From: an uncultured bacterium
GTDB lineage: Bacteria > Krumholzibacteriota > Krumholzibacteriia > LZORAL124-64-63
Reading direction: 5' to 3'
NCBI GenBank assembly: GCA_963727525.1
Contig: CAVSGO010000007.1
Coordinates: forward strand, 448,001-512,000
Length of the DNA: 64,000 bases
Shown here piece by piece: positions 1 through 64,000 of the stretch. The position numbers and the translations under genes were made by a program. The notes beneath the pieces were generated by a model that worked only from the letters and a program-made list of their open reading frames with translations, was not told the origin of the DNA and did not search any database. The first letter of the stretch is position 1. Each line of letters starts with the position of its first letter.

Positions 1-409
1 CCGGGATCAGCGGCTCGCAGAGGATGCGCAGCTTGGCGCCTGGGCCGAAGAGGTCGCAGCCGAGAAACTGCCCCGGCGTGGTGGGCACCTCGCGTAGCTT
101 GCCGCCGTGGACGATGTAGCGGATCCTGGCCGCGTCCTCGCTGCGCAGCAGCGAGTCGGTGAGGCCCGCGCGTGCGGCGATGGCCAGCGTGGCGGGTTCG
201 CTGTCGAGGAAACCGTTCGGCCCCCATTCGATGAGATAGCCGTCCTCGCGTGTCGTACGCAGATTGCCGCCTACCGTGTCGGCAGCCTCGAACACGGCGA
301 CATCCACGGGCGCCACCGCGCCATCGTCGGGAAAGGCGAGGGCGTGGGCGATCGCCAGCCCGGCGACGCCACCACCGAGAACCGCGACGCGTGATGGTCG
401 TTCGTTCAT
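1..409 (-). CDS. hemY: Protoporphyrinogen/coproporphyrinogen oxidase HemY/HemG family, 5' part (runs off window)
   Basis: Manual translation from ATG at 409: MNERPSRVAVLGGGVAGLAIA (FAD-binding GxGxxG) ... EAADTVGGNLRT ... GYLIEWGPNGFL; ATGA overlap with the hemH stop; heme gene cluster. Confidence 0.85.
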   Translation of the reverse strand, partial: MNERPSRVAVLGGGVAGLAIAHALAFPDDGAVAPVDVAVFEAADTVGGNLRTTREDGYLIEWGPNGFLDSEPATLAIAARAGLTDSLLRSEDAARIRYIVHGGKLREVPTTPGQFLGCDLFGPGAKLRILCEPLIP

Positions 410-1512
410 CGGGTGCCTCCAGCCGCCCCCGCGGACGCCAGGGACGGGAAGCAGCGGTGCACGAGCTCGTCGGCGAGGGATCGCAGCCAGCCGTCGTGCA
501 GGTTGAGCGCCGGCACCCGGACGAACTCGGTGACGCCGGCATCGCGAACGGCATGGCCCAGTTCGTTGTCCAACTCGTCGAGGGTCTCGATGTGATCGCA
601 GGTGAAGCTCACCGGCACCACCACGAGATGGGTGACGCCGCGACGGGCCAAAGCCACGCACGAGAGTTCCGTCGGCGGACCGACCCAGCGCACCGGTCCC
701 ACCTTGCTCTGGAATGCCAGCATCGGCGCGGAGCCGCCCGCGGCGAGCCCATCGGTCCACGTTCGCGCCGCGGCGAGCTTGTCGCGCACGCGGGCGTGCA
801 CGCTCGCCACGGTGGCGCGGGTCTGCCGTACGTAGGGATCGCCGTGGCGCACGAACCGTTCCGGCAAGCTGTGCGCGGTGTAGACGAGCGCGCAGCGCTG
901 CGGATTCACACCCTCCGCGTGCCAGCGGGCAAGCGGAACGGCGGCATCGCCGGCGAGTGCCGCGAGGTAACCGGGCAACAGGGGCCACTCACGCAGCGCC
1001 CGCAACGGCAGCCTCGGTTCTGAAGTCTGCATAACCCGTTCCAGCTCGGCGAGGCTCGAGCCTGTCGTGGCGGCGCTGTATTGCGGGTACGTGGGTACAC
1101 CCAGGACTTGCCGGGCTCCGTACTCGCGCAGCGTCGCCAGCGCCTCGTCGGTGAACGGATGCCAGTACCGCATGGCCACGCCGGCCACCACGTCGATCTT
1201 CCGCGCACGCAAGAGGTCGACCAGACGATCGGCCTGACGGCGCGTCCAGTCGAGCTGGGGGGAGCCGCCGCCGTGCCCCAGGGTGCTGTAGCGCTCGCGC
1301 ACGGCGTCCACGCGGCGGCGCACGATGAGCTTGCCCACCGGTCGCGAGAGCCAGGCGGGCAGCGGCAGCACCATCGGGTCGGCGAAGAGGTTGCTCAGGA
1401 ACGGTCCCACGCTCTCGGGGCCGTCCGGACCCCCCATGCCCAGCAGCAGCAGGCCGGTGCGACGCCGGGGGTCGAGGGGCGCGGCAGGAGGCAGCTTTGG
1501 GGTGAACCTCAC
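406..1512 (-). CDS. hemH: Ferrochelatase
   Basis: GLLLLGMGGP, GGGSP, AMRYWHPF, YPQYSAATTGS, AHSLP, GDPY, FQSKVGP, SFTCDHIETLDELD motifs; GTG start at 1512 chosen just after the hemN stop. Confidence 0.93.
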   Translation of the reverse strand: MRFTPKLPPAAPLDPRRRTGLLLLGMGGPDGPESVGPFLSNLFADPMVLPLPAWLSRPVGKLIVRRRVDAVRERYSTLGHGGGSPQLDWTRRQADRLVDLLRARKIDVVAGVAMRYWHPFTDEALATLREYGARQVLGVPTYPQYSAATTGSSLAELERVMQTSEPRLPLRALREWPLLPGYLAALAGDAAVPLARWHAEGVNPQRCALVYTAHSLPERFVRHGDPYVRQTRATVASVHARVRDKLAAARTWTDGLAAGGSAPMLAFQSKVGPVRWVGPPTELSCVALARRGVTHLVVVPVSFTCDHIETLDELDNELGHAVRDAGVTEFVRVPALNLHDGWLRSLADELVHRCFPSLASAGAAGGTR

Positions 1513-1523
1513 GTCGGGATCCC

Positions 1524-2897
1524 TCACACGGTGCGCGAGAACAGGGGCCGATCGCCGCCGCCGGTCAGATATGCGTCGAACGGCATGCTCACGTTGCGCA
1601 GGAAGAACCGACCGAGGTCGGTCACGCGCAGCCGGTCCGCTTCGCGGACCACCAGCCCATCCTCGATCAGCGGGTCCATCTGCGCCAGCGCTTCGGGTAG
1701 CAGCTCGTCGACCGTCGCGTCGAATCTCGGCACGGTCACCGCGTAGGGAAGCTCGAGGTTGCACATCAGGTGCAGGATGACCAGGCGGCGCAGCTTATCG
1801 TCGGCTGACAGGTGCATGCCTTTTACCACGGGAAGCCGACCGGCGTTCACGGCTTCCTCGTACTGGCCCACCTCGGTGACGTTCTGGCTGAAACGATCCT
1901 GCACGTCGCTGATGGCGCTGTTGCCCACAGCCAGCAGATCGAGCGCCGGTCGCGTGGTGTAGCCCATGAAGTTGCGGTGCAGACGCCGCTCGGCCAGGGC
2001 CACGGCCAGCTCATCGTCGGGCCGTGCGAAGTGGTCGAGCCCGATCCAGGTGTAGCCGGCCTCCGTCATCGATTCCACCGCGAGTTGGTAGAGGGCGAAG
2101 CGGTTCTCGCCACCTGGCAGCGCCGAGGCGTCGATGCTGCGCTGGTTCTCGCGCGCCCAGGGTACATGGGCATATCCGAAACAGGCCAGACGATCGGGGC
2201 CCAGCTCGATCACGCGATCGAGGGTGGACTTGAACGTCTCCAGGTTCTGGTGGGGTAGGCCATAGACGATGTCCAGGTTCACGCTCTCGAACCCGGCGTC
2301 GCGGCAGGCCTCGTAGAAGCGCACGGTGAGCTTCTCGGGCTGCACGCGTCCTATCGCCACCTGTACCTTCCGGTCGAAGTCCTGCACGCCCATGCTGATG
2401 CGATTGAAGCCCAGCTCGCGCAGGAGGTGGGCCTGCTCGACGGTGCCCAGGCGCGGGTCGGCCTCCAGCGAGACCTCCGCACCCGGCTCGAAATCGAAGC
2501 GATCGCGGATCAACTGCACCGTGCGCCGGATCTGATGCTCCTTGCCGTAGTTCGGCGTGCCGCCGCCCCAGTGCATCTGCACCACGGAGCGGCGTCCGAC
2601 GATGCCGGCCACGATGTCCAGCTCGCGCTCCAGGCTGTCGAGATAGTGATCGCTGTCACTCTTGTCCGTCGGAACTGCTGCATTGCAACCGCAGTACGCG
2701 CATCTCTTCACGCAGTACGGAAGGTGGACGTAGAGGCTCACGGGGCGGTCGGATATAGCGCCCAGCTCGCGCAGGGCGGTCCGCTGATCGGCCTCGTCGA
2801 AGGTGTCCGACCAGGCGGGCACCGTGGGGTAGCTCGTGTATCGCGGTCCCGGCTTGTCGAGCCGGTTCAGCAGATCGGGGGAAATGTCGACGCGCAT
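1524..2897 (-). CDS. hemN: Oxygen-independent coproporphyrinogen III oxidase (radical SAM)
   Basis: GPRYTSYPT, YVHLPYCVKRCAYCGC (CxxxCxxC), WGGGTP, RNFMGY, C-terminal FSRTV. Confidence 0.95.
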   Translation of the reverse strand: MRVDISPDLLNRLDKPGPRYTSYPTVPAWSDTFDEADQRTALRELGAISDRPVSLYVHLPYCVKRCAYCGCNAAVPTDKSDSDHYLDSLERELDIVAGIVGRRSVVQMHWGGGTPNYGKEHQIRRTVQLIRDRFDFEPGAEVSLEADPRLGTVEQAHLLRELGFNRISMGVQDFDRKVQVAIGRVQPEKLTVRFYEACRDAGFESVNLDIVYGLPHQNLETFKSTLDRVIELGPDRLACFGYAHVPWARENQRSIDASALPGGENRFALYQLAVESMTEAGYTWIGLDHFARPDDELAVALAERRLHRNFMGYTTRPALDLLAVGNSAISDVQDRFSQNVTEVGQYEEAVNAGRLPVVKGMHLSADDKLRRLVILHLMCNLELPYAVTVPRFDATVDELLPEALAQMDPLIEDGLVVREADRLRVTDLGRFFLRNVSMPFDAYLTGGGDRPLFSRTV

Positions 2898-2901
2898 CGA
2901 T

Positions 2902-3948
2902 CTATGCCTCCACGCGGTGTCCGTGCACCGTCTCGACGACGGCTTCCACCGCGGCGATCGGCGTCTCGGGAAGGATCCCGTGGCCGAGGTTGAATACGTG
3001 GCCAGCCGCGAGGTCGCCCGCACGGCAAATGGCTTCCGTGCGCCGGCGTACTTGCTCGAGGTCGCCGAACAGCACGGTGGGATCGAGATTGCCCTGGAGC
3101 GCCAGGTCCGGCGCCTGCCGGGCGGCCTCGGCGAGGTCGCAGGTCCAGTCGAGGCTGAGCGCATCTGCGCCCACGTCGCGCAAAGCCGTCATGTGTGCCA
3201 GTCCGCCCTTGCTGAACAGGATGCGTGGTACTCCCAGCGGCGCCAGGCGCGCCATGATCGTGCGCAGGCGCGGGGCGACGACGGTCGCGTGATCGGCCGG
3301 ACTCAGGATGCCCGCCCAGCTGTCGAAGACCTGCACCGCGTCGGCGCCGGCCTCCACCTGCATCGTGAGATGCCGGGCGACCTGCTCCGTGAGTATATCG
3401 AGCAACGTATCAAGGAGTTCCGGCCGGGAGTAGAGCATCGTCTTGAGGTGGCGGAACTCCTGGCTACCGCCGCCCTCGATGAGGTAGGCGGCCAGGGTGA
3501 ATGGCGAACCGGCGAAGCCGATCAGGGGCTTCGTCCCGATCTCGGCCTTCACCATCCGGATCGCCTCGGCGACGAACCCGAGGCTCTCCCGCGGGTCGAC
3601 GACCTTCAGGGCGCGAATCGCCGCCTCGTCGCGCACCGGCGCGGCGAGTTTCGGCGCGCCGTGCGAAAAGTCGAACGTGGCGCCCATCGGCCCGAGCGGC
3701 GTGAGGATGTCGCTGAAGATGATGCCGGCGTCGAGGTCGAAACGCCGCAGGGGCTGGAGCGTGACCTCGCACGCCAGCTCCGGTTGCGTGCATACGTCAT
3801 GGAAGCTGGCGCGTTCCCGTACGGCGAGATATTCGGGCAAGTATCGCCCCGCCTGCCGCATGATCCACAGGGGACGATGGCGGGGGCGTTCACCACGCAG
3901 GGCGGCCAGAAACGGCTGCGGAGTCGTCGATGGGTCGGTCGTCTTCAT
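2902..3948 (-). CDS. hemE: Uroporphyrinogen decarboxylase
   Basis: WIMRQAGRYLPEY, FSDIL, LIGFAGSPFTLAAY, FDSWAG, HVFNLGHGI. Confidence 0.96.
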   Translation of the reverse strand: MKTTDPSTTPQPFLAALRGERPRHRPLWIMRQAGRYLPEYLAVRERASFHDVCTQPELACEVTLQPLRRFDLDAGIIFSDILTPLGPMGATFDFSHGAPKLAAPVRDEAAIRALKVVDPRESLGFVAEAIRMVKAEIGTKPLIGFAGSPFTLAAYLIEGGGSQEFRHLKTMLYSRPELLDTLLDILTEQVARHLTMQVEAGADAVQVFDSWAGILSPADHATVVAPRLRTIMARLAPLGVPRILFSKGGLAHMTALRDVGADALSLDWTCDLAEAARQAPDLALQGNLDPTVLFGDLEQVRRRTEAICRAGDLAAGHVFNLGHGILPETPIAAVEAVVETVHGHRVEA

Positions 3949-4035
3949 GGCGTCCTCGCGTCCTCTGGGGTTGGTGCGTGTAAAGTAATCTGTTCGAGCC
4001 GGGTTTGCACGTAGAGAGCGCAGGTTCAGAAATGG

Positions 4036-5274
4036 CTATGGCCGGTGCCAGACCGCCATTTGCGCGCCGACCGCGAGGAGCAGGAGCCCAGCGGCGAGCG
4101 GATAGGGGACCGCCAGCATACCGGTGCCTTTTACGGCGAGTCCGGCCAGCAGCGGCGGGAGGAATCCGCCCGCGCCCACCAGGGCCTCGTGGATCCCGGC
4201 GTTGCGCCCTCGCCCGGCCGGGAGTACCAGGCTGAAGTGGAGGCTCGCGGCATAGGCGATGCCGCAGCCCAGCCCGACGAGGGGTACGGTGAGGAGCAGA
4301 AGGCCGAACGGGTGCAGGATCGGGACCACCACCAGGGCAGCGGCGGCCAGCCCCTGCGGGAGCCACAATCGCCCGGGTCGGTGCGGAACTCGCAGCGGAC
4401 CCAGGAGCAGCACGAAGACCAGGGTCTGGCTGACCAGGATGCCGGCCAGGTAGAAGCCATATTGCGCCTCGCTCCAGCCCCGTGACTCGAACCACTGGGG
4501 GAGGTGGTACGTGAGGATCCCGAAGGCGCCGTAGGCGGCCGTGTTCGCGATCCAGGCCATGGTCCGCAGCCGGCGCAGGTGGCGGACATCGTCTTCGATC
4601 TCGCCATCGGGGGAGGGCTCCTCGTTCCGGGCAGCCGCTGCCGCGTCCGACGGGTCCACGGGAGCCGACGCTGGCACGCGGCGCGGCAACGCAAAGAAGG
4701 CGGCGGCCACGCTCACGGCCCCGACGAGAAACGTCACGGCGAACCCGAAGCGATGCAGGAGCAGACCGCCGAGCAGGAACCCCAGCGTCTTGCCGCTGCT
4801 CCATGCCACGTTGAAGCGCCCGAGGGTACCCTGCCGGGTCGCCGGTGTCGCGAGATCCCCCAGCGACGATTGCACGGTCGGCCAGTAGAGCGCCTTGCCG
4901 AGTCCCATCAGCAACTGCAACGCGAGGAGCATCGTGAGCGACCTGGTCTGCAGCGCCAGAAACGCGCAGGTGATCAGCAGGCCACCGCCCAGGCCGCAGA
5001 GTCGGATGCGGCTCGTGCGGTCGCTCAGGACACCGGCGGCAGGAGCGGCAAGCACGTAGCTCACGGCTCCGATGGTGGGCATCAAGCCGAGATCGACGGC
5101 CCCGCCTCCGAGCGCGAGAACCTTGAAGGGCATTGCGGCCATGATCAGGAAGAACCCGCCGTCCATCGCGGCGGCCGAGAGGAAATACCCACGCAGGGCG
5201 CGGGACAGCACCGTCGCACGCGGTCGGGGGCCCGGGACCTGCGACCGCGACTGTGCTGAATGGAGCAAGATCAC
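4036..5274 (-). CDS. MFS transporter
   Basis: About 12 hydrophobic segments in two halves with a central hydrophilic loop; motif-A-like GVLSDRTSR; start uncertain (GTG at 5274). Confidence 0.75.
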   Translation of the reverse strand: MILLHSAQSRSQVPGPRPRATVLSRALRGYFLSAAAMDGGFFLIMAAMPFKVLALGGGAVDLGLMPTIGAVSYVLAAPAAGVLSDRTSRIRLCGLGGGLLITCAFLALQTRSLTMLLALQLLMGLGKALYWPTVQSSLGDLATPATRQGTLGRFNVAWSSGKTLGFLLGGLLLHRFGFAVTFLVGAVSVAAAFFALPRRVPASAPVDPSDAAAAARNEEPSPDGEIEDDVRHLRRLRTMAWIANTAAYGAFGILTYHLPQWFESRGWSEAQYGFYLAGILVSQTLVFVLLLGPLRVPHRPGRLWLPQGLAAAALVVVPILHPFGLLLLTVPLVGLGCGIAYAASLHFSLVLPAGRGRNAGIHEALVGAGGFLPPLLAGLAVKGTGMLAVPYPLAAGLLLLAVGAQMAVWHRP

Positions 5275-5275
5275 G

Positions 5276-6229
5276 TCAGTCGCCGACCTCGGTGGTCCGG
5301 AAGCGGTCGCGCAGGAGACCCTGGCGCAGACCATGCGCGCTCACCACGAGCGACGAGCACGCGAAGCGGTCCATGATGGCCGCCACGATCAGGGCACCGG
5401 CCAGGATCACGTCGGCGCGACCGGAGTGCAGCCCCTTGATCCGGCGCCGCTCGGCCACGGTCGATTTCTGGTAGAGTGCGATCTGTCGCTCCACCTCGGC
5501 GCGTGCCAGGAGGTGGCCGTGGATCGACGCCGCGTCGGCCAGGGGCTGGCCGAGTTGCACGGCGCCGAGGGTGGCCGGCGTGCCGCCGATCCCGACGAGG
5601 AGATCACCGTACGGTTCCTTCCCGAAGGCGGCGAGGTCGCGTGCGATGCGTGCGCTCGCCTCCGCCACTGCGGCGGCGGCCGGCGGGTCTCCGGTGAGGA
5701 CGTTCTCCGTCGTCGAGAGCGCGCCGATCGCGAGGCTTGCTCCTCCCAGCATGTGGCCGGGACGTCCCCAGCACAGCTCCGTGCTGCCCCCGCCGACGTC
5801 GAAGGTCACGAGTTGCGTGTCGGGCTGAGTGCCGGGCAGCTCCAGGCTCGCGCCGATGAAAGACAGGCGGGCTTCCTCACGCCCGCTGATGACCTCGAGA
5901 GTCAGCCCGGTCTCGCGCTTCACCTGCGCGATGAAATCGTCTGCATCGCGCGCCTCGCGCAGGCATTGCGTGCCGACCATCGCCGTCGCCGCGCATCCGT
6001 AGTCGGCGAGCATCTCGGCGAACGAGCGCAGGGCCTCGATCGACCGCTCGCGGGCGGCCGGATCGAGCGTGGTACGCGAGGAGAGGCCGCGGCCCAGGCC
6101 GGTAATCGCCACGCGGTCGAGCAAGGGGCGAAAGCGAAGGGTGCCGCGTTCGGTCTCGCGTGCGACGACGCGCAGCTTCAGCGCGTTCGTGCCCACGTCG
6201 ATGGCGGCGAAACGAGGCGGGGATAGCAT
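5276..6229 (-). CDS. ppx: Ppx/GppA family phosphatase
   Basis: AAIDVGTN, ISGREEARL, DVGGGSTE, GIGGT, RADVILAG, GLRQG. Confidence 0.9.
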   Translation of the reverse strand: MLSPPRFAAIDVGTNALKLRVVARETERGTLRFRPLLDRVAITGLGRGLSSRTTLDPAARERSIEALRSFAEMLADYGCAATAMVGTQCLREARDADDFIAQVKRETGLTLEVISGREEARLSFIGASLELPGTQPDTQLVTFDVGGGSTELCWGRPGHMLGGASLAIGALSTTENVLTGDPPAAAAVAEASARIARDLAAFGKEPYGDLLVGIGGTPATLGAVQLGQPLADAASIHGHLLARAEVERQIALYQKSTVAERRRIKGLHSGRADVILAGALIVAAIMDRFACSSLVVSAHGLRQGLLRDRFRTTEVGD

Positions 6230-6240
6230 CGTCGACCTAC

Positions 6241-6269
6241 AAAAACGGGCCCAGCCGTGGCCAGGCCCG
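6241..6269 (-). terminator. Intrinsic terminator downstream of the tRNA
   Basis: Minus strand CGGGCCTGGC-CACG-GCTGGGCCCG followed by TTTTT (two G-U pairs). Confidence 0.8.
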
Positions 6270-6274
6270 ATATT

Positions 6275-6351
<77 letters not shown>

Positions 6352-6416
6352 TCCGTGTCCCGGAAAGCCCCGACATCGCAAAGATTCGATTCCCTTGCAA
6401 TCGTTTGGGGAAGGGG

Positions 6417-6445
6417 AATATAGGACCCGCATCTGGAGGTGTCAA
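6417..6445 (-). promoter_or_regulatory. sigma70-type promoter for tRNA-fMet
   Basis: TTGACA-N17-TATATT on the minus strand. Confidence 0.7.
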
Positions 6446-6816
6446 GGTGAGGCGTCGGCACGGTCGGAGGGTACGATCAGCAGGACATCCTCGCCTGGCT
6501 TGCGCAGGTTGTAGCGCTCGCGCGCCAGCTTCTCGAGCGCGCTCGGGTCCTGAGCCAGCGCGTCGATCCGGACCTGCAAGGTGTCGGCGTCGGCGCTGAG
6601 CGCACGGACGTCTCGCTGCAGATCATCGCGCTGCGATCGCAGGCGCAGAAGCACGACGAGTCCATTCTCGCCGAGCAGCGGCACCAGCAGCACGGCGAGG
6701 GCGAGAAGCAGGCCGAGCCAGGGCAGGAGGCGGTGGGCGACGGGCGCGGGTTGTGGCTGGCCACGCAGATAAGGCGAAGCGGGTGGAGGTGCGAGGCGCT
6801 GGTCCTTGCGAGCCAT
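6442..6816 (-). CDS. ftsB: Septum formation initiator (FtsB/DivIC family)
   Basis: One TM segment, GENGL, coiled coil, ALEKLARERYNLRKPGE; follows eno. Confidence 0.85.
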   Translation of the reverse strand: MARKDQRLAPPPASPYLRGQPQPAPVAHRLLPWLGLLLALAVLLVPLLGENGLVVLLRLRSQRDDLQRDVRALSADADTLQVRIDALAQDPSALEKLARERYNLRKPGEDVLLIVPSDRADASP

Positions 6817-6850
6817 GCGGATTCTCCCGGGCATCCGTGCCCTGGATGAA

Positions 6851-6881
6851 CGGGTCGGCCGCGTGCGCCACGGCCGACCCG
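6851..6881 (-). terminator. Stem-loop after eno
   Basis: Perfect 11-bp inverted repeat CGGGTCGGCCG/CGGCCGACCCG; no clear U-tract. Confidence 0.5.
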
Positions 6882-6889
6882 CGATGGAC

Positions 6890-8316
<1,427 letters not shown>

Positions 8317-8448
8317 CCGGTCAGCGCGACCCAGGAAATCGTTGACCCCCGTCGGCTCACCTGCCACCTTCGTGCATCGGCTCGCCCGAGGATGCGCAGT
8401 CATCCGGATCTGCAGACCCCAGCATAAGGCCGAGCAGCCCGCGAGACC

Positions 8449-9030
8449 ATGTTCGACCGACGCAGCGACCTCAAACTCATCCGCCGCTGCAAGCGTGGCG
8501 AGGAAGCGGCCTTCGCGCAGGTGCTCGAGCGCTACCGCGGGCCGATCTATAACCTCTGCTACCGGATGGCGCGCAATTCCGAGGACGCGCGCGATCTCGC
8601 GCAAGAAGTATTCATCAAGGTCTTCTCCCTCCTCGACCGCTTCGACGAGAACTACGCCTTCAGCAGCTGGCTCTTCCGGATCGCCACGAACCATTGCATC
8701 GACCACCTGCGGCGCAACCGCTTGCGGTTCCTGTCGCTCGAGCGCGGCGGCGGCCACGAGGATGAGGAGGCGGAGATCCAGGTGGCCGACTCCGGGCCCA
8801 CGCCGGAGGTGGTGCTGCAGCGGCGCGAAGCCATGGAGCGCCTGGAGGAAGTGATCGCCGACCTGCCCCCACACTACCGGGCGATCACGCTCTTGCGCCA
8901 TGATCAGCAGCTGACTTACGAGGAGATCGCCGACGTGCTCGACCTGCCACTGGGTACCGTCAAGGCGCGGATCCACCGGGCGCGCAATCTGATCCAGCAG
9001 ATGCTCCGGGCGCGGTCTTACGAAATCTGA
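8449..9030 (+). CDS. ECF RNA polymerase sigma factor (SigW/RpoE-like)
   Basis: Region 2 DARDLAQEVFIKV / FSSWLFRIATNHCIDHLR; region 4 TYEEIADVLDLPLGTVKARIHRAR. Confidence 0.93.
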   Translation: MFDRRSDLKLIRRCKRGEEAAFAQVLERYRGPIYNLCYRMARNSEDARDLAQEVFIKVFSLLDRFDENYAFSSWLFRIATNHCIDHLRRNRLRFLSLERGGGHEDEEAEIQVADSGPTPEVVLQRREAMERLEEVIADLPPHYRAITLLRHDQQLTYEEIADVLDLPLGTVKARIHRARNLIQQMLRARSYEI

Positions 9031-9327
9031 TGCAACCTGCTGCAAGCGAAGTTCGTACGAGGGGATGCCGTGCAGGTCCGCCGCACCGGTTGGCGCTGCA
9101 AGGCTTTGTGCGGCACGAGCTTCTGGCTTAGAGGCCCGGTTGAGAGTTCGGACGGAAGCGGTCGCGGTGGGCTATCGAATCACTGTCGGGGGATACGAGA
9201 CCCGGCCGTGACCGGGAGCGGAGTGCGGGGTTGTGTCCCCGCCTCCGCTCCAGCGGCAACGCGTTGCCACGGCGTCGAAAGGGCCCTAGAATCAAGAGCG
9301 GCACCCCCGGCGTCACGGCGTAAGGAG

Positions 9328-9855
9328 ATGAACGTGAGCGGCAAACACCAGGACACACAACCCCACCTGTCCTGCGGCCAGTGCCGGGATTCCTTTCAGG
9401 ACTATCTCGACGGCGACATGCCGAAAGATCAGTCCCTGCGCGTGTTTCTGCACGTGCGCGAATGCCGGGATTGCGCCGGCGAACTCGAGCAATGGCAGAA
9501 CTTGTTCAACCATCTGGGCAGTCTGCGGGCCGTCGAACCTCCGGCCGGTCTCGACGCGCGGGTCCTCGCAGCGGTGCCGTACGCGGCGTACCGTGACATG
9601 GCGCCCTTGCGCCGTGAGCGGGTTCCCGTCTTTCTCGAACCGACGTTCCTGCCGCCGATCGTGCGTGCCGCCCGGATTCGCATTGCCGGCGGCGCCATCG
9701 CCCTTGCGGCGGGTATCGGCGTGGCCACGGGGACGGTCCCGTCGCCGGGCCTCGTCATCGCGGGTATCGGCGTTCTGCCCGAGGTCCTGGTACGTCTGCA
9801 GGCGCTGGGCCGCCGGGTCGCCCTGGCGGGTCGCCACGCGGAAGGTGGAGCATAG
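9328..9855 (+). CDS. Zinc-finger (zf-HC2) anti-sigma factor
   Basis: C...YLDG...HVRECRDC (HxxxCxxC ZAS motif), C-terminal TM segments; next to the ECF sigma; AAGGAG RBS (start at 9328 or GTG 9334). Confidence 0.85.
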   Translation: MNVSGKHQDTQPHLSCGQCRDSFQDYLDGDMPKDQSLRVFLHVRECRDCAGELEQWQNLFNHLGSLRAVEPPAGLDARVLAAVPYAAYRDMAPLRRERVPVFLEPTFLPPIVRAARIRIAGGAIALAAGIGVATGTVPSPGLVIAGIGVLPEVLVRLQALGRRVALAGRHAEGGA

Positions 9856-9858
9856 CGT

Positions 9859-11349
9859 ATGCGTCCCGTCGTGAGGCAGCCTCGTGCGTGGCAAGTCCGG
9901 CACCCCGGCAGGAGGATCGCGGCCGTGTACGTCGCCCTCCTGGGCTTGGTCGTCATCGCCGGTCCGTGGCCGGCGGACGGGTTCGCCCAGGTGCCACCGT
10001 CGCGTGAGATCCGGGCCGTCGAACGCGACTCGCTCCGCGCGCAGATGGATCGCTATTCGCGGATCATGGCCTCGCTGCGTGATACGCTGCGCTCTCTCGA
10101 ATCGCGCGGTCGCGGACCTACCGGCCAGGAGAAGGTCATCCAGGACACGATCAACGAGCTCGGCCAGTCGCTCTCGGAGATCTCGCGGCAACTCTCGCAA
10201 CTCGATCTCGAGGTCGACAACAACACCATCAGGTTGCGCGATGGTCGCGGCGGTGCCGTCCAGATCGACATTCCGGACAATCTCGACGAGCAGATCCGGC
10301 GTGGCATCAGCTCGATCACGGACGTGATTCTCGACGAGCTACCGGATTCGCTGCGGATCAACCTCGAGGATGTCCGCAAGATGCACAAGTTGAAATTCAA
10401 TGCGCCTACCCCCCCAAACGCGCGTGCACCGCGCGGATTCACGTTCGGAGTCAGCGGCTCGCGCAAGCCCAGCCGGATCATCGAGGGCGATCTCGTGAAG
10501 GTGCGCGATGACGTCATCGTGCAATCCGACGAGGTCGTCCGTGGCGATGTCGTGACTGTCATGGGCGACGCGTTGATCGAGGGGCGTGTCGACGGCGATC
10601 TCGTCGTCGTGCTGGGCGACCTCCAGCTCGGCGACACGGCCGAGGTGGGTGGCAAGGTCGTCAACGTCCTCGGTCGCCTCGATCGTTCCGACACCGCCGA
10701 GGTCGGTTCCGTGGTCGTCGTCAATCCCGGTTCGTTCTTCGGCCTCGACTGGCACGAGTTCGGTGTCGGACGCGGTGCGATCGGTGCCTTCGCGGGCTGG
10801 CAATTCGCTGTCTTGCTGCTTGTCTTCGTGATCGTCGTGCTCCTCGCGCTCGTGCCGGGACATCGCGTCGAGACGGTGGTCGGACATCTCTCGCAGCATC
10901 CGCTGGAATGTTTCGGGCTCGGGCTTCTGTTCGCGGTCGCCGGTCACGCGCTGGTGACCGCCATCGCAGCGGTCCTGGCCGTGACCATCATCGGTATTCC
11001 GCTCGCTCTCATCCTCGTGCTGAGCGTGATGCTGCTCGATGTCTTCGCCGTGGGGGCGGCGAGCCTGGCATTCGGTCGACGACTGTGTCGGTCGCTCTCG
11101 CTGCCGTGCCGGCGTCCGTGGATCGTGGCGTTCCTTGGCCTCGTTCTGGTGCATGCCGTCTGCTTCTTCGCGGGGTTGCTCGCCGTCGCGGGGGCGCCCG
11201 CGGCCGTGGTGGTGCCGCTCATGGCCGTGGGAGTGGCGGTATGGATCGTCGCTTATCTCTGCGGTCTCGGCGCCCTGGTACTCAGCCGTCTGGGGGCGCG
11301 GACGGAGCCGGGCGCCGCTCCGGATCTGCAGCCGGCCACGTCGGCCTAG
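9859..11349 (+). CDS. Membrane protein with bactofilin/polymer-forming beta-helix repeats and a C-terminal multi-TM domain
   Basis: Signal/TM anchor, coiled coil, repeated GD-V-V motifs (GDVVTVMGDALIEGRVDGDLVVVLGDL), about 5 C-terminal TM helices; follows the anti-sigma gene. Confidence 0.7.
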   Translation: MRPVVRQPRAWQVRHPGRRIAAVYVALLGLVVIAGPWPADGFAQVPPSREIRAVERDSLRAQMDRYSRIMASLRDTLRSLESRGRGPTGQEKVIQDTINELGQSLSEISRQLSQLDLEVDNNTIRLRDGRGGAVQIDIPDNLDEQIRRGISSITDVILDELPDSLRINLEDVRKMHKLKFNAPTPPNARAPRGFTFGVSGSRKPSRIIEGDLVKVRDDVIVQSDEVVRGDVVTVMGDALIEGRVDGDLVVVLGDLQLGDTAEVGGKVVNVLGRLDRSDTAEVGSVVVVNPGSFFGLDWHEFGVGRGAIGAFAGWQFAVLLLVFVIVVLLALVPGHRVETVVGHLSQHPLECFGLGLLFAVAGHALVTAIAAVLAVTIIGIPLALILVLSVMLLDVFAVGAASLAFGRRLCRSLSLPCRRPWIVAFLGLVLVHAVCFFAGLLAVAGAPAAVVVPLMAVGVAVWIVAYLCGLGALVLSRLGARTEPGAAPDLQPATSA

Positions 11350-11555
11350 CGTCAACCCTCGCGTCCATTTCTTGCCTGGGTGAGAACCCTCACCTCTTCT
11401 GCGCCATATGACCCGATTCTTCGCCTCGCCATGCTGGCGTCGCTCACGCATGCCCGAGATATGCCGGCTGCCATGGCCGCCACAACAGACTTATCGTATT
11501 TCATGACAACATGTTGGTGGGGTGACCCGTCTCGGGCCTCGTCCTGTAGGGGATC

Positions 11556-11584
11556 TTCACCGGATCGCCGCGACGTGGTATACT
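11556..11584 (+). promoter_or_regulatory. sigma70-type promoter
   Basis: TTCACC-N17-TATACT with extended -10 TG. Confidence 0.5.
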
Positions 11585-11642
11585 AACTGCGTCATTTTCA
11601 GACAAGACATCAACTGTGGGGCGTGGTGGCGGAAGAGGTCGG

Positions 11643-12725
11643 ATGATGGTCGGGAAGAGCGCACGACGGCACATCGTGGAACGACGGGTATCGTCAGGTC
11701 CGCTGGCCGGCCCCGCGGCGCTTGCCGTGCTGCTCGTGCTTGCCTTGCTGCTCGTGCTTACCGTGGGCACCGCTGCGAGGGCGGCGGAGACGCTCGATAC
11801 CGCAACCGGGTTGCACGCGGTCGTCCACACCGCGCCGGAGATCATGGCCGAGTGGATCTCCGTCGACGCGGCGGGACGCACGTGGTTCCAGGCTCCCGGT
11901 GTCGACGCCGTGGAACTCGACGCGACGCAGCATCCCTGGGATACGCTCACACCGCTACCCATGGGCGCGGTGCTGGATGCCGTGCGTGCGATGCACGGGT
12001 TCTCGACCGCGATCGACCTGCAGATCTTCATCCTGCCGGGGTTGCCGGTCGAGACCCTCGGCAGCTTCTCGCGGCATGACGCCGTGTTCCTCGCCCCGGC
12101 GCTGGGGCAGGTCGCGGCCAGCACCGTGGCTTACCTGACGACACACGAGATCGGACACGTGATGACGTGGGCTGCGCTCGATGGCCGCGCACCACGCTGG
12201 TCAGCCTACCTCTCGCTGCGCGGTGTACCGGCGACGGCGTTCGGCGCGGACGTGCCACACGCGGATCGTGCGCGGGAGATCCTGGCCGAGGACTGCCGTC
12301 AGCTCTTCGGCGGGCCGCTGGCCACGCAATCCGGGACGATCGAGAACGCGAGCCTGCCGCTGCCGGAGACCGTCGACGGATTGCGGGACCTCCTCGTCGG
12401 CTTTCTCGCCGACACGGCAAGGACCGTGTCTTCCGTGGCCGAGCTGCGGGCGTTTCCGAATCCCTGCAATCCGCGCACGACGGTCGAGTTGAGCATCCCG
12501 GCAGGCGCGGATGTCGCGGATGCCGCGTCTGCCGTGCTCGACGTCTATGACCTGCGCGGACAGCGGGTGAGTACCGTGCGCGGGGGCGAATGGCACGATG
12601 GCCGGGTGGAGATGGTCTGGCCCGGCACCGGCCACGACGGGGCGCGCATTGCCTCGGGTACCTACACGTTCGTGTTGCGTCTCGGCGACGTCGCGGCGCG
12701 CGGCCGTGTGACCGTCGTGCGCTAG
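11643..12725 (+). CDS. Secreted zinc metallopeptidase-like protein with FlgD/T9SS-type C-terminal domain
   Basis: Signal peptide; HEIGH (HEXXH) plus downstream EILAED; CTD FPNPCNP...VYDLRGQRV...WPG...ASGTY. Confidence 0.7.
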   Translation: MMVGKSARRHIVERRVSSGPLAGPAALAVLLVLALLLVLTVGTAARAAETLDTATGLHAVVHTAPEIMAEWISVDAAGRTWFQAPGVDAVELDATQHPWDTLTPLPMGAVLDAVRAMHGFSTAIDLQIFILPGLPVETLGSFSRHDAVFLAPALGQVAASTVAYLTTHEIGHVMTWAALDGRAPRWSAYLSLRGVPATAFGADVPHADRAREILAEDCRQLFGGPLATQSGTIENASLPLPETVDGLRDLLVGFLADTARTVSSVAELRAFPNPCNPRTTVELSIPAGADVADAASAVLDVYDLRGQRVSTVRGGEWHDGRVEMVWPGTGHDGARIASGTYTFVLRLGDVAARGRVTVVR

Positions 12726-12743
12726 CTCGTCTCGAGAATCTGA

Positions 12744-14273
12744 TCAGGGCTGCGGGACCGGCGGTGGCGGGTTGTCGTACGACTCCTCGATCTCATCGAC
12801 GTTGATGTGCCCCATGTCGCCCATCTCATCGTCCATGATCTCGAGGTACACGTGGCGACCATGCAACGGTCGCAGATCCCAGTACCGCCAGCTCATGGTC
12901 TCGATACCGTCGCCCGTCTCGCTGTAGAGCGTCGTGTCGGCGTCGGCATCGATCAGCGAGACATAGCAGGTTTGCGGGTAGATGCCGCCGCCCACGAGCA
13001 TGCGCATGGAGTTGCCCGTCACGGTGAACGTGTCCGTCGCCACGTTGCCGCGCGAGGCATCGCCCAGGAACGCGCCGGGCGATCCCCGTCCGGACAGCGG
13101 CCCCTGGTAATACTCTTTGCTGCCGAAATAGAAATTCCCCACCGGACCTGCAGGCGCTTCGCCGCGACGCAACGGATTGTCGCCGAAGCAGGGATTGCCG
13201 AGCGTCGCGACGCCGTTGCGGACAGCGAAATAGCGGTCGAGGGGATGCGGCTTGTACACCGTGGGCGGGGCCAGCCCGGGCTGGAACTGCAAGGTGTCGA
13301 GGCGCACGACGAAAGACAGCGCCGTGTGGTTGACTTCCTGGTACGGCCCGATGCGTGAGAAAAGCCAGGGCCCGTCCTGATCGAACTGATCCACCTCGGG
13401 CGCGATTCCGTAGTCGATGAAGGTTCGGTTGGCGAACGACAGACCAGCGGGGTCGTCCGCACTGATGTGGCTGATCCCGTCGACATTGTACTCGACGAAG
13501 AACAGATGGTGCACGCCGTCCACCACCTTGTACTGCATGCTCTCCATCACGTTGCCGGGATTGCTGCCGTCGTTGCGGAAGAAGATGCTCTGCGCATCCC
13601 AGTGCAGCTGATCGGCCGACGTGATGTCGGCCGTGACGCCCTGGAATCCGCTGGGACCGTTGGCCGCCGCGGTCATCAGCATGTGCCATAGCGATCCGTC
13701 GTGGTAGACGTACGGGTCGCGGAAATTGCCGAAGGAGCCGTTGGGATTCCAGATGAAGATGCCGGTATCGGGCACCACGACGGGATTGAGCCGTGTCTTG
13801 TACCAGGTCGTCAGATCTCGCGACCAGGCCAGGGCGCCACGCTGGTTGTAATCCGCATCGACGGCAGTGTACGCCATCCACCAGAGGCCGTTCTCCGGGT
13901 TGAAGAACACGTCGGGAGCCCACATGGCCAGGGATTCGAAAGAGTCGCTGGAAACCCACAGCGCGGGCACCGGCGCCGTCCAGTGGATGAGGTCGTGGGT
14001 GGTGGCGTGGTAGATCGTATCCGCCGAGGCCGGCGTCGGGGACGACTCGGGTATACCGTGGTAGAAGATGTGGTACGTGCTGTCGACCCTCACGAGCGAG
14101 AAATCCCAGACCTGAACGTACGGGTGCACGTAGTAGGGTTGCTCGAAGTCGATCTTGAGGAGAGCCCGCGCGGGACGACTCGCGCCGAGAACGACGCACG
14201 TGAGCCAGACCGTGGCGATGATCATGAAAGGGCGGCGCCAGCGGAATGGGTCGAATCGAGGGGACGGGATCAT
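12744..14273 (-). CDS. Secreted five-bladed beta-propeller glycoside hydrolase (GH32/GH43 clan-like) with levanase-type beta-sandwich
   Basis: VWDF, WAPDV, FRDPYV and MES motifs; C-terminal MLVGGG...WDLRPLHGRHVYLEIMDD...GHINVDEI; signal peptide; start may be 14225. Confidence 0.65.
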   Translation of the reverse strand: MIPSPRFDPFRWRRPFMIIATVWLTCVVLGASRPARALLKIDFEQPYYVHPYVQVWDFSLVRVDSTYHIFYHGIPESSPTPASADTIYHATTHDLIHWTAPVPALWVSSDSFESLAMWAPDVFFNPENGLWWMAYTAVDADYNQRGALAWSRDLTTWYKTRLNPVVVPDTGIFIWNPNGSFGNFRDPYVYHDGSLWHMLMTAAANGPSGFQGVTADITSADQLHWDAQSIFFRNDGSNPGNVMESMQYKVVDGVHHLFFVEYNVDGISHISADDPAGLSFANRTFIDYGIAPEVDQFDQDGPWLFSRIGPYQEVNHTALSFVVRLDTLQFQPGLAPPTVYKPHPLDRYFAVRNGVATLGNPCFGDNPLRRGEAPAGPVGNFYFGSKEYYQGPLSGRGSPGAFLGDASRGNVATDTFTVTGNSMRMLVGGGIYPQTCYVSLIDADADTTLYSETGDGIETMSWRYWDLRPLHGRHVYLEIMDDEMGDMGHINVDEIEESYDNPPPPVPQP

Positions 14274-14390
14274 GCGGGCGTCGACCTTTCGGTTGCGATC
14301 GTTCCGAGCCGGCTCCGCCACGGCGAGACGGTGGCACGCCAGCGCGGAGTCGGTTACGGGCGGAGATCATATGACATGGTATCAGAATTC

Positions 14391-15488
14391 ATGGACAACG
14401 GTCAACTGACCCACCTTGGTCTGACCCGCCCTGGTCGCCCGCGGTGGCGATTGGTTTTCGGGGTTCTCGTCTTCCTGGGCGTTGCTGGCGGGGCCGGCCT
14501 GGCCCGGAGCGCGGGAGATGCAAGGAACGCGCCGCCATCGGGGCTGGCGCGCCTCGACAGCCTCGTGGCGATGGGTGAGGTGGATGAAGTCCTGGCCGAG
14601 GCGGCAAAGCTGCTCGCGAGCGGCTCCCTGCGGCCGCAGGAGCGCTGGCTGGTCGACCAGCGCGTGTGTGCGGCGTTGACTGATGCAGGCCAGGCGCACC
14701 GCGCTCTGGGGACCTGCGAGGATGCGGCTCGCGCCGCACCCTACGATGCAGCGAATCATCGGAACTTTGCTGCCTGTTTGACCGCGGTCGGTCAGACCGG
14801 CCGGGCTATCGGCGAGTTCCAAGCTGCCCTTGAACTGGCGCCCGAGCAGACCGACTGGCGGCTCGAGTATGCGCAGACCCTGCGCCAGATGGGCGTTGCG
14901 CGTGAGGCGCTTGCTCAGCTCGATCGGGCGCGGACCGACTGCGGGGGTTGCCCCGCCGCGACCCGGGCCCTCGCGCAGTACTATCTGACGGAGGGGCCGG
15001 CGGCGAGAGCTGCTCCGCTGCTCGCCTCACTTCTGGCCGAGCATCCGGATCCTGCCGTGCGGGCACGCTATGCACAGCTCCTGAGCGATCTGGGCCGGTT
15101 CGCAACCGTCGACTCGCTGCTGGGCCCGCTGGGCCTGGCCCAGCTCTCCGTTCCCGAGACCTGGATGCTGCTGCAAGCTGATCGCGCGCTCGGACGCGGC
15201 GCGCGTGGTGTTCTCCTGGCGCCGGGCAACGCGGATAGTCAGGGCGTGTCTCCCGACATCGCGGGCCAGGCGCGGTACTGGGGACTCGTCTCGGAACTCT
15301 GCTTGCTGGCACACGACCCGGGGGCGAGTTTGAGAGCGATCGATGAGGCCGTGGCGATCTCTCCGCGCGAGGCCATCTGGCACCACAACCGCGCGGCGGT
15401 CCTGCTCGAACTGGGACGGAACGAGGAAGCCGCGGAGGCGCTGGCGCGGGCCAAGGCCCTCGGAATCGGGCGGGAGCAAGCACGATGA
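14391..15488 (+). CDS. Exported TPR protein
   Basis: N-terminal hydrophobic segment; multiple TPRs (AIGEFQAALELAPE, WHHNRAAVLLELGRNEEA). Confidence 0.75.
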   Translation: MDNGQLTHLGLTRPGRPRWRLVFGVLVFLGVAGGAGLARSAGDARNAPPSGLARLDSLVAMGEVDEVLAEAAKLLASGSLRPQERWLVDQRVCAALTDAGQAHRALGTCEDAARAAPYDAANHRNFAACLTAVGQTGRAIGEFQAALELAPEQTDWRLEYAQTLRQMGVAREALAQLDRARTDCGGCPAATRALAQYYLTEGPAARAAPLLASLLAEHPDPAVRARYAQLLSDLGRFATVDSLLGPLGLAQLSVPETWMLLQADRALGRGARGVLLAPGNADSQGVSPDIAGQARYWGLVSELCLLAHDPGASLRAIDEAVAISPREAIWHHNRAAVLLELGRNEEAAEALARAKALGIGREQAR

Positions 15489-16360
15489 TGCGAAGGACTG
15501 GTCAACGCCGGACATACTCCGTGCGGATGGTCGTGGTGCTGGGGTTGGTCACCGTGGCCGGCATGCCGGCCTGGGCAACGGAACTCGCGGAAGACCCGGC
15601 TCCGCTCGGAGGCATCCGCCTGATCCGGCTCGCGCGCTGCGCCGAGGAGTCGCCGCTGCAACCGGACGTCAAGGCCTCCCTCGCGAGCGCGGCGAGCCTC
15701 GTCCGGGGCGGTAACGGGGCTGACGGGATCACCGAGCTCGAACTCTGCGTCGCCGACCATCCCGAGGCGGGCTCGGCGCTGCTCATGCTTGCGCAGTGCT
15801 ACCTGGCGGCTGCCTGGGGGCGGCCCGACCTGGCCCCGCGCGAGGGGACCCTCGCCGCATCCGGCGATCGTGACCGGGACCTCGCCCGCTGGGTCGATCG
15901 CGCGTTCACGTTGCTCGAGGCTGCCGAGGGGCAACGCCCGGACGACGCCGTGGTCGATTACCTACGCGCCGAGGTCTGGCGCTTGCGCCACGATGACGAC
16001 GCGGCGGCCACCTCCGAATATCTCGGCATGCGCAAGTGCTCCTATATCCGCAGCCTGGAGATGGTCAAGCGGCTCCAGCGCCTGCAGTCGTACCCCGCGG
16101 CCGTCGTGGGGGAGCTGAAACCGCACTATCCGGAGGCCGCAGCGGCGCGGGGGATCACGGGGACGGTGACGCTCGACCTGCTCGTCGACCCCGAGGGGCG
16201 GGTGGAACAGGTGGTGACCGTATCCGGCCCGCCACTGCTTGCCGGGGCCGTCGAGGCGGCTGCGCGTGACGCGGGGTACCAGGCGGGCCGCGTGGGCGCG
16301 TATCCGGTGTGGTGCTGGCTGCGCGTTTCGGTCGGGTTCGGCCACGCCAGCACCGACTAG
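15485..16360 (+). CDS. TPR-like plus TonB C-terminal domain protein
   Basis: Signal peptide; PHYPEAAAARGITGTVTLDLLVDPEGRV...VSVGF is typical of a TonB C-terminal domain. Confidence 0.75.
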   Translation: MMRRTGQRRTYSVRMVVVLGLVTVAGMPAWATELAEDPAPLGGIRLIRLARCAEESPLQPDVKASLASAASLVRGGNGADGITELELCVADHPEAGSALLMLAQCYLAAAWGRPDLAPREGTLAASGDRDRDLARWVDRAFTLLEAAEGQRPDDAVVDYLRAEVWRLRHDDDAAATSEYLGMRKCSYIRSLEMVKRLQRLQSYPAAVVGELKPHYPEAAAARGITGTVTLDLLVDPEGRVEQVVTVSGPPLLAGAVEAAARDAGYQAGRVGAYPVWCWLRVSVGFGHASTD

Positions 16361-16509
16361 GCGTGGAACTGCCAGTTGATTTAACTGGCTATCCACCCTA
16401 ATTTTACGAGGCACCTCCGGTTTGGGACTGGAGGTTCGTCCTGATACTGCGTCGGGCCGCCCACTTGCGCCCCGCGGCTCTGTTCCGACGGGAGGTCGGT
16501 GTTTTGAAG

Positions 16510-17901
16510 ATGGGGTCTGGTACTCGCACTCTGGTCGCCTGCTACGTTCTCGTGCTCGTCGGTGCCCTCGTGGTGGGTTGCAGTACGAAGGACACGGCTT
16601 CCGAGCAGCTCGTCACCTGCGGCAATCATAGCTGCGGCGACCTGGCCATGGTGACCATCGACACCTCCACGGATGGCTTCCAGTACCTCGATGCTTCGGC
16701 CTCGCCGGACCAGCAGACACTCGCGTTCACCGCCGACTGGGCCGTGATCCCGTCGCAGGACGACTACACGGTGCCGTACCCGAATCGGCAGATCCTGGTG
16801 ATGCCCGTGCCCGGCGGGATCTGGGACGATGCGGCCCTGTCGCGGCGGCCGGTCGAGTCGATCGTGGAACAGGGCGCCCAGCTCGTGAAGTGCGAGGAAT
16901 TCTACAGTCTGGTGGGCGGGGCGCCCAACCTCACGCAGGGCGCGGCCCGGGCGAACAAGGGCTCGCCGATCTGGATGAGCCCGGATTCGCTGATCTTCTG
17001 GATCAACTTCAACAGCCGCGATCGCTTCGTTCTCGCCGATATTTCGGATCCGTCGTCCGTCCCGTTGCAGGTTCTCCACTATGAGCCCGATGATCTCGCG
17101 GCGAGCGGTTGGATCTACTATCACCACGACGGCGCGCTGTCTCCCGACAAGCGCTGGCTCGCCTATACGCGCTTCGGTTGCGATCGACCCAGCGCCGACG
17201 ATGCGATTTGTACGGACGTTGCGATCTGGGTCATCGATATGAATACCATCAGCGATCCCAGGGTCTCGCATGCCTTCCCGATCACGAGCGAGGCGGTAAC
17301 CATCGCCACGCCGAGCTGGTCGCCGGATGGCCGCAGCATCGTGTTCTCGTCGAGCCTGGATATCGTCGGCGACAACTCGGGCCACATGAACGAGATCTTC
17401 ACCATCGACTTCGACACCACGGGCTATGCCGCCAGCGGGACGGTGGTGTTGGACCGGAACCTGAGGCGCATCACGCACACGACGGTCGAACCGAACGATC
17501 CCATCGTCGGGCTCCAGAACTACGACCCGATCTACAGCCGCAATGGCGACTACGTCTACTTCGTCTCGAGCCGTCGCGCGCCCGGATCGACGCAGCGCGG
17601 CCGCAATATCTGGTCGGTGACGGCTGATGGTCGTCTCGAACCGGAGATCCTGTTCTTCTCGCGTCAGGACGACATCGATCCGTCGCTCATGGACGACGGG
17701 ACGATGATCTTGTCGAGCCGCCTCGGATTCACCACCGAGGTGCTCGATCGACTCGAGCAGGAGCGGGTCGACGAGTTGACGTCCCTTCCCGACACCGTGT
17801 TGACGACATTCGAGATCGCGCGCATCGCATCGGACGAGCGAGACAAGCTCGAGTTCTTCGAGGGTGTGATGGCGCAGCTCTACCTGTTCCGCAACTGGTA
17901 G
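16510..17901 (+). CDS. TolB-like (PD40 repeat) beta-propeller lipoprotein
   Basis: Lipobox VVGC; SPDQQTLAF, LSPDKRWLAY, PSWSPDGRSIVFSS, PIYSRNGDYVYFVSSR. Confidence 0.8.
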   Translation: MGSGTRTLVACYVLVLVGALVVGCSTKDTASEQLVTCGNHSCGDLAMVTIDTSTDGFQYLDASASPDQQTLAFTADWAVIPSQDDYTVPYPNRQILVMPVPGGIWDDAALSRRPVESIVEQGAQLVKCEEFYSLVGGAPNLTQGAARANKGSPIWMSPDSLIFWINFNSRDRFVLADISDPSSVPLQVLHYEPDDLAASGWIYYHHDGALSPDKRWLAYTRFGCDRPSADDAICTDVAIWVIDMNTISDPRVSHAFPITSEAVTIATPSWSPDGRSIVFSSSLDIVGDNSGHMNEIFTIDFDTTGYAASGTVVLDRNLRRITHTTVEPNDPIVGLQNYDPIYSRNGDYVYFVSSRRAPGSTQRGRNIWSVTADGRLEPEILFFSRQDDIDPSLMDDGTMILSSRLGFTTEVLDRLEQERVDELTSLPDTVLTTFEIARIASDERDKLEFFEGVMAQLYLFRNW

Positions 17902-17922
17902 GCGAGGTTGCGGAGAAGACGC

Positions 17923-17953
17923 GAGGCCCCTGGCCGGGACAGCCAGGGGCCTC
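17923..17953. terminator. Stem-loop between convergent genes
   Basis: 12-bp inverted repeat GAGGCCCCTGGC/GCCAGGGGCCTC. Confidence 0.55.
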
Positions 17954-18048
17954 CGCATAGCCAGGGGCCTCCGCATAGCCAGGGGCCTCCGCATAGCCAG
18001 GGGCCTTCGCATGGCCAGGGGCCTTCGCATGTCCAGGGGCCTTCGCAT
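17941..18048. repeat. Tandem repeat, 6 x 18 bp (AGCCAGGGGCCTCCGCAT consensus)
   Basis: Three identical units followed by three progressively diverged units; no spacers. Confidence 0.95.
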
Positions 18049-18069
18049 GTCAGCTCGGGATCCTGGGGA

Positions 18070-18183
18070 TCAGGGGAGTACGTTGCCGCCGCCATTGGCC
18101 GCTGCCGTCGCCAGTCCCACCACGACGCACAATCCCAGCACCAGGACCAGCAAGATCAATCGTTTCACCATCCCGGACTCCAT
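18070..18183 (-). CDS. Small signal-peptide-like ORF (37 aa, or 33 aa from ATG 18171)
   Basis: Manual translation MESGMVKRLILLVLVLGLCVVVGLATAAANGGGNVLP; GGAG 6 nt before the second ATG; directly downstream of the GT4 gene. Confidence 0.5.
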   Translation of the reverse strand: MESGMVKRLILLVLVLGLCVVVGLATAAANGGGNVLP

Positions 18184-18186
18184 TCC

Positions 18187-19431
18187 TCAAAGGTGTTCGT
18201 AGATTTCCGTCAACTGCGCGGCGATGGCCAGCCAGCTGAAACGCTCCTCGATATGCCGCCGTGCGCGCCACGCACGCCTCGCGGCTTCCTGCGGCTGCTG
18301 TGCCGCCGCCAGTACCTGACGCGCAAAATCGTCGATGTCACTAGCCAGCCAGACGGTCTCGTCGGCGGCGTCGGTGATGCCCTCGGCGCCGATGGCCGTC
18401 GTCACGACCGGTATACCACGCGCCATCGCTTCGAGCACCTTGATCTTGATGCCACCGCCTTCGGTCAGCGGCGCCAGGAAGAGGCGACTTGTCGCGAACA
18501 GCGCGTCCAGATCGTCCACGTAACCGAGCCCCTGGACGCCGTCCGCCCCGGAACCCGAAATGTTCGCCAGGAACGTATCCGATCCGGGGCCGGCAAGGGC
18601 GAGTTCCCATGTCGGGAGCGCTTCGCGCAGCGCCGGCCAGATGGTCTCCAGGAGCAGCTTCGCCGCCACACGATTCGGCGGATGCTGGAAGCTGCCGAGA
18701 AACAGGGCCCGCGTCGCGCCATCGTCGGCGGGGCGAAAGGGCACACGGTCCGTGTCCACGCCCAGCGGGACCGTCTGGAGGTTCTGGCCGCCGAGCTGCG
18801 CGAACAGTTCGTGATCCTGAGGCGTGACGCAGAGCGTCGCGTCGGCCCAGGTCGACGCGTCGACCTGCAACCGCTCCCAGGCGTGGGCGACGATATGCAG
18901 CCACGCCCGCCGCGCGGGGTCGCGGGTGACGGCGGCGCGACGCTGACGCGGCAGCGAGCTGAGCTCATGACTGCCCAGCACCAGGCCCGGGCGCCGGTTC
19001 CCGTCGCGATCGCGAAGTCGCCGAATATTGCGCAGGGCCAGCGCCAATTGCAAGTATTCGATCTGGATCACATCCGGGTCGATCCGTCGCACGGCCTCGG
19101 CGACGGCGCGCAGGAGCGACGGCTGGCCGTACTTGGCGACGAAGAGCGGATACCGCGTGGCCACGGCGCGCCCGGCTGCTTGCAGGCGGCTCGTGACGAG
19201 GGCGACGCGCTGGTAGCCACGAGCACCGCGATCGACGAAGGGGATGCCGTGCACCTCGACGCCCAGGCTGGCCACGTCGTCGAGGAGCGCACCCTCGCCC
19301 GGCCGCACGAGCGCCACGACGTCGACCCGGTGGAGGCGCGAGAGGGCCTTCACGAGATTGCGCACGGCGGTGCCGCCGCCATGGCCCACCCGGCTGTGGG
19401 GGAGATACGGGGTCAGAACGAGCACTTTCAC
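18187..19431 (-). CDS. Glycosyltransferase family 4
   Basis: FLGSFQHPPN, GGGIKIKVLEAMARGIPVVTTAIGAEGI. Confidence 0.9.
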   Translation of the reverse strand: MKVLVLTPYLPHSRVGHGGGTAVRNLVKALSRLHRVDVVALVRPGEGALLDDVASLGVEVHGIPFVDRGARGYQRVALVTSRLQAAGRAVATRYPLFVAKYGQPSLLRAVAEAVRRIDPDVIQIEYLQLALALRNIRRLRDRDGNRRPGLVLGSHELSSLPRQRRAAVTRDPARRAWLHIVAHAWERLQVDASTWADATLCVTPQDHELFAQLGGQNLQTVPLGVDTDRVPFRPADDGATRALFLGSFQHPPNRVAAKLLLETIWPALREALPTWELALAGPGSDTFLANISGSGADGVQGLGYVDDLDALFATSRLFLAPLTEGGGIKIKVLEAMARGIPVVTTAIGAEGITDAADETVWLASDIDDFARQVLAAAQQPQEAARRAWRARRHIEERFSWLAIAAQLTEIYEHL

Positions 19432-19471
19432 CGCCGTCGCTCCGTCGCGGTTCGGCGATGGGACGTCGTCA

Positions 19472-19756
19472 TCAGCGGATCACGTAACCTCGGGACACGG
19501 CCAGATCTTCCTTGACCCGGTCGAGCTGGATCTCCCACTCGGTCGTGCCTTCCTCGAGCTGCGGCTTGTGCTGCAGCAACCACGCTGTGGCTTGTTCGTC
19601 GATCTCGTCCTCGATCTTGAGATCCTGCAGGATCAGGCCCTGGACGAAGAAGACAAACTTCTTCTCATCGATCTCGAGGTCGATCAATTCGTCGTCGAGC
19701 AGGGCGTTGGCGATCTCCTCGGCCAGGCGGGAGATGCGCTCCTCGGACAGTCGCAT
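19472..19756 (-). CDS. DUF507 family protein
   Basis: MRLSEERISRLA...EDEIDE...KEDLAVSRGYV; paralog of the adjacent gene. Confidence 0.75.
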   Translation of the reverse strand: MRLSEERISRLAEEIANALLDDELIDLEIDEKKFVFFVQGLILQDLKIEDEIDEQATAWLLQHKPQLEEGTTEWEIQLDRVKEDLAVSRGYVIR

Positions 19757-19775
19757 GAATCGGTCTCCCCGGAGT

Positions 19776-20057
19776 CTAGAGCACGAAGCCTCGGCGTTTG
19801 GCCACTTCCCGCTTGAACTTGCGTCGCAGGTCGATCAGGTCCATCTCCAAGACCTGGATCTCGGCACGGTGCTGGCGGAGCAGGATATCCACTTCCTGCT
19901 CGATATCGTCCTCCTCGCGCATGTTCGCGAAGATGGTATCGGCGATGGTCTTGTCCACCGCGTCGATATTCGACGTGATGTGGACCTTCGGGTTTTCCTG
20001 GATCATCAGCAGGATCCGGTCGGCCAGGTAGCGGATCTTGTCTGGCGACAGCCTCAC
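19776..20057 (-). CDS. DUF507 family protein
   Basis: (V)RLSPDKIRYLA...EDDIEQEV...KREVAKRRGFVL; GGAGG RBS before GTG 20057. Confidence 0.75.
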   Translation of the reverse strand: MRLSPDKIRYLADRILLMIQENPKVHITSNIDAVDKTIADTIFANMREEDDIEQEVDILLRQHRAEIQVLEMDLIDLRRKFKREVAKRRGFVL

Positions 20058-20253
20058 GGGGACCTCCAGCCGGTGCGCGGGTGCGAACGTGCCCTTCATT
20101 GAAGTGCCAAGGCCCGACCTTGGCAAGTGAATTCCACGCCGCTACCATACCGGGCGCGTCCTTCGGACGCCGTGGGAACCTCGAGCGGCGGGGAGACGTA
20201 GAATCGCGCTGTCGCGAAATCCATGCACTACCGGTGACGAGGAAGAGGATAGC

Positions 20254-21237
<984 letters not shown>

Positions 21238-21251
21238 TTGCGGCGCGAAAC

Positions 21252-21285
21252 GACGAGGGACAGGACGAGGGACAGGACGAGGGAC
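21252..21285. repeat. Short tandem repeat GACGAGGGACAG, about 2.8 copies
   Basis: Directly visible between moxR and the DUF58 gene. Confidence 0.8.
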
Positions 21286-21290
21286 GAGCG

Positions 21291-22241
21291 ATGAGCCCAC
21301 GCGATCAGCGCGAGCACACGCGGCCGTCGACCCCGGCGGCCCGAGACGACGGGATCCCCCCGGCGATTTTCGCGGCGGTACGGCGGATCGAGATCCGCAC
21401 CCGTCGCCTCGTCGAGGAGGTCTTCTCGGGCGAGTACCACTCGGTCTTCAAGGGACGCGGCGTCGAGTTCCGGGAGGTCCGCGAGTACGTGCCCGGTGAC
21501 GATGTGCGTGCGATCGACTGGAACGTCACGGCTCGATCCGACGACACGTTCGTGAAACAGTACGAGGAAGAGCGTGAGCTCACCGTCATGCTCGTGGCCG
21601 ACGTCAGCGGAAGCGGTCGCTTCGGCTCCGGCGCGCGGACGAAGAGCGAGGTGGCCGCCGAACTGTGTGCGGTCCTGGCCTTCGCGGCCATCACGAACAA
21701 GGACAAGGTGGGGCTGCTGCTCTTCAGTGACCATGTGGAGAAGTTCATTCCGCCGGCCAAGGGCAAGAGCCACGTACTGCGCCTCATTCGTGAGCTACTC
21801 ACGTTCCGTCCCGCGGGACGTGGCACGGATCTCGGGCCGGCGCTGCGCCTCCTGGGCACGGTGGTGAAGCGACGCGCCACGGTGTTCCTCGTGTCCGACT
21901 TCTGGACCGCGGGTTTCGACCACAATCTGCGCATCGTCGCGCGCCGGCACGACTGCGTGGCGGTACGCCTGCGCGATCCTCGCGAGACCGACGTGCCGGC
22001 CGTGGGAGTCGTGCGCTGGCGCGATGCAGAGACCGACCGCGAAATCCTCGTCGACACGTCGTCAGCCAAAGTACGTGAGCAGCTCCACGATCGCGCACGG
22101 GCCTTCGATCAACGGCTCGAACGGTCCTACCGGCACGCAGGCGTCGATCTCGTGGATATCGACGTGACACGCTCATACGTCGAGCCGCTCCAGCGGTTCT
22201 TCCTGGCGCGCGCGGGCCGCCAGAGAGGAGGCGCGCGGTGA
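21291..22241 (+). CDS. DUF58 domain protein
   Basis: GEYHSVFKGRGVEFREVREYVPGDDVRAIDWNVTAR, DVSGS, VSDF. Confidence 0.93.
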   Translation: MSPRDQREHTRPSTPAARDDGIPPAIFAAVRRIEIRTRRLVEEVFSGEYHSVFKGRGVEFREVREYVPGDDVRAIDWNVTARSDDTFVKQYEEERELTVMLVADVSGSGRFGSGARTKSEVAAELCAVLAFAAITNKDKVGLLLFSDHVEKFIPPAKGKSHVLRLIRELLTFRPAGRGTDLGPALRLLGTVVKRRATVFLVSDFWTAGFDHNLRIVARRHDCVAVRLRDPRETDVPAVGVVRWRDAETDREILVDTSSAKVREQLHDRARAFDQRLERSYRHAGVDLVDIDVTRSYVEPLQRFFLARAGRQRGGAR

Positions 22242-23350
22242 GGCGGGGGCTGGGTGTCGTGCTCGCGCTCGGGCTCACGGTCGGGGTGGGGTTGGCCCAG
22301 GGACCGCGGCTCATGCCAGCGCCGCCCGACTCGGCCGCTGCGCCGCCGGACACGGCGGTTGCCACGCTGAGCGGTCCCTCGGCCTGGGGGCGGCCCGAGG
22401 CGATCCGTCTGTGGCCCACCTCCTCACGATTCGGCGCGGTGTCGGCGGTCGTCCTGGACTTCCCGCAGCGCGTGGCGTCGTTCGCGGCCGATTCCCTCGA
22501 CCTGGGGGCACCGTGGCTCGTGCCGGCCACCCCCCAACGGTCTGCCGACCGCCCATGGTGGCGGCGACTGCTGTCGCACGAACCGCGAGTGGACGGGCCG
22601 GATGTTTCCGATCTGCCCCCGGCAGCTCCGGGGACGTGGCGCACCGTCGTGCCGGCGCGGGTGTATCGCACGGGGCCGGTGCGGGTGGCCTGGGCCGGTG
22701 GCGCGATCGGCGAAGTGGTCCAGGTCGCGGGCGTCCTCTCCGATCCTTCCGCGGTCGCCGATATCCGGGATCCGCGCGGTCTCGGTTGGTACAGGCTGCG
22801 TATGCTCGTGGCGCTGCTCGCGGCACTGCTGATCGTGCTTCTGGTCTGGCGATTGCGACGTCGGCGGCGCCGCGCCGCCTTGCCGCCGGATCGCCCGCTC
22901 GTGCCGCCGGCCTGGTACGCGGCTGCGCATGCACTCTGGGGCCTCGACGCCGACGATCTGCCGGCTCGCGGGATGGGCCGGGACTTCCTGGACCGTCTCG
23001 CCGGGATTCTGCGCGCCTATCTGGCCGGCCGCTTCTGGTTGCCGGCCCCGGAGCTGACGGCGCAGGAGATCGCCGTAGCTGCCCTGGAGTCGGGCTGGCC
23101 GAAGGCCTGGTTGCGCGGCTTCGTGACACTGATCGCTGCCGCAGACGCTGATCGCTACGCGCCCTCGCCGATCGACGCTGCCCGCTGCCGGCGCGATCTG
23201 ACGACAGCGCTGTCGCTGATCGCCGCCGTCAGGATCGAGGCACGATACACGCCGGTGGACGTCATGGTGCGTACGGCTGGCGAGGAAGGCTGGGAACGGC
23301 TCCAGGAGAAGTACGGTAGCGCGGCCGCCCTGCAGGAGTCGCCATGCTGA
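22238..23350 (+). CDS. Bat-operon membrane protein (hypothetical)
   Basis: Signal peptide, DIRDP followed by a TM segment and basic stretch, LRAYL...ELTAQE helical domain; lies between DUF58 and batA. Confidence 0.6.
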   Translation: MRRGLGVVLALGLTVGVGLAQGPRLMPAPPDSAAAPPDTAVATLSGPSAWGRPEAIRLWPTSSRFGAVSAVVLDFPQRVASFAADSLDLGAPWLVPATPQRSADRPWWRRLLSHEPRVDGPDVSDLPPAAPGTWRTVVPARVYRTGPVRVAWAGGAIGEVVQVAGVLSDPSAVADIRDPRGLGWYRLRMLVALLAALLIVLLVWRLRRRRRRAALPPDRPLVPPAWYAAAHALWGLDADDLPARGMGRDFLDRLAGILRAYLAGRFWLPAPELTAQEIAVAALESGWPKAWLRGFVTLIAAADADRYAPSPIDAARCRRDLTTALSLIAAVRIEARYTPVDVMVRTAGEEGWERLQEKYGSAAALQESPC

Positions 23351-24333
23351 CTTTCGCTCATCCGTGGTTCCTGCTGGTGGCCGGGCCGGTGATCGCGCTC
23401 TTCTGGTGGCGACGGCGCCGGCCCGGCCAGCGCGCCGCGCTGCGCCATTCGCACGCCGATCTCTTCCGGCCGACCGGCACAACCTGGCGTCTACGCCTGC
23501 GCGCCATCGCGCCCTGGGTTTCCCTGGTAGCCCTCTTGCTGCTCGTGGTCGCCCTGGGGCAGCCGCGGCGCAGTTTCAGCAGCCAGGAGGTGGAGGGCCG
23601 CGGGATCGACATCATGATCGCCCTGGATATCAGCGGCAGCATGCGTGCGCTCGACTTCTCGCCCAAGGACCGACTCCAGGCCGCGAAGGATGTGATCCAC
23701 GACTTCATCGCGGGCCGACCTCACGATCGCATCGGCCTCGTGGTCTTCGCGGCCAAGGCGTTCACACAGTGCCCGGTGACGCTGGATCACCAGGTCCTGC
23801 TCGGATTCCTCGATGAGATCCGCGTGGGGCTCATCGACGACGGCACGGCCATCGGTCTCGGGCTCGCCACCGCCGTGGGAAGGCTGAGGCAGAGCCAGGC
23901 GGAGAGCAAGACCGTGATCCTGCTCACCGACGGGATGAACAATGTGCCCACGCTCGAGCCGGAAACCGCGGCGGAACTGGCCAGGACCCTCGGCGTACGG
24001 GTGTACACGGTGGCGATCGGACGTGAGGGCGTGGCGCCGTATCCCGTGGACGATCCCCTCTTCGGCCGGCGGATGCAGCAGATCGAGACGCACATCGACG
24101 AGAAACTTCTGCGCCGCATCGCCACGACCACCGGCGGCGAGATGTTTCGCGCGACCGACCCCGAGGCGCTTGCGAGCATCTTCGCGACGATCGACAAGCT
24201 CGAGACATCGCGGTACGAGACCCGGGTGTCGACATATCACAGGGAGATGATGGCCTGGTTCGCCGGACCCGCCCTGGTCCTGCTGCTGCTGAGCCATCTC
24301 GTGAGTTCGCTCTGGTTGCGGCGACTGCCGTGA
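23344..24333 (+). CDS. batA: VWA domain protein BatA
   Basis: FAHPWFL N-terminus, DIMIALDISGSM (MIDAS), DRIGLVVF, GTAIG, LLTDG. Confidence 0.9.
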   Translation: MLTFAHPWFLLVAGPVIALFWWRRRRPGQRAALRHSHADLFRPTGTTWRLRLRAIAPWVSLVALLLLVVALGQPRRSFSSQEVEGRGIDIMIALDISGSMRALDFSPKDRLQAAKDVIHDFIAGRPHDRIGLVVFAAKAFTQCPVTLDHQVLLGFLDEIRVGLIDDGTAIGLGLATAVGRLRQSQAESKTVILLTDGMNNVPTLEPETAAELARTLGVRVYTVAIGREGVAPYPVDDPLFGRRMQQIETHIDEKLLRRIATTTGGEMFRATDPEALASIFATIDKLETSRYETRVSTYHREMMAWFAGPALVLLLLSHLVSSLWLRRLP

Positions 24334-24353
24334 CGACGTGAAGTGAGGCGACG

Positions 24354-26291
24354 GTGCAGTTCGCGACACCTATCTGGTTGTGGGGCCTGATGGCCGTGCC
24401 GCTCCTGTGGCTGGTGCAGCGCGCGGCCGACCGGCGGGGAGACCGCCGCGCCCGCCAGCTCCTCGGCGAGGGGGCGGCGCAGCATCGCGAGGGGTGGAAT
24501 CCCCGGGTGCGCGGCTGGCGCCGCCTGTGCTTCCTTGCCGGGTTGTTCTGGCTGGTGGTGGCGCTGGCGCGGCCCCAGTGGGGAGCAAACGAGGTCACGG
24601 TGACCCAGCGAGGCAGCGATGTGGTGATCGCGCTCGACGTGTCCAATTCCATGCTTGCGGAAGACGAACCGCCCAGCCGGCTCGAGCGCGCGAAGGCCGA
24701 GCTCTCGAGCTTCCTGAAGAAGCTGCAGCGCAGCCGCGTCGGATTGGTGCTCTTCGCGGGTGAAGCTTTCGTCCAGTGCCCGTTGACGGCCGACTACGCC
24801 ACGGCCGACATCTTTCTGAGCATGGCCGCGCCGGACATGATCTCGGAGCAGGGCACGGCGCTGGCGTCGGCGCTCAAGACGAGCCACGACCTGTTGATCT
24901 CCGGTCGCGGCGAGGGCAAGGGTGGTGCATTCCAGGCCATCCTGCTCGTCACGGACGGCGAGGATCTCGAGGGCGACTGGGAGAAGGAAGCCCGGGCCTG
25001 CCGCGACGACGGCATCGTCGTCATCCCGGTGGGCATCGGCAAGGAGACGGGCGGGCTCGTGCCGGCCTTTGACAGCGAGGGCAATCCGAACGGCTACATG
25101 AAGGATCCCCAGGGCAATCTCGTGATGTCCCGCCTCGACATGGCGTCGCTCGAGAAGCTCGCGGACATCGGTGGTGCGTCGACGTTTCGAGTGGGAGTGG
25201 ACGGGCTGGCCGGAGACCGCCTGCGCACCGTGCTCGACAGGCTCGGCCAGCGCGACTTCGAGGAGAGGCGCATCAGTGCCTACCAGGAGCGGTTCCGCTG
25301 GCCCCTGGGTCTGGCCATCGCCGCGTTCCTGGTCGGCGCAGCGATCCAATCGCGTCGGCCGCGTCTCGCACCGACCGCCGCTGCCGCGACCGTGGCGCTA
25401 CTCGTCGCGCTGGGACTCGGCAGTTTCAGCCTGCCGGCACAGGCCGACCCGCTGCGCCCCGCCGGCGCGGATCTCGTGGGTCAAGGTCGCCAGCATTATG
25501 CCGCGGGCGAGTACGAGGATGCGCTCACCGATTTCGAGGCAGCGCGGGCGCTGAATCCCGATGATCCGCGGCTCAGCCTCGCGGTCGGGGAGGCGCTCAA
25601 TCGCCTCGGTCGCTACGACGATGCGCAGCGCGAGTTCGGCCGTGCGGTCGATCAGGCACACGAGCCGAATCTGCGGGCTGAAGGGCTCTACAACGCCGGC
25701 ACGAATGCTCTCGCCAAAGGCGACGCCAAGCAAGCGGCCGATCTTCTGCAACAGAGCCTGCGGCTGCAACCCGACCAGGACGACGCGTTGCGCAATCTCG
25801 AGGCGGCGCTTGCACGCATACAGCAGCAGAAGCAGCAGGATTCAGATCAGCAGGACCAGAAGGACCAGAAGGACCAGAAGGACAAGAAGGATCAGAAGGA
25901 CAAGCAGGACCAGAAGGGCGATCAGGACCAGCAGAACCAGCGAGATCAGAATCAACAGCAAGACCAGAAGCAGCAACAGGGCCAGCAGGACAAGCAGGAC
26001 CAGCAAGGCCAGCAGGATCAGCAGCAGCAAGACGAGCAGCAGCAGAACCAGCAGGACCAGAACCAGCAGGACCAGAACCAGGACCAGGACCAACTGCAAC
26101 AGCAGGGCCATGACGATCAGCAGGAGGATGCCAATCAGCAGACCCAGCCGACCGAGCCCACGCAGGAACAGCTCGACAAGGAACGGGCGATGCAGATACT
26201 CAAGGCGCTCGATCGCGACGAGGAGACACTCAAGCGCTCGATCCAGCGGCGGTTGCAGGGCCATCCCACCAAGAGCGGGAAGCGATGGTGA
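24354..26291 (+). CDS. batB: BatB-like VWA domain fused to BatC-like TPR and Q/D-rich tail
   Basis: ARPQWG, LDVSNSM, LVTDGED; then TM segments, TPRs (LYNAG...ALRNLE), a Q/D low-complexity tract and the C-terminus ...GKRW. Confidence 0.8.
   Translation: MQFATPIWLWGLMAVPLLWLVQRAADRRGDRRARQLLGEGAAQHREGWNPRVRGWRRLCFLAGLFWLVVALARPQWGANEVTVTQRGSDVVIALDVSNSMLAEDEPPSRLERAKAELSSFLKKLQRSRVGLVLFAGEAFVQCPLTADYATADIFLSMAAPDMISEQGTALASALKTSHDLLISGRGEGKGGAFQAILLVTDGEDLEGDWEKEARACRDDGIVVIPVGIGKETGGLVPAFDSEGNPNGYMKDPQGNLVMSRLDMASLEKLADIGGASTFRVGVDGLAGDRLRTVLDRLGQRDFEERRISAYQERFRWPLGLAIAAFLVGAAIQSRRPRLAPTAAAATVALLVALGLGSFSLPAQADPLRPAGADLVGQGRQHYAAGEYEDALTDFEAARALNPDDPRLSLAVGEALNRLGRYDDAQREFGRAVDQAHEPNLRAEGLYNAGTNALAKGDAKQAADLLQQSLRLQPDQDDALRNLEAALARIQQQKQQDSDQQDQKDQKDQKDKKDQKDKQDQKGDQDQQNQRDQNQQQDQKQQQGQQDKQDQQGQQDQQQQDEQQQNQQDQNQQDQNQDQDQLQQQGHDDQQEDANQQTQPTEPTQEQLDKERAMQILKALDRDEETLKRSIQRRLQGHPTKSGKRW
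25821..26160 (+). repeat. Low-complexity Gln/Asp/Lys-coding tract (CAG/GAC/AAG-rich)
   Basis: QQQKQQDSDQQDQKDQKDQKD... within the batB/C ORF. Confidence 0.85.
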
Positions 26292-28951
26292 CAGTGCGTC
26301 GAGAGGTCGCGACCAGCCTGCTCGTGCTGCTCACCCTCGTGGTCGGGCTGGCCTCGTCGGCATCAGCGACGTTGCAGTGCGAGGCCAAAGTCGACCGCAC
26401 GACGATCACGAGCGGGGATGCCGTGGTGCTCACCGTCACGGCGCGAGGCGACTTCGGCCGCATACCCAGCATCGCGGCGCCGACGATCACCGGAGTCGAC
26501 GTCGCCTCGGGCGGCACGAGCCAGAGCTTCAGCTTCGTCAACGGCGCGACCGAAGCTTCGTACGCTGTCACGTACTACCTCCAGGTCCGGCGGCCGGACA
26601 ACTTCACGGTCCCGGCGCTGGAGGTGAAGACCGGGCGTGAACGGTGCGCGACGGATCCCATCGCGATCACGGTGAGCGGATCGGCCGGTGTGCCTCCGGG
26701 TACCAGCGGCAACCGTCAGCCACGGCCACCCCAGTTCCCGAAAACGCCCCCGGCGAACCAGGCCGCCCCGCGTGGAAGTGGGCCCGCCGCCGGCCGCCCC
26801 GGCGACGAGATCTTCGTGACCACGTCCGTCGACCACGACGTCGCCTGGGTGGGTGAGCAGATCATCCTCAGCTTCAAGTACTTTCGCCGGGTGAACCCCT
26901 GGGACAACCCAAGCTACGACCCGCCGAAGACCGAGGGTTGCTGGCGGCTCGATCTGCCGCCTGAACGCAACTATCGCCAGACCGTCAACGGGCTCATGTA
27001 CCAGGTGACAGAGATCCGCTACGCGCTCTTCGCGACGGACCCCGGCAAGCTGGAGGTCGGACCGGCGCGACTGACGTTTCCACAGGATCCCTTCGCGCGG
27101 CTCTTCCCCGGGCGGCGCAAGTCCCAAGATCTCGCGACGGCGCCCCTGACGGTGACGGTGAAGGAGCTGCCGCTGCCACGCCCCGCGGATTTCAGCGGCC
27201 TCGTCGCCAGCGAGATCGAGCTCACGGCCACGGTCGATCGCGATACCGTACCGCGTGGCGAACCGGTGAGTCTGGACCTGCGCCTGCGTGCGGACGCGTT
27301 CCTCAAAAGCTTCTCCGGTCTCACCGTCCCGGCACCTGTAGCGGCGCGCCTGCACGACGCCAAAGAGGACCTGCGCGAGGACGTGTCGGGTCCGCGCTAT
27401 CGCGCCACGTTGACGCAGGAGAAGGTCCTCGTCCCGACGCAGGAGGGAACGCTGCAGGTTCCTGCGGTCACCCTGCGTTACTTCGATCCGCTGCGAGCCC
27501 AGTACGTTCTCGCATCGAGCGAACCGCACGCGGTTGTCGTGACCGGGAGCGATCTGCCCGTGGCGGGCGACGAACCATCAGGCTTCCGGCGCACGGAGAT
27601 CGAGCGTCTCAGCCACGATCTCGCGTTCATCCATCCTGTCACGGGTCGCCTCGGGCGATCCCACCGACCATGGCCCGAGCGCCCGCTCTGGTGGGCCCTC
27701 GTCGCGTTGCCGCTGGTAGTCCTGGCGGGGCTGCGGCTGGCGCTGCGTCGGCGTGCTGCCGCTCTGCGCGATCCGGCGGGCGTGCGGCGTCGGCGGGCTC
27801 TGGCCGACGCCCGCAAGCTCCTGGCGACGGTGCCTCGCAGCCTCGATCCGCAGGACCAGCTCACGACCATCGCGGCCGCCATCACTGGCTACGTCGCCGA
27901 CCGCACGAACCGAGCGGCGGCTGGACTCACCGGTGCCGAGGTCCGCGCTCATGGCGAGCGCTTGGGACGGCCGGAGGTGGGGGTGCGGCTGGCACGGGCT
28001 CTCGGGCAGTGTGACAGCGTCCGTTTCGGAGGCGCCCAGGTGGCCAATCCGCTCGCGCTGGCAACCGAGGTCGCAGATCTTCTCGCGCAGCTCGATCACG
28101 GCGACCAGTCCAGCGCCGCCGGGCGTGGCGTGACGACCGTGCTCGTCTGCATCCTCGCCATGGGGCTGGTCACGGTGAGCCGGGCTGCGACGACGGAACC
28201 CGCGGCCGGTCCAGCGCCGGGCGCCGATCCGGCGCGCCTCGTCGCCGAGGGCAATCAGGCCTACACGGACGGGGACATCGCCACCGCCCTCGCGCGCTAC
28301 CAGGCGGCTCGCGATGCGGGGACCGACGATGCGCTGCTCGACTACGACCTCGGCAACGCCTATGCGCGCGACGGTCGGCTCGGCCGAGCGATCGCCAGCT
28401 ACCTGCGGTCGTTGCGCAAGAATCCGCGCGATCACGATGCCCGGGCCAACCTGGCCTGGGTGCGCAGCCACACGCGAGACCTGGAACTAGGCAGCCGCCA
28501 TCTGCCTCCCGTGGTGGCACAGATCGACGCGGCCCTCGGTCGCGTCAGCCTGAACGAGTGGAGCCTGGTGACCCTCCTTCTCGTCTGGGCGACCGCCGGC
28601 CTGCTCGCGCTGGTCTGGTGGCGGGGCTATCTCGGCGAAGGATTGAGGCGCGGACTGATCGCGGCGATCACGTGCCTGGCGATCGCGGGGGGCGTGACGA
28701 TCGAGCGCTGGATCGCGGAACGTGTCCGTGACGTGGCCGTCGTCATCGCCGACGAGGCCGAGGTACGCAGCGGTCCGGCCACGAGCTTCCCGGTGGCGTT
28801 CCGCGTCCACGATGGTCTCACACTCACCGTGCGCGGCGAGCACGACGACTGGGCGCGCATCGGGCTCGGCGGCGAGTGGGTCGGATGGGTTCCCCAGGGT
28901 ACCCTCGAACGGGTTCGTCGCCCGCTGAGCGCTCACGCGCCGGGGCGGTAG
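26285..28951 (+). CDS. batD: BatD-like protein fused to BatE-like TPR-SH3 module
   Basis: Ig-like BatD repeats (SQSFSFVNG, WVGEQI, PRGEPV); C-terminal TPR (YDLGNAY, DARANL), TM segments and SH3-like EVRSGP...GWVP. Confidence 0.78.
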   Translation: MVTVRREVATSLLVLLTLVVGLASSASATLQCEAKVDRTTITSGDAVVLTVTARGDFGRIPSIAAPTITGVDVASGGTSQSFSFVNGATEASYAVTYYLQVRRPDNFTVPALEVKTGRERCATDPIAITVSGSAGVPPGTSGNRQPRPPQFPKTPPANQAAPRGSGPAAGRPGDEIFVTTSVDHDVAWVGEQIILSFKYFRRVNPWDNPSYDPPKTEGCWRLDLPPERNYRQTVNGLMYQVTEIRYALFATDPGKLEVGPARLTFPQDPFARLFPGRRKSQDLATAPLTVTVKELPLPRPADFSGLVASEIELTATVDRDTVPRGEPVSLDLRLRADAFLKSFSGLTVPAPVAARLHDAKEDLREDVSGPRYRATLTQEKVLVPTQEGTLQVPAVTLRYFDPLRAQYVLASSEPHAVVVTGSDLPVAGDEPSGFRRTEIERLSHDLAFIHPVTGRLGRSHRPWPERPLWWALVALPLVVLAGLRLALRRRAAALRDPAGVRRRRALADARKLLATVPRSLDPQDQLTTIAAAITGYVADRTNRAAAGLTGAEVRAHGERLGRPEVGVRLARALGQCDSVRFGGAQVANPLALATEVADLLAQLDHGDQSSAAGRGVTTVLVCILAMGLVTVSRAATTEPAAGPAPGADPARLVAEGNQAYTDGDIATALARYQAARDAGTDDALLDYDLGNAYARDGRLGRAIASYLRSLRKNPRDHDARANLAWVRSHTRDLELGSRHLPPVVAQIDAALGRVSLNEWSLVTLLLVWATAGLLALVWWRGYLGEGLRRGLIAAITCLAIAGGVTIERWIAERVRDVAVVIADEAEVRSGPATSFPVAFRVHDGLTLTVRGEHDDWARIGLGGEWVGWVPQGTLERVRRPLSAHAPGR

Positions 28952-29298
28952 GTGGCCTCGTTGTTCGGGCTTTCGCAGACCGTCACATCGGCCAGGAGCG
29001 GCAGCGCCGTCTTCAACGCGTCGTAGATGTAGATCGCCAGACGCTCGGCCGTGGGGTTCTCGAGGCCGGGAATCTCGTTGAGATCCGCGTGGTCGAACCG
29101 CAGCCGTAGTGGCCGGAACGCCGCCTTCACCTCGCCATAGTCCTGGACCCATCCGAGTGCCGGGTCGAGCGGTCCCTCGAGTCCGATGATCACGCGATAG
29201 CTGTGACCATGGACCCGGCCGCACTTGTGTCCGGGGGGAACATGGGGAAGATGATGTGCGGCAGCGAATTCGAACGCCTTGGTGATCCGGCAGCGCAT
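28933..29298 (-). CDS. queD: 6-carboxytetrahydropterin synthase
   Basis: FAAAHHLP, HKCGRVHGHSY, FDHADLN, ENPTAE. Confidence 0.93.
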   Translation of the reverse strand: MRCRITKAFEFAAAHHLPHVPPGHKCGRVHGHSYRVIIGLEGPLDPALGWVQDYGEVKAAFRPLRLRFDHADLNEIPGLENPTAERLAIYIYDALKTALPLLADVTVCESPNNEATYRPGA

Positions 29299-29429
29299 GA
29301 GACCTCCTGAGCCTGGGCCGCGAAAATAAAGCCCGGACGTAAAAATCTGTCAACTTCCGCCCGTGCTGGCCGAACGAAACGTGGAGTCAGGAATGTTCCC
29401 GTTCCACCGCGCTCGCGGCGAGGTTCGCC

Positions 29430-31232
29430 TTGGTTCACGGTCCGCACGATTCGCATTGCGCGCAAGACGCTTCCGGGGCGCCGGTCGAGACGACAGCGAC
29501 GCCGACCAGCGTCGTGAGCGGTGCCGACAGGCTCGTCGCCGGGCGCGGCGTCGATCCGCTGGCGCTGCTGCGCGCAAGCTTCGCCGAGATGAACGGCCTG
29601 GCCAGGCCCGCCGACTATGCCGAATTCTTCGCCCAGGTCGCCTCGCGCGCGAATCTGCGCATGCTGCTGCTCAAGCGCTGGCGCTCGGGGTTGCAGGTCA
29701 TCCTGGAACGGAACGTTGCGCTTCCGCAGGAAGCGAAGTCCAAGCGCACGGACGGCCGCGCGCCGATTCCCTTCGACAAGGACGACATCTTCAGCGCTTG
29801 CGCCGAGGAGGTCCAGGTCTATGCCGGACCGGTTCCCGCGAAGCACTTTCCGCTCGACCTGACGCTGCTGCTCGGACGTGGCGCGCGCGACCGCCGGATC
29901 GTGCTCCTGCCACTGCCGTCGCGCGATCACTGGAACACGTTCGTCTACCTCGATGCCGATCACGGGAATGACCAGGCGCTCACGGTGGCCGAACTACTCG
30001 CATACCACGCCCTCACCCGGCTCCAGCTCCTGCAGCACGGCGAGATGGCGCGCGAGGGCAAGGTGGCCGGGATTCTCAAACTCGAGCAGCTCCGACGTCG
30101 CGAGCGGACCGAGGCGCGACGGGCCCGACTCTCTTCCATGGAGCCGGCGGATCCCGAGGGCTCGACGGTTCCGCTGGCAGGCACGCACCCTTCGGCGCCT
30201 GTGGTCATCGCCACGCCGGGCGACGAGCTGGCGTCCCTGGCGAGCGATCTGCCGGCGTCCGCCATACGCGCGCACGAGGCGCAACTCGCCGCCGACAACA
30301 TCGTCAACGCCTGGGAGGCGGCCGTCCTCGGGAGCCGAGGCGGCGAGGAGGATCGCCAGGCCCAGCGTATCGCGAACGTGTCCTACAAGCCTGGAACGCC
30401 GATGGATCCGCAGGATATCCTGCACCGCAGCGGCGAGCTTCCCGCGCTACCGAAAGCGGCCGTGCATATCCTCTCGGTCATCGAAGATCCCCGCACCACC
30501 GCCACTCGCCTCGAACGGGCCGTGGCCATGGATCAGGCGCTCACGGCGAAGATCCTGCGCATCGCCAACAGTCCATTCTACGGTGCCGTACGGGAGATCA
30601 AGACCGTCAGTGAGGCCATCGTGCGGCTCGGCTTCGTCACGATCCGCAACTGGACGCTGGTGACCGCCACGAAATCGGTCTTCCTGGCACCGGGGGCAGG
30701 ATTGCTCTTCCAGAAGATCTGGCGCCAGTCCGTGATCTCGGCCATGGCGGGCCAGCTCGTGGCTCAGGCGCTCTCGCCTGGAGACCCGGAGACCGCGTTT
30801 CTGGGCGGCTTGATGCAGAATATCGGCCAGCTCGTGCTCGCGCGTAGCCAGCCGGAGCTCTTCCAGCAGGTGCTGACGATCTCGGCGGAGGAACATCTGC
30901 CCTATCACGTGGTGGAGCAGGAGATGCTCGGCTTCGACCATGGCGATCTGGGTGCCCTGCTGATCAACGAGTGGAACCTCAGCGAGGAACTCGAGCAGGC
31001 CGTGCGCTGGCACCACCGGCTGGAACATCCGGACGCGAAGAACCGCCGCCTCGCCGCGATGATCGCCCTTGGCGAGGAAGTGGCCGCGTGCACCGGCAGC
31101 GTTGCCGAGGATCTGGATCTGCGCTGGGAGCAGAGCCAGGCGGCGGCCGCCCTCGGTGTGCCGGCCGGCGTGTTCAGCCGCCTGCGCGAGCAAGCCCGCA
31201 CGTTGAGTATCGACCCCGGCTTCTTCAGCTAG
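29430..31232 (+). CDS. HDOD domain signalling protein with an uncharacterised N-terminal region
   Basis: LPALP...DQALTAKILRIANSPFYG...AIVRLG...GGLMQNIG...LGFDH...WNL...WHH; TTG start uncertain. Confidence 0.8.
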   Translation: MVHGPHDSHCAQDASGAPVETTATPTSVVSGADRLVAGRGVDPLALLRASFAEMNGLARPADYAEFFAQVASRANLRMLLLKRWRSGLQVILERNVALPQEAKSKRTDGRAPIPFDKDDIFSACAEEVQVYAGPVPAKHFPLDLTLLLGRGARDRRIVLLPLPSRDHWNTFVYLDADHGNDQALTVAELLAYHALTRLQLLQHGEMAREGKVAGILKLEQLRRRERTEARRARLSSMEPADPEGSTVPLAGTHPSAPVVIATPGDELASLASDLPASAIRAHEAQLAADNIVNAWEAAVLGSRGGEEDRQAQRIANVSYKPGTPMDPQDILHRSGELPALPKAAVHILSVIEDPRTTATRLERAVAMDQALTAKILRIANSPFYGAVREIKTVSEAIVRLGFVTIRNWTLVTATKSVFLAPGAGLLFQKIWRQSVISAMAGQLVAQALSPGDPETAFLGGLMQNIGQLVLARSQPELFQQVLTISAEEHLPYHVVEQEMLGFDHGDLGALLINEWNLSEELEQAVRWHHRLEHPDAKNRRLAAMIALGEEVAACTGSVAEDLDLRWEQSQAAAALGVPAGVFSRLREQARTLSIDPGFFS

Positions 31233-31235
31233 CCA

Positions 31236-34200
31236 TCAGCGCACGAGCGCCATCCGTTTCACGAAATGACGCTGGTCAGGAGTCGTCATGCGGGCGAAGT
31301 ACGTGCCCGAGGCGACACGCCGGTCCTGCTGGTCGTGTCCCCGCCAAACGATCGTGTGATGCCCGATCGGCCGGTTCTCGTCGAGCAACGTGGTGACGCG
31401 CCGGCCGTCGAGGGAGTAGATCTCGATGATCACCCGCCCCGGCTGGGCTATGTCGAAGGCGATCGTCGCGGCCGGGTTGAACGGGTTCGGATAAGGCGAG
31501 AACAGGCGGGTCGCGCGCGGCACCTCGCCGCCACCGTTCCCCTCATCGTCGGATCGATCGGGTTCCACAAGGGTGTGGAGACGGTCCACAGGGAGCTGGG
31601 TGACGATCTGGACGCGCGAGTTGCCGGGCCAGCTCACGATGACGCTGTCGACCGTGGTGGAGGCGCCGAGGCCGAAGGCCAGCCTCTTCATATCCTGGCA
31701 ACGCGAGCCGCCGCCGCCGGACACCTCGCGCAACTGGCTCTTGCCTCCGGCCACGAGGCGGACCCGCGCCCCGATGGCATCAGCATTCGCGCTCGTGCCG
31801 CGAAGATCGAACTCGACCCAGTGGCCGCGTTGCATCGTGTTGCGCAGCAGGAAATTCGGCGCGTTCTTGCGTACGATCACCAGATCGACCCCGCCGTCTC
31901 CATCGAAATCGCCGGCCGCGACTCCGGTGATGGCCGAGTCCAGCCCCGGCGTCAGCAGTTCTGACCTGAGGAACGACATCTCGCCGTAGTTCATCAGCAG
32001 CAGGTCGCTGTCATTGTCGCGCGCCACGTAGATGTCGAGGTCGCCGTCGTTGTCGAAATCGGCCAGGACGACGCCTTTGCTGTCGCCGACGGCGCTGAGA
32101 TAGGCGCCGCCCTGGATCACGTAGACACCCGCGTAGTGGTAGAAGAGCCGATCCGGCGCGTGGTCGTTTGCCACGTAGAGGTCGAAGACCCCGTCCCCAT
32201 CCAGGTCACCCCAGGCGGCGCTGCCGCCGCGGTGGGGATCGCCGAGTCCCCCTTGCGTGACGTTTTCGAATCCCGCAGCGCCCCGGTTGCGTGCGAGACG
32301 ATTCCAGTTCCAGATGCTCGACATGTAGACATCGCGCCAGCCGTCGCCGTCGAAATCACACCAGGCCGCACAGCGACCTGACCGGCGGATCTGGAGGACC
32401 TGGTCGTACTCGTCGGACAGGTGGACGAGTTGCTTGTGGTCGTCCGCCTCGGCCATGAGCAGGCGATTGCGGTCGGCGGAAATCACGACGAAGACATCGA
32501 GGAGGCCATTGTTGTCGATGTCGGTGAACGACGCCGTCCAGCTTTGGTTGGTGTCGCTCGCCGCGAGCCCGGGATGCTCCGCGAAGCTGCCATCGGCAGC
32601 CTGGATGAGGAGGCGGTCGGATTCGCCGTCGTTCGCGAGATAGACGTCCTGGTCACCATCGTTGTCGACATCGGCGAAGACACCTGCCTGATGCCGGCCA
32701 GGCTGGGCGAGGGCGGCAGGTGTCGCGTCGACGAAGGTCCAGTCGCCATCGTTGCGCAGGAGCCGGTTCGAGCCGTCGTTCACGGCCAGGAAGAGATCCT
32801 CATCGCCATCGGCATCGATGTCGACCACGCTCGCGCCCGTGCAGGTTCCCGGTTGCGTCACGGCGTCGGCGGCCACGGGGGTGAACGGCGGAAGCGTGTA
32901 GGTGGCCGATACCGGTACGGCCGGTCCGTCGGGCGATGTGTCGGCCAGGACCTGGGTCGGCGGCGGCGCCGTCCAGCCCGGGATATCCTGCCATGTGATC
33001 GTGTACTCGATGGGGTTGGGAACGAAGACGAGGCGGCTGCCACTGCCGCGTTTGATATAGTCGTCGGGGCCGGTCAGCAGCCAGGGGGCGTGGAGCCCGG
33101 TCGGCAACACCTGCAGGTCGATTGGCAGCACGCCGATCCCGTCGCGGAAGTTGAAGCTGATCGTGTCACCGGGTGCCGAGATGTTCTCGATGTTTATCGG
33201 CGCATTGTCGAAGCGCCACCATACGGCCGCCGGATTCGTACTGGGTGTGAACGACGTGGCATCCGGCGCACCGAAGAGGTCGCCGGCATCGCCGTAGTTG
33301 TTCTTGTGTTCCAGATCCATGCGTCCATCGGCCTGGACGAGCGAGACCATGTAGTGATTGCGGACGTTGGCCTGCTCCTCGTTGTTGCTGCCGTGCCAGT
33401 CGACATGCCAGATGGCCAGGCCGGATGATGGTAGCGTCGCGTCGCGTCCCGTCGCCTCGCGATTCTCGAACATGTAGAGTTCGTAGGGGATCACCGCATG
33501 CGGCACGATGAGGACCTGGTTCGATCCGGCCGCCAGCTTCACGTTGCGGTGGACACCGTCGAGGATGAATGGCTCGGTCCAGCCGGCCTTGTATCGCAGC
33601 GGCGCGCACGGCCATTCCGGATTGCCCTGTGCGGCCGACGCGCTCATGAGGCAATACAGGCCGGCGCCGTAGGATTCGAATCCCACATCGTAGAGATCGG
33701 GCCAGAAGAAGAGCAGGTGGCCGGACTCGTGGACATAGGTGGCCAGCCGCAGGTGCGGACCGACGTAGCTGATCGAGAAATTGGCGCCGACTACACCGTC
33801 CGCCGCGAAGCCCAGGAAACTGGTCTGGGGCCAGAGACCGACCCCCCAGCCAAAGCTGGGAGTACCTGCGTAGATGCAGTGGATCGCGTCGATGAAGCCG
33901 TCGCCATTCGCGTCGAAGCTGCTGAAATCGAATCCACGCACCGCGAGGTAGTTGAGAGCCTCGAGAACGAGCTCGCGAGCGCGCCAGCCCGCGGACTGGG
34001 ACGGATCCTCGTAGTAGTCCATGGAATTGATTGCGCGGTAGTAGTAGTCGGGGACGACGTTCGAGAAATCCAGGCGGCCTCCGGAGACTTCCAGGTAATA
34101 ATCGCGCGCGGACCCATTGCAATTGTCGTCGTTGAAACCGGGCTGGTTGAGAAATGCGCGGACCTCGTCCGGCGTCTTGGTGGCGTGGCTGTCGAAGAAG

Positions 34201-34721
34201 TCGACGAGAATCGTCAGACCCTTCACGTCGCCCGACGTGACGGGCTGAGGATCGTTGATGCCCTTGTCCGGAAGGCTCTTGCGCAACGCCTCCATCTCGT
34301 CCGCGACGGCGCTGCTGCCCCATACCGGCGCCGCGGCGCGGGCCGCCTCGGCGCGGGCAGTGCGTACGGCTGGCGGCAGCCAGAGGTGCTTCGCGATTCC
34401 GAGTCTGGCGACCGCGGCATCGCCGGCGCGGATGCCGGTGGAGACGAGATCCTGGCCGTCGCTCGCGAGGCGAGCAAAGCATACCTCGTACGTGGCCGGA
34501 TCGCGCACCAGCGTGTAACCGTCGAGGCTCTCGACGTGCTGAAAGTACTCATCGCCCCAGACACGCACGGAGACCCGTTCCCCATCGGGTTGGCGGAACG
34601 CATACGTATCGCCGAGCGATGCGTCGGCGACGGCGGGTGCGGTCCTGAGGATGGGGAGCAGGAGCACGACCGCGGTCGTGGCGATGCCGAGCGCATGGCG
34701 CCCGGACCGGGCTGTCATCAT
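31236..34721 (-). CDS. M6-family (immune inhibitor A-like) metalloprotease with FG-GAP repeats, ASPIC/UnbV and FlgD/T9SS-type CTD
   Basis: Signal peptide, prodomain QPDG...WGDEY, HESGH...WPDLYD...YCLM, DxDxDGDxD repeats, DAIGARV...FGLG, YPNPFNP CTD; GAGGA RBS before ATG 34721. Confidence 0.88.
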   Translation of the reverse strand: MMTARSGRHALGIATTAVVLLLPILRTAPAVADASLGDTYAFRQPDGERVSVRVWGDEYFQHVESLDGYTLVRDPATYEVCFARLASDGQDLVSTGIRAGDAAVARLGIAKHLWLPPAVRTARAEAARAAAPVWGSSAVADEMEALRKSLPDKGINDPQPVTSGDVKGLTILVDFFDSHATKTPDEVRAFLNQPGFNDDNCNGSARDYYLEVSGGRLDFSNVVPDYYYRAINSMDYYEDPSQSAGWRARELVLEALNYLAVRGFDFSSFDANGDGFIDAIHCIYAGTPSFGWGVGLWPQTSFLGFAADGVVGANFSISYVGPHLRLATYVHESGHLLFFWPDLYDVGFESYGAGLYCLMSASAAQGNPEWPCAPLRYKAGWTEPFILDGVHRNVKLAAGSNQVLIVPHAVIPYELYMFENREATGRDATLPSSGLAIWHVDWHGSNNEEQANVRNHYMVSLVQADGRMDLEHKNNYGDAGDLFGAPDATSFTPSTNPAAVWWRFDNAPINIENISAPGDTISFNFRDGIGVLPIDLQVLPTGLHAPWLLTGPDDYIKRGSGSRLVFVPNPIEYTITWQDIPGWTAPPPTQVLADTSPDGPAVPVSATYTLPPFTPVAADAVTQPGTCTGASVVDIDADGDEDLFLAVNDGSNRLLRNDGDWTFVDATPAALAQPGRHQAGVFADVDNDGDQDVYLANDGESDRLLIQAADGSFAEHPGLAASDTNQSWTASFTDIDNNGLLDVFVVISADRNRLLMAEADDHKQLVHLSDEYDQVLQIRRSGRCAAWCDFDGDGWRDVYMSSIWNWNRLARNRGAAGFENVTQGGLGDPHRGGSAAWGDLDGDGVFDLYVANDHAPDRLFYHYAGVYVIQGGAYLSAVGDSKGVVLADFDNDGDLDIYVARDNDSDLLLMNYGEMSFLRSELLTPGLDSAITGVAAGDFDGDGGVDLVIVRKNAPNFLLRNTMQRGHWVEFDLRGTSANADAIGARVRLVAGGKSQLREVSGGGGSRCQDMKRLAFGLGASTTVDSVIVSWPGNSRVQIVTQLPVDRLHTLVEPDRSDDEGNGGGEVPRATRLFSPYPNPFNPAATIAFDIAQPGRVIIEIYSLDGRRVTTLLDENRPIGHHTIVWRGHDQQDRRVASGTYFARMTTPDQRHFVKRMALVR

Positions 34722-34874
34722 GGCCAGTCCTCGTGCCTCGGCACTACATGGTGCCGGTCCAGCGGGGGATACGAAGGTGGCGTCATGATCACGATAGGGA
34801 AAACAGGAGTACGATGCAATGGCTTCCGCACCGCTCAGGCCTGGCGACCGGAGCGGTGCGGACATGGCGCCCGA

Positions 34875-37800
34875 TCACTTGACGAGGGTCAGGCGATGGC
34901 TCCAGGTCCCCTCCGCGGTTCGGAGGCGGCAGAGGTAAGTGCCAGAGGCTACCGGGTGTCCGGAACCGTCGCATCCGGACCATGTCGCTTCGTGCTGGCC
35001 TGCGGCCAGCGATCCGGCCACGAGGGTGGCAAGGCACCGGCCGTCGAGCCCGTACACGGCCAGATCCACGGCACCACCGCGCGCCAGCGTGAACGCGATG
35101 GACGTGCGTGGATTGAACGGATTGGGATACGGGGCGGCCAGGGCGGTCACAGCCGGTGTGGCGTCCGCCACCACGTCGGTGCTGGTGCCCTCGTTCACCG
35201 TGACCACACGGTCTGCGAGCACGCGGGTGAGCGCCTTGACCGAGCCGTCCGGCCAGCGGACGACCACGCTGTCCGCCATCGTCGCAGAGCCGAGGCCGAA
35301 TGCGAGGCGTCGGGCATGCTGGGCGAGGCTCTCGCCGCCGGCCGCCACGTCACGGACCAGGGTCAGGCCGCCGGCGATCACCCGCACACGGGCGCCGATC
35401 GCGTCGCGATTCATGCCGTCGCCGCGGAGATCGATCTGCAACCAGTGGCCGCGGTCGACGATGGTGTTGTGGAGCAGGACGTTCGGCTGGCCGTCGCGCG
35501 ACACGTAGAGGTCGAGACCGCCGTCACCGTCGACATCGCCGCAAGCCACCGCCATGCAGCCGGCCTCGGTCTCGGGGAGTTGCAGGTCCGAGGTGGCGAG
35601 ATCGCCGGACGACGTCCCGAACACGAGGCGATCCTCCTCGCCATTGCACGCGACGTACAGGTCGAGGTAGCCATCATTGTCGAAATCGGCGAGCACCACT
35701 CCACGGCCGTGGCTGGCCTCGTTCAGGGACGGTGAACTCACCTGCTGGAAATAGCCGACCTCCCGCCGATAGAGGATGTCCGGCTGTCCGTCGTTGATGA
35801 CGAGGAGGTCGAGATCACCGTCGTTGTCGACATCTCCCCAGGCGGCGGCGCGTCCGTTCAAGGTGCTGTTGGCGTCGCCCAGCACCTGGAAGGTACTGCC
35901 GTTCCAGTTCTGCACGAGCACGTTGGCCGTACCGAGATTCACGATGTAGAGGTCGCGGAATCCGTTGCCGTCGAAATCGCACCAGGGCGCTGCGGTGCCG
36001 GGGCCGGCCTGCGCCAGCTGGCTGATGCCCGCCGGATAGAGGACGACGTGGTCCCCGCCGAGGTTGCCGAACGACCGGAATAGCTGATTCGCGCTGCCCT
36101 GGTTGACGACGTAGAGGTCGAGGTGACCGTCGCGATCGTAGTCGCACCAGGAGGCGGCGCGCCCTGGACCCGGGTCGTCGATACCGTACTGGGCGATGTC
36201 CGAATACTGACCGCCAGCATCCCGCTCGAGCAAGAGATTCGCGACACCATCGCGAGAGAGGTAGACGTCCTCGTCGCCGTCGTCATCGATGTCGGCGAAG
36301 GCCGCGGCCATCGTCGGGCCGGTGTCGGCGAGGACGCCGTCGGCGATGTCGGTGAACGCGAGGCCGCCGTCGTTGCGCAGCAGGCGGTTGGCGGCGTTGG
36401 CGTTGCAAACGTAGATATCGAGATCGGCATCGCCGTCGATGTCCACCATGCTGACGCCGCGGCCAGGGCCGCTGTCGGCGAGCGGCCCGCTGCTCACGGC
36501 GGTGAACGGTGGATCGGTGTAGGTGCCTGTGAAGGTCAGGGGCGCGCCACCATTGACGATGTTGCCGCTGACCACGGCATTCGCAGGTTCCCTCCATCCC
36601 GGAAGGTCCAGCCAGGTGAGGGTGTATTCGCCCTCGTCCACGACCAGGAGGTTGCGGTCGCCGGTACCACTGATGTCGAATCCGCCAGGTCCGGCGAGAT
36701 GCCAGGGCGCGGGGACGTCGCCGGGTTCGGCGGTGATGACCACGGCCATCGTGCCCAGTCCCTCGCGATAGTTGAAGGTCATCGTCGGGCCGCTGGCGCT
36801 GATCGCGTCGACGTAGATCGGCGCGTTCCGGCCGTCCCACCAGGTGGCGGCTGGATTCGTGTCGGGATTGAATTCCACGTCGCCGGGCGCGGACCACAGG
36901 TCGAGGCTGTCACCGTTGTTGCGGTTGTTCTCCAGGTCCCAGCGCCCGTCCGCCTGCATGAGCGTGCAGAAGTAGTGTTGGCTCAACGTCTGTTGCTGGT
37001 CGTTGTTGCTCCCGTTCAGATCCACGTGCCAGATGGCGAGACCCGCGTCCGGGATGTTGGCGTCACGGCCCGTGCGCTGGCGGTTCTCGACCATGTAGTA
37101 CTCGTTGGCGTGCCCGGCGAACGGTACCTTGTAGACGAGATTCACGCCCGCCGTCGCCGTCAGGCCATCCATCAAGCCCTCGAGGACCACGGTGTCCGTC
37201 CAGCCCGCGAGGTCGCGCAGTGGCGCGCAGGGCTCGGTGGGATTGGTGCCCGCGCCCGTGCTGCACATGAGGCAGAACGCGCCCACGCCGGCCGAGTCGC
37301 CGTCGTAGTCGTAGAGGTCGGGCCAGAAGCAGAGCATGTGACCGTTCTCGTGGCAGAACGTCGCGAGGGAGAGTGACGAGCCGATATTGGTGATCTGGTA
37401 CCGGTAGGTGGTCACGCCGTCGGCCGACCAGGTGATGCCGCCGCTATGAGGCCACAGCCCCACCGACCAGCCGTGGTTCGGCACGCCGGCGTAGAAGATG
37501 TTCAGCGCGTCGATGTAGCCGTCGCGATTGGCGTCGTACTGGCTGAAATCGAAGCCCTGGCTCTCCAGATCCTGCAGGGCCTCGCGGACTAGTTCCCGCG
37601 CGCGCTGGCCGTACGGGACGTTCGGGTCGTCGTAGTACGTCTTCGGATTGACGGCCCGGTAGTAGGCATCTGACACGAAATTGGTGTATTCCAGCGCGCC
37701 GTCGGAGACGTCGAGGAAGAAGTCGCGCACGGAACCGTGATTGCCGAAGCCGTTGTAGCCGGGCAAGTTCAGATAATCGTCGAAACTGGCAGGCGGGACG

Positions 37801-38297
37801 GTCCCGACCTGATCACTGAAATCGACGATGAGGGTGATCCCGTGCACCTCGCCCAGGCATGACGGCTGAGGATCGCGCATGTCCTTGTCCTGCCGGGCGA
37901 TGAGATCGCTGTCGAGCAACGCGCGGGCGTCCCGCGCCCGATCGCGGCGCACCTGCGCCGGCAACGCGAGATGACGCGCCAGACCGAGCGTGGCGACGGC
38001 CGGGTCCCCGGCCGGTACGCCGGTGCTGACGAGGGTGTCGCCACCGCCGACGAGCGCGGCGTAGCAGATCACGCGGGTGGCCGAGTCCCGGACGAGGGTG
38101 TAGCCATCGAGGCTCTCGATGTGCTGGAAGTACTCGTCGCCCCAGACCTTCACCGGAACGCGGGTCCCGTCGGGCTGGGAGAGATCGAAACGCGCGCCGT
38201 CGTATGGTGCGGCGCCCGCGACGGCCGCGACGACGAGGCCCACGAAGACGCACGCGGCAAGCGGGCGCACAGCACGACGGCAAGGTACGGCAGGCAT
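34875..38297 (-). CDS. M6-family metalloprotease with FG-GAP repeats, ASPIC/UnbV and FlgD/T9SS-type CTD (paralog)
   Basis: HENGH...WPDLYD...FCLM; same architecture as the neighbour; GGGGAG RBS before ATG 38297. Confidence 0.88.
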   Translation of the reverse strand: MPAVPCRRAVRPLAACVFVGLVVAAVAGAAPYDGARFDLSQPDGTRVPVKVWGDEYFQHIESLDGYTLVRDSATRVICYAALVGGGDTLVSTGVPAGDPAVATLGLARHLALPAQVRRDRARDARALLDSDLIARQDKDMRDPQPSCLGEVHGITLIVDFSDQVGTVPPASFDDYLNLPGYNGFGNHGSVRDFFLDVSDGALEYTNFVSDAYYRAVNPKTYYDDPNVPYGQRARELVREALQDLESQGFDFSQYDANRDGYIDALNIFYAGVPNHGWSVGLWPHSGGITWSADGVTTYRYQITNIGSSLSLATFCHENGHMLCFWPDLYDYDGDSAGVGAFCLMCSTGAGTNPTEPCAPLRDLAGWTDTVVLEGLMDGLTATAGVNLVYKVPFAGHANEYYMVENRQRTGRDANIPDAGLAIWHVDLNGSNNDQQQTLSQHYFCTLMQADGRWDLENNRNNGDSLDLWSAPGDVEFNPDTNPAATWWDGRNAPIYVDAISASGPTMTFNYREGLGTMAVVITAEPGDVPAPWHLAGPGGFDISGTGDRNLLVVDEGEYTLTWLDLPGWREPANAVVSGNIVNGGAPLTFTGTYTDPPFTAVSSGPLADSGPGRGVSMVDIDGDADLDIYVCNANAANRLLRNDGGLAFTDIADGVLADTGPTMAAAFADIDDDGDEDVYLSRDGVANLLLERDAGGQYSDIAQYGIDDPGPGRAASWCDYDRDGHLDLYVVNQGSANQLFRSFGNLGGDHVVLYPAGISQLAQAGPGTAAPWCDFDGNGFRDLYIVNLGTANVLVQNWNGSTFQVLGDANSTLNGRAAAWGDVDNDGDLDLLVINDGQPDILYRREVGYFQQVSSPSLNEASHGRGVVLADFDNDGYLDLYVACNGEEDRLVFGTSSGDLATSDLQLPETEAGCMAVACGDVDGDGGLDLYVSRDGQPNVLLHNTIVDRGHWLQIDLRGDGMNRDAIGARVRVIAGGLTLVRDVAAGGESLAQHARRLAFGLGSATMADSVVVRWPDGSVKALTRVLADRVVTVNEGTSTDVVADATPAVTALAAPYPNPFNPRTSIAFTLARGGAVDLAVYGLDGRCLATLVAGSLAAGQHEATWSGCDGSGHPVASGTYLCRLRTAEGTWSHRLTLVK

Positions 38298-38365
38298 CGG
38301 CACTCCCCTGAGAGATTCAGCGACGGTGACTCGCGGCCGCCGTCGCCAGGTTTTGATTCTTTGTC

Positions 38366-38393
38366 ATTATAACTGATCTGACAGGCGAATCAA
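38366..38393 (-). promoter_or_regulatory. sigma70-type promoter for the M6 protease genes
   Basis: TTGATT-N16-TATAAT on the minus strand. Confidence 0.55.
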
Positions 38394-38977
38394 TGCCCCG
38401 TGTTCTCGTCGTCCTCCGCCGGGGGCTCGAAATGGTGGCGGCACCGCGCCTCGTACATGCCCGCCGCGCCCACCTGGATCTGGTCGTGGCTGCTGGTGAG
38501 GCGCTGAGTGAAGCCGGCGGGGTCGCCGCAGACCATGCAGATCGCGAGCTGCTTGGTGACGTACTCAGCCCTACACATGATCTCAGGCATGGACCCGAAG
38601 GGGAGCCCGCGGTAGTCGAGATCGAGCCCGGCGACGATCACCCGTCGGCCCTGATCGGCAAGGGCCACGCATGCATCCACGAGGTCGTGCCCGAAGAACT
38701 GGCCCTCGTCGATCGCCACCAGCTCGGTCTTCGGCTCGACCTGGGCCAGCACCTCGGCCGCCGTCACCACCGCCACCGACGGCAAGCTCTGCTGGCTATG
38801 CGAGACGATGTTCGCCACGTCATAGCGCGCGTCCAGCGTGTGCTTGAAGATCTGGATGCGCTGTCGGGCGATCTCGGCGCGTCGCACACGGCGGATCAGC
38901 TCTTCGCTCTTGCCGCTGAACATGGGCCCGCAGATCACTTCGATCCAGCCGCTCTTGCCCTGGACGATTTGCATCAT
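38390..38977 (-). CDS. tdk: Thymidine kinase
   Basis: ICGPMFSGKSEELIRR, IDEGQFF, GLDLDY, zinc-binding CxxC...YEARCR. Confidence 0.95.
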   Translation of the reverse strand: MMQIVQGKSGWIEVICGPMFSGKSEELIRRVRRAEIARQRIQIFKHTLDARYDVANIVSHSQQSLPSVAVVTAAEVLAQVEPKTELVAIDEGQFFGHDLVDACVALADQGRRVIVAGLDLDYRGLPFGSMPEIMCRAEYVTKQLAICMVCGDPAGFTQRLTSSHDQIQVGAAGMYEARCRHHFEPPAEDDENTGH

Positions 38978-39135
38978 GTCGTGGCGTCCTCGCTCGGGTT
39001 GCAGGAGTCGCCAATAGTAGTGCCACCGGGCGCCGAGGCCAAGCCAATCCCCGGCCGGCGCGACTCCGTCGCGCCCGATTTCCCCTCACACGAACCGCGT
39101 GCATCGGCCGCAACGGCGGGTTATCATTGCTTCCC

Positions 39136-39954
39136 ATGTGGAACCGACGCGATTTCCGAGAGGTCTGCGACCCTCCCCTTATCGGGATGGTCCACCTGGC
39201 GCCGCTGCCAGGGTCGCCGGGCTGGTCGGGCGATCTGGCGGAGGTCGAGATGGGGGCGCGGCGAGATCTGGATGGGCTCGTGGAGGGGGGACTCCGCGCG
39301 GTCATGGTGGAGAATTTCCACGATACGCCGTTCTACCCCGATCGCGTCCCGGCCGAGACGACGGCCGCGATGGCCGTGGTGATCGCGTCGCTGGTGCGCC
39401 GCCACCCCGATGTCGCGTTCGGCGTGAACGTATTGCGTAACGACGCGCGCGCCGCCCTCGGCATCGCGGCCGCGACGGGGGCGCATTTCGTACGCGTCAA
39501 TGTCCACGTGGGCGCGGCGGTCACGGATCAAGGGCTCATCCAGGGGCAGGCGCACCTCACGCTGCGCCAGCGGCGGCATCTCGGCCTGCACCGCGTCGGC
39601 ATCCTGGCGGACATCCGCGTGAAGCACGCGACGCCGATCGCGGAGCGGCCGCTCGCGGAAGAGGCGGTCGACCTGCGCGGGCGCGGCGGGGCCGACGCAA
39701 TCATCGTGTCGGGAGCCGCCACGGGTGCTGCAGCGGATTCTCGGCAGCTCGCCTGCCTGCGCGGCGTACTGGACGATGCGCCCTTGCTCGTCGGCAGCGG
39801 CGTGTCGACGGCGAACGCGTCCACGTTCGCATCCCTGGCCGACGGCGCCGTCGTCGGCACCTCGCTCAAGGAGAACGGCGCCATCAGTGCCGAGCGCACG
39901 GCGCGATTGCTGGCGGCCTGGCGCCAGGCGGCGCGCACGGGAGGGGACTCGTGA
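39136..39954 (+). CDS. BtpA/SgcQ family protein
   Basis: IGMVHLAPLPGSP, MVENFHDTPF, GVNVLRND, ADIRVKH, LVGSGV. Confidence 0.9.
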   Translation: MWNRRDFREVCDPPLIGMVHLAPLPGSPGWSGDLAEVEMGARRDLDGLVEGGLRAVMVENFHDTPFYPDRVPAETTAAMAVVIASLVRRHPDVAFGVNVLRNDARAALGIAAATGAHFVRVNVHVGAAVTDQGLIQGQAHLTLRQRRHLGLHRVGILADIRVKHATPIAERPLAEEAVDLRGRGGADAIIVSGAATGAAADSRQLACLRGVLDDAPLLVGSGVSTANASTFASLADGAVVGTSLKENGAISAERTARLLAAWRQAARTGGDS

Positions 39955-40005
39955 TGATGGGATCTCTCGCGAAGAAGGGCGTCAAGTGATGAAAGGTGTC
40001 ACGTG

Positions 40006-40737
40006 ATGAAGGGCGTAATCCTGGCCGGCGGTCTCGGCACGCGCCTGTGGCCGTGCACGAAGATCACGAACAAGCACCTTCTGCCCGTCTACGATCGGCC
40101 GATGATCTTCTACCCGATCCGGGCCATGCTCAATGCGGGTATCGACGAGGTGCTCATCGTCACCGGCGGCAACTTCGCCGGCGACTTCCTGCAGCTACTC
40201 GGCAACGGCAAGGAGTTTGGCCTCAAGGATCTCCACTACACGTACCAGGATGGCGAGGGCGGCATCGCCGACGCGCTGCGGCTGGCCGAGGACTTCGCCG
40301 ACGGCGGCAGCCTCTGCGTCATCCTGGGCGACAACATCATCGAGCGGAACATCCGCGCCGTCGCCGACGCCTACCGGCAGCAGCACGACGGCGCGCGCAT
40401 CCTTCTCAAGCGCGTACCCGATCCCCACCGATTCGGGGTGCCCGTCTTCGAGGGGGAGCGCATCGTTCGCATCGAGGAGAAGCCCCGGGAGCCGCGCAGC
40501 GACCTCGCCGTCACGGGCATCTACTTCTTCGACAATACGGTTTTCGACATGATCCGCACGCTCAAGCCGAGCGACCGCGGCGAGTTCGAGATCAGCGATG
40601 TCAACAATTTGTACATCGACCGCAATGCCCTGCAATGGAGCGAGCTGGAAGGCTGGTGGACGGATGCCGGCACCTTCGAGAGCCTGCTGCGCGCCAGCAA
40701 CCTGGTCGCCGAGGGTGGGGCGAACCGCGTCGACTAG
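40006..40737 (+). CDS. rfbA: Glucose-1-phosphate thymidylyltransferase (short SpsI/RfbA type)
   Basis: MKGVILAGGLGTRL, NKHLLPVYD, ILGDN, EEKP, RGEFEI, WTDAGT. Confidence 0.9.
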   Translation: MKGVILAGGLGTRLWPCTKITNKHLLPVYDRPMIFYPIRAMLNAGIDEVLIVTGGNFAGDFLQLLGNGKEFGLKDLHYTYQDGEGGIADALRLAEDFADGGSLCVILGDNIIERNIRAVADAYRQQHDGARILLKRVPDPHRFGVPVFEGERIVRIEEKPREPRSDLAVTGIYFFDNTVFDMIRTLKPSDRGEFEISDVNNLYIDRNALQWSELEGWWTDAGTFESLLRASNLVAEGGANRVD

Positions 40738-40765
40738 ACGCGCATACGACGACGGGAGAGGCGGT

Positions 40766-41803
40766 TTGAACATTCTCGTCACCGGCGGCGCCGGTTTCAT
40801 CGGCAGCAACTACGTGCGGCTCCTGCTCGACGAGGGGAGCGACCGAGTCGTCAACCTCGATGCCCTCACGTACGCGGGCAATCTCGAGAATCTGGCCGGC
40901 TGCGAGGACCACCCGCGCTATCGCTTCGTGAAGGGCGACATCCGCGACGCCGGGCTAGTCGGCCAGGTTCTCGCGGACGAGGCGATCGAGGCGATCGTCC
41001 ACTTTGCGGCCGAGAGCCACGTCGACCGCTCGATCGATGCGCCCCAGGAGTTTCTCGACACGAACACCCGTGGTACTCTCGTGCTCCTGCAGGCGGCGCT
41101 GGCGCATGGCATCGGGCGCTTCCTGCAGGTGTCGACCGACGAGGTCTACGGGTCGTTGCAAGCGGAAGACGCAGCCTTCCACGAGGCCACCCCGCTGGCT
41201 CCCAACTCGCCCTACGCCGCGAGCAAGGCCGCGGCCGACTGCCTGTGCCGGGCCTATCACCACACCTTCGGCCTACCGGTGCTCGTCACGAGATGCAGCA
41301 ACAACTATGGCCCGTACCAGTTTCCCGAGAAGCTGATCCCGCTGATGCTCGCCAACGCCCTCGACGAGCGCCCGCTTCCGGTCTATGGCGACGGCCAGAA
41401 CGTACGCGACTGGCTCTATGTCGAGGACCATTGCCGTGCCATCGATCTCGTGCTACGGCGTGGCCGGCCGGGCGAGGTCTACAACATCGGTGGTCGCAAC
41501 GAGTGGAAGAACCTCGATCTCGTGCGTCTCCTGCTCTCGCTCGTGGACCGGTCCGAGTCGCTCATAAACTTCGTGCCCGACCGGCCGGGTCATGATCGGC
41601 GATACGCGATGGATGCGCGCAAGATCGAGCGCGAGCTGGGTTGGGTGCCGGCTCATGACTTTCCCGCCGGGCTGCGCCTCACGGTCGATTGGTACCTGAC
41701 GCATCGCGACTGGTGGGAAAAGATCCGCAGCGGCGACTACCGGTCCTACTACGATCGGCTCTACGGTGCCGGTGGTCGCCACCACGAGGGCGGCGGCTCG
41801 TGA
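40766..41803 (+). CDS. rfbB: dTDP-glucose 4,6-dehydratase
   Basis: ILVTGGAGFIGSN, LDALTYAGN, AAESHVDRSI, STDEVYG, YAASK, DRPGHDRRY; TTG start. Confidence 0.95.
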   Translation: MNILVTGGAGFIGSNYVRLLLDEGSDRVVNLDALTYAGNLENLAGCEDHPRYRFVKGDIRDAGLVGQVLADEAIEAIVHFAAESHVDRSIDAPQEFLDTNTRGTLVLLQAALAHGIGRFLQVSTDEVYGSLQAEDAAFHEATPLAPNSPYAASKAAADCLCRAYHHTFGLPVLVTRCSNNYGPYQFPEKLIPLMLANALDERPLPVYGDGQNVRDWLYVEDHCRAIDLVLRRGRPGEVYNIGGRNEWKNLDLVRLLLSLVDRSESLINFVPDRPGHDRRYAMDARKIERELGWVPAHDFPAGLRLTVDWYLTHRDWWEKIRSGDYRSYYDRLYGAGGRHHEGGGS

Positions 41804-42489
41804 GCGACCGGCTCGCCCTGCCTGACGGACGCACCGTCGCCCTGGACGCATCCACCCGGTTGCGCGTGCGCAGTGGCGTTGTCGTGGCCGCGGACGTGGT
41901 CGTACGGGACGAACCGGCGGTATGGGACGAGATGGTCGCGCTGGCCGAGAATCTGCGCGGGCGGTATGCGGGCCGCCTGCCGAGCGAGATCGACGGGCTG
42001 CACGAGGCGCGTACGCTCTACAACGACTTCGGGATGGAGCCCACGCGCTACCGGCCCAGTAGCGAGGCGCTGCTGCGGCGAGTCCTGCAGGACCGGGATC
42101 TCTACCGCATCTCCAATGTGGTCGACTGCTGCAATCTGGCCAGTTTGAGCTTTTTGTTGCCGATCGGACTCTACGATCTCGACCGTGTCGACGGCGACGT
42201 GACCCTGCGGGCCGGCCACGCGGGGGAAGGGTACCCCGGAATCCGCAAGGGTACCATCAGCCTCGAGGGCCGGCTCGGACTGTTCGATGCCCAGGGGGGA
42301 TTCGGATCCCCCACCAGCGACAGTGCGCGGACGTCGGTAAGCGAGAGCACACGGCGTTTGCTCGGTGTGGTGATGGCGACCGGGAGCTACGACGGCGAGG
42401 CGACGCTTCGTCACGCCGGTTTCCTGGGCGAACTCTTCGTGCGCCATTGTGGCGGGCGAATCCTCTTCACTGGTACGCTCGGAGGTTGA
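41800..42489 (+). CDS. B3/B4 (PheT-like) tRNA-editing domain protein
   Basis: PTRYRPSSEALLRRV, ISNVVDCCN, PIGLYD, GSPTSDS. Confidence 0.85.
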   Translation: MSDRLALPDGRTVALDASTRLRVRSGVVVAADVVVRDEPAVWDEMVALAENLRGRYAGRLPSEIDGLHEARTLYNDFGMEPTRYRPSSEALLRRVLQDRDLYRISNVVDCCNLASLSFLLPIGLYDLDRVDGDVTLRAGHAGEGYPGIRKGTISLEGRLGLFDAQGGFGSPTSDSARTSVSESTRRLLGVVMATGSYDGEATLRHAGFLGELFVRHCGGRILFTGTLGG

Positions 42490-42494
42490 GAACG

Positions 42495-44192
42495 GTGCGT
42501 CCACATGCGCATGCCCTGATCGCGCCCGCAGCGATCGCGCTTTTCCTCGTCGGCGGGATCACGCAGGCCGTGGAGGCACCCGCCACAGGCGACTCGTGCA
42601 TGGTCGTCACGGCCCATCCGCTGGCGACGCAGGCGGCGGTCGCCGTCCTGCGTGATGGCGGCAATGCGGCCGACGCGGTCGTATGCGCCGCGTTCGCCCT
42701 CGCGGTCGTCGAGCCGTATGCCTCCGGCCTTGGTGGTGGCGGCTTCGTGGTGGGCTGGAACCGGTCGTCGGACGCCGGATTCGCGCTCGATTGCCGGGAG
42801 ACGGCGCCGGCTGCCGCGACCCATGGCATGTATCGCGCGCGGGACGGCGGCGTCGATCCTGCCGCCAGTCAGGATGGCCCGCGCGCGGTGGCCGTGCCCG
42901 GCCTCGTGCGCGGACTCTGGGACCTGCACGTACGCGAGGGACGCTTGCCGTGGGCGCGTTTGATCGCACCGGCCGCGGCGTACGCGCGCGACGGGTATCC
43001 GGCCAGTGCCATGCTGATCGCGCGCCTCGCCGAGGAAGCACCGCGTCTCGACGAGACCCTGCGGTCGGTATTCATACCCGGCGGAGTGCTCCCACAGGCG
43101 GGACAGCTCATCGTCCAGCCGGACCTCGCCGCGACGCTTTCCCTTCTCGCCGATCAGGGCCCCGATCCGTTCTACACGGGTGACCTGGCGGAGCGTATCG
43201 CTGCGGCCGTTGCCGGCGCGCGCGGCACACTCACCATGGCCGATCTCGCGAGCTATCGCACCGTGTGGCGCGCGCCGGTCACCGGCACGTATCGCGGCCT
43301 CACCGTCGTCTCGATGCCGCCCCCCAGCAGCGGTGGCGTGCACCTCATCGAGATGCTGCACGTCATCGAGGGCTTCGATCTGACCGCGGCCGGCTATGGC
43401 AGCGCCGCGGCGTGGCATCCCCTGCTGGAGGCGATGAAGTTCGCCTTCGCCGACCGCAGCCGTTTCCTCGGCGACCCGGACTTCGTGGCGGTGCCCGTGC
43501 GCCGCCTCACTTCCCGCGCCTACGCCGACTCCCTGCGCGCGCGCATTCCGGCGGAGCACGCGATCCCCTGCGCCGACATCGCCGGCGTCGGTGCGCCCGA
43601 TCACGCGGGGCACACGAGCCACATCAGCATCGTCGACAGTGACGGGAACGCGGTCGCCGCCACCTTCACGATCAACCTCACGTTCGGCTCCGGCGTGATG
43701 GCCGCGAGCACCGGGATCATCCTCAACGACGAGATGGACGACTTCGTCGCCGCGCCGGGAGTCGCCAACGCGTTCGGCCTCGTGGGCGGCGAGGCCAACA
43801 GCATCGCGCCGGGCAAGCGACCGCTGTCGAGCATGACGCCGACCATCGTCCTCGATGCCGACGGGGCCGTGTTCATGGTCACCGGCAGCCCCGGCGGTTC
43901 GCGCATCATCACGACGACCCTGCAAACGATCGTGCATGTGGTCGATTTCGGGATGGATGCGCTGCAGGCGGTGAGCGTACCGCGGATCCATCACCAGTGG
44001 TCGCCGCCGACGACGTTCCACGAGCCCTACGGCATCTCGCCCGACACGCGAGCGCGGCTCGCGGCGATGGGCTACGCGTTCACCGAGCGTCAGAAGATCG
44101 GACTCGCGCAAACGATCGTGCGCGACCGCGCGCGCGGTCTCTGGACGGGCGCGAGCGATCCGCGCGGCATGGGGCTGGCCGCTGGGTTCTGA
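42495..44192 (+). CDS. ggt: Gamma-glutamyltransferase
   Basis: GGNAADA, SGLGGGGF, DCRE, HTSHISIVD (catalytic Thr), LNDEMDDF, PGKRPLSSMTP, GSPGG. Confidence 0.95.
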   Translation: MRPHAHALIAPAAIALFLVGGITQAVEAPATGDSCMVVTAHPLATQAAVAVLRDGGNAADAVVCAAFALAVVEPYASGLGGGGFVVGWNRSSDAGFALDCRETAPAAATHGMYRARDGGVDPAASQDGPRAVAVPGLVRGLWDLHVREGRLPWARLIAPAAAYARDGYPASAMLIARLAEEAPRLDETLRSVFIPGGVLPQAGQLIVQPDLAATLSLLADQGPDPFYTGDLAERIAAAVAGARGTLTMADLASYRTVWRAPVTGTYRGLTVVSMPPPSSGGVHLIEMLHVIEGFDLTAAGYGSAAAWHPLLEAMKFAFADRSRFLGDPDFVAVPVRRLTSRAYADSLRARIPAEHAIPCADIAGVGAPDHAGHTSHISIVDSDGNAVAATFTINLTFGSGVMAASTGIILNDEMDDFVAAPGVANAFGLVGGEANSIAPGKRPLSSMTPTIVLDADGAVFMVTGSPGGSRIITTTLQTIVHVVDFGMDALQAVSVPRIHHQWSPPTTFHEPYGISPDTRARLAAMGYAFTERQKIGLAQTIVRDRARGLWTGASDPRGMGLAAGF

Positions 44193-44233
44193 CGGCGCTT
44201 ACTTGGCGGAACACCCTCGTCCCTGGAGGCGTC

Positions 44234-45505
44234 ATGTACCGCCGCTCCTTACTGTTGCCGTCGATCATTGCGCTGCTGACCACTGCGACCGGCGTCCTCG
44301 CCCAGGATGTTGGCGACCATCCCGACACCACGCGATTGCGCCGCATCGTCGTCGATCTCACGGCGCCCGCGCTGGCGGGACGTGAGGCCGGCACGCCGGG
44401 CGAGGTCGCGGCCGGCGATTCGCTCGCCCACTGGCTCGCCGCGGCTGGATTGCAACCGGCGTTTGCGGGTGACTGGTTCCAGCTCTTCCCCCTGCACGGC
44501 GACAGCCTTACGGGTCGCGAGTCGCGCAACACCGTGGGCGTGATTCCCGGGGTCGGAGATCTCGCGGGGCGTTGGGTCGTGATCGCCGCCCACGTCGATC
44601 ACCTGGGCCGGATGCCCGACGTGCCTGCCGATGCGGTGCCGGCGCCTGGACACTACTACCCTGGAGCCAACGACAATGCCGCCGGCGTTGCCGCGGTGGT
44701 GGCCGCCACGCGGGTCCTGGCCGCGAGCAAGGATGGTGGCCCACGGCGTGGCGTCCTCGTGGCCGGGTTCGGCGGAGAAGAGGCCGGTCTGCAGGGATCG
44801 GCCTGGTTCGTCGATCATCTGCCGGTTCCGCGCGACAGCCTCGACGTCATGCTCAATCTCGACACGATCGGTCGCCTGACGGGGGATGCTCTCTATGTCG
44901 GTGGCGTGGGCACGTCGCCGCCGCTCGCGGACATGGCGCGCGCAGCGTCCGGCGCGCTCCCTCTGCGGGAGTCCCGGGCGGGCTGGTCCGGCGGCGATCA
45001 CGTGAGCTTCTTGCTCCACCACATTCCGGCCGTCGCGCTCTTCGGCGGACCCTATGCCGAGTACAACTCGCCCGCAGACGACGTCGACGTGATCGACTTC
45101 GTCAGCGTGGCGCGCGTGTCCGGTTTCGCCGCCCAGCTAGCGGATAGCATGCGCCGCCATGACGGACCATTCCCGTACGTCGAAGTGGCGCCCGTCAACG
45201 AAGCGGTTTCCACGGACGGTAACCGCTCCACGTGGTTCGGAAGTGTTCCGGACTTCGGCGGCGATGCCGATGGCTACAGGATCGGTCAGGTCGTGGCGGG
45301 GGGGCCGGCGGCGCGCGCGGGCTTGCGCGACGGCGACATCCTCGTGCGCCTGGCCGACGACGCCGTCACCGACCTCGCGACATTCACCGAGGCCCTGCGA
45401 CGCCATGCGCCCGGCGATCCGGTCGATGTCACCGTCGAGCGCAGCGGACGCCCGATGCGCTTCACCGTGGTCCTCGGTGATCGCCACGACCGCGGCGCGC
45501 CGTGA
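44234..45505 (+). CDS. M28 family peptidase with C-terminal PDZ domain
   Basis: Signal peptide, AHVDHLG, GANDNAAG, GEEAGL, LNLD; PDZ FGSVPD...GPAARAGLRDGD. Confidence 0.88.
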   Translation: MYRRSLLLPSIIALLTTATGVLAQDVGDHPDTTRLRRIVVDLTAPALAGREAGTPGEVAAGDSLAHWLAAAGLQPAFAGDWFQLFPLHGDSLTGRESRNTVGVIPGVGDLAGRWVVIAAHVDHLGRMPDVPADAVPAPGHYYPGANDNAAGVAAVVAATRVLAASKDGGPRRGVLVAGFGGEEAGLQGSAWFVDHLPVPRDSLDVMLNLDTIGRLTGDALYVGGVGTSPPLADMARAASGALPLRESRAGWSGGDHVSFLLHHIPAVALFGGPYAEYNSPADDVDVIDFVSVARVSGFAAQLADSMRRHDGPFPYVEVAPVNEAVSTDGNRSTWFGSVPDFGGDADGYRIGQVVAGGPAARAGLRDGDILVRLADDAVTDLATFTEALRRHAPGDPVDVTVERSGRPMRFTVVLGDRHDRGAP

Positions 45506-46725
45506 GTGCCCGTGTCGTCCGCGCGGGCGGAACTCCGCCCGCAGACATGGCGTCTGACGCCGACCTGCCGATCGCGGACCTGCGTCGTGATCTGCTGGCC
45601 TGGTATGCCGTGCGGCGTCGCGCCCTGCCCTGGCGCGAACGTCCCTCGCTCTATGGTACCTGGATCTCGGAGATCATGTTGCAGCAGACCACGGTCGCTG
45701 CCGTCGTGCCGTACTGGGAGCGCTTCGTCGGGCGCTTTCCCGACGTGTCCACACTGGCCGCCGCGCCCCGGGACGACGTTCTCGCACTGTGGTCGGGGCT
45801 GGGCTACTACCGCCGTGGCCGCATGCTGCATGAAGCTGCGCGTCTCGTCGTGGCCGAGCGCAGCGGCGAATTGCCCGCCACGGCGGCGCAGTGGCGGGCA
45901 TTGCCGGGGGTGGGGGCGTACGCGGCGGGAGCCATCGCCAGTATCGGACTCGGTGAGGTGGTGCCGGCCGTCGATGCGAACGCGCGGCGGGTCATCCTGC
46001 GCTGGCTGGCCCCCGATCCGGCCGCGGCCCGCGCGGTGAGCGCCGCGGGATTGGGAGCCGTCGCGGCAGCGCTCGTCGATCCACAACGGCCCGGCGACTG
46101 GAACCAGGCCGTCATGGAACTCGGCGCCACCCATTGCCGGGCGCGCCAGGTCGACTGCGGGCGGTGCCCCGTGCAATGCCACTGCCGCGCCCGGGCGGCA
46201 GGCGATCCCGTGCATGTGGGCGAGGCGAAACGCCGCGCCCCGGCCATGCCAGTGCGCACCACGTGCCTGGCCGTCGTCCACCGCGGACGCGTGCTCCTCG
46301 TCCCGGCCGCGGCGGCGGGCGTGGCCGGTGAGCTCGCGCAGGGCGATGTCGTTCGCGACAATGTCGGATCGCTGCACGGGGGGTTGTTCGTGCTGCCGCA
46401 GACGGCATGGTACGGAGGGTCCACCGGCACCGCGCGGCCCGCGGACGTCGCCGCCATCTGGCGGACATGGCTCGACGCCCGTGGCATCCCGGCTGCGGCC
46501 GTGTTCTGCGCGGGGGAGGTGCGGCATGCCATCACGCGGTTCCGTCTGCAGGTGACGGTCGTGCGCATCGACTTACCGGGCGACCGACCCCGGCCTCCGC
46601 TCCTGGAAGAATGGCGGGAAGGGCGCTGGCCAACCCTCCGGGAGGGCGCCTCCGGGGTCGGCACCCTGCCCATCTCGGTCCTCGCCGCGCGCTGCCTGGG
46701 GCGCCTGACCGTTTCTGCACGATAG
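45502..46725 (+). CDS. mutY: A/G-specific adenine glycosylase
   Basis: RALPWR, WISEIMLQQT, WSGLGYY, LPGVGAYAA, VDAN, NQAVMELGA, Fe-S loop Cx6Cx2Cx5C. Confidence 0.92.
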   Translation: MSARVVRAGGTPPADMASDADLPIADLRRDLLAWYAVRRRALPWRERPSLYGTWISEIMLQQTTVAAVVPYWERFVGRFPDVSTLAAAPRDDVLALWSGLGYYRRGRMLHEAARLVVAERSGELPATAAQWRALPGVGAYAAGAIASIGLGEVVPAVDANARRVILRWLAPDPAAARAVSAAGLGAVAAALVDPQRPGDWNQAVMELGATHCRARQVDCGRCPVQCHCRARAAGDPVHVGEAKRRAPAMPVRTTCLAVVHRGRVLLVPAAAAGVAGELAQGDVVRDNVGSLHGGLFVLPQTAWYGGSTGTARPADVAAIWRTWLDARGIPAAAVFCAGEVRHAITRFRLQVTVVRIDLPGDRPRPPLLEEWREGRWPTLREGASGVGTLPISVLAARCLGRLTVSAR

Positions 46726-46914
46726 TGATAATGCCAGAGTATTTTTGGGTTTTCACAGGCTCCTGGCGTGCAACCTCTTAGGAGAAAACGCGGGAAGTCT
46801 ACGGGTATTCTTGATTACGTTTTGACAATGCGGAGTTCAATCACCAATTTTGCCCGCACTGGTGTTACCCTCAAGGCGCAAACGACCCCCAATCCACCCT
46901 GGAAGGTTACAACG

Positions 46915-47313
46915 ATGCTCCAGATCACCAGGCAAACGGAATACGCGATCCGCGGTCTGCAGGAACTGGCCCGCCGCAACGGCGATGCTCCCGTGCAGCT
47001 CAAGTCCATCGCGAAATCCTGCGATGTATCCGAGGCCTTCCTGGCCAAGATCTTCCAGATGCTCTCGCAGCAGCACATCGTCAAGAGCCATCGCGGCGTG
47101 AAGGGCGGCTTCAGCCTCGGTCGCAAGGCCGACGAGATCTCCCTGCGCGACATCGTCGAGGTGTGCGAGGGCGGGATCGCCCTCAACCACTGCCTGCGCC
47201 AGACGAATCGGTGCGAGAATGCGGACGATTGCAACATGAGTCAGGCCTGGTCCAAGGCCCAGAACGCTCTGGTCGGCGCGCTCGAGGAGACGTATCTCTC
47301 CGACCTGCTCTAG
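46915..47313 (+). CDS. Rrf2 family transcriptional regulator (three C-terminal Cys, probably Fe-S binding)
   Basis: TEYAIRGL, FLAKIFQML, SHRGVKGGFSL, CLRQTNRCENADDC. Confidence 0.9.
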   Translation: MLQITRQTEYAIRGLQELARRNGDAPVQLKSIAKSCDVSEAFLAKIFQMLSQQHIVKSHRGVKGGFSLGRKADEISLRDIVEVCEGGIALNHCLRQTNRCENADDCNMSQAWSKAQNALVGALEETYLSDLL

Positions 47314-48443
47314 GTCGGTAAGCTCTCTGGCGGGCCCTCGTGCGGACGAGGGCCCCCGATCTCCTCGCCAACGCTCCGATTTCCCGCATCCAGATGCCGA
47401 CGGCGTAGCTGTCCGCATGCCGCCGCGATATCCCGTCCCCCGCTCACGCGAATCGTCACCGGCACATCGGCCCGCCGGAGCACGTCCTGGAACGCGAGGA
47501 TACGCTCGCTCTCCGGTGCCCTCAATGCGTCGTCGTCCAGCTCGTTCAACGGGATGAGATTGACCTTGAACGGACGGTTCGCCAGGTGCTGTACGAGCAG
47601 TTGCGCCTGCGCGGGATCGTCGGTGCGCCCTGCGATCAGGACCCAGGCCACCGTCACGCGCCGGTTCATGCGTTGCGCGTGCATCTCCGCGGCTCGCAGT
47701 ACGGTCGCGATGGCGGCCTTGCCCGATACCGGCATGATCTTGCGTCGGGCCTGGTCGTCGGCACCACCCAGGCTGATCGTGAGGCCGACGGCGTGCCGCA
47801 ACTCGTTGAGCCGCGCCAGGCCATGCGGCGGTGCCGAGGTCGAGATCTGGATCCTCCGGACGGACATTCCCAGGCCGCTCGGCGCCACGAACGTGTCGAT
47901 GGCTCCGCTGACGGCGGCGAAGTTGTCGAGTGGCTCTCCCATCCCCATGAAGACCACGTTGAACTGGCGGTCGCCATGCTGAGGATAGGGATCGTCCAGG
48001 AGATCGCGCGCAAGTCTCAGCACCTGCTCGACGATCTCTCCCCGGCTGAGGTCCCGCACACGCCCACCGCGCGCCGTGGCGCAGAACCGGCAGGCCATCG
48101 CACAGCCCACCTGGCTCGATATGCAGAACGTCGCATGCTCCTCCATCGGGATGATCACGCTCTCGACGGTGTTTCCGTCGCGCAGCTCGAACAGGAACTT
48201 CCGCGTCCCGTCGCGACCCACGAGGCGTTCGACGCGCGCCAGGCCACTGGCATCGTAGTCTGCCGCCAGTTCATCCTTGAGCGCTTGCGGGAGGTTGCGC
48301 ATCTCCGACCAGTTGAAGGCAGACCGGGCGTAGAGCCAGTGTGCGAGCTGGCGGCCTCGATAGGATGCGTGCCCCGCCGCCGCCAGCAGGTCTGGCCACG
48401 CGTGGGGGTCATGGTCGCGGAGCAATGGCTTCAACGTGGTCAT
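47310..48443 (-). CDS. rlmN: 23S rRNA/tRNA adenine C2-methyltransferase (radical SAM)
   Basis: DGTRKFLF, CISSQVGCAMACRFC, FMGMGEP, VNLIPLN, IAAACGQL. Confidence 0.9.
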   Translation of the reverse strand: MTTLKPLLRDHDPHAWPDLLAAAGHASYRGRQLAHWLYARSAFNWSEMRNLPQALKDELAADYDASGLARVERLVGRDGTRKFLFELRDGNTVESVIIPMEEHATFCISSQVGCAMACRFCATARGGRVRDLSRGEIVEQVLRLARDLLDDPYPQHGDRQFNVVFMGMGEPLDNFAAVSGAIDTFVAPSGLGMSVRRIQISTSAPPHGLARLNELRHAVGLTISLGGADDQARRKIMPVSGKAAIATVLRAAEMHAQRMNRRVTVAWVLIAGRTDDPAQAQLLVQHLANRPFKVNLIPLNELDDDALRAPESERILAFQDVLRRADVPVTIRVSGGRDIAAACGQLRRRHLDAGNRSVGEEIGGPRPHEGPPESLPT

Positions 48444-48577
48444 TGGCACGGTTCATCTCGCCTCGGCGGGGACGGCCGTCCCGCCCTTGACACGGCCCGG
48501 TGCCCCGGGCAAGTTGAGTCGCAACTCGGGCAAGGTCACCGCGGTCGCGCTGATCCGCAAGCCGAAGGAGTGCATCC

Positions 48578-49942
48578 GTGCAGACGATCCTGGTGGTCGA
48601 CGACGAGGTCGCGATCCGCGAAACACTTGCCCAGATCTTGTCCTACGAGGGGTACCGCGTCCGCACTGCCGCCGACGGTCCCCGGGCACTGGCCGACCTC
48701 CAGGACGAAACGGCCGACGTGGTGCTGCTCGATGTCAAGATGCCCGGCATGGACGGGTTCGAGGTCCTCGCGCGGCTGGGCCGCGACTGGCCCCGACTGC
48801 CGGTCATCGTCATCTCCGGTCACGGCGACATCAAGACCGCCGTCGATGCCGTCAAGCAGGGCGCATACGACTTCCTCGAGAAACCTCTCGACCGCAATCG
48901 CCTCCTGGTCACGCTACAGAATTGCCTCGCCCACAGCCGTGTGGAGCGCGATCGCGAACGGCTGGCGGCCAAGGCCGGGCGCCGCGCACCCCTGATCGGG
49001 GAGTGCCCGGCCATGCACCAGGTCCGCGCCTTCATCGAGCGCGCAGCTCCGGCCAGCGGCACCGTCCTCATCACGGGCGAGAACGGCACCGGCAAGGAAC
49101 TCGTCGTGGCTGCCATCCACGCCGCGAGCCAGCGTCGCAATGGTCCGCTGATCGAGGTCAACTGCGCGGCGATCCCGAAGGACCTCGTGGAGAGCGAACT
49201 GTTCGGGCACGAGAAGGGCGCGTTCACTGGCGCCGACAAGTTGCGGGTCGGCAAGTTTGAGCAGGCAGACGGGGGGACGCTCTTCCTGGACGAGATCGGC
49301 GACATGAACGAGCAGGCGCAGGCCAAGGTGCTGCGTGCCGTGGAGGAGGGGCGATTCCAGCGCGTGGGCGGGAACGAGACGCTGCGGGTCGACGTCCGGA
49401 TCGTCGCCGCCACCAACCGTGACCTCACGCTGCCGGAAACGGGTTTCCGGCGCGACCTCTACTTCCGACTCAACGTCCTGTCTACGCACCTGCCGCCCTT
49501 GCGCGAGCGCGGTCACGACATCGATCTACTGCTCGCGCATTTCATGGCAACCCTCTCCGCGAACCTCAAGGTCAAGGCGAAGACCTTCGCGCCCGAGACA
49601 CTGGCGATCCTGCGCGGGTATGCCTGGCCGGGAAACGTCCGGGAACTGCGCAACCTCGTCGAGCGACTACTCATCCTTACCCCGGGCGATACGGTGCGAC
49701 CGGGCGACCTGCCGCTGTTGCCGGGCGCCGGCGACGGAGGTAAGGGCGAGTGGGACCTGTTGCGTTGCGCGGATTTCCAGGAGTTCAAGTCACGATCGGA
49801 GGGGCTCTATCTCCAGCACAAGTTGCGTGAGTTTCACTACAACGTCAGCCGGACAGCGGAGGCTCTGGCCATGCAGAGAAGCAACCTCTACAAGAAGATC
49901 GCCAAGTATGGTTTGCAAACTCAACCAGAGGACGAGACATGA
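48578..49942 (+). CDS. sigma54-dependent response regulator (REC-AAA+-HTH, NtrX-like)
   Basis: VVDDE, LLDVKMP, ISGHG, EKP; GENGTGKE, GAFTGA, FLDEIG, WPGNVREL; Fis-type HTH. Confidence 0.93.
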   Translation: MQTILVVDDEVAIRETLAQILSYEGYRVRTAADGPRALADLQDETADVVLLDVKMPGMDGFEVLARLGRDWPRLPVIVISGHGDIKTAVDAVKQGAYDFLEKPLDRNRLLVTLQNCLAHSRVERDRERLAAKAGRRAPLIGECPAMHQVRAFIERAAPASGTVLITGENGTGKELVVAAIHAASQRRNGPLIEVNCAAIPKDLVESELFGHEKGAFTGADKLRVGKFEQADGGTLFLDEIGDMNEQAQAKVLRAVEEGRFQRVGGNETLRVDVRIVAATNRDLTLPETGFRRDLYFRLNVLSTHLPPLRERGHDIDLLLAHFMATLSANLKVKAKTFAPETLAILRGYAWPGNVRELRNLVERLLILTPGDTVRPGDLPLLPGAGDGGKGEWDLLRCADFQEFKSRSEGLYLQHKLREFHYNVSRTAEALAMQRSNLYKKIAKYGLQTQPEDET

Positions 49943-49983
49943 CGTCCTGCGCACCATCCTTCAAATAATTATCGACGTACGTA

Positions 49984-50012
49984 TTGACGGCGAGGGGTCG
50001 TTCCAGTATGTT
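49984..50012 (+). promoter_or_regulatory. sigma70-type promoter of the small secreted peptide gene
   Basis: TTGACG-N17-TATGTT preceded by an AT-rich stretch. Confidence 0.65.
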
Positions 50013-50103
50013 CAAAGCAGAAAACGGCTTCTTGCAAGACTGCAAGAGGCATCCTCCCTCAAGCGGGCGGATTGCCCGCAAGCTCGTCGCTAAGGAGGAG
50101 GAC

Positions 50104-50427
50104 ATGAAGGGAGTCCTCACCGTCCTTGTCCTGACGGCCGCCCTGCTCGTTGCGGCTTCTCTGGACAGCGGCGTTGCTCTGGCCGTCGTCGATGATGCGC
50201 CGCAGGGACAACCTCAGGGTATCGAAGTCCCGCACGGCGTACCGATGGTCATGGGTGACATGTCGGGCGAAGGCAACGAGGGCGATCCGGACGACATCGG
50301 CGGTGGTTTCCGTTCGTCGGGTTCCGGGATCGTCCACGACGTTCCGGATCCGCCTCCCGGCGGGTACGATCTGATGGATCATCTGGTCACTGTCTTTGCA
50401 CGATACTGGTTCCTCTACGTGCGGTGA
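50104..50427 (+). CDS. Small secreted protein / candidate signalling pro-peptide (107 aa)
   Basis: Strong RBS AAGGAGGAG; Sec signal MKGVLTVLVLTAALLVAASLDSGVALA; acidic Gly/Pro-rich middle (GEGNEGDPDDIGGG); aromatic/hydrophobic C-terminus. Confidence 0.8.
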   Translation: MKGVLTVLVLTAALLVAASLDSGVALAVVDDAPQGQPQGIEVPHGVPMVMGDMSGEGNEGDPDDIGGGFRSSGSGIVHDVPDPPPGGYDLMDHLVTVFARYWFLYVR

Positions 50428-50463
50428 GCCGGCGCCCGAGAACGCCGGCTCTTCGCTTCATTT
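50426..50463 (+). terminator. Intrinsic terminator-like hairpin between the peptide gene and the regulator
   Basis: GAGCCGGCG-N8-CGCCGGCTC followed by TTCGCTTCATTT. Confidence 0.65.
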
Positions 50464-50493
50464 CACGATCTGCGATCCACCACTCGCCAGGGG

Positions 50494-53400
50494 ATGCAGG
50501 TTATGGGCGATCGGTTTGATGGATTCGATAGCTATCCGCCGGGGCGCGAAGGAATTCGACGTACCGACGGGATAAGCGAGTATGAGCGGCTCGAGGAGGT
50601 CGGGGATCTCCACTTCCAGGCCGCCGCGTACTCGACTGCGCTCGATTACTACCGTCAAATCCTGCCTGCCGCGGTTCTGGACCGCTTCTCTCCTGCCCGC
50701 GCACTCGCTATCCTGCGCAAGGCACTCAACGCGCATCTCAATCTCGGGCAGATGAAACAGGTGGACGTACTTCTCGTCCGCGCGCACGCCGTGCTGAAGA
50801 ACGGGGTCGATCTCGCGCCGGCCGAGCTGGCACGGGAGCGCGCCCTGTTCATGGTGCGGCAGGCCGTCCTGCTGATGCAACGGTCGGACCATCAGGCGGC
50901 ACTGGACGTCGCGAAGCGGGCCTTCGCGATTCTCGCTCTGACAGATTTCCATGCCGAGGTCGCAAACCTCCAGCTCATCATGGGCGGTTGCCACCAGCGT
51001 ATGGGGCGACTCGACAAGGCGGAGGAGTTCTATCTCGACAGCCTGAGTACATTCCGCCGCGTGGGCGACGAGGTCGGCGCCGCTTCGCTCTATGGCAACC
51101 TCGCCCTGCTCTACAAGGTCCGTTGCTGCTGGGGCAAGGCCCTCGATCTGATGGACAAGGCGATTGCGCTCGTGGAGAAGCACGGCGCGCCGCAGCTCCT
51201 GACGGGATTCTTTCTCAACCAGGGCCTCGTCTATCTGAAGGTGGGGCGGTTCGCCGAGGCGCAGCTCGTGTTCGACAAGAGTCTGCGGCTCTGCCGGAGC
51301 CTGGGCGACCAGATCCGCGAACCCAAGGTCCTGCTGGCCCTGGGGCGACTGGAATTCCTCGAGGGGCGCCTGGCGCGGGCCGAGGAGACGGTGCTGGCCG
51401 GCAAGGCGCTCGCCGAACGTCTGCGGATGCGCCGCGAGTCCGTGATCGCCGACGAGTACTTCGGCGATATCCAGCTCGGGCGTGCTGATCCGCAGCATGC
51501 GCTGGAAACCTACGGATTCGGACTGGAGAAGAACCGCGGACTCGCGCACGCGGGCGACCTCGAGGCCGAACTCCTGCGCCGGGTCGCCGAGGCTCAGCGT
51601 CAGCTCGGTCACCACGCCGACGCCATCGCAACGGCCCACGCGGCCATAGCGGCCTGCGAGGCGAGCGGGGAAGTCTACGAGTTCGGTTTCTGCCGTCTGA
51701 CCCTGGCGCATGCCTACGCGGCACAGGGTGACTGGGAGCAGGCCGACGCGCATTTCCGGGGGGCGATCGACATCTTCCGCGGGCAGCATCTCGATCGCGA
51801 ATGGTGCGACACCGTGCTGCAGTACCTCGAGACGCGCCTCGAGTCGGCCGACAAGCCGGTCCTGCTCCTTTTGCGCCGCTTTCTCATCGACGCCCAGGCC
51901 CAGGCCGCGGCCGAGATCGGCGATGTCACCCTGTACGACTGCTTGCGCGGGCTCGTTCGGGTGCAACTTCGACTCGGACTCTTCGACGATGCTCTGCTTA
52001 CCGTATTCGAACTCGAACGCCACGCGCGCGGGCTCGACGATCCCGAGCGCCTCACGCTCGCAGAGCGCCTGCGGCAGGTGGTCGAGGCCGGCATGGTCGG
52101 GGGCCTCGAGGAAGCTGGATCCCCGCTCGTCGCGCTCTCCGGAATTCCCGGGCTCTTCAGTGCCGCGGACGGTTCGTTGACCCGTAACCTCGGATCGGTC
52201 CTGACGGCGGTGCGCGAGAAGGTGGGCGCGGATGTGGGATTCCTCGCCCTCGGGGAGCCCGGCAAACCGGCCACGTGGGGTCCCGCCGCGCGTCAGGGCG
52301 TGACGGAAAATCTCGTCGGGCAATTGCTGCGCTGGTTCGCCGATGAACGCAACCGGGATGGCGGGGATCAGGCACTCCTCGTGTCCCGGGTTTCGCGGCA
52401 CGCTGCCCTCGGCCGCGCGGTTCCGGCGCTGGCGGAGAACGTGGCGAGCTGTGTGTTCATGCCGATCACGGTGCACGACCGCGTGTTTGGGTTCTTGTTT
52501 CTAGGGCGCACCGTGGCCGAAGACGTTGCTTGTTTCGACCAGCAGGCCCTCGACTTCCTCGCGACGTACATGGGATTCCTGGCCCTGTTCCTGACCGACA
52601 AGATGCACCCTGCGGCCGAACCTCTGACCGCCTCCGAAGCCGATACGTTCGGTAACGTGATCACCCGCAACGAGCAGATGCTCGATGTGCTCTTGCTCAT
52701 CCGCAAAGTCGCGCCGAGCGATCTGACCGTGCTTCTGCGCGGCGAGACGGGGACCGGCAAGGGGTTGCTCGCCTACGCCCTGCATGCGCTCAGCCGCCGC
52801 AGCGAGCGCCGGTTCGTGGCGATCAACTGCGCCGCGATTCCTGAGACGCTGCTGGAAAGCGAACTGTTCGGTCATCTCAAGGGCAGCTTCACGGGAGCGG
52901 ATGTCGACAAGAAGGGGCTTCTCGTAGAGGCCGAGGGCGGTACGGTGTTCCTCGACGAGATCGGGAAGATGCCCCTCACGATGCAGGGCAAGCTGCTGCA
53001 CTTCCTCGACACGAAGGTGGTGCGCCCGGTAGGCTCCGCCCAGGAACGGGCGGTGGACGTGCGCATCGTCTGCGCCTCGAAATCCGATCTGCGGCAGCTC
53101 GTCGAGTCGGGACGCTTCCTCGAGGATCTCTACTTCCGATTGCTCGATTTCCCGATCGTGGTACCACCTCTGCGCGAGCGACCGGACGACATCCCGCTTC
53201 TCGCTGGCCACTTCGTGCAGCGGTTCGCAGGCGAGCTCGCGACCGAGGCGCCCGAGATCGGCAACGCGTGCATGGATGCTCTCGTCCAGTTCGACTGGCG
53301 AGGCAACGTGCGAGAGCTGGAGAAATGCCTGAAACGCGCCATGATCCTGGCGCAAGGCGAACCCGTACTGCGCCCGGATCATCTGCCGCGCGAGATGGTG

Positions 53401-53595
53401 CCATATCTCGCCGGAGGCGGTGGGGCCGACGTGATGCCACTTCGCGATATGCTGGCTGCCGTCGAGTCGCGTGAGATTGCGCGAGCCTTGCGCATGACGG
53501 CCGGCAACAAGGCGGCTGCGGCGCGCCGTCTTCAGATTTCCTATCCGAACCTTCTCAAGAAGATCCGCTTCTTCGGCCTCGCGGACGAGACCTGA
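50494..53595 (+). CDS. TPR-GAF-AAA+-HTH sigma54 enhancer-binding protein (no receiver domain)
   Basis: About 500 aa of TPR-like helices (LYGNLALLY, LNQGLVYLKVGRFAEA); GAF-like segment (SCVFMPI...FGFLFL...FDQQALDFL); GETGTGKG, ESELFGHLKGSFTGA, FLDEIG, DLYFRL, WRGNVRELE; HTH GNKAAAARRLQIS. Confidence 0.9.
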   Translation: MQVMGDRFDGFDSYPPGREGIRRTDGISEYERLEEVGDLHFQAAAYSTALDYYRQILPAAVLDRFSPARALAILRKALNAHLNLGQMKQVDVLLVRAHAVLKNGVDLAPAELARERALFMVRQAVLLMQRSDHQAALDVAKRAFAILALTDFHAEVANLQLIMGGCHQRMGRLDKAEEFYLDSLSTFRRVGDEVGAASLYGNLALLYKVRCCWGKALDLMDKAIALVEKHGAPQLLTGFFLNQGLVYLKVGRFAEAQLVFDKSLRLCRSLGDQIREPKVLLALGRLEFLEGRLARAEETVLAGKALAERLRMRRESVIADEYFGDIQLGRADPQHALETYGFGLEKNRGLAHAGDLEAELLRRVAEAQRQLGHHADAIATAHAAIAACEASGEVYEFGFCRLTLAHAYAAQGDWEQADAHFRGAIDIFRGQHLDREWCDTVLQYLETRLESADKPVLLLLRRFLIDAQAQAAAEIGDVTLYDCLRGLVRVQLRLGLFDDALLTVFELERHARGLDDPERLTLAERLRQVVEAGMVGGLEEAGSPLVALSGIPGLFSAADGSLTRNLGSVLTAVREKVGADVGFLALGEPGKPATWGPAARQGVTENLVGQLLRWFADERNRDGGDQALLVSRVSRHAALGRAVPALAENVASCVFMPITVHDRVFGFLFLGRTVAEDVACFDQQALDFLATYMGFLALFLTDKMHPAAEPLTASEADTFGNVITRNEQMLDVLLLIRKVAPSDLTVLLRGETGTGKGLLAYALHALSRRSERRFVAINCAAIPETLLESELFGHLKGSFTGADVDKKGLLVEAEGGTVFLDEIGKMPLTMQGKLLHFLDTKVVRPVGSAQERAVDVRIVCASKSDLRQLVESGRFLEDLYFRLLDFPIVVPPLRERPDDIPLLAGHFVQRFAGELATEAPEIGNACMDALVQFDWRGNVRELEKCLKRAMILAQGEPVLRPDHLPREMVPYLAGGGGADVMPLRDMLAAVESREIARALRMTAGNKAAAARRLQISYPNLLKKIRFFGLADET

Positions 53596-53845
53596 TCCCT
53601 GGAATCAACGATCGACGCCCAGGCATTGCCTTGCTGCCGCATGGAACGGATTGCGCCGCGGGGCTCCCAGGGTATAAATCTTTTTGTCATCCCAACTCAT
53701 TGTATCCAAGCGAGTTACGATTCGTGCGGGCTGATTGTAAATTCGTTTTATAGTGCGGCCCGGACACTCGCGCGCCAAAGCACTTTTCTGCTCTGCAACG
53801 TATTTTATTGTAACGACTTATAAAACAGAATAGGTCTGCTGTTTC

Positions 53846-53861
53846 CGGCATGACTTCTGCA
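53846..53861 (+). promoter_or_regulatory. sigma54 (-24/-12) promoter
   Basis: CGGCATGACTTCTGCA: GG(53847-8)-N10-GC(53859-60), with an AT-rich IHF-like site just upstream. Confidence 0.6.
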
Positions 53862-53871
53862 GATAGGGGAT

Positions 53872-54186
53872 CCGAAGGGGTGAGTAGTAGGGAACGAACC
53901 CACTTCATGGAATCAAGATCGTGACTTGGAGGCGCGGAGCGGAGACTCGCGCATACCGGCAAACGCGGGAGACGTTTTCATCATGTAGGTTCGCAACGAG
54001 GACTTAAAGAGGTGGGGTCTTTACATTCCTCGAGTGCGAACGTGGAGAACGACCGCAACACGACCTTCAAGCACGATCTTGGTCTACGTAAGAATTTTGT
54101 GAGCGAAGGGCCCTGGTTGGTTCTGAATTGGCGAGATTCAGAACCAAGATGCCGTTCTCGGCGGCGAGGGCTCTTCGCTATTCTTT
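53872..54186 (+). ncRNA. Candidate structured non-coding RNA (about 315 nt)
   Basis: Starts at the predicted sigma54 TSS; long-range helix 53914-53932/54064-54081; several inner hairpins; 3' three-way junction closed by a 13-bp stem and followed by ATTCTTT; no convincing ORF. Confidence 0.6.
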
Positions 54187-54452
54187 GTCCCCTCCGTTTC
54201 GCCGTCACCGGACGTGTGTTCCCCGGGTTGATCCCGCCGTCTCCAAAGATGGACGCTGTCCTCCGATCCGCACAGCCGCGACCCGATCGGCGACCGCACA
54301 TCGCGACCGTGACCGAGTACCTCATGGCCCAAGTGTCCGGATCCGGGTGTCATGGCAAGATCTTGTCTTATAGTGTTTTATACCGCGTATGAGCTCGGGT
54401 TGGCCTCGCTAGAAGGGCCGCCCCGACCCGGTATGGCGGCATGGGCCGGCGC

Positions 54453-54467
54453 TGGCACGAAGCCTGC
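54453..54467 (+). promoter_or_regulatory. sigma54 (-24/-12) promoter of the lipoprotein-DUF4384 operon
   Basis: TGGCACGAAGCCTGC, near consensus TGGCACG-N4-TTGC; about 45 nt upstream of the ATG at 54510, which has an AGGGAG RBS. Confidence 0.75.
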
Positions 54468-54509
54468 GATATGGTCGAGAAACACGAGGCGCCCTCGAGG
54501 AGGGAGATC

Positions 54510-55469
54510 ATGACTCGATCCGCAAGAATCCGGCACCGCGACATCGGCCTGCTGCCTCTGGGGTTAGCCCTCGCGCTGGCGTGGGCGCTATCGGGCTGCA
54601 GCAGTGATGATTGCGCCACGTGCGTCGAACCGGCACCCGTCGCTCCGACCAGCGTGTACTCGGAGAGCGGCGACAACCAGATCACGCTCTACTGGAGCGA
54701 TTTCGCCGAGATCTACAGCACCGTCGATCGCTACCAGGTCTTCAGCCGTTTCTACCAGAACGGCGACGAGAACGACCCGAACCGAACGTTCTATCTTATC
54801 GACGAGGTGGCCGTCGGCCAGAACTATGATCCCGACCTCCACCAGTACTCGTATGTCGACAATGCTGCGGACGTGGAGAACGGCGTCGACCTCGAGTATG
54901 CCGTGCGGGCGGTGTCGGCCTCGGGGCAGGCGGGCGATCTGAGCTACGAGCTGGTCATCGACACGCCGCTGCCGATGAGCGCGAGCCCCGTCGAGCTGTT
55001 CGATGCGGGCGGCGCCAATGGCAACCTCGGCGGCTTCGATTTCAGCCGGCTCGACAACGGGCGGGTGGATCCCAATGCCGTCGGAACCTCGGCCGACGTG
55101 AGGGTCGTATTCCGTGACGGCGTGCCATACCTCGAGGCCGTGCGGACCGAGGTGCATCTGCAGGATTTCGGTGTTTTCTCGGGCGGCAACGGGCAGCTCG
55201 ATTTCGCGGGGGTGTCCTGGGCACCGACCGATGGATATTCTGCGGCTGGTGTCCTCGAGATGATCGCCGGACACATCTACGTGGTCGAGATCACGAATGA
55301 ACCGGCCGGGGAGACCCACTACGCAAAGCTGGGCGTGACGAGCATCGTGCCAGCGACCCAGTCGGTCGAGGTGATGTGGGCCTACCAGCTCGTCAATGGT
55401 TTGCAGGAACTGCGTGTTCCTGACGAGCCGTCGCCGCGAGTGGACGAGTACGTCCCGATCAAGCTCTAG
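54510..55469 (+). CDS. Lipoprotein with FN3-like N-terminal domain and beta-rich C-terminal domain
   Basis: Lipobox LSGC; PVAPTSVYSESGDNQITLYW...YAVRAVS (FN3-like); GGFDFS...GHIYVV...HYAKL...WAYQ. Confidence 0.75.
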   Translation: MTRSARIRHRDIGLLPLGLALALAWALSGCSSDDCATCVEPAPVAPTSVYSESGDNQITLYWSDFAEIYSTVDRYQVFSRFYQNGDENDPNRTFYLIDEVAVGQNYDPDLHQYSYVDNAADVENGVDLEYAVRAVSASGQAGDLSYELVIDTPLPMSASPVELFDAGGANGNLGGFDFSRLDNGRVDPNAVGTSADVRVVFRDGVPYLEAVRTEVHLQDFGVFSGGNGQLDFAGVSWAPTDGYSAAGVLEMIAGHIYVVEITNEPAGETHYAKLGVTSIVPATQSVEVMWAYQLVNGLQELRVPDEPSPRVDEYVPIKL

Positions 55470-55505
55470 GGCCGCACGACGCGGTCACGACCAGGGAGGC
55501 ACGAC

Positions 55506-57365
55506 ATGACACACAGGAATGCGGACCAGCAACGACATCGCGCGTTGGTGCCCGGCCACTCGCCGGTACCTGGATTCGCGATGGTACGGGGCCTCGTGGT
55601 GATCGCCCTCCTGGTGGTTGCGGCCAGCGTGGCGGTCGGCCAGCCCGAAACGGACAAGAGTGCCCCGGCGAACACCGCCGACGCGGCTGCGCGCTATGCC
55701 GCGCAGGACCTGCGCGTCAACGTATGGGTCGACAAGGGCGGCGATGAGGTATATCGCCGCGGCGAGCTGATGAGCGTGTCGTTCCAGGCCAATGCGGACG
55801 CCTACATCGTCGTCTACCGGATCGACGCGGATGGCCGCGTGGAGATCCTCTGGCCGATCAGTCGCTACAACGATGGCTTCGCCTTCGGTGGGCACGAGTA
55901 CACGCTACCGACGAATGGTTCCGATCGGCTACGCACGGCGAGCGACGAGGGCGTGGGCTACGTGCAAGTGCTTGCCTCGCGCTATCCCTTCGATCTGCGC
56001 GCTCTCGACGTCGATTTCCACCAGGAGCCCTCGCAGCCGATCCACGACTACTACGTGACCGGTGATCCGTTCCTGGCCATGAACGAGGTCAACTTCGCCA
56101 TCACCGGGCTCGATGACCCGGGCGAGTTCGTGGTGAGCAACTACGCTTCCTACTACGTCCACCGTCAGGTCGATCATCCGCGTTACCTCTGTAGCCAGTG
56201 TCACCTCAATGACGGCTATGCGGATCGTCCGTACGATGCGGTCTGCACGATCGAGATCCACCACGACTACGGCTGGGCCAACGACTGGTGGGACACCTAC
56301 CGCTACTATCCCGTGTACTACTACCCGGCGTTCTACTACGTCGATCCGTGGTGGGGATCGCCCTGGGTGTCGTACTGGTACCGGCCGTGGTATCGCTGGC
56401 CTCTGGCCGTGGGCATCTACGACTGGTCGTACACGTGCTACGACTGGCGCTACTCGCCCTACTGGCGGGGCGACTGCTACACGGTGTCGCGCGATCTGCC
56501 GCATCGTTACCGGCCGCTCGACAAGACCCGCGTGGCCGGCGTCGACAAGCATGAAGGAAATGTCGGTTCGCGGCTGGTCACGGCGCGGCGACCGGGAAAT
56601 GACGTGGTCGCGGCCATGAAGTCTCGCGAGGCCGTGCGTAGCGATCGGGTGCGCGACGCTGTACGGAAGAACGATGTAGTGGCAGGCGGCCGGACATACC
56701 GGGACGTGAGCCCCGAGTCGCGGTCGCAGGGAAAGTTCACGCGTGACGGCCAGGGACGGACCTCCCCTGGCCTGCGCGTGCCGGAGAGGGGCGGGAGCGG
56801 TACGGCGCGTGCCGGCGACCGGGGTTCCCGCCCCACCGCCGACCGGCCGATCAGCCCCGCCGGCGGTCGAAAAGTCCTCGGCCCCCGCGTGGAACCGGGC
56901 ACGCCGGATCGCAGCGAGCGAGTCCAGGATACCCGTAGCGGGCGCGAGAGCGGTACGAATCGCCAGACCGGTGACCGCCGAACCATCAGGCCGGTCGAGC
57001 CTCGTCAAGGCTCGGTCTGGTCGGGCCGACGCGGGTCGAGCTCGCGGGGTTCCGAGCCTGCCCGCCCGGCGGAACCGGCGCGCGGCGGTAGCAGTGGCAA
57101 ATCTGGCAGCAGCGGCTCGTCTGGTCGCGTGGAACGCCCCTCCTCGCCGAGTCGCAGCGAAGGCACGTCGCAGAACCGCGAATCCTCGTCCAGTGGCCGA
57201 AGCAGCCACTCGAGCGGCAGCCGCGGCAGTTCCGTCAAGTCTTCGGGGTCGTCGCGCGGATCGTCGCCGGCGCAATCCTCGGGCGGTTCGGCGCGCTCCT
57301 CCTCGGGTACGAGCCGCGGGAGCTCGGGTCGCAGCAGCAGCCAGACCAGGGGAGGCCGGCGCTAG
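55506..57365 (+). CDS. DUF4384-domain exported protein with W/Y-rich segment and S/G/R-rich disordered tail
   Basis: Signal peptide; VWVDKG...YRRGE...DAYIVVYRIDADGRVEILWP (DUF4384-like); WGSPWVSYWYRPWY; low-complexity C-terminus; start may be 55581. Confidence 0.75.
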   Translation: MTHRNADQQRHRALVPGHSPVPGFAMVRGLVVIALLVVAASVAVGQPETDKSAPANTADAAARYAAQDLRVNVWVDKGGDEVYRRGELMSVSFQANADAYIVVYRIDADGRVEILWPISRYNDGFAFGGHEYTLPTNGSDRLRTASDEGVGYVQVLASRYPFDLRALDVDFHQEPSQPIHDYYVTGDPFLAMNEVNFAITGLDDPGEFVVSNYASYYVHRQVDHPRYLCSQCHLNDGYADRPYDAVCTIEIHHDYGWANDWWDTYRYYPVYYYPAFYYVDPWWGSPWVSYWYRPWYRWPLAVGIYDWSYTCYDWRYSPYWRGDCYTVSRDLPHRYRPLDKTRVAGVDKHEGNVGSRLVTARRPGNDVVAAMKSREAVRSDRVRDAVRKNDVVAGGRTYRDVSPESRSQGKFTRDGQGRTSPGLRVPERGGSGTARAGDRGSRPTADRPISPAGGRKVLGPRVEPGTPDRSERVQDTRSGRESGTNRQTGDRRTIRPVEPRQGSVWSGRRGSSSRGSEPARPAEPARGGSSGKSGSSGSSGRVERPSSPSRSEGTSQNRESSSSGRSSHSSGSRGSSVKSSGSSRGSSPAQSSGGSARSSSGTSRGSSGRSSSQTRGGRR

Positions 57366-57398
57366 GCATCGTCGGGAGTACATCGTCGTCATGGGTAT

Positions 57399-57582
57399 TG
57401 TGTTGGTGTCTTTTCCCCCCATCACCCGGCTGACCGGAAGGGACTCGGATCCTCGCAGAGGTTGGCAGCCAAGGAGAGGGAAGAGCACGGAAGGACGGTC
57501 GGGGACCACCAACACATGTGGAAGGGTCCGGAGCGAAGCTGTTGTCGATCAGGGGTGGCAATGTCGGAGCCCGGACCCTTCC
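57399..57582 (+). ncRNA. Candidate structured RNA element (3' UTR or small RNA), GGA-rich
   Basis: TGTGTTGGTG(57399-408)/CACCAACACA(57507-16) closes a multibranch domain; GGAAGGGTCCGG(57520-31)/CCGGACCCTTCC(57571-82) is a perfect 12-bp stem; strand inferred from the upstream operon. Confidence 0.45.
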
Positions 57583-57616
57583 CAGATTCTGAAGACTCGA
57601 GCCGCGGCGGGAGTGT

Positions 57617-57645
57617 TTGACCCCCGCCCGGCGTGTTCTTATCAT
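57617..57645 (+). promoter_or_regulatory. sigma70-type promoter
   Basis: TTGACC-N17-TATCAT. Confidence 0.6.
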
Positions 57646-57697
57646 GGCCGGCACCTCGCATCGGACGGAATCCGACATCCCCGAAAGGTCCAGGTCG

Positions 57698-60600
57698 ATG
57701 GCAACCTCCGACCGCCGCGCCCGTTGCCCGTTTTCCATTGCTGGTCGCGCGTTCCTCGTTCTCCTCATCGCCGCTATGGTGGCGACCACCCTGGCGCGCC
57801 CGGTGCGGCCCGCGCCGCCGTCCAGGCTCCCGGTCGACGCGGTTCCCCGCTATGTCGACAAGTTCCGCCCGCTGCAGGACGACGGTTCGACCGGTCTGCA
57901 GCAGCGGCGACTCGCCGGCGAAAAGGCGCCGGCGATGTTGCACGCCATCGTCCTGATGTGCGACTTCGCCGACAGCGCCTTCTACGGGCGTCCGGGTCTC
58001 TCGCCGGAGGCACCGGCGACATCGACTCAGAGCGATTTCTACTACGCCACGCACGATTCCCTGTACTACGCCCACCAGATGCGAGACGTCAGCGACTACT
58101 TCACGGCCGTCAGCGATGGGCAGTTCGCGCTGACGCGCGACGTCCTGGGCACCATCGTGCACCTTCCGCATCCGATGGCGTATTATGGTAACGACCCGAC
58201 CGAAGGTGAGCAGACGGTGCTGCTGGCGGCCGATGTGGTGGCCGCCGTCGATCCGCTCGTGGACTTCTCGCTCTATGACACAGTCGTGCTCATCCATGCC
58301 GGTGCCGGCGAGGAGACCGACATCCTCGACAACTCGCCCGAACAGATCTACAGCACCTATCTGGGCCCCGAAGACTTCGCGGGTGCAGTGGACGACTCGG
58401 TCCTCACCACTCCCTACATCCCGACCGACGATCAGCCGGCAGGTACCGGTGTACAGAACGTGCTCGTGCTGCCAGAGAACGAATTCCAGGATCCGTATGG
58501 CAGCTTCAAAGGCTACTTCGGATCGCTCGGTGTGTACTGCTTCGAGGTTGGGCTGCGCCTCGGCATGCTCTCGCTCAGCGACTTCACACCCTCTGGCCAT
58601 CCGGACAGCCAGGGGATCGGCGAGTTCGGCCTGATGGGCTATGGGCTCTTCGTCGGGGCCGGCTTCATTCCGCCACATCCCATTGCGTTCAACAAGCTGC
58701 TGATGGGGTGGCTCGACCCCTTCCCGGTCGACCCGACACCGGGAGCGACCTGGACCCTCGGACCAGCCGAACACACGCATGGCGCCGACGCCTGCGCGCG
58801 CGTGGACATCACGGGGCGCGAATACTGGCTGCTCGAGTATCGCCTCCAGGATCCCGATGCGAACGGCATCTTCAGCTTCACGGGAGACCTGAACGGCAAC
58901 AACGTACCCGACTTCTACGATGCGGACAGTGCCTACGGCGATGGTCGACCGACGAGTTATTTCGATCCGGCCACGGATCAACGGGAGTGGCTCACCGGAG
59001 CCGAGTGGGACTTCTTCATGAGCGAGAACACCGCGCGGCCGGACGGTGTCAAGGGTGCCGGTAGCGGTATCTACATCTGGCACGTCGACGAGGGCGTGAT
59101 CCAGGCGGCTTTCGGAGCGGCGAGCAATCTCTTCAACGCCGATGCTTCGCACAAGAGTGTGGATCTCGAGGAGGCCGACGGCATCCAGGACCTGGACACG
59201 CGGCAATCATCGCCGTGGCTCCTGGGCGGTGATTTCGACAGTTTCCGGGGCGAGGATGCGCCCGTTTTCGGGCCTGCGACGCGTCCGTCCACGGAGACGG
59301 CGAATGGTGCGCGCACCGGCATCGTGTTCGATGAGATCTCCGATGTCGCCGACTCCACCTATACCTATCACGCCGGGACGGACTCCGCCTACACCGGCCT
59401 GCACTACGCCGACGCGATGGCGTTCCGCTGCCGTCGCGCCGAAGCGTTGGTGGGCGCACCGACCCTGGCGATGACGGCGCTTCTCGACGGGATCGATCTG
59501 GGCGGATGCCAGCCTCTCGCCGCCGACCTCGATCAGGACGGGGCGGGCCAGGAGGTGCTGGCCGTGGCCGCCGATGGTGCTGTTGTGGTGCTCGATCCCC
59601 CGTCTCCAGTTCCTGTGGTGCAGTACGTCGTGGATAGCGGTGACACGGTGCGTTTCCGGCAGCCTGCCGCGGCGGGGCGTCTGGCCGGTACGCCGACGAC
59701 CGGCGGGCTCGATATCGTGGTCGCCAGCGATCGCGGCGTGCACTGGCTACGATACGAAGGTGGCGTCGTCAGCACACAGGGCACCGATCCGACGGGACTC
59801 GTCACGGCTGGCGTTTCTTGCCCGCAGCCGGCCGTGCTCTGGCCTGCCGACGGCGGGGACGGCGATGGATTCGCCGCCGAGCGCCCCGTACAGATTCGCG
59901 CCGTGGACCGCCGCGCCGATGCGGATCATCTCACGGTGGCCGACGCGACGAGCGTGATCGCGGATCTCGCCGTCCCGGGAGGGCGTATCCAGGGGCCGCT
60001 CGTGGTCGCTGGCGGCCACCTGTGGGCCGCTGCCGCGGACACGGCGGCGGGTACGGCGGTGCTCCTCGTGCAGCCGCTGACCGACCCGCAGGCCGCGCCG
60101 GCCGTGGTCCCATTGCCGCTCATGCCCGGCACGCTGCCGCTGGCCGTGACCAGGCTCGGCACCGATTTCGCGGTGGCCATCGTCGATACGGGCGGACGCG
60201 CGGCCACCGCCTGGCTGGACGAGACCACGTTGCGTGAGTCGCATCCGATTCAGCTATGGGGACGAGATCTCGAGGTGCGCTCGCCCATCGGATCGGAATT
60301 CGCGTTCGTGGGCGGGGCCGTTTGCGGGCGAGCGGCGCCGACGGGGGTCTGGTCGCTGGGCTGGCCGCTCTGGCTTGCCGACCCCGTCGAGGCGGCGACG
60401 CGAGTCGAGCGGGCCGCGGTGCCGCTGGCCTTGACGGTGAGCGGTGCCGCTGGACCGGATGTCCTCTTCGTCAGCCGCGATGGCCGCCTGTTCCGCTGTA
60501 CGGCAGGCGGCGAGGTGCGCGCGGGCTGGCCTCTCGCGGGACCGGGCGAATCGGCGGGCACACCCGTCGTGGCCGATGTGGTCGGCGATGGCGGGCTCGA

Positions 60601-61084
60601 TCTGATCACCTTCGGCGCCTTCGACCGCATCGCAGGAATCGAGGCGGGGCAACTCGTCACACGGCCGGTGTCGCGGATTGAGGTCTTCACGGGGCTGGCT
60701 GATGTGGGCGTCATTTCCGTGATGTGGTCCGGGAATCCGTGGCGGGCGGACGCCCTGCTGGCGAGCGGCGTGGCCGCCCCCGGCCCTTCGGGGGCCGCGC
60801 TCGTGGCCGGCACGCATTTCTGTTATCCGAACCCACTGCGAGCAGGCCCATTGCACGTGCGCGGTCAGGCCGGTCAGGATGGCCAGGCGCGGGCGTGGTT
60901 CTACAACCTCGAGGGGGAGGAGGTCGCCGTCTCGCCGTGGCAAGGCGTGGTGGCGGCAGCACCCTTCGAGATCACGCTGGATCTCGGTACGATCGCTTCA
61001 GGCCTGTACGTGTGCCGACTCGAGGTCGAGAGCGCGCGTGGCGGCAGCGAGACGAGTGTCAAGACCGTCGCCGTGGTGCGGTGA
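57698..61084 (+). CDS. M6-peptidase-like secreted protein lacking HEXXH, with FG-GAP-like repeats and FlgD/T9SS-type CTD
   Basis: DFAD, IHAGAGEE, LGVYCFEVGLRLGMLSLSD...GIGEFGLMGYG, EYWLLEYR, GIYIWHVDE, VDLEEADG; ADLDQDG; YPNPLR...ASGLY CTD. Confidence 0.75.
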   Translation: MATSDRRARCPFSIAGRAFLVLLIAAMVATTLARPVRPAPPSRLPVDAVPRYVDKFRPLQDDGSTGLQQRRLAGEKAPAMLHAIVLMCDFADSAFYGRPGLSPEAPATSTQSDFYYATHDSLYYAHQMRDVSDYFTAVSDGQFALTRDVLGTIVHLPHPMAYYGNDPTEGEQTVLLAADVVAAVDPLVDFSLYDTVVLIHAGAGEETDILDNSPEQIYSTYLGPEDFAGAVDDSVLTTPYIPTDDQPAGTGVQNVLVLPENEFQDPYGSFKGYFGSLGVYCFEVGLRLGMLSLSDFTPSGHPDSQGIGEFGLMGYGLFVGAGFIPPHPIAFNKLLMGWLDPFPVDPTPGATWTLGPAEHTHGADACARVDITGREYWLLEYRLQDPDANGIFSFTGDLNGNNVPDFYDADSAYGDGRPTSYFDPATDQREWLTGAEWDFFMSENTARPDGVKGAGSGIYIWHVDEGVIQAAFGAASNLFNADASHKSVDLEEADGIQDLDTRQSSPWLLGGDFDSFRGEDAPVFGPATRPSTETANGARTGIVFDEISDVADSTYTYHAGTDSAYTGLHYADAMAFRCRRAEALVGAPTLAMTALLDGIDLGGCQPLAADLDQDGAGQEVLAVAADGAVVVLDPPSPVPVVQYVVDSGDTVRFRQPAAAGRLAGTPTTGGLDIVVASDRGVHWLRYEGGVVSTQGTDPTGLVTAGVSCPQPAVLWPADGGDGDGFAAERPVQIRAVDRRADADHLTVADATSVIADLAVPGGRIQGPLVVAGGHLWAAAADTAAGTAVLLVQPLTDPQAAPAVVPLPLMPGTLPLAVTRLGTDFAVAIVDTGGRAATAWLDETTLRESHPIQLWGRDLEVRSPIGSEFAFVGGAVCGRAAPTGVWSLGWPLWLADPVEAATRVERAAVPLALTVSGAAGPDVLFVSRDGRLFRCTAGGEVRAGWPLAGPGESAGTPVVADVVGDGGLDLITFGAFDRIAGIEAGQLVTRPVSRIEVFTGLADVGVISVMWSGNPWRADALLASGVAAPGPSGAALVAGTHFCYPNPLRAGPLHVRGQAGQDGQARAWFYNLEGEEVAVSPWQGVVAAAPFEITLDLGTIASGLYVCRLEVESARGGSETSVKTVAVVR

Positions 61085-61188
61085 CGACCAAGGTTTGGTT
61101 GCCGCGCGATCCGTCGCGGCGTAGAGTTGGACGCGGGAGAATGACAACGGGCGGCGCGTTCCGACCCGGACGCGAGAGGAATGGAACC

Positions 61189-62121
61189 ATGCGGTACTCG
61201 AAGATGAAGACGCTGATGGCTAGCCTAGCTCTGGTAGTGCTAGCCGCCGGGCCGGCGCTGGCGGGACATCCCGGCGACGCGGGTTTCCTGTCCCTGCGAC
61301 TGGGTGTCGGGGCGCGTGAGGCGGCCATGGGCGGGGCTGGTGTGGCCACGACCGAGGGAGCGTCGGCGGCCTACTGGAACCCGTCGAACCTGGCCTTCCT
61401 CGATCACGGCACCTCGCTGATGCTGCAGCACCATCGCTGGCTGGGGCTGTTCGACCACAACGCGGCGGCGGTGACTCACGTGACGCCTTCGGGTGTGTTC
61501 GGCGTGCTGTTCAGCGGCCTCTATGCCGACAACATCGATCGCTACGGCACGGAGCCCGTCGGCATCCCCGAGGGGACATTCGCGCCCTACGATGTGGTGC
61601 TGGGGGTGAGCTACTCGCGTCGGATCGGTGACGATCTGGCGGTGGGGCTGCAGGCGAAGATGCTCTACGAGAAGATCGATGTTTACAGCGATACGGGCTG
61701 GGCGTTCGACCTCTTCGTCACGCACAGGGCACCGATGATCCCGGGTCTCACGTTCGCGGCCAGCGCCACGAACCTGGGAGGCCAGATGACGCTGATCGAC
61801 GTGCCGTTCGATCTGCCGCGGACGATCACGGTCGGACTCGGCTACTCGCCCGAAACGGGAATTCTCGCGCAGCGCCTCACAGTGACCGGCGAGGCGGCGT
61901 TCCTGAACGACACGAACGAGAAGGCCCACCTCGGTCTCGAGGTGAAGGTGGTGCCGGAGCTCGCGCTGCGTGCCGGCTATCGTGTGAACTACACCTCGCA
62001 GGGGCTCACGGCCGGCGCCGGTTTCCGCTACAGCAACGTGGGCGTGAACTATGCCTACGAGGACATCACCGAGAATGGTCTCGACCCCGGCCACAAGTTC
62101 TCGCTGGAGTTCCTCTTCTAG
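61189..62121 (+). CDS. PorV/PorQ family outer-membrane beta-barrel protein
   Basis: Signal peptide; FLSLRLGVGAREAAMG...AYWNPSNLA; alternating beta-strands, LRAGY, terminal HKFSLEFLF. Confidence 0.85.
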   Translation: MRYSKMKTLMASLALVVLAAGPALAGHPGDAGFLSLRLGVGAREAAMGGAGVATTEGASAAYWNPSNLAFLDHGTSLMLQHHRWLGLFDHNAAAVTHVTPSGVFGVLFSGLYADNIDRYGTEPVGIPEGTFAPYDVVLGVSYSRRIGDDLAVGLQAKMLYEKIDVYSDTGWAFDLFVTHRAPMIPGLTFAASATNLGGQMTLIDVPFDLPRTITVGLGYSPETGILAQRLTVTGEAAFLNDTNEKAHLGLEVKVVPELALRAGYRVNYTSQGLTAGAGFRYSNVGVNYAYEDITENGLDPGHKFSLEFLF

Positions 62122-62133
62122 AAGGCTCGGCGC

Positions 62134-62931
62134 TTATACGAGTGGGCGCGACACGGGCGGCGCCTGCGACCTTATCCCGGCCGGCTCGAAGACACGGCGT
62201 TCGAGCCGGCCGTTCTCGTAGATCGCATAGGTGGGCGACTCGAGCCACCCGCCCAGACCCATGAGCGAGTGCGCGCCGTGCGTGATCGTGAATGCGTGGT
62301 GGACGTGGCCCATGAGGAGCACATCCCACGGCGCGTGGCGTGCCGCGGCCTGGCGGAGGAAGCGAGTGGCCTTGGCCTCGATTCCCCGGGCCTCGTCGCG
62401 ATCGGCCATGCGGCTGTGTCCGCTGAGCCAGGTGCTGAGCGCGAAGAGCAGTTCCGGATGGATGGTCTTGGCGAGGCGGATGATCAGCGGATGGCGCACC
62501 AGCGCCCGGAACGTCCGGTAGAGCCACTCCTTGCCCAGCATCCCGTCGCCGTGCTGGCAGCGGATCCGCGTGCCGTCGACGTCGAGCGTGAAAGCCGCCC
62601 CACGCGGGTCGCAGCCATACCGGCGGGCCAGGTAGCCGGCGGCCCAGATGTCGTGATTGCCTCCCACGAAGTGGATCCGGGTGCCCGCCGCGTGGACGCG
62701 ATCGAGGGCGGAAAGAACTTTCTCGTAGCCTTTGAGCAGGAAGTGCGGATAATCGAACCAGAAGTCGAAAATGTCGCCGAGGAGCACGAGGTGCTCGGCG
62801 TGCTCGGCCATGGTGAGTAAAGCTATGAAGGCCTCCTGGCTGTCGCGTTCCCTGACGTCGGGGGTGACGTGGAAATGCGAGTCGGCCACGAAGAGAGCGC
62901 GGATCCCAATGCCATTGCTGTTGCGCGTCAT
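62134..62931 (-). CDS. lpxH: UDP-2,3-diacylglucosamine diphosphatase (LpxH-like metallophosphoesterase)
   Basis: ADSHF, LLGDIFDFW, GGNHD, HGD, MGHVH, LGGW. Confidence 0.85.
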   Translation of the reverse strand: MTRNSNGIGIRALFVADSHFHVTPDVRERDSQEAFIALLTMAEHAEHLVLLGDIFDFWFDYPHFLLKGYEKVLSALDRVHAAGTRIHFVGGNHDIWAAGYLARRYGCDPRGAAFTLDVDGTRIRCQHGDGMLGKEWLYRTFRALVRHPLIIRLAKTIHPELLFALSTWLSGHSRMADRDEARGIEAKATRFLRQAAARHAPWDVLLMGHVHHAFTITHGAHSLMGLGGWLESPTYAIYENGRLERRVFEPAGIRSQAPPVSRPLV

Positions 62932-63002
62932 GGAGCTAGATTCTTAGGGTAGTCGGCGCCATGCAGCAACCGGATTCTGGACAGAGGAAGAAGGACCAGC
63001 CC

Positions 63003-63446
63003 ATGTCACTCATGAACCGGGTGCGCAAGAACCTTCGCGAGTGGTACACGCTGGCCGCCGACCGTACAGGTGAGATGGCCAAGGTCTCTTCGCGCCGGTA
63101 TGACAAGTTCGGCCTCAGTCGCGAGATCGAGCGGCAGTTCTCGGAACTCGGGAGCTACGTGTACCACGCGATCGGCGAGGGGCGGGCGGCTTTCGCCGAT
63201 GATCCGGCCGTTGCCGGAATCGTGGCGCGTATCCAGGGGCTGGAGCGGGACCTCGAGGTGAAGGACCGCGAGATCGAGGTGATCCGGCAGACCCGGCAGC
63301 ATCGCGCTCCGGAGCCGGCCGGCGAGGGCGAGGCCCGGCCGACGGCTCCTGCGGCGGACGCCCCTTCCGCAGCACCATCGGCCGAGCCGATGGACGCGCC
63401 CGGACCGGCCGCCGATGATGATCTCGGGTCCGGGACCAAGGATTGA
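63003..63446 (+). CDS. Hypothetical coiled-coil protein
   Basis: Helical region REIERQFSELGSYVY...IQGLERDL with an acidic Pro/Ala tail; AAGGA RBS. Confidence 0.65.
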   Translation: MSLMNRVRKNLREWYTLAADRTGEMAKVSSRRYDKFGLSREIERQFSELGSYVYHAIGEGRAAFADDPAVAGIVARIQGLERDLEVKDREIEVIRQTRQHRAPEPAGEGEARPTAPAADAPSAAPSAEPMDAPGPAADDDLGSGTKD

Positions 63447-63471
63447 CATGGTCGGCTATCCCCTCTAAGAT
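63443..63471 (+). promoter_or_regulatory. sigma70-type promoter for the degP-like gene
   Basis: TTGACA-N17-TAAGAT. Confidence 0.6.
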
Positions 63472-63569
63472 GATCTCACCCCTACACGGTCGGGATGCGC
63501 CGGAAACCCACCCGACCGATACTCACCGCTTCGAGTGTGCTCCCCCACCCCACTCGCGATCGAGGATGT

Positions 63570-64000
63570 ATGCGCTCGTTTCAGCCTGGCATTGGCAGGA
63601 ACCGTCCGGCGACGCCATCGCGCATCGCGGTGCGCTCGCGCACCGGCGGGATCCTCGCGATCGCCTACGCGGCGACCCTGGTCGCCGTGATGCTGGTGCT
63701 GATTGCGAGCCAGGCCCGAGCGGCGGAACGGGCGCGGCCGGAGTCGCCGTTCGTGAGCGTGGGGCGTACGGTGCGCCCCGCAGTCGTCAACATCCGCATC
63801 ACCCGCGCCGTCAACGCCGCCGGTGTGGATCAGACGCCGTTGCAGGAGATGTACCGACGATTTTTTCCAGACAAGGCCGGTGAGGGGGGACGATTCGAGA
63901 ATCCCGGCACGGGGTCCGGCTTCGTGATCGATCCGGCGGGCGACATCCTGACGAACAACCACGTCATCGCCGGAGCTGATCGTATCTTCGTCCGCTTCTC
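63570..64000 (+). CDS. DegP/HtrA family serine protease, 5' part (runs off window)
   Basis: Manual translation: signal/TM segment, PAVVNI, GTGSGFVIDPAGDILTNNHVIAGAD; absent from the ORF track because there is no stop in the window. Confidence 0.9.
   Translation, partial: MRSFQPGIGRNRPATPSRIAVRSRTGGILAIAYAATLVAVMLVLIASQARAAERARPESPFVSVGRTVRPAVVNIRITRAVNAAGVDQTPLQEMYRRFFPDKAGEGGRFENPGTGSGFVIDPAGDILTNNHVIAGADRIFVRF

Follow-up and report, generated by a model that had tools for sequence, protein, structure and literature searches.

A small exported protein and a sigma-54 activator with a long TPR array are encoded side by side as a conserved pair in Candidatus Krumholzibacteriota, the source lineage of the window analysed here (one stretch of DNA of 64,000 nucleotides), and an acidic motif of the small protein seems, from the sequences, to have evolved together with the TPR domain. 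We give a probability of roughly 40% to the reading that the two proteins form a dedicated ligand-receptor pair, in which the exported motif is re-imported as a peptide and the output is sigma-54-dependent. If this reading is true, the circuit would track cell density or periplasmic state, and the pair suggests that a peptide made by the cell itself is sensed in a manner not described before. The arrangement was first noticed in a first-pass annotation of the same DNA, an observation that is confirmed as a whole (Table 1).

Table 1. Coordinates of the cassette and its neighbourhood, in positions of the window.
Feature	Position	Strand	Basis
NtrC-type response regulator and sigma-54 activator (REC-AAA+-HTH), at the head of the cassette	48578..49942	+	Pfam Response_reg, Sigma54_activat, HTH_8
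Promoter of the small ORF, sigma-70 type (TTGACG-17-TATGTT); leader ~90 nt	49984..50012	+	Promoter scan
Exported protein of 107 aa; residues 1-27 signal peptide, then a disordered acidic stretch, the motif and a C-terminal amphipathic helix	50104..50427	+	ORF, translation, AF2
Acidic motif E59-R70, EGDPDDIGGGFR, candidate ligand	50278..50313	+	Family conservation, covariation with TPR 76-275
C-terminal amphipathic aromatic helix, residues 88-106	50365..50421	+	AF2, pLDDT ~82-88
GC-rich 9-bp hairpin over the small-ORF stop codon, possible attenuator	50426..50451	+	Read from sequence
Sigma-54 activator without REC, 1033 aa	50494..53595	+	Pfam, AF2, orthologues in 33 relatives
TPR superhelix, activator residues 27-540	50572-52113	+	AF2, all-helical
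Candidate dyad for upstream activation (TGTAAA-N6-TTTATAG-like), 110 nt ahead of P1	53736..53753	+	Comparison of loci
Sigma-54 promoter P1, GG-N10-GC, before the RNA gene	53846..53861	+	-24/-12 match
Structured non-coding RNA, ~315 nt; long terminal stem and T-run at its end	53872..54187	+	Alignment, covarying pairs
Sigma-54 promoter P2, TGGCACGAAGCCTGCG	54453..54468	+	Pattern match
Predicted lipoprotein, 319 aa, first gene behind P2	54510..55469	+	Signal peptide ending at Cys lipobox-like site

The TPR profile of the activator was detected in 147/151 genomes sampled across the phylum and in 117/117 of the high-quality ones, full-length TPR-GAF-AAA+-HTH orthologues occur in 33 relatives, and across the 151 sampled genomes the cassette behaves as a single-copy core gene set; no second copy of the pair was found in this genome. 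The first-pass annotation had proposed to look beside the homologues for a small secreted ORF with a GDPD-type core, and such an ORF, with a signal peptide and 91-126 aa long, was seen upstream of the activator in 33/33 loci of one set and 77/77 of the other, counting loci with sufficient upstream DNA. The layout described for the window itself, with 66 nt between the 107-aa and the 1033-aa ORF, agrees with the coordinates.

The ATG of the small ORF follows a GGAGG-type ribosome-binding site, and its product begins with MK, a hydrophobic core and V-A-L-A followed by VV, in line with the strong site and the Sec signal originally annotated; the acidic core GEGNEGDPDDIGGG and the aromatic C-terminal segment were found as well. 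In the AF2 model, residues 2-19 and 88-106 are helical and 20-87 have no regular structure, so that the protein appears disordered except for the signal peptide and the C-terminal helix. Neither Pfam nor NCBIfam holds a family that matched it. With its own profile, 254 representatives are recovered at E <= 0.001, and 149 of the best 150 matches are stand-alone proteins of 96-138 aa which, together with the disordered model, argues against a fragment of a folded protein, an outcome the first-pass annotation had allowed for. In 148/149 family members the hydrophobic core is followed by a small-x-small site of the signal peptidase I type, and a lipobox occurs in a single orthologue (L013).

Only three parts of the small protein are conserved: signal peptide, motif and a single amphipathic helix. 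The motif is found in 147/149 small family representatives, with the consensus [DE]-G-D-P-[DG]-D-[AIL]-[GI]-x-G-[NFY]-[RG] (shorter form [DE]-G-D-P-[DG]-D-x-x-x-G-[NFY]); 69/77 loci match the strict pattern, and in alignment A1 nearly every sequence has G60. The aromatic helix is kept in every type A orthologue, and in permuted type B proteins (e.g., L029-L031, L104-L114) it precedes the motif. A permuted order of motif and helix in one clade is expected for separable short functional elements.

For the activator, Pfam bears out the proposed architecture of TPR, GAF-like, AAA+ and Fis-type HTH domains lacking REC: TPR_12 and other TPR families cover roughly residues 120-430, GAF_2 lies at 568-699 (27.1 bits, just below its cut-off of 28.6), Sigma54_activat at 723-888 (E 3.7e-63) is accompanied by AAA_lid_14, HTH_8 occupies 987-1025, and there is no Pfam match to Response_reg. 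The translation contains Walker A (GETGTGKG) and the sigma-54 loop (GSFTGA), and the AF2 model has a pLDDT of 87.7. The GAF-AAA+-HTH core is shared with NifA, NorR and FhlA, but the activator here carries an extra ~520-residue TPR superhelix before the GAF domain; it reaches no NCBIfam equivalog cut-off, the best score being that of NorR, below its cut-off. The best fold matches of the TPR array include peptide or ligand sensors (RapF 29.4, MalT domain III 29.1, NprR 28.2). The likeness to Rap and NprR anticipated by the first reading is thus present among the best matches, but tied with other TPR sensors; Rap is also tied with APPBP2 and APC5, and helical repeats in general give fold matches of this kind. 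By sequence profile the closest relatives of the array are not Rap but kinesin light chain and Pins, which bind acidic linear motifs; the similarity to Rap (E about 1e-4) is no more than TPRs share in general.

Covariation between peptide and TPR domain, another proposed check, was evaluated over 31 independent sister pairs by comparing motif divergence with that of 50-aa activator windows while controlling for the divergence of activator residues 560-1025. Motif divergence follows the TPR array in its N-terminal half, where the partial rho for windows 76-125, 176-225 and 226-275 is 0.50, 0.62 and 0.58 (permutation p from 0.001 to 0.0002), and does not track the distal TPRs, the GAF or the AAA+ part: rho is about 0 for windows 376-975 and -0.04 to 0.21 for distal TPR 376-545. 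The merged window 76-275 gives rho 0.56-0.63 under four different normalisers, with p-values that are optimistic, as it was picked after the window scan; multiplying the best single-window p by 20 windows yields about 0.004. An outside control, the C-terminus of the neighbouring response regulator, gives 0.31 (p 0.06). Acceleration in a single lineage, confined to the motif and TPR 76-275, could still conceivably be the source of this covariation.

Complex prediction lends the pairing of TPR array and small protein weak support. TPR 1-560 with the mature small protein scored a median of 0.44 (runs 0.44, 0.44, 0.61) against 0.00 for the controls (best of 3), but at this level a pass is more likely to be false than true: in the benchmark the mark is reached by 58/80 solved complexes and 2/110 mismatched pairs, and at scores ≤0.60 by only 7 of the 80 solved complexes plus both mismatches. 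The runs share at least 29% of contacts, the partner pLDDT is 40-47, and no interface was returned.

The small ORF has its own sigma-70 promoter, as first annotated; it is called by the scan, and the -35 TTGAC and -10 TA columns are kept in 21/21 aligned family loci. No sigma-54 promoter was found before the ORF, and therefore no obvious auto-induction loop. As for the terminator ascribed to it, a 9-bp GC hairpin does follow the reading frame, but the terminator scan did not call it and its fold is not conserved, z < -2 being found in 4/34 orthologous intergenic regions between small ORF and activator. The suggested excess of peptide over receptor through this terminator consequently does not generalise. 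Since no conserved promoter was seen between the two genes, their co-transcription is likely, and the small protein might be an envelope protein merely co-transcribed with the activator and devoid of any regulatory link. We regard this as very unlikely: 1:1 linkage across the phylum, conservation limited to a short motif, and region-specific covariation joined by weak complex support are all unexpected for a passenger gene.

Under the ligand-receptor reading, the small gene would be transcribed from its own conserved promoter and its product exported by Sec; the 10-12-residue acidic motif would be bound by the N-terminal half of the TPR superhelix, and occupancy, acting with either sign, may be passed through the GAF domain to decide whether the AAA+ domain assembles and sigma-54 promoters open. 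A cytoplasmic receptor for an exported ligand counts against such a pairing. Given these separate compartments, the most likely route would be that proteolysis outside the cytoplasm cuts the motif free and that it is then re-imported as a peptide. This genome encodes three Opp/Dpp-type binding proteins, so an import route exists in principle.

Alternatively, the TPR array could bind the motif on the unexported precursor in the cytoplasm, with Sec export removing it, so that the readout of the circuit would be the cell's export capacity or stress on the envelope. FlgM and ExsE are regulators whose secretion frees their partner, but we know of no precedent for the general Sec pathway in such a switch. 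This scheme accounts for synteny, covariation and weak complex support with neither protease nor importer, and it suits the constitutive-type promoter and strong ribosome-binding site of the small gene, the envelope and T9SS-linked character of the putatively regulated genes, and a phylum-wide motif, as befits an internal sensor. We nevertheless consider it unlikely: the signal peptidase I-type sites and the conserved helix suggest a role of the mature protein after export, and the data fit binding before and after export alike.

The gene order raises a further alternative. In 69/72 loci the same strand carries the response-regulator gene, ending directly 5' of the small ORF. No histidine kinase was found adjoining this gene, so the small protein could be a periplasmic accessory to an unlinked membrane sensor kinase that phosphorylates this regulator, the TPR activator sensing something else. 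That would avoid placing ligand and receptor in separate compartments, and the order recalls glmY-qseE-qseG-qseF of Enterobacteriaceae, where a small exported accessory protein stands between regulators of a sigma-54-dependent small RNA that bears on the cell envelope (PMC6075780, PMC8745638). QseG, however, is a folded outer-membrane lipoprotein acting on the periplasmic side of its kinase, whereas the small protein is disordered, has no lipobox outside the one orthologue, has no linked kinase and co-varies with a cytoplasmic TPR domain, more clearly than with the response regulator's C-terminus. In the 3/72 loci where the response regulator lies elsewhere, the small ORF still adjoins the TPR gene. 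We therefore judge this role to be quite unlikely.

Returning to the ligand-receptor reading, the first-pass annotation had seen in it an RRNPP-like module with a sigma-54 output. Pairing and covariation agree with this, but receptor size, output domain and propeptide length do not, and membership in RRNPP was rejected on these three grounds. RRNPP receptors (Rap/Phr, NprR/NprX, PlcR/PapR, PrgX, AimR/AimP; Bacillota and their phages) have 250-500 aa and an XRE-type HTH or phosphatase output, in contrast to 1033 aa and GAF, sigma-54 AAA+ and Fis-type HTH domains in a diderm host. Their signals are private and fast-diversifying and their pherotype systems variable and accessory, whereas here the motif is internal and the cassette belongs to the core. 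Validated propeptides span 21-50 aa (PMC10075063), compared with about 107 aa in our case. An RRNPP-like logic coupled to sigma-54 is plausible. A phylum-wide motif in a single-copy core cassette counts against it, being more in keeping with a housekeeping sensor than with signalling between cells.

On the output side, rpoN is present in this genome, and both sigma-54 promoters first annotated behind the activator are conserved, although only P1 lies inside the region then delimited and P2 falls beyond its end coordinate. P1-type -24/-12 matches occur 193-315 nt after the activator stop in 31/34 loci; a 32nd match (L030, +14) is doubtful, and two loci gave none. In 18/32 loci such a dyad lies about 110 nt and/or 175 nt ahead of P1 (shuffled regions: mean 0.5, maximum 3), compared with 1/28 regions upstream of P2 and 0/32 upstream of the small ORF. 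The activator would probably act at P1, with these dyads, to produce the structured RNA, whose start is placed from the predicted P1.

The sigma-54-driven RNA proposed initially is real. An alignment of 19 sequences has 42 consensus pairs, 32 of them with compensatory changes, and pairing is found in 90.8% of cells, against 77.6% in shuffles (0/500 reach the observed value) and 35-54% in slid controls. There is no conserved reading frame, conserved blocks falling in different frames between loci; the RNA is single copy in this genome, and no Rfam match was obtained at E <= 1. In Pseudomonas, crcZ lies directly downstream of cbrB, and LuxO-Qrr of Vibrio likewise combines a sigma-54 activator gene with a following sigma-54-dependent RNA gene that has upstream activator sites, an arrangement shared with the cassette. 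For CbrB and the regulatory RNA CrcZ, see PMC5113210 and PMC6296734. Compared with both systems, the RNA described here has no sequence or Rfam relationship, and the activator input is TPR-GAF rather than a receiver domain.

P2 may respond to the activator too and would then drive a lipoprotein and a T9SS-linked surface operon. Its equivalent, mostly TGGCACGAAG-like, is found 686-1147 nt after the activator stop in 29/34 loci. Neither Pfam nor NCBIfam has a family matching the predicted lipoprotein behind it. The genes after the lipoprotein encode a protein with DUF4384, an M6-like protein whose match to the T9SS-dependent family is below its cut-off, and a PorV/PorQ family protein, above its cut-off, which corresponds to the PorV named at the outset.

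The TPR activator is a bona fide sigma-54 enhancer-binding protein (bEBP). Pfam identifies TPR repeats (TPR_12, E 2e-21, plus other TPR families), a Sigma54_activat domain (PF00158, residues 723-888, E 3.7e-63), AAA_lid_14 and HTH_8, and finds no receiver domain; a GAF domain at residues 568-699 is matched slightly below the cut-off (GAF_2, 27.1 bits). The sigma-54 contact loop, of the GAFTGA type, reads GSFTGA, and the genome contains one rpoN gene. The first-pass annotation of these domains, of the small ORF upstream and of the 66-nt gap between the two genes was correct, as judged by translation and Pfam. No NCBIfam equivalog cut-off was reached by the TPR activator. Its structural model (pLDDT 87.7) shows an all-helical superhelix from residue 27 to 540, the TPR part alone comprising about 515 aa. 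Foldseek places LGN/Pins nearest to this model, with the fold-match values tied and helical repeats generally scoring high, and the TPR sequence profile is nearest to kinesin light chain and Pins (1e-14), Rap following at about 1e-4. The response-regulator gene that opens the cassette has no kinase gene beside it, its flanks being rlmN-like, Rrf2, a glycosylase and peptidases.

Features of the cassette and of the operon that follows it, with positions in the window
Feature	Position	Strand	Remarks
Response-regulator gene	48578-49942	+	REC-AAA+-HTH, classical activator; Pfam
Sigma-70-type promoter of small ORF	49984-50012		Promoter scan call
Small ORF	50104-50427	+	107 aa; ORF and translation
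TPR activator	50494-53595	+	1033 aa; starts 66 nt past small ORF
Dyad upstream of P1	53736-53753		AT-rich; second site ~65 nt further upstream
P1	53846-53861		-24/-12 promoter
P2	54453-54468		-24/-12 promoter, mostly TGGCACGAAG-like across loci
Predicted lipoprotein			Behind P2
DUF4384 protein			Behind P2
M6-like and PorV/PorQ family ORFs	57617-62121		Behind P2

Across the phylum the TPR activator is a core regulator present in single copy. Of the 40 relatives searched, 33 yielded a full-length orthologue (35-60% identity), and a TPR-GAF profile located the gene in 147 of 151 sampled phylum genomes, mostly with one match each, and in 117 of 117 genomes that are at least 90% complete. A single-protein contig scan with the TPR part returned 67 pattern matches, none of them confirmed; the alignment-based scan worked. 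The related loci are labelled as Candidatus Krumholzibacteriota or Krumholzibacteriia, apart from a few MAGs that are labelled otherwise.

The small ORF is a genuine gene, conserved and linked to the TPR activator. In all 33 loci from relatives the activator is directly preceded by an ORF of 91-119 aa whose N-terminus resembles a signal peptide, and a small signal-peptide ORF has the same place in 77 of 77 loci from named genome records, these being the loci, out of 80, with at least 450 nt of upstream DNA. The first-pass expectation that homologues of the activator would have such a neighbour was thereby confirmed. The strict motif pattern is matched by 69 of the 77 small ORFs, most others being near variants. 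The two sets of loci overlap, and removal of near-identical members leaves 69 distinct cassettes. In 69 of 72 loci the small ORF follows the response-regulator gene, and in the remaining three it is still beside the TPR gene. In two loci (the L038 and L084 assemblies) the small ORF looks frameshifted or truncated, through either assembly error or real loss.

A GGAGG-type ribosome-binding site lies ahead of the small-ORF start codon. As translated from the window, the product begins with MK and a hydrophobic core, followed by the site V-A-L-A and then VV; its middle is Gly/Asp/Pro-rich and includes E-G-D-P-D-D-I-G-G-G-F-R, and its C-terminus is aromatic and hydrophobic. The AF2 model contains only two helices, at residues 2-19 (signal peptide) and 88-106 (C-terminal), with residues 20-87 predicted at low confidence to be without regular structure. 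No family was matched in Pfam or NCBIfam. Since the protein evolves fast, as synteny shows, a word-indexed protein search yielded a single relative (45% identity). At E <= 0.001, a profile built from 32 members matched 254 of 1.84 billion cluster representatives, and 149 of the best 150 matches are stand-alone proteins of 96-138 aa (median 107). The motif [DE]-G-D-P-[DG]-D-[AIL]-[GI]-x-G-[NFY]-[RG] is present in 147 of these 149 representatives, in agreement with the GDPD-type core proposed earlier; a basic n-region with a hydrophobic core is found in 134 of 149, and a small-x-small site behind it in 148 of 149. From such features the small protein is predicted to be secreted through Sec, a property that it would share with RRNPP propeptides.

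One clade (loci L029-L031, L096, L101, L104 and L106-L114) carries a circularly permuted form of the small protein, in the order signal peptide, amphipathic aromatic helix, motif G-D-A-D-D-Y-A-N-G-R/K and charged tail. Because the helix here precedes the motif, the two are separable elements; depending on the clade the motif stands before or after the helix, at a distance of 17-40 residues. A PEP-CTERM/exosortase sorting signal was considered and rejected, as there was no NCBIfam or Pfam family match and the spacing of motif and helix departs from the PEP-CTERM layout, in which the PEP motif is followed directly by a transmembrane helix and a basic cluster. The signal peptide of one orthologue (L013:1080-1409, with an identical protein at locus L087) ends in a lipobox-like L-A-A-C, so that this protein, unlike the others, may be a lipoprotein. 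In a protein atlas, the nearest feature clusters to 50104-50424 are unnamed proteins about 110 aa long. They share 203 of 256 features (score 0.91) and are most frequent in Candidatus Eiseniibacteriota, and the family may thus extend beyond Krumholzibacteriota.

Does the motif meet the TPR array? Thirty-one non-overlapping nearest-neighbour pairs were drawn from the 69 distinct cassettes, and the divergence of the motif region was compared with that of each 50-aa activator window, controlled for divergence of residues 560-1025. The co-variation proposed in the first-pass annotation is found in windows 76-125 (partial rho 0.50, permutation p 0.001), 176-225 (0.62, p 0.0002) and 226-275 (0.58, p 0.0002), and partial rho is about 0 and not significant in windows 376-975. 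The merged region 76-275, a post hoc choice, gives rho 0.56-0.63 with four different normalisers, and the distal TPRs (376-545) give -0.04 to 0.21. Within the small protein, neither helix nor signal peptide gives a consistent covariation signal with the activator windows; for its C-terminal tail, where distances saturate, partial rho ranges from -0.26 to 0.43 without a pattern. For the C-terminus of the adjacent regulator, rho with the motif is 0.31 (p 0.06), and controlling for this C-terminus leaves 0.51 (p 0.004) between the motif and 76-275. The best fit to these observations is a dedicated pair, the acidic motif being recognised by the TPR array in its N-terminal half. A QseG-like periplasmic accessory role for the small protein would be consistent with the gene order, but it is inconsistent with the covariation.

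Complex prediction lends weak support to pairing of the small protein with the TPR array. Three runs that combined TPR residues 1-560 and the mature protein scored 0.44, 0.44 and 0.61 (median 0.44), against 0.00 for the best of three controls. Of 80 solved complexes 58 reached the mark used in this prediction, as did 2 of 110 mismatched pairs; at scores of at most 0.60, only 7 of those 80 complexes reached it, together with both mismatches. The runs share at least 29% of contacts, the partner pLDDT is 40-47 and no interface was returned.

At the level of transcription, all 21 aligned loci retain the -35 element TTGAC of the sigma-70-type promoter ahead of the small ORF, and a search for a sigma-54 promoter at this position gave no consistent match across loci. 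A terminator between the small ORF and the TPR activator, as formerly annotated, does not hold as a general feature: the terminator scan makes no call for the hairpin past the small-ORF stop, and no stable fold is conserved there across loci, so the TPR activator is probably co-transcribed with the small ORF. Beyond the activator, a P1-type promoter occurs 193-315 nt past the stop codon in 31 of 34 loci (a 32nd match, at locus L030, is doubtful, and two loci are without P1), and a P2-type promoter 686-1147 nt past it in 29 of 34. The dyad T(G/A)TAAA-N5-6-TTTA(T/C)AG is located at about -110 and/or -175 from P1 in 18 of 32 loci; shuffled regions average 0.5 and never exceed 3. It is near-absent elsewhere (1 of 28 loci upstream of P2, 0 of 32 upstream of the small ORF), and a search upstream of P2 for a conserved dyad of any kind found none. 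Between the dyads and P1 lies a AACTTGTTG...CAACAAGTT-like element resembling an IHF site, which is not seen at P2. That P2 has neither dyads nor this element suggests that different activators serve the two promoters.

The sigma-54-driven RNA of the first-pass annotation is recovered as a conserved structured RNA behind the conserved predicted sigma-54 promoter P1. An alignment of 19 family sequences supports 42 consensus pairs, 32 of them with compensatory changes. Of the cells, 90.8% are paired; the share is 77.6% in shuffles, none of 500 attaining the observed figure, and sliding the partners brings it to 35-54%. For the covariation score, 0.493 compares with 0.10-0.19 after sliding. The genome has one copy of the RNA, which carries invariant loops GGUGGGG and GGCGAG and finishes with a long AAGAGCC...GGCUCUU stem and a T-run. 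No Rfam 15 covariance model matched the interval 47000-58000 at E <= 1. A coding reading of the P1-P2 region was rejected, there being no conserved frame and the conserved blocks lying in frames that differ between genomes. In the operon behind P2, the M6-like protein matches the model "T9SS-dependent M6-like inactivated metalloprotease" below its cut-off and the PorV/PorQ family match is above the cut-off. The mechanical ORFs of these two proteins overlap by ~360 nt, so the true start of the second is probably further downstream.

Peptides that are genetically encoded, exported and sensed by a cytoplasmic TPR receptor are known from Bacillota and their phages, and ATP-driven sigma-54 activation is typical of diderms. 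The cassette would join these two signalling principles, which are seen as separate, if its TPR array reads the motif. The RRNPP signature comprises five criteria, among them a Sec-secreted propeptide of 10-100 aa (validated at 21-50 aa), a TPR receptor of 250-500 aa and directly adjacent genes (PMC10075063). The cassette shares Sec export, TPRs and gene adjacency with this signature as given there, whereas its receptor (1033 aa) and propeptide (107 aa) both lie outside the limits (PMC10075063), and the output domain of the TPR activator differs. In view of these departures and of the lack of an NCBIfam equivalog we class the cassette as a bEBP variant that has TPR input and whose candidate ligand is exported and genetically linked, outside the RRNPP family, although it perhaps works like an RRNPP system. 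The literature on TPR enhancer-binding proteins, on Krumholzibacteriota and on RRNPP systems in Gram-negatives, mostly at the level of abstracts, contains no description of the cassette.

By RRNPP logic, a route with precedent, the small protein would be exported, the motif released by proteolysis and the peptide re-imported; three Opp/Dpp-type binding proteins are encoded in the genome. Sensing of the precursor before export is the alternative that needs the fewest unknown parts. The full reading, to which we tentatively assign a probability of about 0.3, is a phylum-wide switch in which a disordered pro-protein exported by a diderm bacterium would release a conserved acidic decapeptide that is re-imported and read by the TPR array, firing the novel RNA, in a regulatory role, and the T9SS-linked surface operon. 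That the cassette is single copy and universal, with a phylum-conserved motif, argues for a housekeeping sensor of envelope or export rather than private cell-to-cell signalling. If the switch is real, RRNPP-type signalling by export and re-import would have its first example outside monoderms, and also its first link to sigma-54. For Krumholzibacteriota, in which we know of no cultured model and no regulators, a core circuit would be defined, from the ligand candidate and receptor through the promoters to the RNA and the target operon; all its parts could be tested in E. coli using synthetic DNA and peptides.

Directly before the start codon of the TPR activator, and including its ribosome-binding site, lies a conserved element, CCAC...CUCGCC(A/G)(A/G)GGGA (window 50470-50493), found at the same position in loci L004-L028 and L036. 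Its CUCGCC is the exact complement of the RNA hairpin loop GGCGAG, and the CCAC(C) ahead of it complements part of the other invariant loop, GGUGGGG. Leader and loop motifs occur together in 24 loci, one alone in four and neither in four; the single-motif loci comprise L018 with the leader only (its RNA is cut by the contig end) and L022, L029 and L034 with the loop only. Given the complementarity of GGCGAG and CUCGCC, the RNA may feed back on the translation start of the TPR activator. Whole-molecule duplex energies of RNA and leader were no better than with shuffled leaders, and the minimum-energy duplex engages the two motifs together in no more than 9 of 24 loci. Judged by its sequence, the leader element may serve such feedback or may be a CsrA-type site; CsrA is encoded in the genome (G000:C7:1012664-1012816, locus L117). 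As regards a CsrB/RsmZ-like sponge, the RNA alignment contains only one strongly conserved GGA-type block, CAGGGAAC, which resembles a CsrA site.

Follow-up and report, generated by a model that had tools for sequence, protein, structure and literature searches.

Positions 53872-54186 of the plus strand, in a window of 64,000 nucleotides from an uncultured member of the Krumholzibacteriota, are assigned by the present analysis to a gene for a structured non-coding RNA. This gene is unannotated, and its product of about 310 nt belongs to no described family. The RNA, whose transcription we infer, is proposed to be a sigma-54-dependent regulatory RNA acting in trans, with a probability of roughly 0.6 for this reading. 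It would be made when a sigma-54 activator of a conserved gene module is active, alongside the neighboring sigma-54 operon for T9SS-linked surface proteins, and would act in trans through its invariant loops GGUGGGG and GGCGAGA. The initial annotation had placed a highly structured non-coding RNA of about 315 nt behind the TPR activator gene; fold, promoter, terminator and covariation agree with this.

The length of the gene is about 305-315 nt, as indicated by the fold z score, family conservation and covariation. The plus strand of 53872-54190 folded at -144.4 kcal/mol, compared with -103.6 ± 5.3 kcal/mol for 100 dinucleotide-shuffled sequences (z of -7.70; none as good). The minus strand also folds (-125.6 kcal/mol, z of -7.6). 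G-U pairs are common on the plus strand of the homologues, such as the UG found in 33/44 of them at columns 144-149, and the plus strand is therefore favored. In the alignment of homologues (A6, 44 rows), compensatory changes were observed in 65 of the 81 base pairs (0/500 shuffles as high), 87.7% of the cells were paired against 35-54% in slid controls, and double-change cells numbered 401 against 123 ± 12 in shuffles; since a single MAFFT/RNAalifold pass yielded both alignment and structure, and since the sequences are from related genomes, the structure is favored in both of these controls. At least 11 helices have covariation support. Comparison with dinucleotide shuffles and covariation in relatives, two checks named by the initial annotation, thus both came out in favor of an RNA.

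The RNA does not seem to belong to any family in Rfam 15, which covers Qrr, CsrB/Rsm, CrcZ, GlmY/Z, 6S, OLE, ROOL and raiA, among others. At gathering score, nothing but one tRNA was found in the window; at E ≤ 10, there were two sub-threshold matches alone, both outside the RNA. The loci of seven relatives gave no match at E ≤ 0.1. A match to a known family, which the initial annotation had left to be looked for, was accordingly found neither in the window nor in these loci. In addition, the earlier view that the sequence carries no RNase P, tmRNA, SRP or 6S signature is borne out: the copies of all four in this genome were found above cut-offs elsewhere on contig C7. From these comparisons, the RNA of 53872-54186 is considered to be previously undescribed and to represent no described family.

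Upstream of the RNA lies the gene for a TPR-GAF-AAA+ sigma-54 activator of 1033 aa (50494-53595, plus strand; Pfam Sigma54_activat, 3.7e-63, with TPR, GAF and HTH_8). About 250 nt past its stop codon begins a sigma-54-type promoter (promoter P1, CGGCATGACTTCTGCA; 53846-53861, plus strand), with the -24 GG at 53847-53848 and the -12 GC at 53859-53860. The RNA start, placed from the position of this promoter, would be at about 53871-53874. The sigma-54 motif occurs in the window at chance level (5 matches with at most one mismatch, 5.4 expected); the weight of the promoter P1 motif comes from its conservation in relatives and not from its frequency in the window. The GG-N10-GC sequence, noted earlier at 53847-53860, was indeed found upstream of the RNA core in all 46 homologous loci of the family of the source genome (f1), and in most of these loci the distance from its end to the conserved GAAGGGG is 13-17 nt. 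Such a promoter was also found at 13/13 loci in six other families (f3, f4, f6, f7, f8, f9). The source genome carries rpoN.

The surroundings of the RNA are conserved as well. An orthologue of the activator gene is directly upstream in 46/46 f1 loci and in 13/13 loci of the six other families, and in each of five genomes checked, the RNA is preceded at a distance of about 4 kb by a second activator gene, of the response-regulator type (48578-49942 in the window). About 270 nt downstream of the RNA terminator, another sigma-54-type promoter (promoter P2; 54453-54468, plus strand; conserved in 42/44 loci, the opposite strand giving 3/44) precedes the co-located operon. The first gene of this operon (54510-55469, plus strand) encodes a lipoprotein, whose translation has a signal peptide and a lipobox, with no Pfam or NCBIfam match. 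This gene follows the RNA in 42/46 f1 loci and is present in 185 of the 208 genomes of the phylum; lipoproteins of different families share about 29-42% identity. The RNA has the same orientation as both neighboring genes in all loci. The RNA marks a conserved regulatory module, in which a response-regulator activator, a small secreted protein, the TPR activator, the RNA and the T9SS-linked surface operon follow one another.

The 5' hairpin (helix P1, GAAGGGGT/ACCC(A)CTTC; 53874-53906, plus strand) is part of the predicted fold, and its loop is conserved as GU.R.AGGGAAC. The hairpin, which had been proposed earlier, formed in the MFE structure of the first 62 nt for 31/44 homologues; as fixed alignment columns, its pairing was no better than controls. 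The long-range helix P2 (53914-53932 with 54064-54081, plus strand), described before as about 18 bp, encloses the central domain; 17 pairs were recovered on the 44 homologues, 15 of which changed on both sides. Inside it, a near-invariant junction element, ACCGGC (53955-53960, plus strand; at least 90% conserved in A6), is closed around by a CCUC/GAGG helix with 84.9% of cells paired and 4/5 pairs compensatory. This helix competes with the upstream one (X1:X') of two small hairpins with GGAGA loops that had been drawn by eye. Neither of the two is in the MFE structure of the window, and X1:X', the one covered by the column test, was paired in 62.9% of cells, not above slid controls; the two hairpins are thus not sustained.

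Helices P4 (GUUUUC/GAGAAC) and P5 (the long hairpin, 53989-54041) occupy 53974-54050 of the plus strand and are both supported by covariation. The long hairpin had already been recognized from the single sequence; on the 44 homologues, 18 of its 16 + 4 pairs are compensatory, including all 16 of the 16-pair helix. The apical loop of P5, GAGGUGGGGUC (54009-54019, plus strand), is invariant in A6, and its GUGGGGU is conserved more widely than any other element of the RNA. In one genus, the variant AUGUGGGGUU was found in this loop. Mimicry of a Shine-Dalgarno sequence by GAGGUG was considered for the loop, and this idea is weakened because that genus carries AUGUGGGGUU in place of GAGGUG.

The 3' domain (54102-54186, plus strand) is a three-way junction supported by covariation. 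It consists of P7 (54102-54114 with 54167-54179), P8 (54117-54147) and P9 (54151-54162), and ends in the U-tract ATTCTTT, where a terminator-like site is reported. This junction had been outlined in the initial annotation, and its 9 + 11 + 3 pairs are borne out on the 44 homologues. GGGCUCUUUU in this domain is conserved in the alignments. By its predicted fold, the domain is a branched intrinsic terminator. The loop of P8, GGCGAGA (54130-54136, plus strand), is invariant in 44/44 rows of A6. It is also found in f3, f6, f7 and f9, and in f3, f7 and f9 it is part of a separate module.

The distribution of the RNA was searched for with a covariance model of its central 101 nt. Such a model was needed because BLASTN recovered 4/60 relatives only. 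With the model, a single copy per genome was found in 67/91 f1 genomes and in 24/28 genera, and when the scan filters were off, 9/10 apparent f1 negatives showed the core upstream of the lipoprotein gene. Among 185,579 species genomes scanned with an f1/f6-type pattern, there were 70 matches, none of them in a record titled Eisenbacteria; the model confirmed 45. The confirmed matches are in records titled Krumholzibacteri*, "bacterium", "uncultured bacterium" or "uncultured Fibrobacteraceae", together with one 2-kb "Chromatiaceae" contig. Furthermore, in f3, f4, f6, f7, f8 and f9, a sigma-54 promoter, a GTGGGGT hairpin and a U-tract terminator follow the activator orthologue in 13/13 loci, with fold z scores of -2.9 to -6.2. 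The relatives in f3, f4, f7, f8 and f9 have long terminal hairpins followed by U5-U8. In the eighth family, f2, neither activator nor RNA was found upstream of the lipoprotein gene at the two loci, and genome-wide pattern matches in five genomes were not above the reversed control. Judged from these searches, seven of the eight families examined carry the RNA almost universally and in a single copy, and it spans most of the Krumholzibacteriota.

Outside f1 and f6, the remainder of the RNA around the GGUGGGG hairpin is rebuilt or divided into two modules. The G-loop module and the GGCGAGA three-way-junction module are fused (about 310 nt) in f1 and f6 and are separate units in f3, f7 and f9; the GGCGAGA module is missing from f4 and f8. 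The modules in f3, f7 and f9 are read as separate transcription units. In f7 and f9, matches of 10/12 to a sigma-70-like promoter were found about 18-29 nt upstream of the separate module, in counts not above those of shuffles. No convincing copy of the C-rich hairpin of this module was found in the source genome. Kissing of the G-loop with the C-rich loop (CAUCCCCUCC) that f3, f7 and f9 have in their separate module was tried and rejected, 69-204 of 500 shuffles being as good. Through this splitting, fusion and loss of modules, the families offer a natural experiment in rebuilding a structured RNA around a single invariant loop.

As for the action of the RNA, the GGCGAG of the P8 loop may pair with a CUCGCC box (50483-50488, plus strand) in the leader of the mRNA of the TPR activator itself. 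This candidate partner lies 5 nt before the AUG at 50494 and abuts the ribosome-binding site, so that pairing would exert negative feedback on the TPR activator. The box is present in 13/13 f1 leaders and 3/3 f6 leaders, and is absent from the activator leaders of f3, f4, f7, f8 and f9. The predicted duplex of loop and leader (-12 to -14.6 kcal/mol) falls at a constant position in 10 of the 11 genomes for which it was scored, and 0-18 of 300 shuffles were as good in those 10. Families f4 and f8 are without both the GGCGAGA loop and the box. On the other hand, by rough estimate, one of three invariant loops would match a 45-nt leader perfectly over a 6-mer by chance with a probability of about 0.1. 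Loop and box are both invariant in f1, and there is therefore no base-by-base covariation for this pairing. Since f3, f7 and f9 keep GGCGAGA without CUCGCC, box pairing cannot explain the conservation of the loop everywhere. This feedback step, taken alone, is suggestive only and is put forward tentatively; it provides a concrete, testable hypothesis of feedback on activator translation. The GGUGGGG loop was also compared with two mRNAs, and both pairings were rejected. With the activator leader, 13-228 of 300 shuffles were as good, and the pairing was not above shuffles in most of the 11 genomes; with the first 300 nt of the lipoprotein mRNA (41 loci), the mean was -17.1 kcal/mol against -17.5 kcal/mol for the reversed control. 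Invariance over 9-11 nt across families whose lipoproteins have diverged to about 29-42% identity would suit a protein or another fixed partner as well as mRNA pairing.

Other explanations of the locus should be weighed against a trans-acting RNA. One of them holds that there is no RNA gene, and that the conservation comes from DNA regulatory sites between the two promoters or from ORF 54012-54392. The gap between the activator gene and the sigma-54 operon does contain DNA motifs, the ORF of 126 codons exists, and the fold z of the minus strand is nearly equal. However, 65/81 pairs keep pairing through two-sided changes, and neither DNA sites nor coding sequences behave so; the G-U pairs are strand-specific. 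The ORF has no Pfam match and no conserved translation: the best tblastn match, over 24 residues, has an E value of 0.006, and 34/46 homologues have a stop in this frame within 41 codons. The point raised earlier, that this ORF might be a conserved protein, is settled in the negative, and the whole explanation, scarcely credible at all, is already refuted as far as sequence analysis goes. A cis-acting element, either a structured leader of the lipoprotein operon with an attenuator or a 3'-UTR product of the activator mRNA, would be consistent with the common orientation at all loci. It would also fit the CCUC/GAGG pairings, which compete on either side, and CrcZ, which according to PMC5113210 arises also by read-through from cbrB and processing. 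Nevertheless, operon and RNA each have a conserved sigma-54 promoter of their own, that of the operon past the terminator, the relatives in f3, f4, f7, f8 and f9 end in long hairpins and U5-U8, and the competing pairings are inside the core, away from the terminator. Cis action is thus regarded as very unlikely.

With a trans-acting RNA as the preferred reading, the nature of its partner has to be considered. CsrA recognizes hairpin loops containing GGA, according to PMC13443453, and the initial annotation, which counted eight GGA motifs in the first 175 nt, had drawn an analogy with GGA-loop CsrA sponges. The count is right, but the motif is not enriched: 6.5 ± 1.7 are expected, at least eight were reached by 270 of 1000 shuffles, and the whole RNA has 8 against 9.9 expected. 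Only two GGA positions are shared by half or more of the homologues, and of these one is base-paired; the unpaired one, in the loop of helix P1, is found in 40/44 homologues. The invariant loops of A6 contain no GGA. When csrA and hfq were looked up, as had been advised, csrA was found in the source genome, beside fliW and fliS; for Hfq, no PF17209 match was found there, the genome being 96.7% complete and the absence no proof. Among genomes at least 90% complete, csrA was found in 0/8 of f4, 0/8 of f8, 0/4 of f7 and 6/26 of f3. Three f6 genomes (G046, G056, G115) carry the RNA without a csrA match, and seven genomes of f4, f7 and f8 (G049, G039, G153, G123, G059, G135, G130) have the RNA or the GGUGGGG hairpin and no csrA, an absence that follows from the tallies just given for these families. 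An altered CsrA specificity is conceivable because Krumholzibacteriota CsrA proteins are predicted, in a 2026 paper (PMC13443453), seldom to be of the canonical functional class. Nevertheless, with GGA not enriched, csrA paired with fliW and the RNA occurring in csrA-less genomes, the sponge analogy does not hold; it is most improbable, and the distribution seems already largely to have refuted it. A protein other than CsrA might instead dock on the GGUGGGG and GGCGAGA loops and the AGGGA loop of helix P1, the RNA sequestering or scaffolding this conserved protein rather than pairing with mRNA; even the TPR domain of the activator is conceivable as this partner. In favor of this are loops that stay invariant over 7-11 nt across families whose flanking lipoproteins have diverged, the size and multi-domain build of the RNA, the failure to find either a convincing mRNA target for the universal GGUGGGG loop or an Hfq, and the position of the RNA next to the activator gene in 59/59 loci across seven families. 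This adjacency is explained equally by transcriptional control, and the surroundings of the loops differ greatly between families, a degree of variation that would be unusual in a fixed RNA-protein particle. Docking of such a protein is considered unlikely. Quite unlikely, too, is a phylum-wide modular RNA system in which modules are split, fused or lost and the loops dock a protein, perhaps the activator's own TPR domain, in direct feedback.

Several known regulatory RNAs resemble this one in part. Qrr (Vibrio, with LuxO) and GlmY (enterobacteria, with GlrR) have sigma-54 promoters and an activator encoded nearby; they are about 100-180 nt long, are linked to Hfq or RapZ, and are proteobacterial. 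Unlike them, the RNA of Krumholzibacteriota is about 310 nt, with no Rfam match and no Hfq found in the genome. An analogy with Qrr had been drawn earlier; with neither an Rfam match nor Hfq, and an RNA three times as long, it is weak. Like CsrB and RsmZ, the RNA has multiple hairpins and purine-rich apical loops, and unlike them it neither is enriched in GGA nor has GGA in its invariant loops, occurs in csrA-less genomes, and is found where csrA is linked to fliW. In gene arrangement, there is a likeness to CrcZ of Pseudomonas. According to PMC5113210, crcZ is immediately downstream of cbrB, its promoter is CbrB- and RpoN-dependent, and CrcZ titrates Hfq/Crc via A-rich motifs. Both are RNAs of several hundred nt on the same strand directly behind a sigma-54 activator gene, with their own sigma-54 (RpoN) promoter, which in the present RNA is predicted from sequence. 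In contrast to CrcZ, there is no sequence or Rfam kinship, no Hfq was found, the conserved loops are G-rich, and a second sigma-54 promoter and an operon follow the RNA.

To our knowledge, the Krumholzibacteriota have no cultured, genetically studied member. In a literature search, no report of a regulatory RNA for this phylum was found, nor anything joining the phylum with sigma-54; a search on Krumholzibacteri and small RNA returned an unrelated CsrA survey only. With about 310 nt and at least 11 covariation-supported helices, the predicted RNA is large for a bacterial regulatory RNA, and it would join the few known sigma-54-dependent RNAs as a well-supported case from outside the Proteobacteria.

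It should be mentioned that conserved DNA elements flank the RNA gene. The one upstream of promoter P1 (53810-53825; GTAAC...TTA) is AT-rich and partly palindromic; in a 30-locus alignment, the form in relatives is TAACTTGTT-N-AACAAGTTA. It is possibly a site for a bending protein or for the activator. It is unlike the element upstream of the operon promoter P2. Between the RNA terminator and promoter P2, the alignment shows a conserved block, GTCyCC-N4-5-GGrrAC...TGTCC (54238-54274), which was matched by a regular expression in 26/44 f1 loci and is probably an activator-binding site. Related palindromes, TGTCC-N7-9-GGACA, are found in other families.

The gap of 914 nt between the TPR sigma-54 activator gene (50494-53595; 1033 aa, with TPR repeats, GAF, a sigma-54 interaction domain at 3.7e-63 and an HTH_8 motif) and the lipoprotein gene starting at 54510 contains the region 53846-54186, in which the sigma-54 motif of promoter P1 (CGGCATGACTTCTGCA, 53846-53861) is followed by a structured RNA gene. 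We consider this RNA to be real, with a probability of about 0.9. It belongs to no described family. Rfam gave no match for it in the window at the gathering score, and at E ≤ 10 there were two sub-threshold matches only, both outside the RNA. The RNase P, 6S, tmRNA and SRP RNAs are all located elsewhere in the genome, in agreement with the initial annotation, which had found the RNA unlike any of these. The sole Rfam match in the window at the gathering score is a tRNA gene at 6278-6351 on the reverse strand. The overlapping ORF 54012-54392, whose conservation would have pointed to a protein instead, is not conserved.

The strong fold suspected from the sequence was borne out. The forward strand at 53872-54190 folds at -144.4 kcal/mol, as against -103.6 ± 5.3 kcal/mol for shuffles (z -7.7). 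The minus strand is less stable (-125.6 kcal/mol), yet its z is similar; many of the pairs are G-U on the forward strand and A-C on the other. The 3' end of the RNA consists of U-tracts of the GGGCUCUUUU type. The RNAalifold consensus of 44 aligned full-length homologues, with one hairpin added by hand, has 81 pairs in 11 helices. Standard pairs occupy 87.7% of the cells (35-54% after a shift of the 3' partner by 1-3 columns), both sides are changed in 65 of the 81 pairs, double-change cells number 401 as against 123 ± 12 in shuffles, and none of 500 shuffles attains the observed value on any measure; these controls favour the structure, which comes from the same alignment, of genomes that are related to one another. 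The margin is nevertheless wide, and every main helix contributes to it.

Compensatory changes are seen in 15 of the 17 pairs of the long-range helix, in 16/16 pairs of the long arm and in 11/11 pairs of the P8 hairpin in the 3' domain. The helices drawn by eye in the initial annotation are confirmed by this covariation, the exception being the small hairpins: the upstream of the two is not in the minimum free energy structure, and its 62.9% of paired cells is not above the controls. A competing helix between CCUC and a downstream GAGG, around a near-invariant ACCGGC, is paired in 84.9% of cells, with four of five pairs compensatory. The 5' hairpin (helix P1) forms in 31 of the 44 homologues when these are folded singly, some subgroups being misaligned in its columns.

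Collinear BLASTN matches were found in just 4 of 60 relatives. From these four sequences and the window, a covariance model was made for the central 101 nt; it matched once, and only once, in each of 67 of the 91 genomes of the window's family (f1), namely in 45/55 high-quality genomes and 24/28 genera. In a class-wide sample it matched 36 of 151 genomes, all from f1 but one from family f6. When the filters were turned off for ten genomes having the lipoprotein gene and no filtered match, the core was recovered just upstream of that gene in nine (E 8e-8 to 9e-3). This means that the RNA is close to universal in f1. The lipoprotein gene itself is single-copy in 81/91 f1 genomes; across the phylum it was found, again single-copy, in 185/208 genomes. 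A pattern scan of 185,579 species, one genome each, gave 70 matches. The model upheld 45 of these, in records titled Krumholzibacteri*, "bacterium", "uncultured bacterium" or "uncultured Fibrobacteraceae" and in one 2-kb contig labelled Chromatiaceae. The other 25 are in other phyla, and their number fits the chance expectation. In 46/46 loci, the RNA is preceded on its own strand by the C-terminal part of the activator (48-71% identity), and in 42/46 it is followed by the lipoprotein gene, the remaining four being on contigs that end too early.

Sigma-54-type motifs are not above chance in the window (5 found, 5.4 expected), so their weight must rest on conservation. A GG-N10-GC match precedes the RNA core in all 46 f1 loci, which upholds the promoter originally read there. 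In loci with a recognizable 5' block, this match ends 13-17 nt before GAAGGGG, so that the RNA would start at or just before this block. Promoter P2 (TGGCACGAAGCCTGCG, 54453-54468), before the lipoprotein gene, is kept in 42/44 loci as against 3/44 on the opposite strand. Between the RNA terminator and promoter P2, a conserved, partly palindromic block (GTCyCC-N4-5-GGrrAC...TGTCC, 54238-54274) lies about 180-215 nt upstream of P2; its regular expression matches 26/44 loci, and its counterpart in other families is TGTCC-N7-9-GGACA. This block is a putative activator-binding site. Upstream of promoter P1, the short motifs AACTCATTG (53694-53702) and TTTTATAG (53746-53753) recur in several other families and may be sites for the activator or a bending protein.

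The operon behind the RNA (54510-62121) has four genes: the lipoprotein gene, of no known family; a DUF4384 protein gene (55506-57365); a gene at 57617-61084 matching "T9SS-dependent M6-like inactivated metalloprotease" (NF052323, 4.4e-52, below its cut-off); and a PorV/PorQ-family gene (60724-62121). About 4 kb upstream of the RNA lies a response-regulator-type sigma-54 activator gene (48578-49942), syntenic in 5/5 genomes checked, one of them from family f4. The module therefore comprises two activators, either of which may drive promoter P1, and two promoters. A small ORF with a signal peptide and no family (50106-50427) follows this gene, and a terminator-like hairpin (50428-50465) immediately precedes the TPR activator gene.

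The region upstream of the lipoprotein gene was compared in 15 genomes of seven other families (f2, f3, f4 and f6-f9), and Rfam gave no match at E ≤ 0.1 in seven relatives' loci. In 13/13 loci of f3, f4 and f6-f9, an activator orthologue (39-50% identity) is followed by a sigma-54 promoter, by GTGGGGT 43-282 nt downstream of it, and by a second sigma-54 promoter. The element common to all is therefore a hairpin with a GGUGGGG loop, preceded by a sigma-54 promoter. In f6, the full central core matches in 3/3 loci, and the activator, promoter P1, GTGGGGT and promoter P2 are all there. In f4 and f8 (three loci each), the RNA (about 265-310 nt) has another 5' domain and lacks the GGCGAGA element; its terminator is topped by the G-loop hairpin GAGA-GGUGGGG-UCUC, and the model matches the apical hairpin only. 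In f3, f7 and f9 (two, one and one loci), an RNA of about 140-148 nt has the G-loop and ends in a U-tract. A separate three-way junction of about 90 nt lies further downstream (L164:512-606(-), L165:466-561(-), L173:406-500(-) and L177:443-537(-); z -3.4 to -5.2), closed by CAGGGG/CCCCUG or a covarying equivalent. One of its hairpins has a GGCGAGA loop; the second, with a C-rich, anti-Shine-Dalgarno-like CAUCCCC loop, is nearly identical across all four genomes (GUAUGGACAUCCCCUCCGGU). This element may be an independent RNA; sigma-70-like promoter matches before it in f7 and f9 were not above chance. The two f2 loci have no adjacent activator and no adjacent RNA, and genome-wide pattern matches, counted in five genomes, were no more numerous than in the control. 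These layouts suggest that the 310-nt RNA of the window unites two modules that occur apart in f3, f7 and f9.

Among known arrangements, the nearest is that of crcZ in Pseudomonas. PMC5113210 places crcZ directly downstream of the sigma-54 activator gene cbrB and describes its promoter as RpoN- and CbrB-dependent, with read-through also yielding crcZ RNA. The likeness lies in the layout; the G-rich loops, the size and a predicted independence from CsrA and Hfq set the RNA of the window apart. The proposal of a sigma-54-driven RNA behind an activator gene fits a known layout. The CsrA-sponge role attached to it does not hold. GGA is not enriched, and no more than two of its positions are conserved; of these, one lies unpaired in the loop of helix P1 and the other is base-paired. 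The csrA gene (G000:C7:1012664-1012816, locus L080) adjoins fliW and is near fliS. It occurs in all sampled f1, f2 and f5 genomes. With completeness of at least 90% required, no sampled f4, f7 or f8 genome has it, and neither does the f6 genus whose members carry the full RNA core. Its distribution probably tracks the presence of flagella. Hfq was not found in this genome.

The leader of the TPR activator mRNA (50475-50496; GAUCCAC-N3-4-CUCGCC-RAGGG-AUG-CRG-UUG-AUG) is conserved across f1. Its CUCGCC box, 4-6 nt before the start codon in 13/13 f1 and 3/3 f6 leaders, adjoins the purine-rich ribosome-binding site and is perfectly complementary to GGCGAG in the invariant P8 loop. In the window, eight pairs could form between 54128-54135 and 50483-50490. 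The duplex (-12 to -14.6 kcal/mol) is predicted at the same place in 10/11 genomes, equalled by 0-18 of 300 dinucleotide shuffles, and f4 and f8 are without both loop and box. A candidate feedback would be pairing of the P8 loop with the start of the mRNA that encodes the activator. Against it, the box is missing in f3, f7 and f9, which have the GGCGAGA loop in their separate module; within f1, no covariation links loop and box; and the chance of such a 6-mer match is, by our own estimate, about one in ten. Three partners were tried for the universal GGUGGGG loop, namely the leader of the activator mRNA, the mRNA of the lipoprotein and the C-rich loop in the three-way junction, and none scored better than controls. 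Two genomes have AUA at the position of the activator's first start codon, with an in-frame AUG three codons on.
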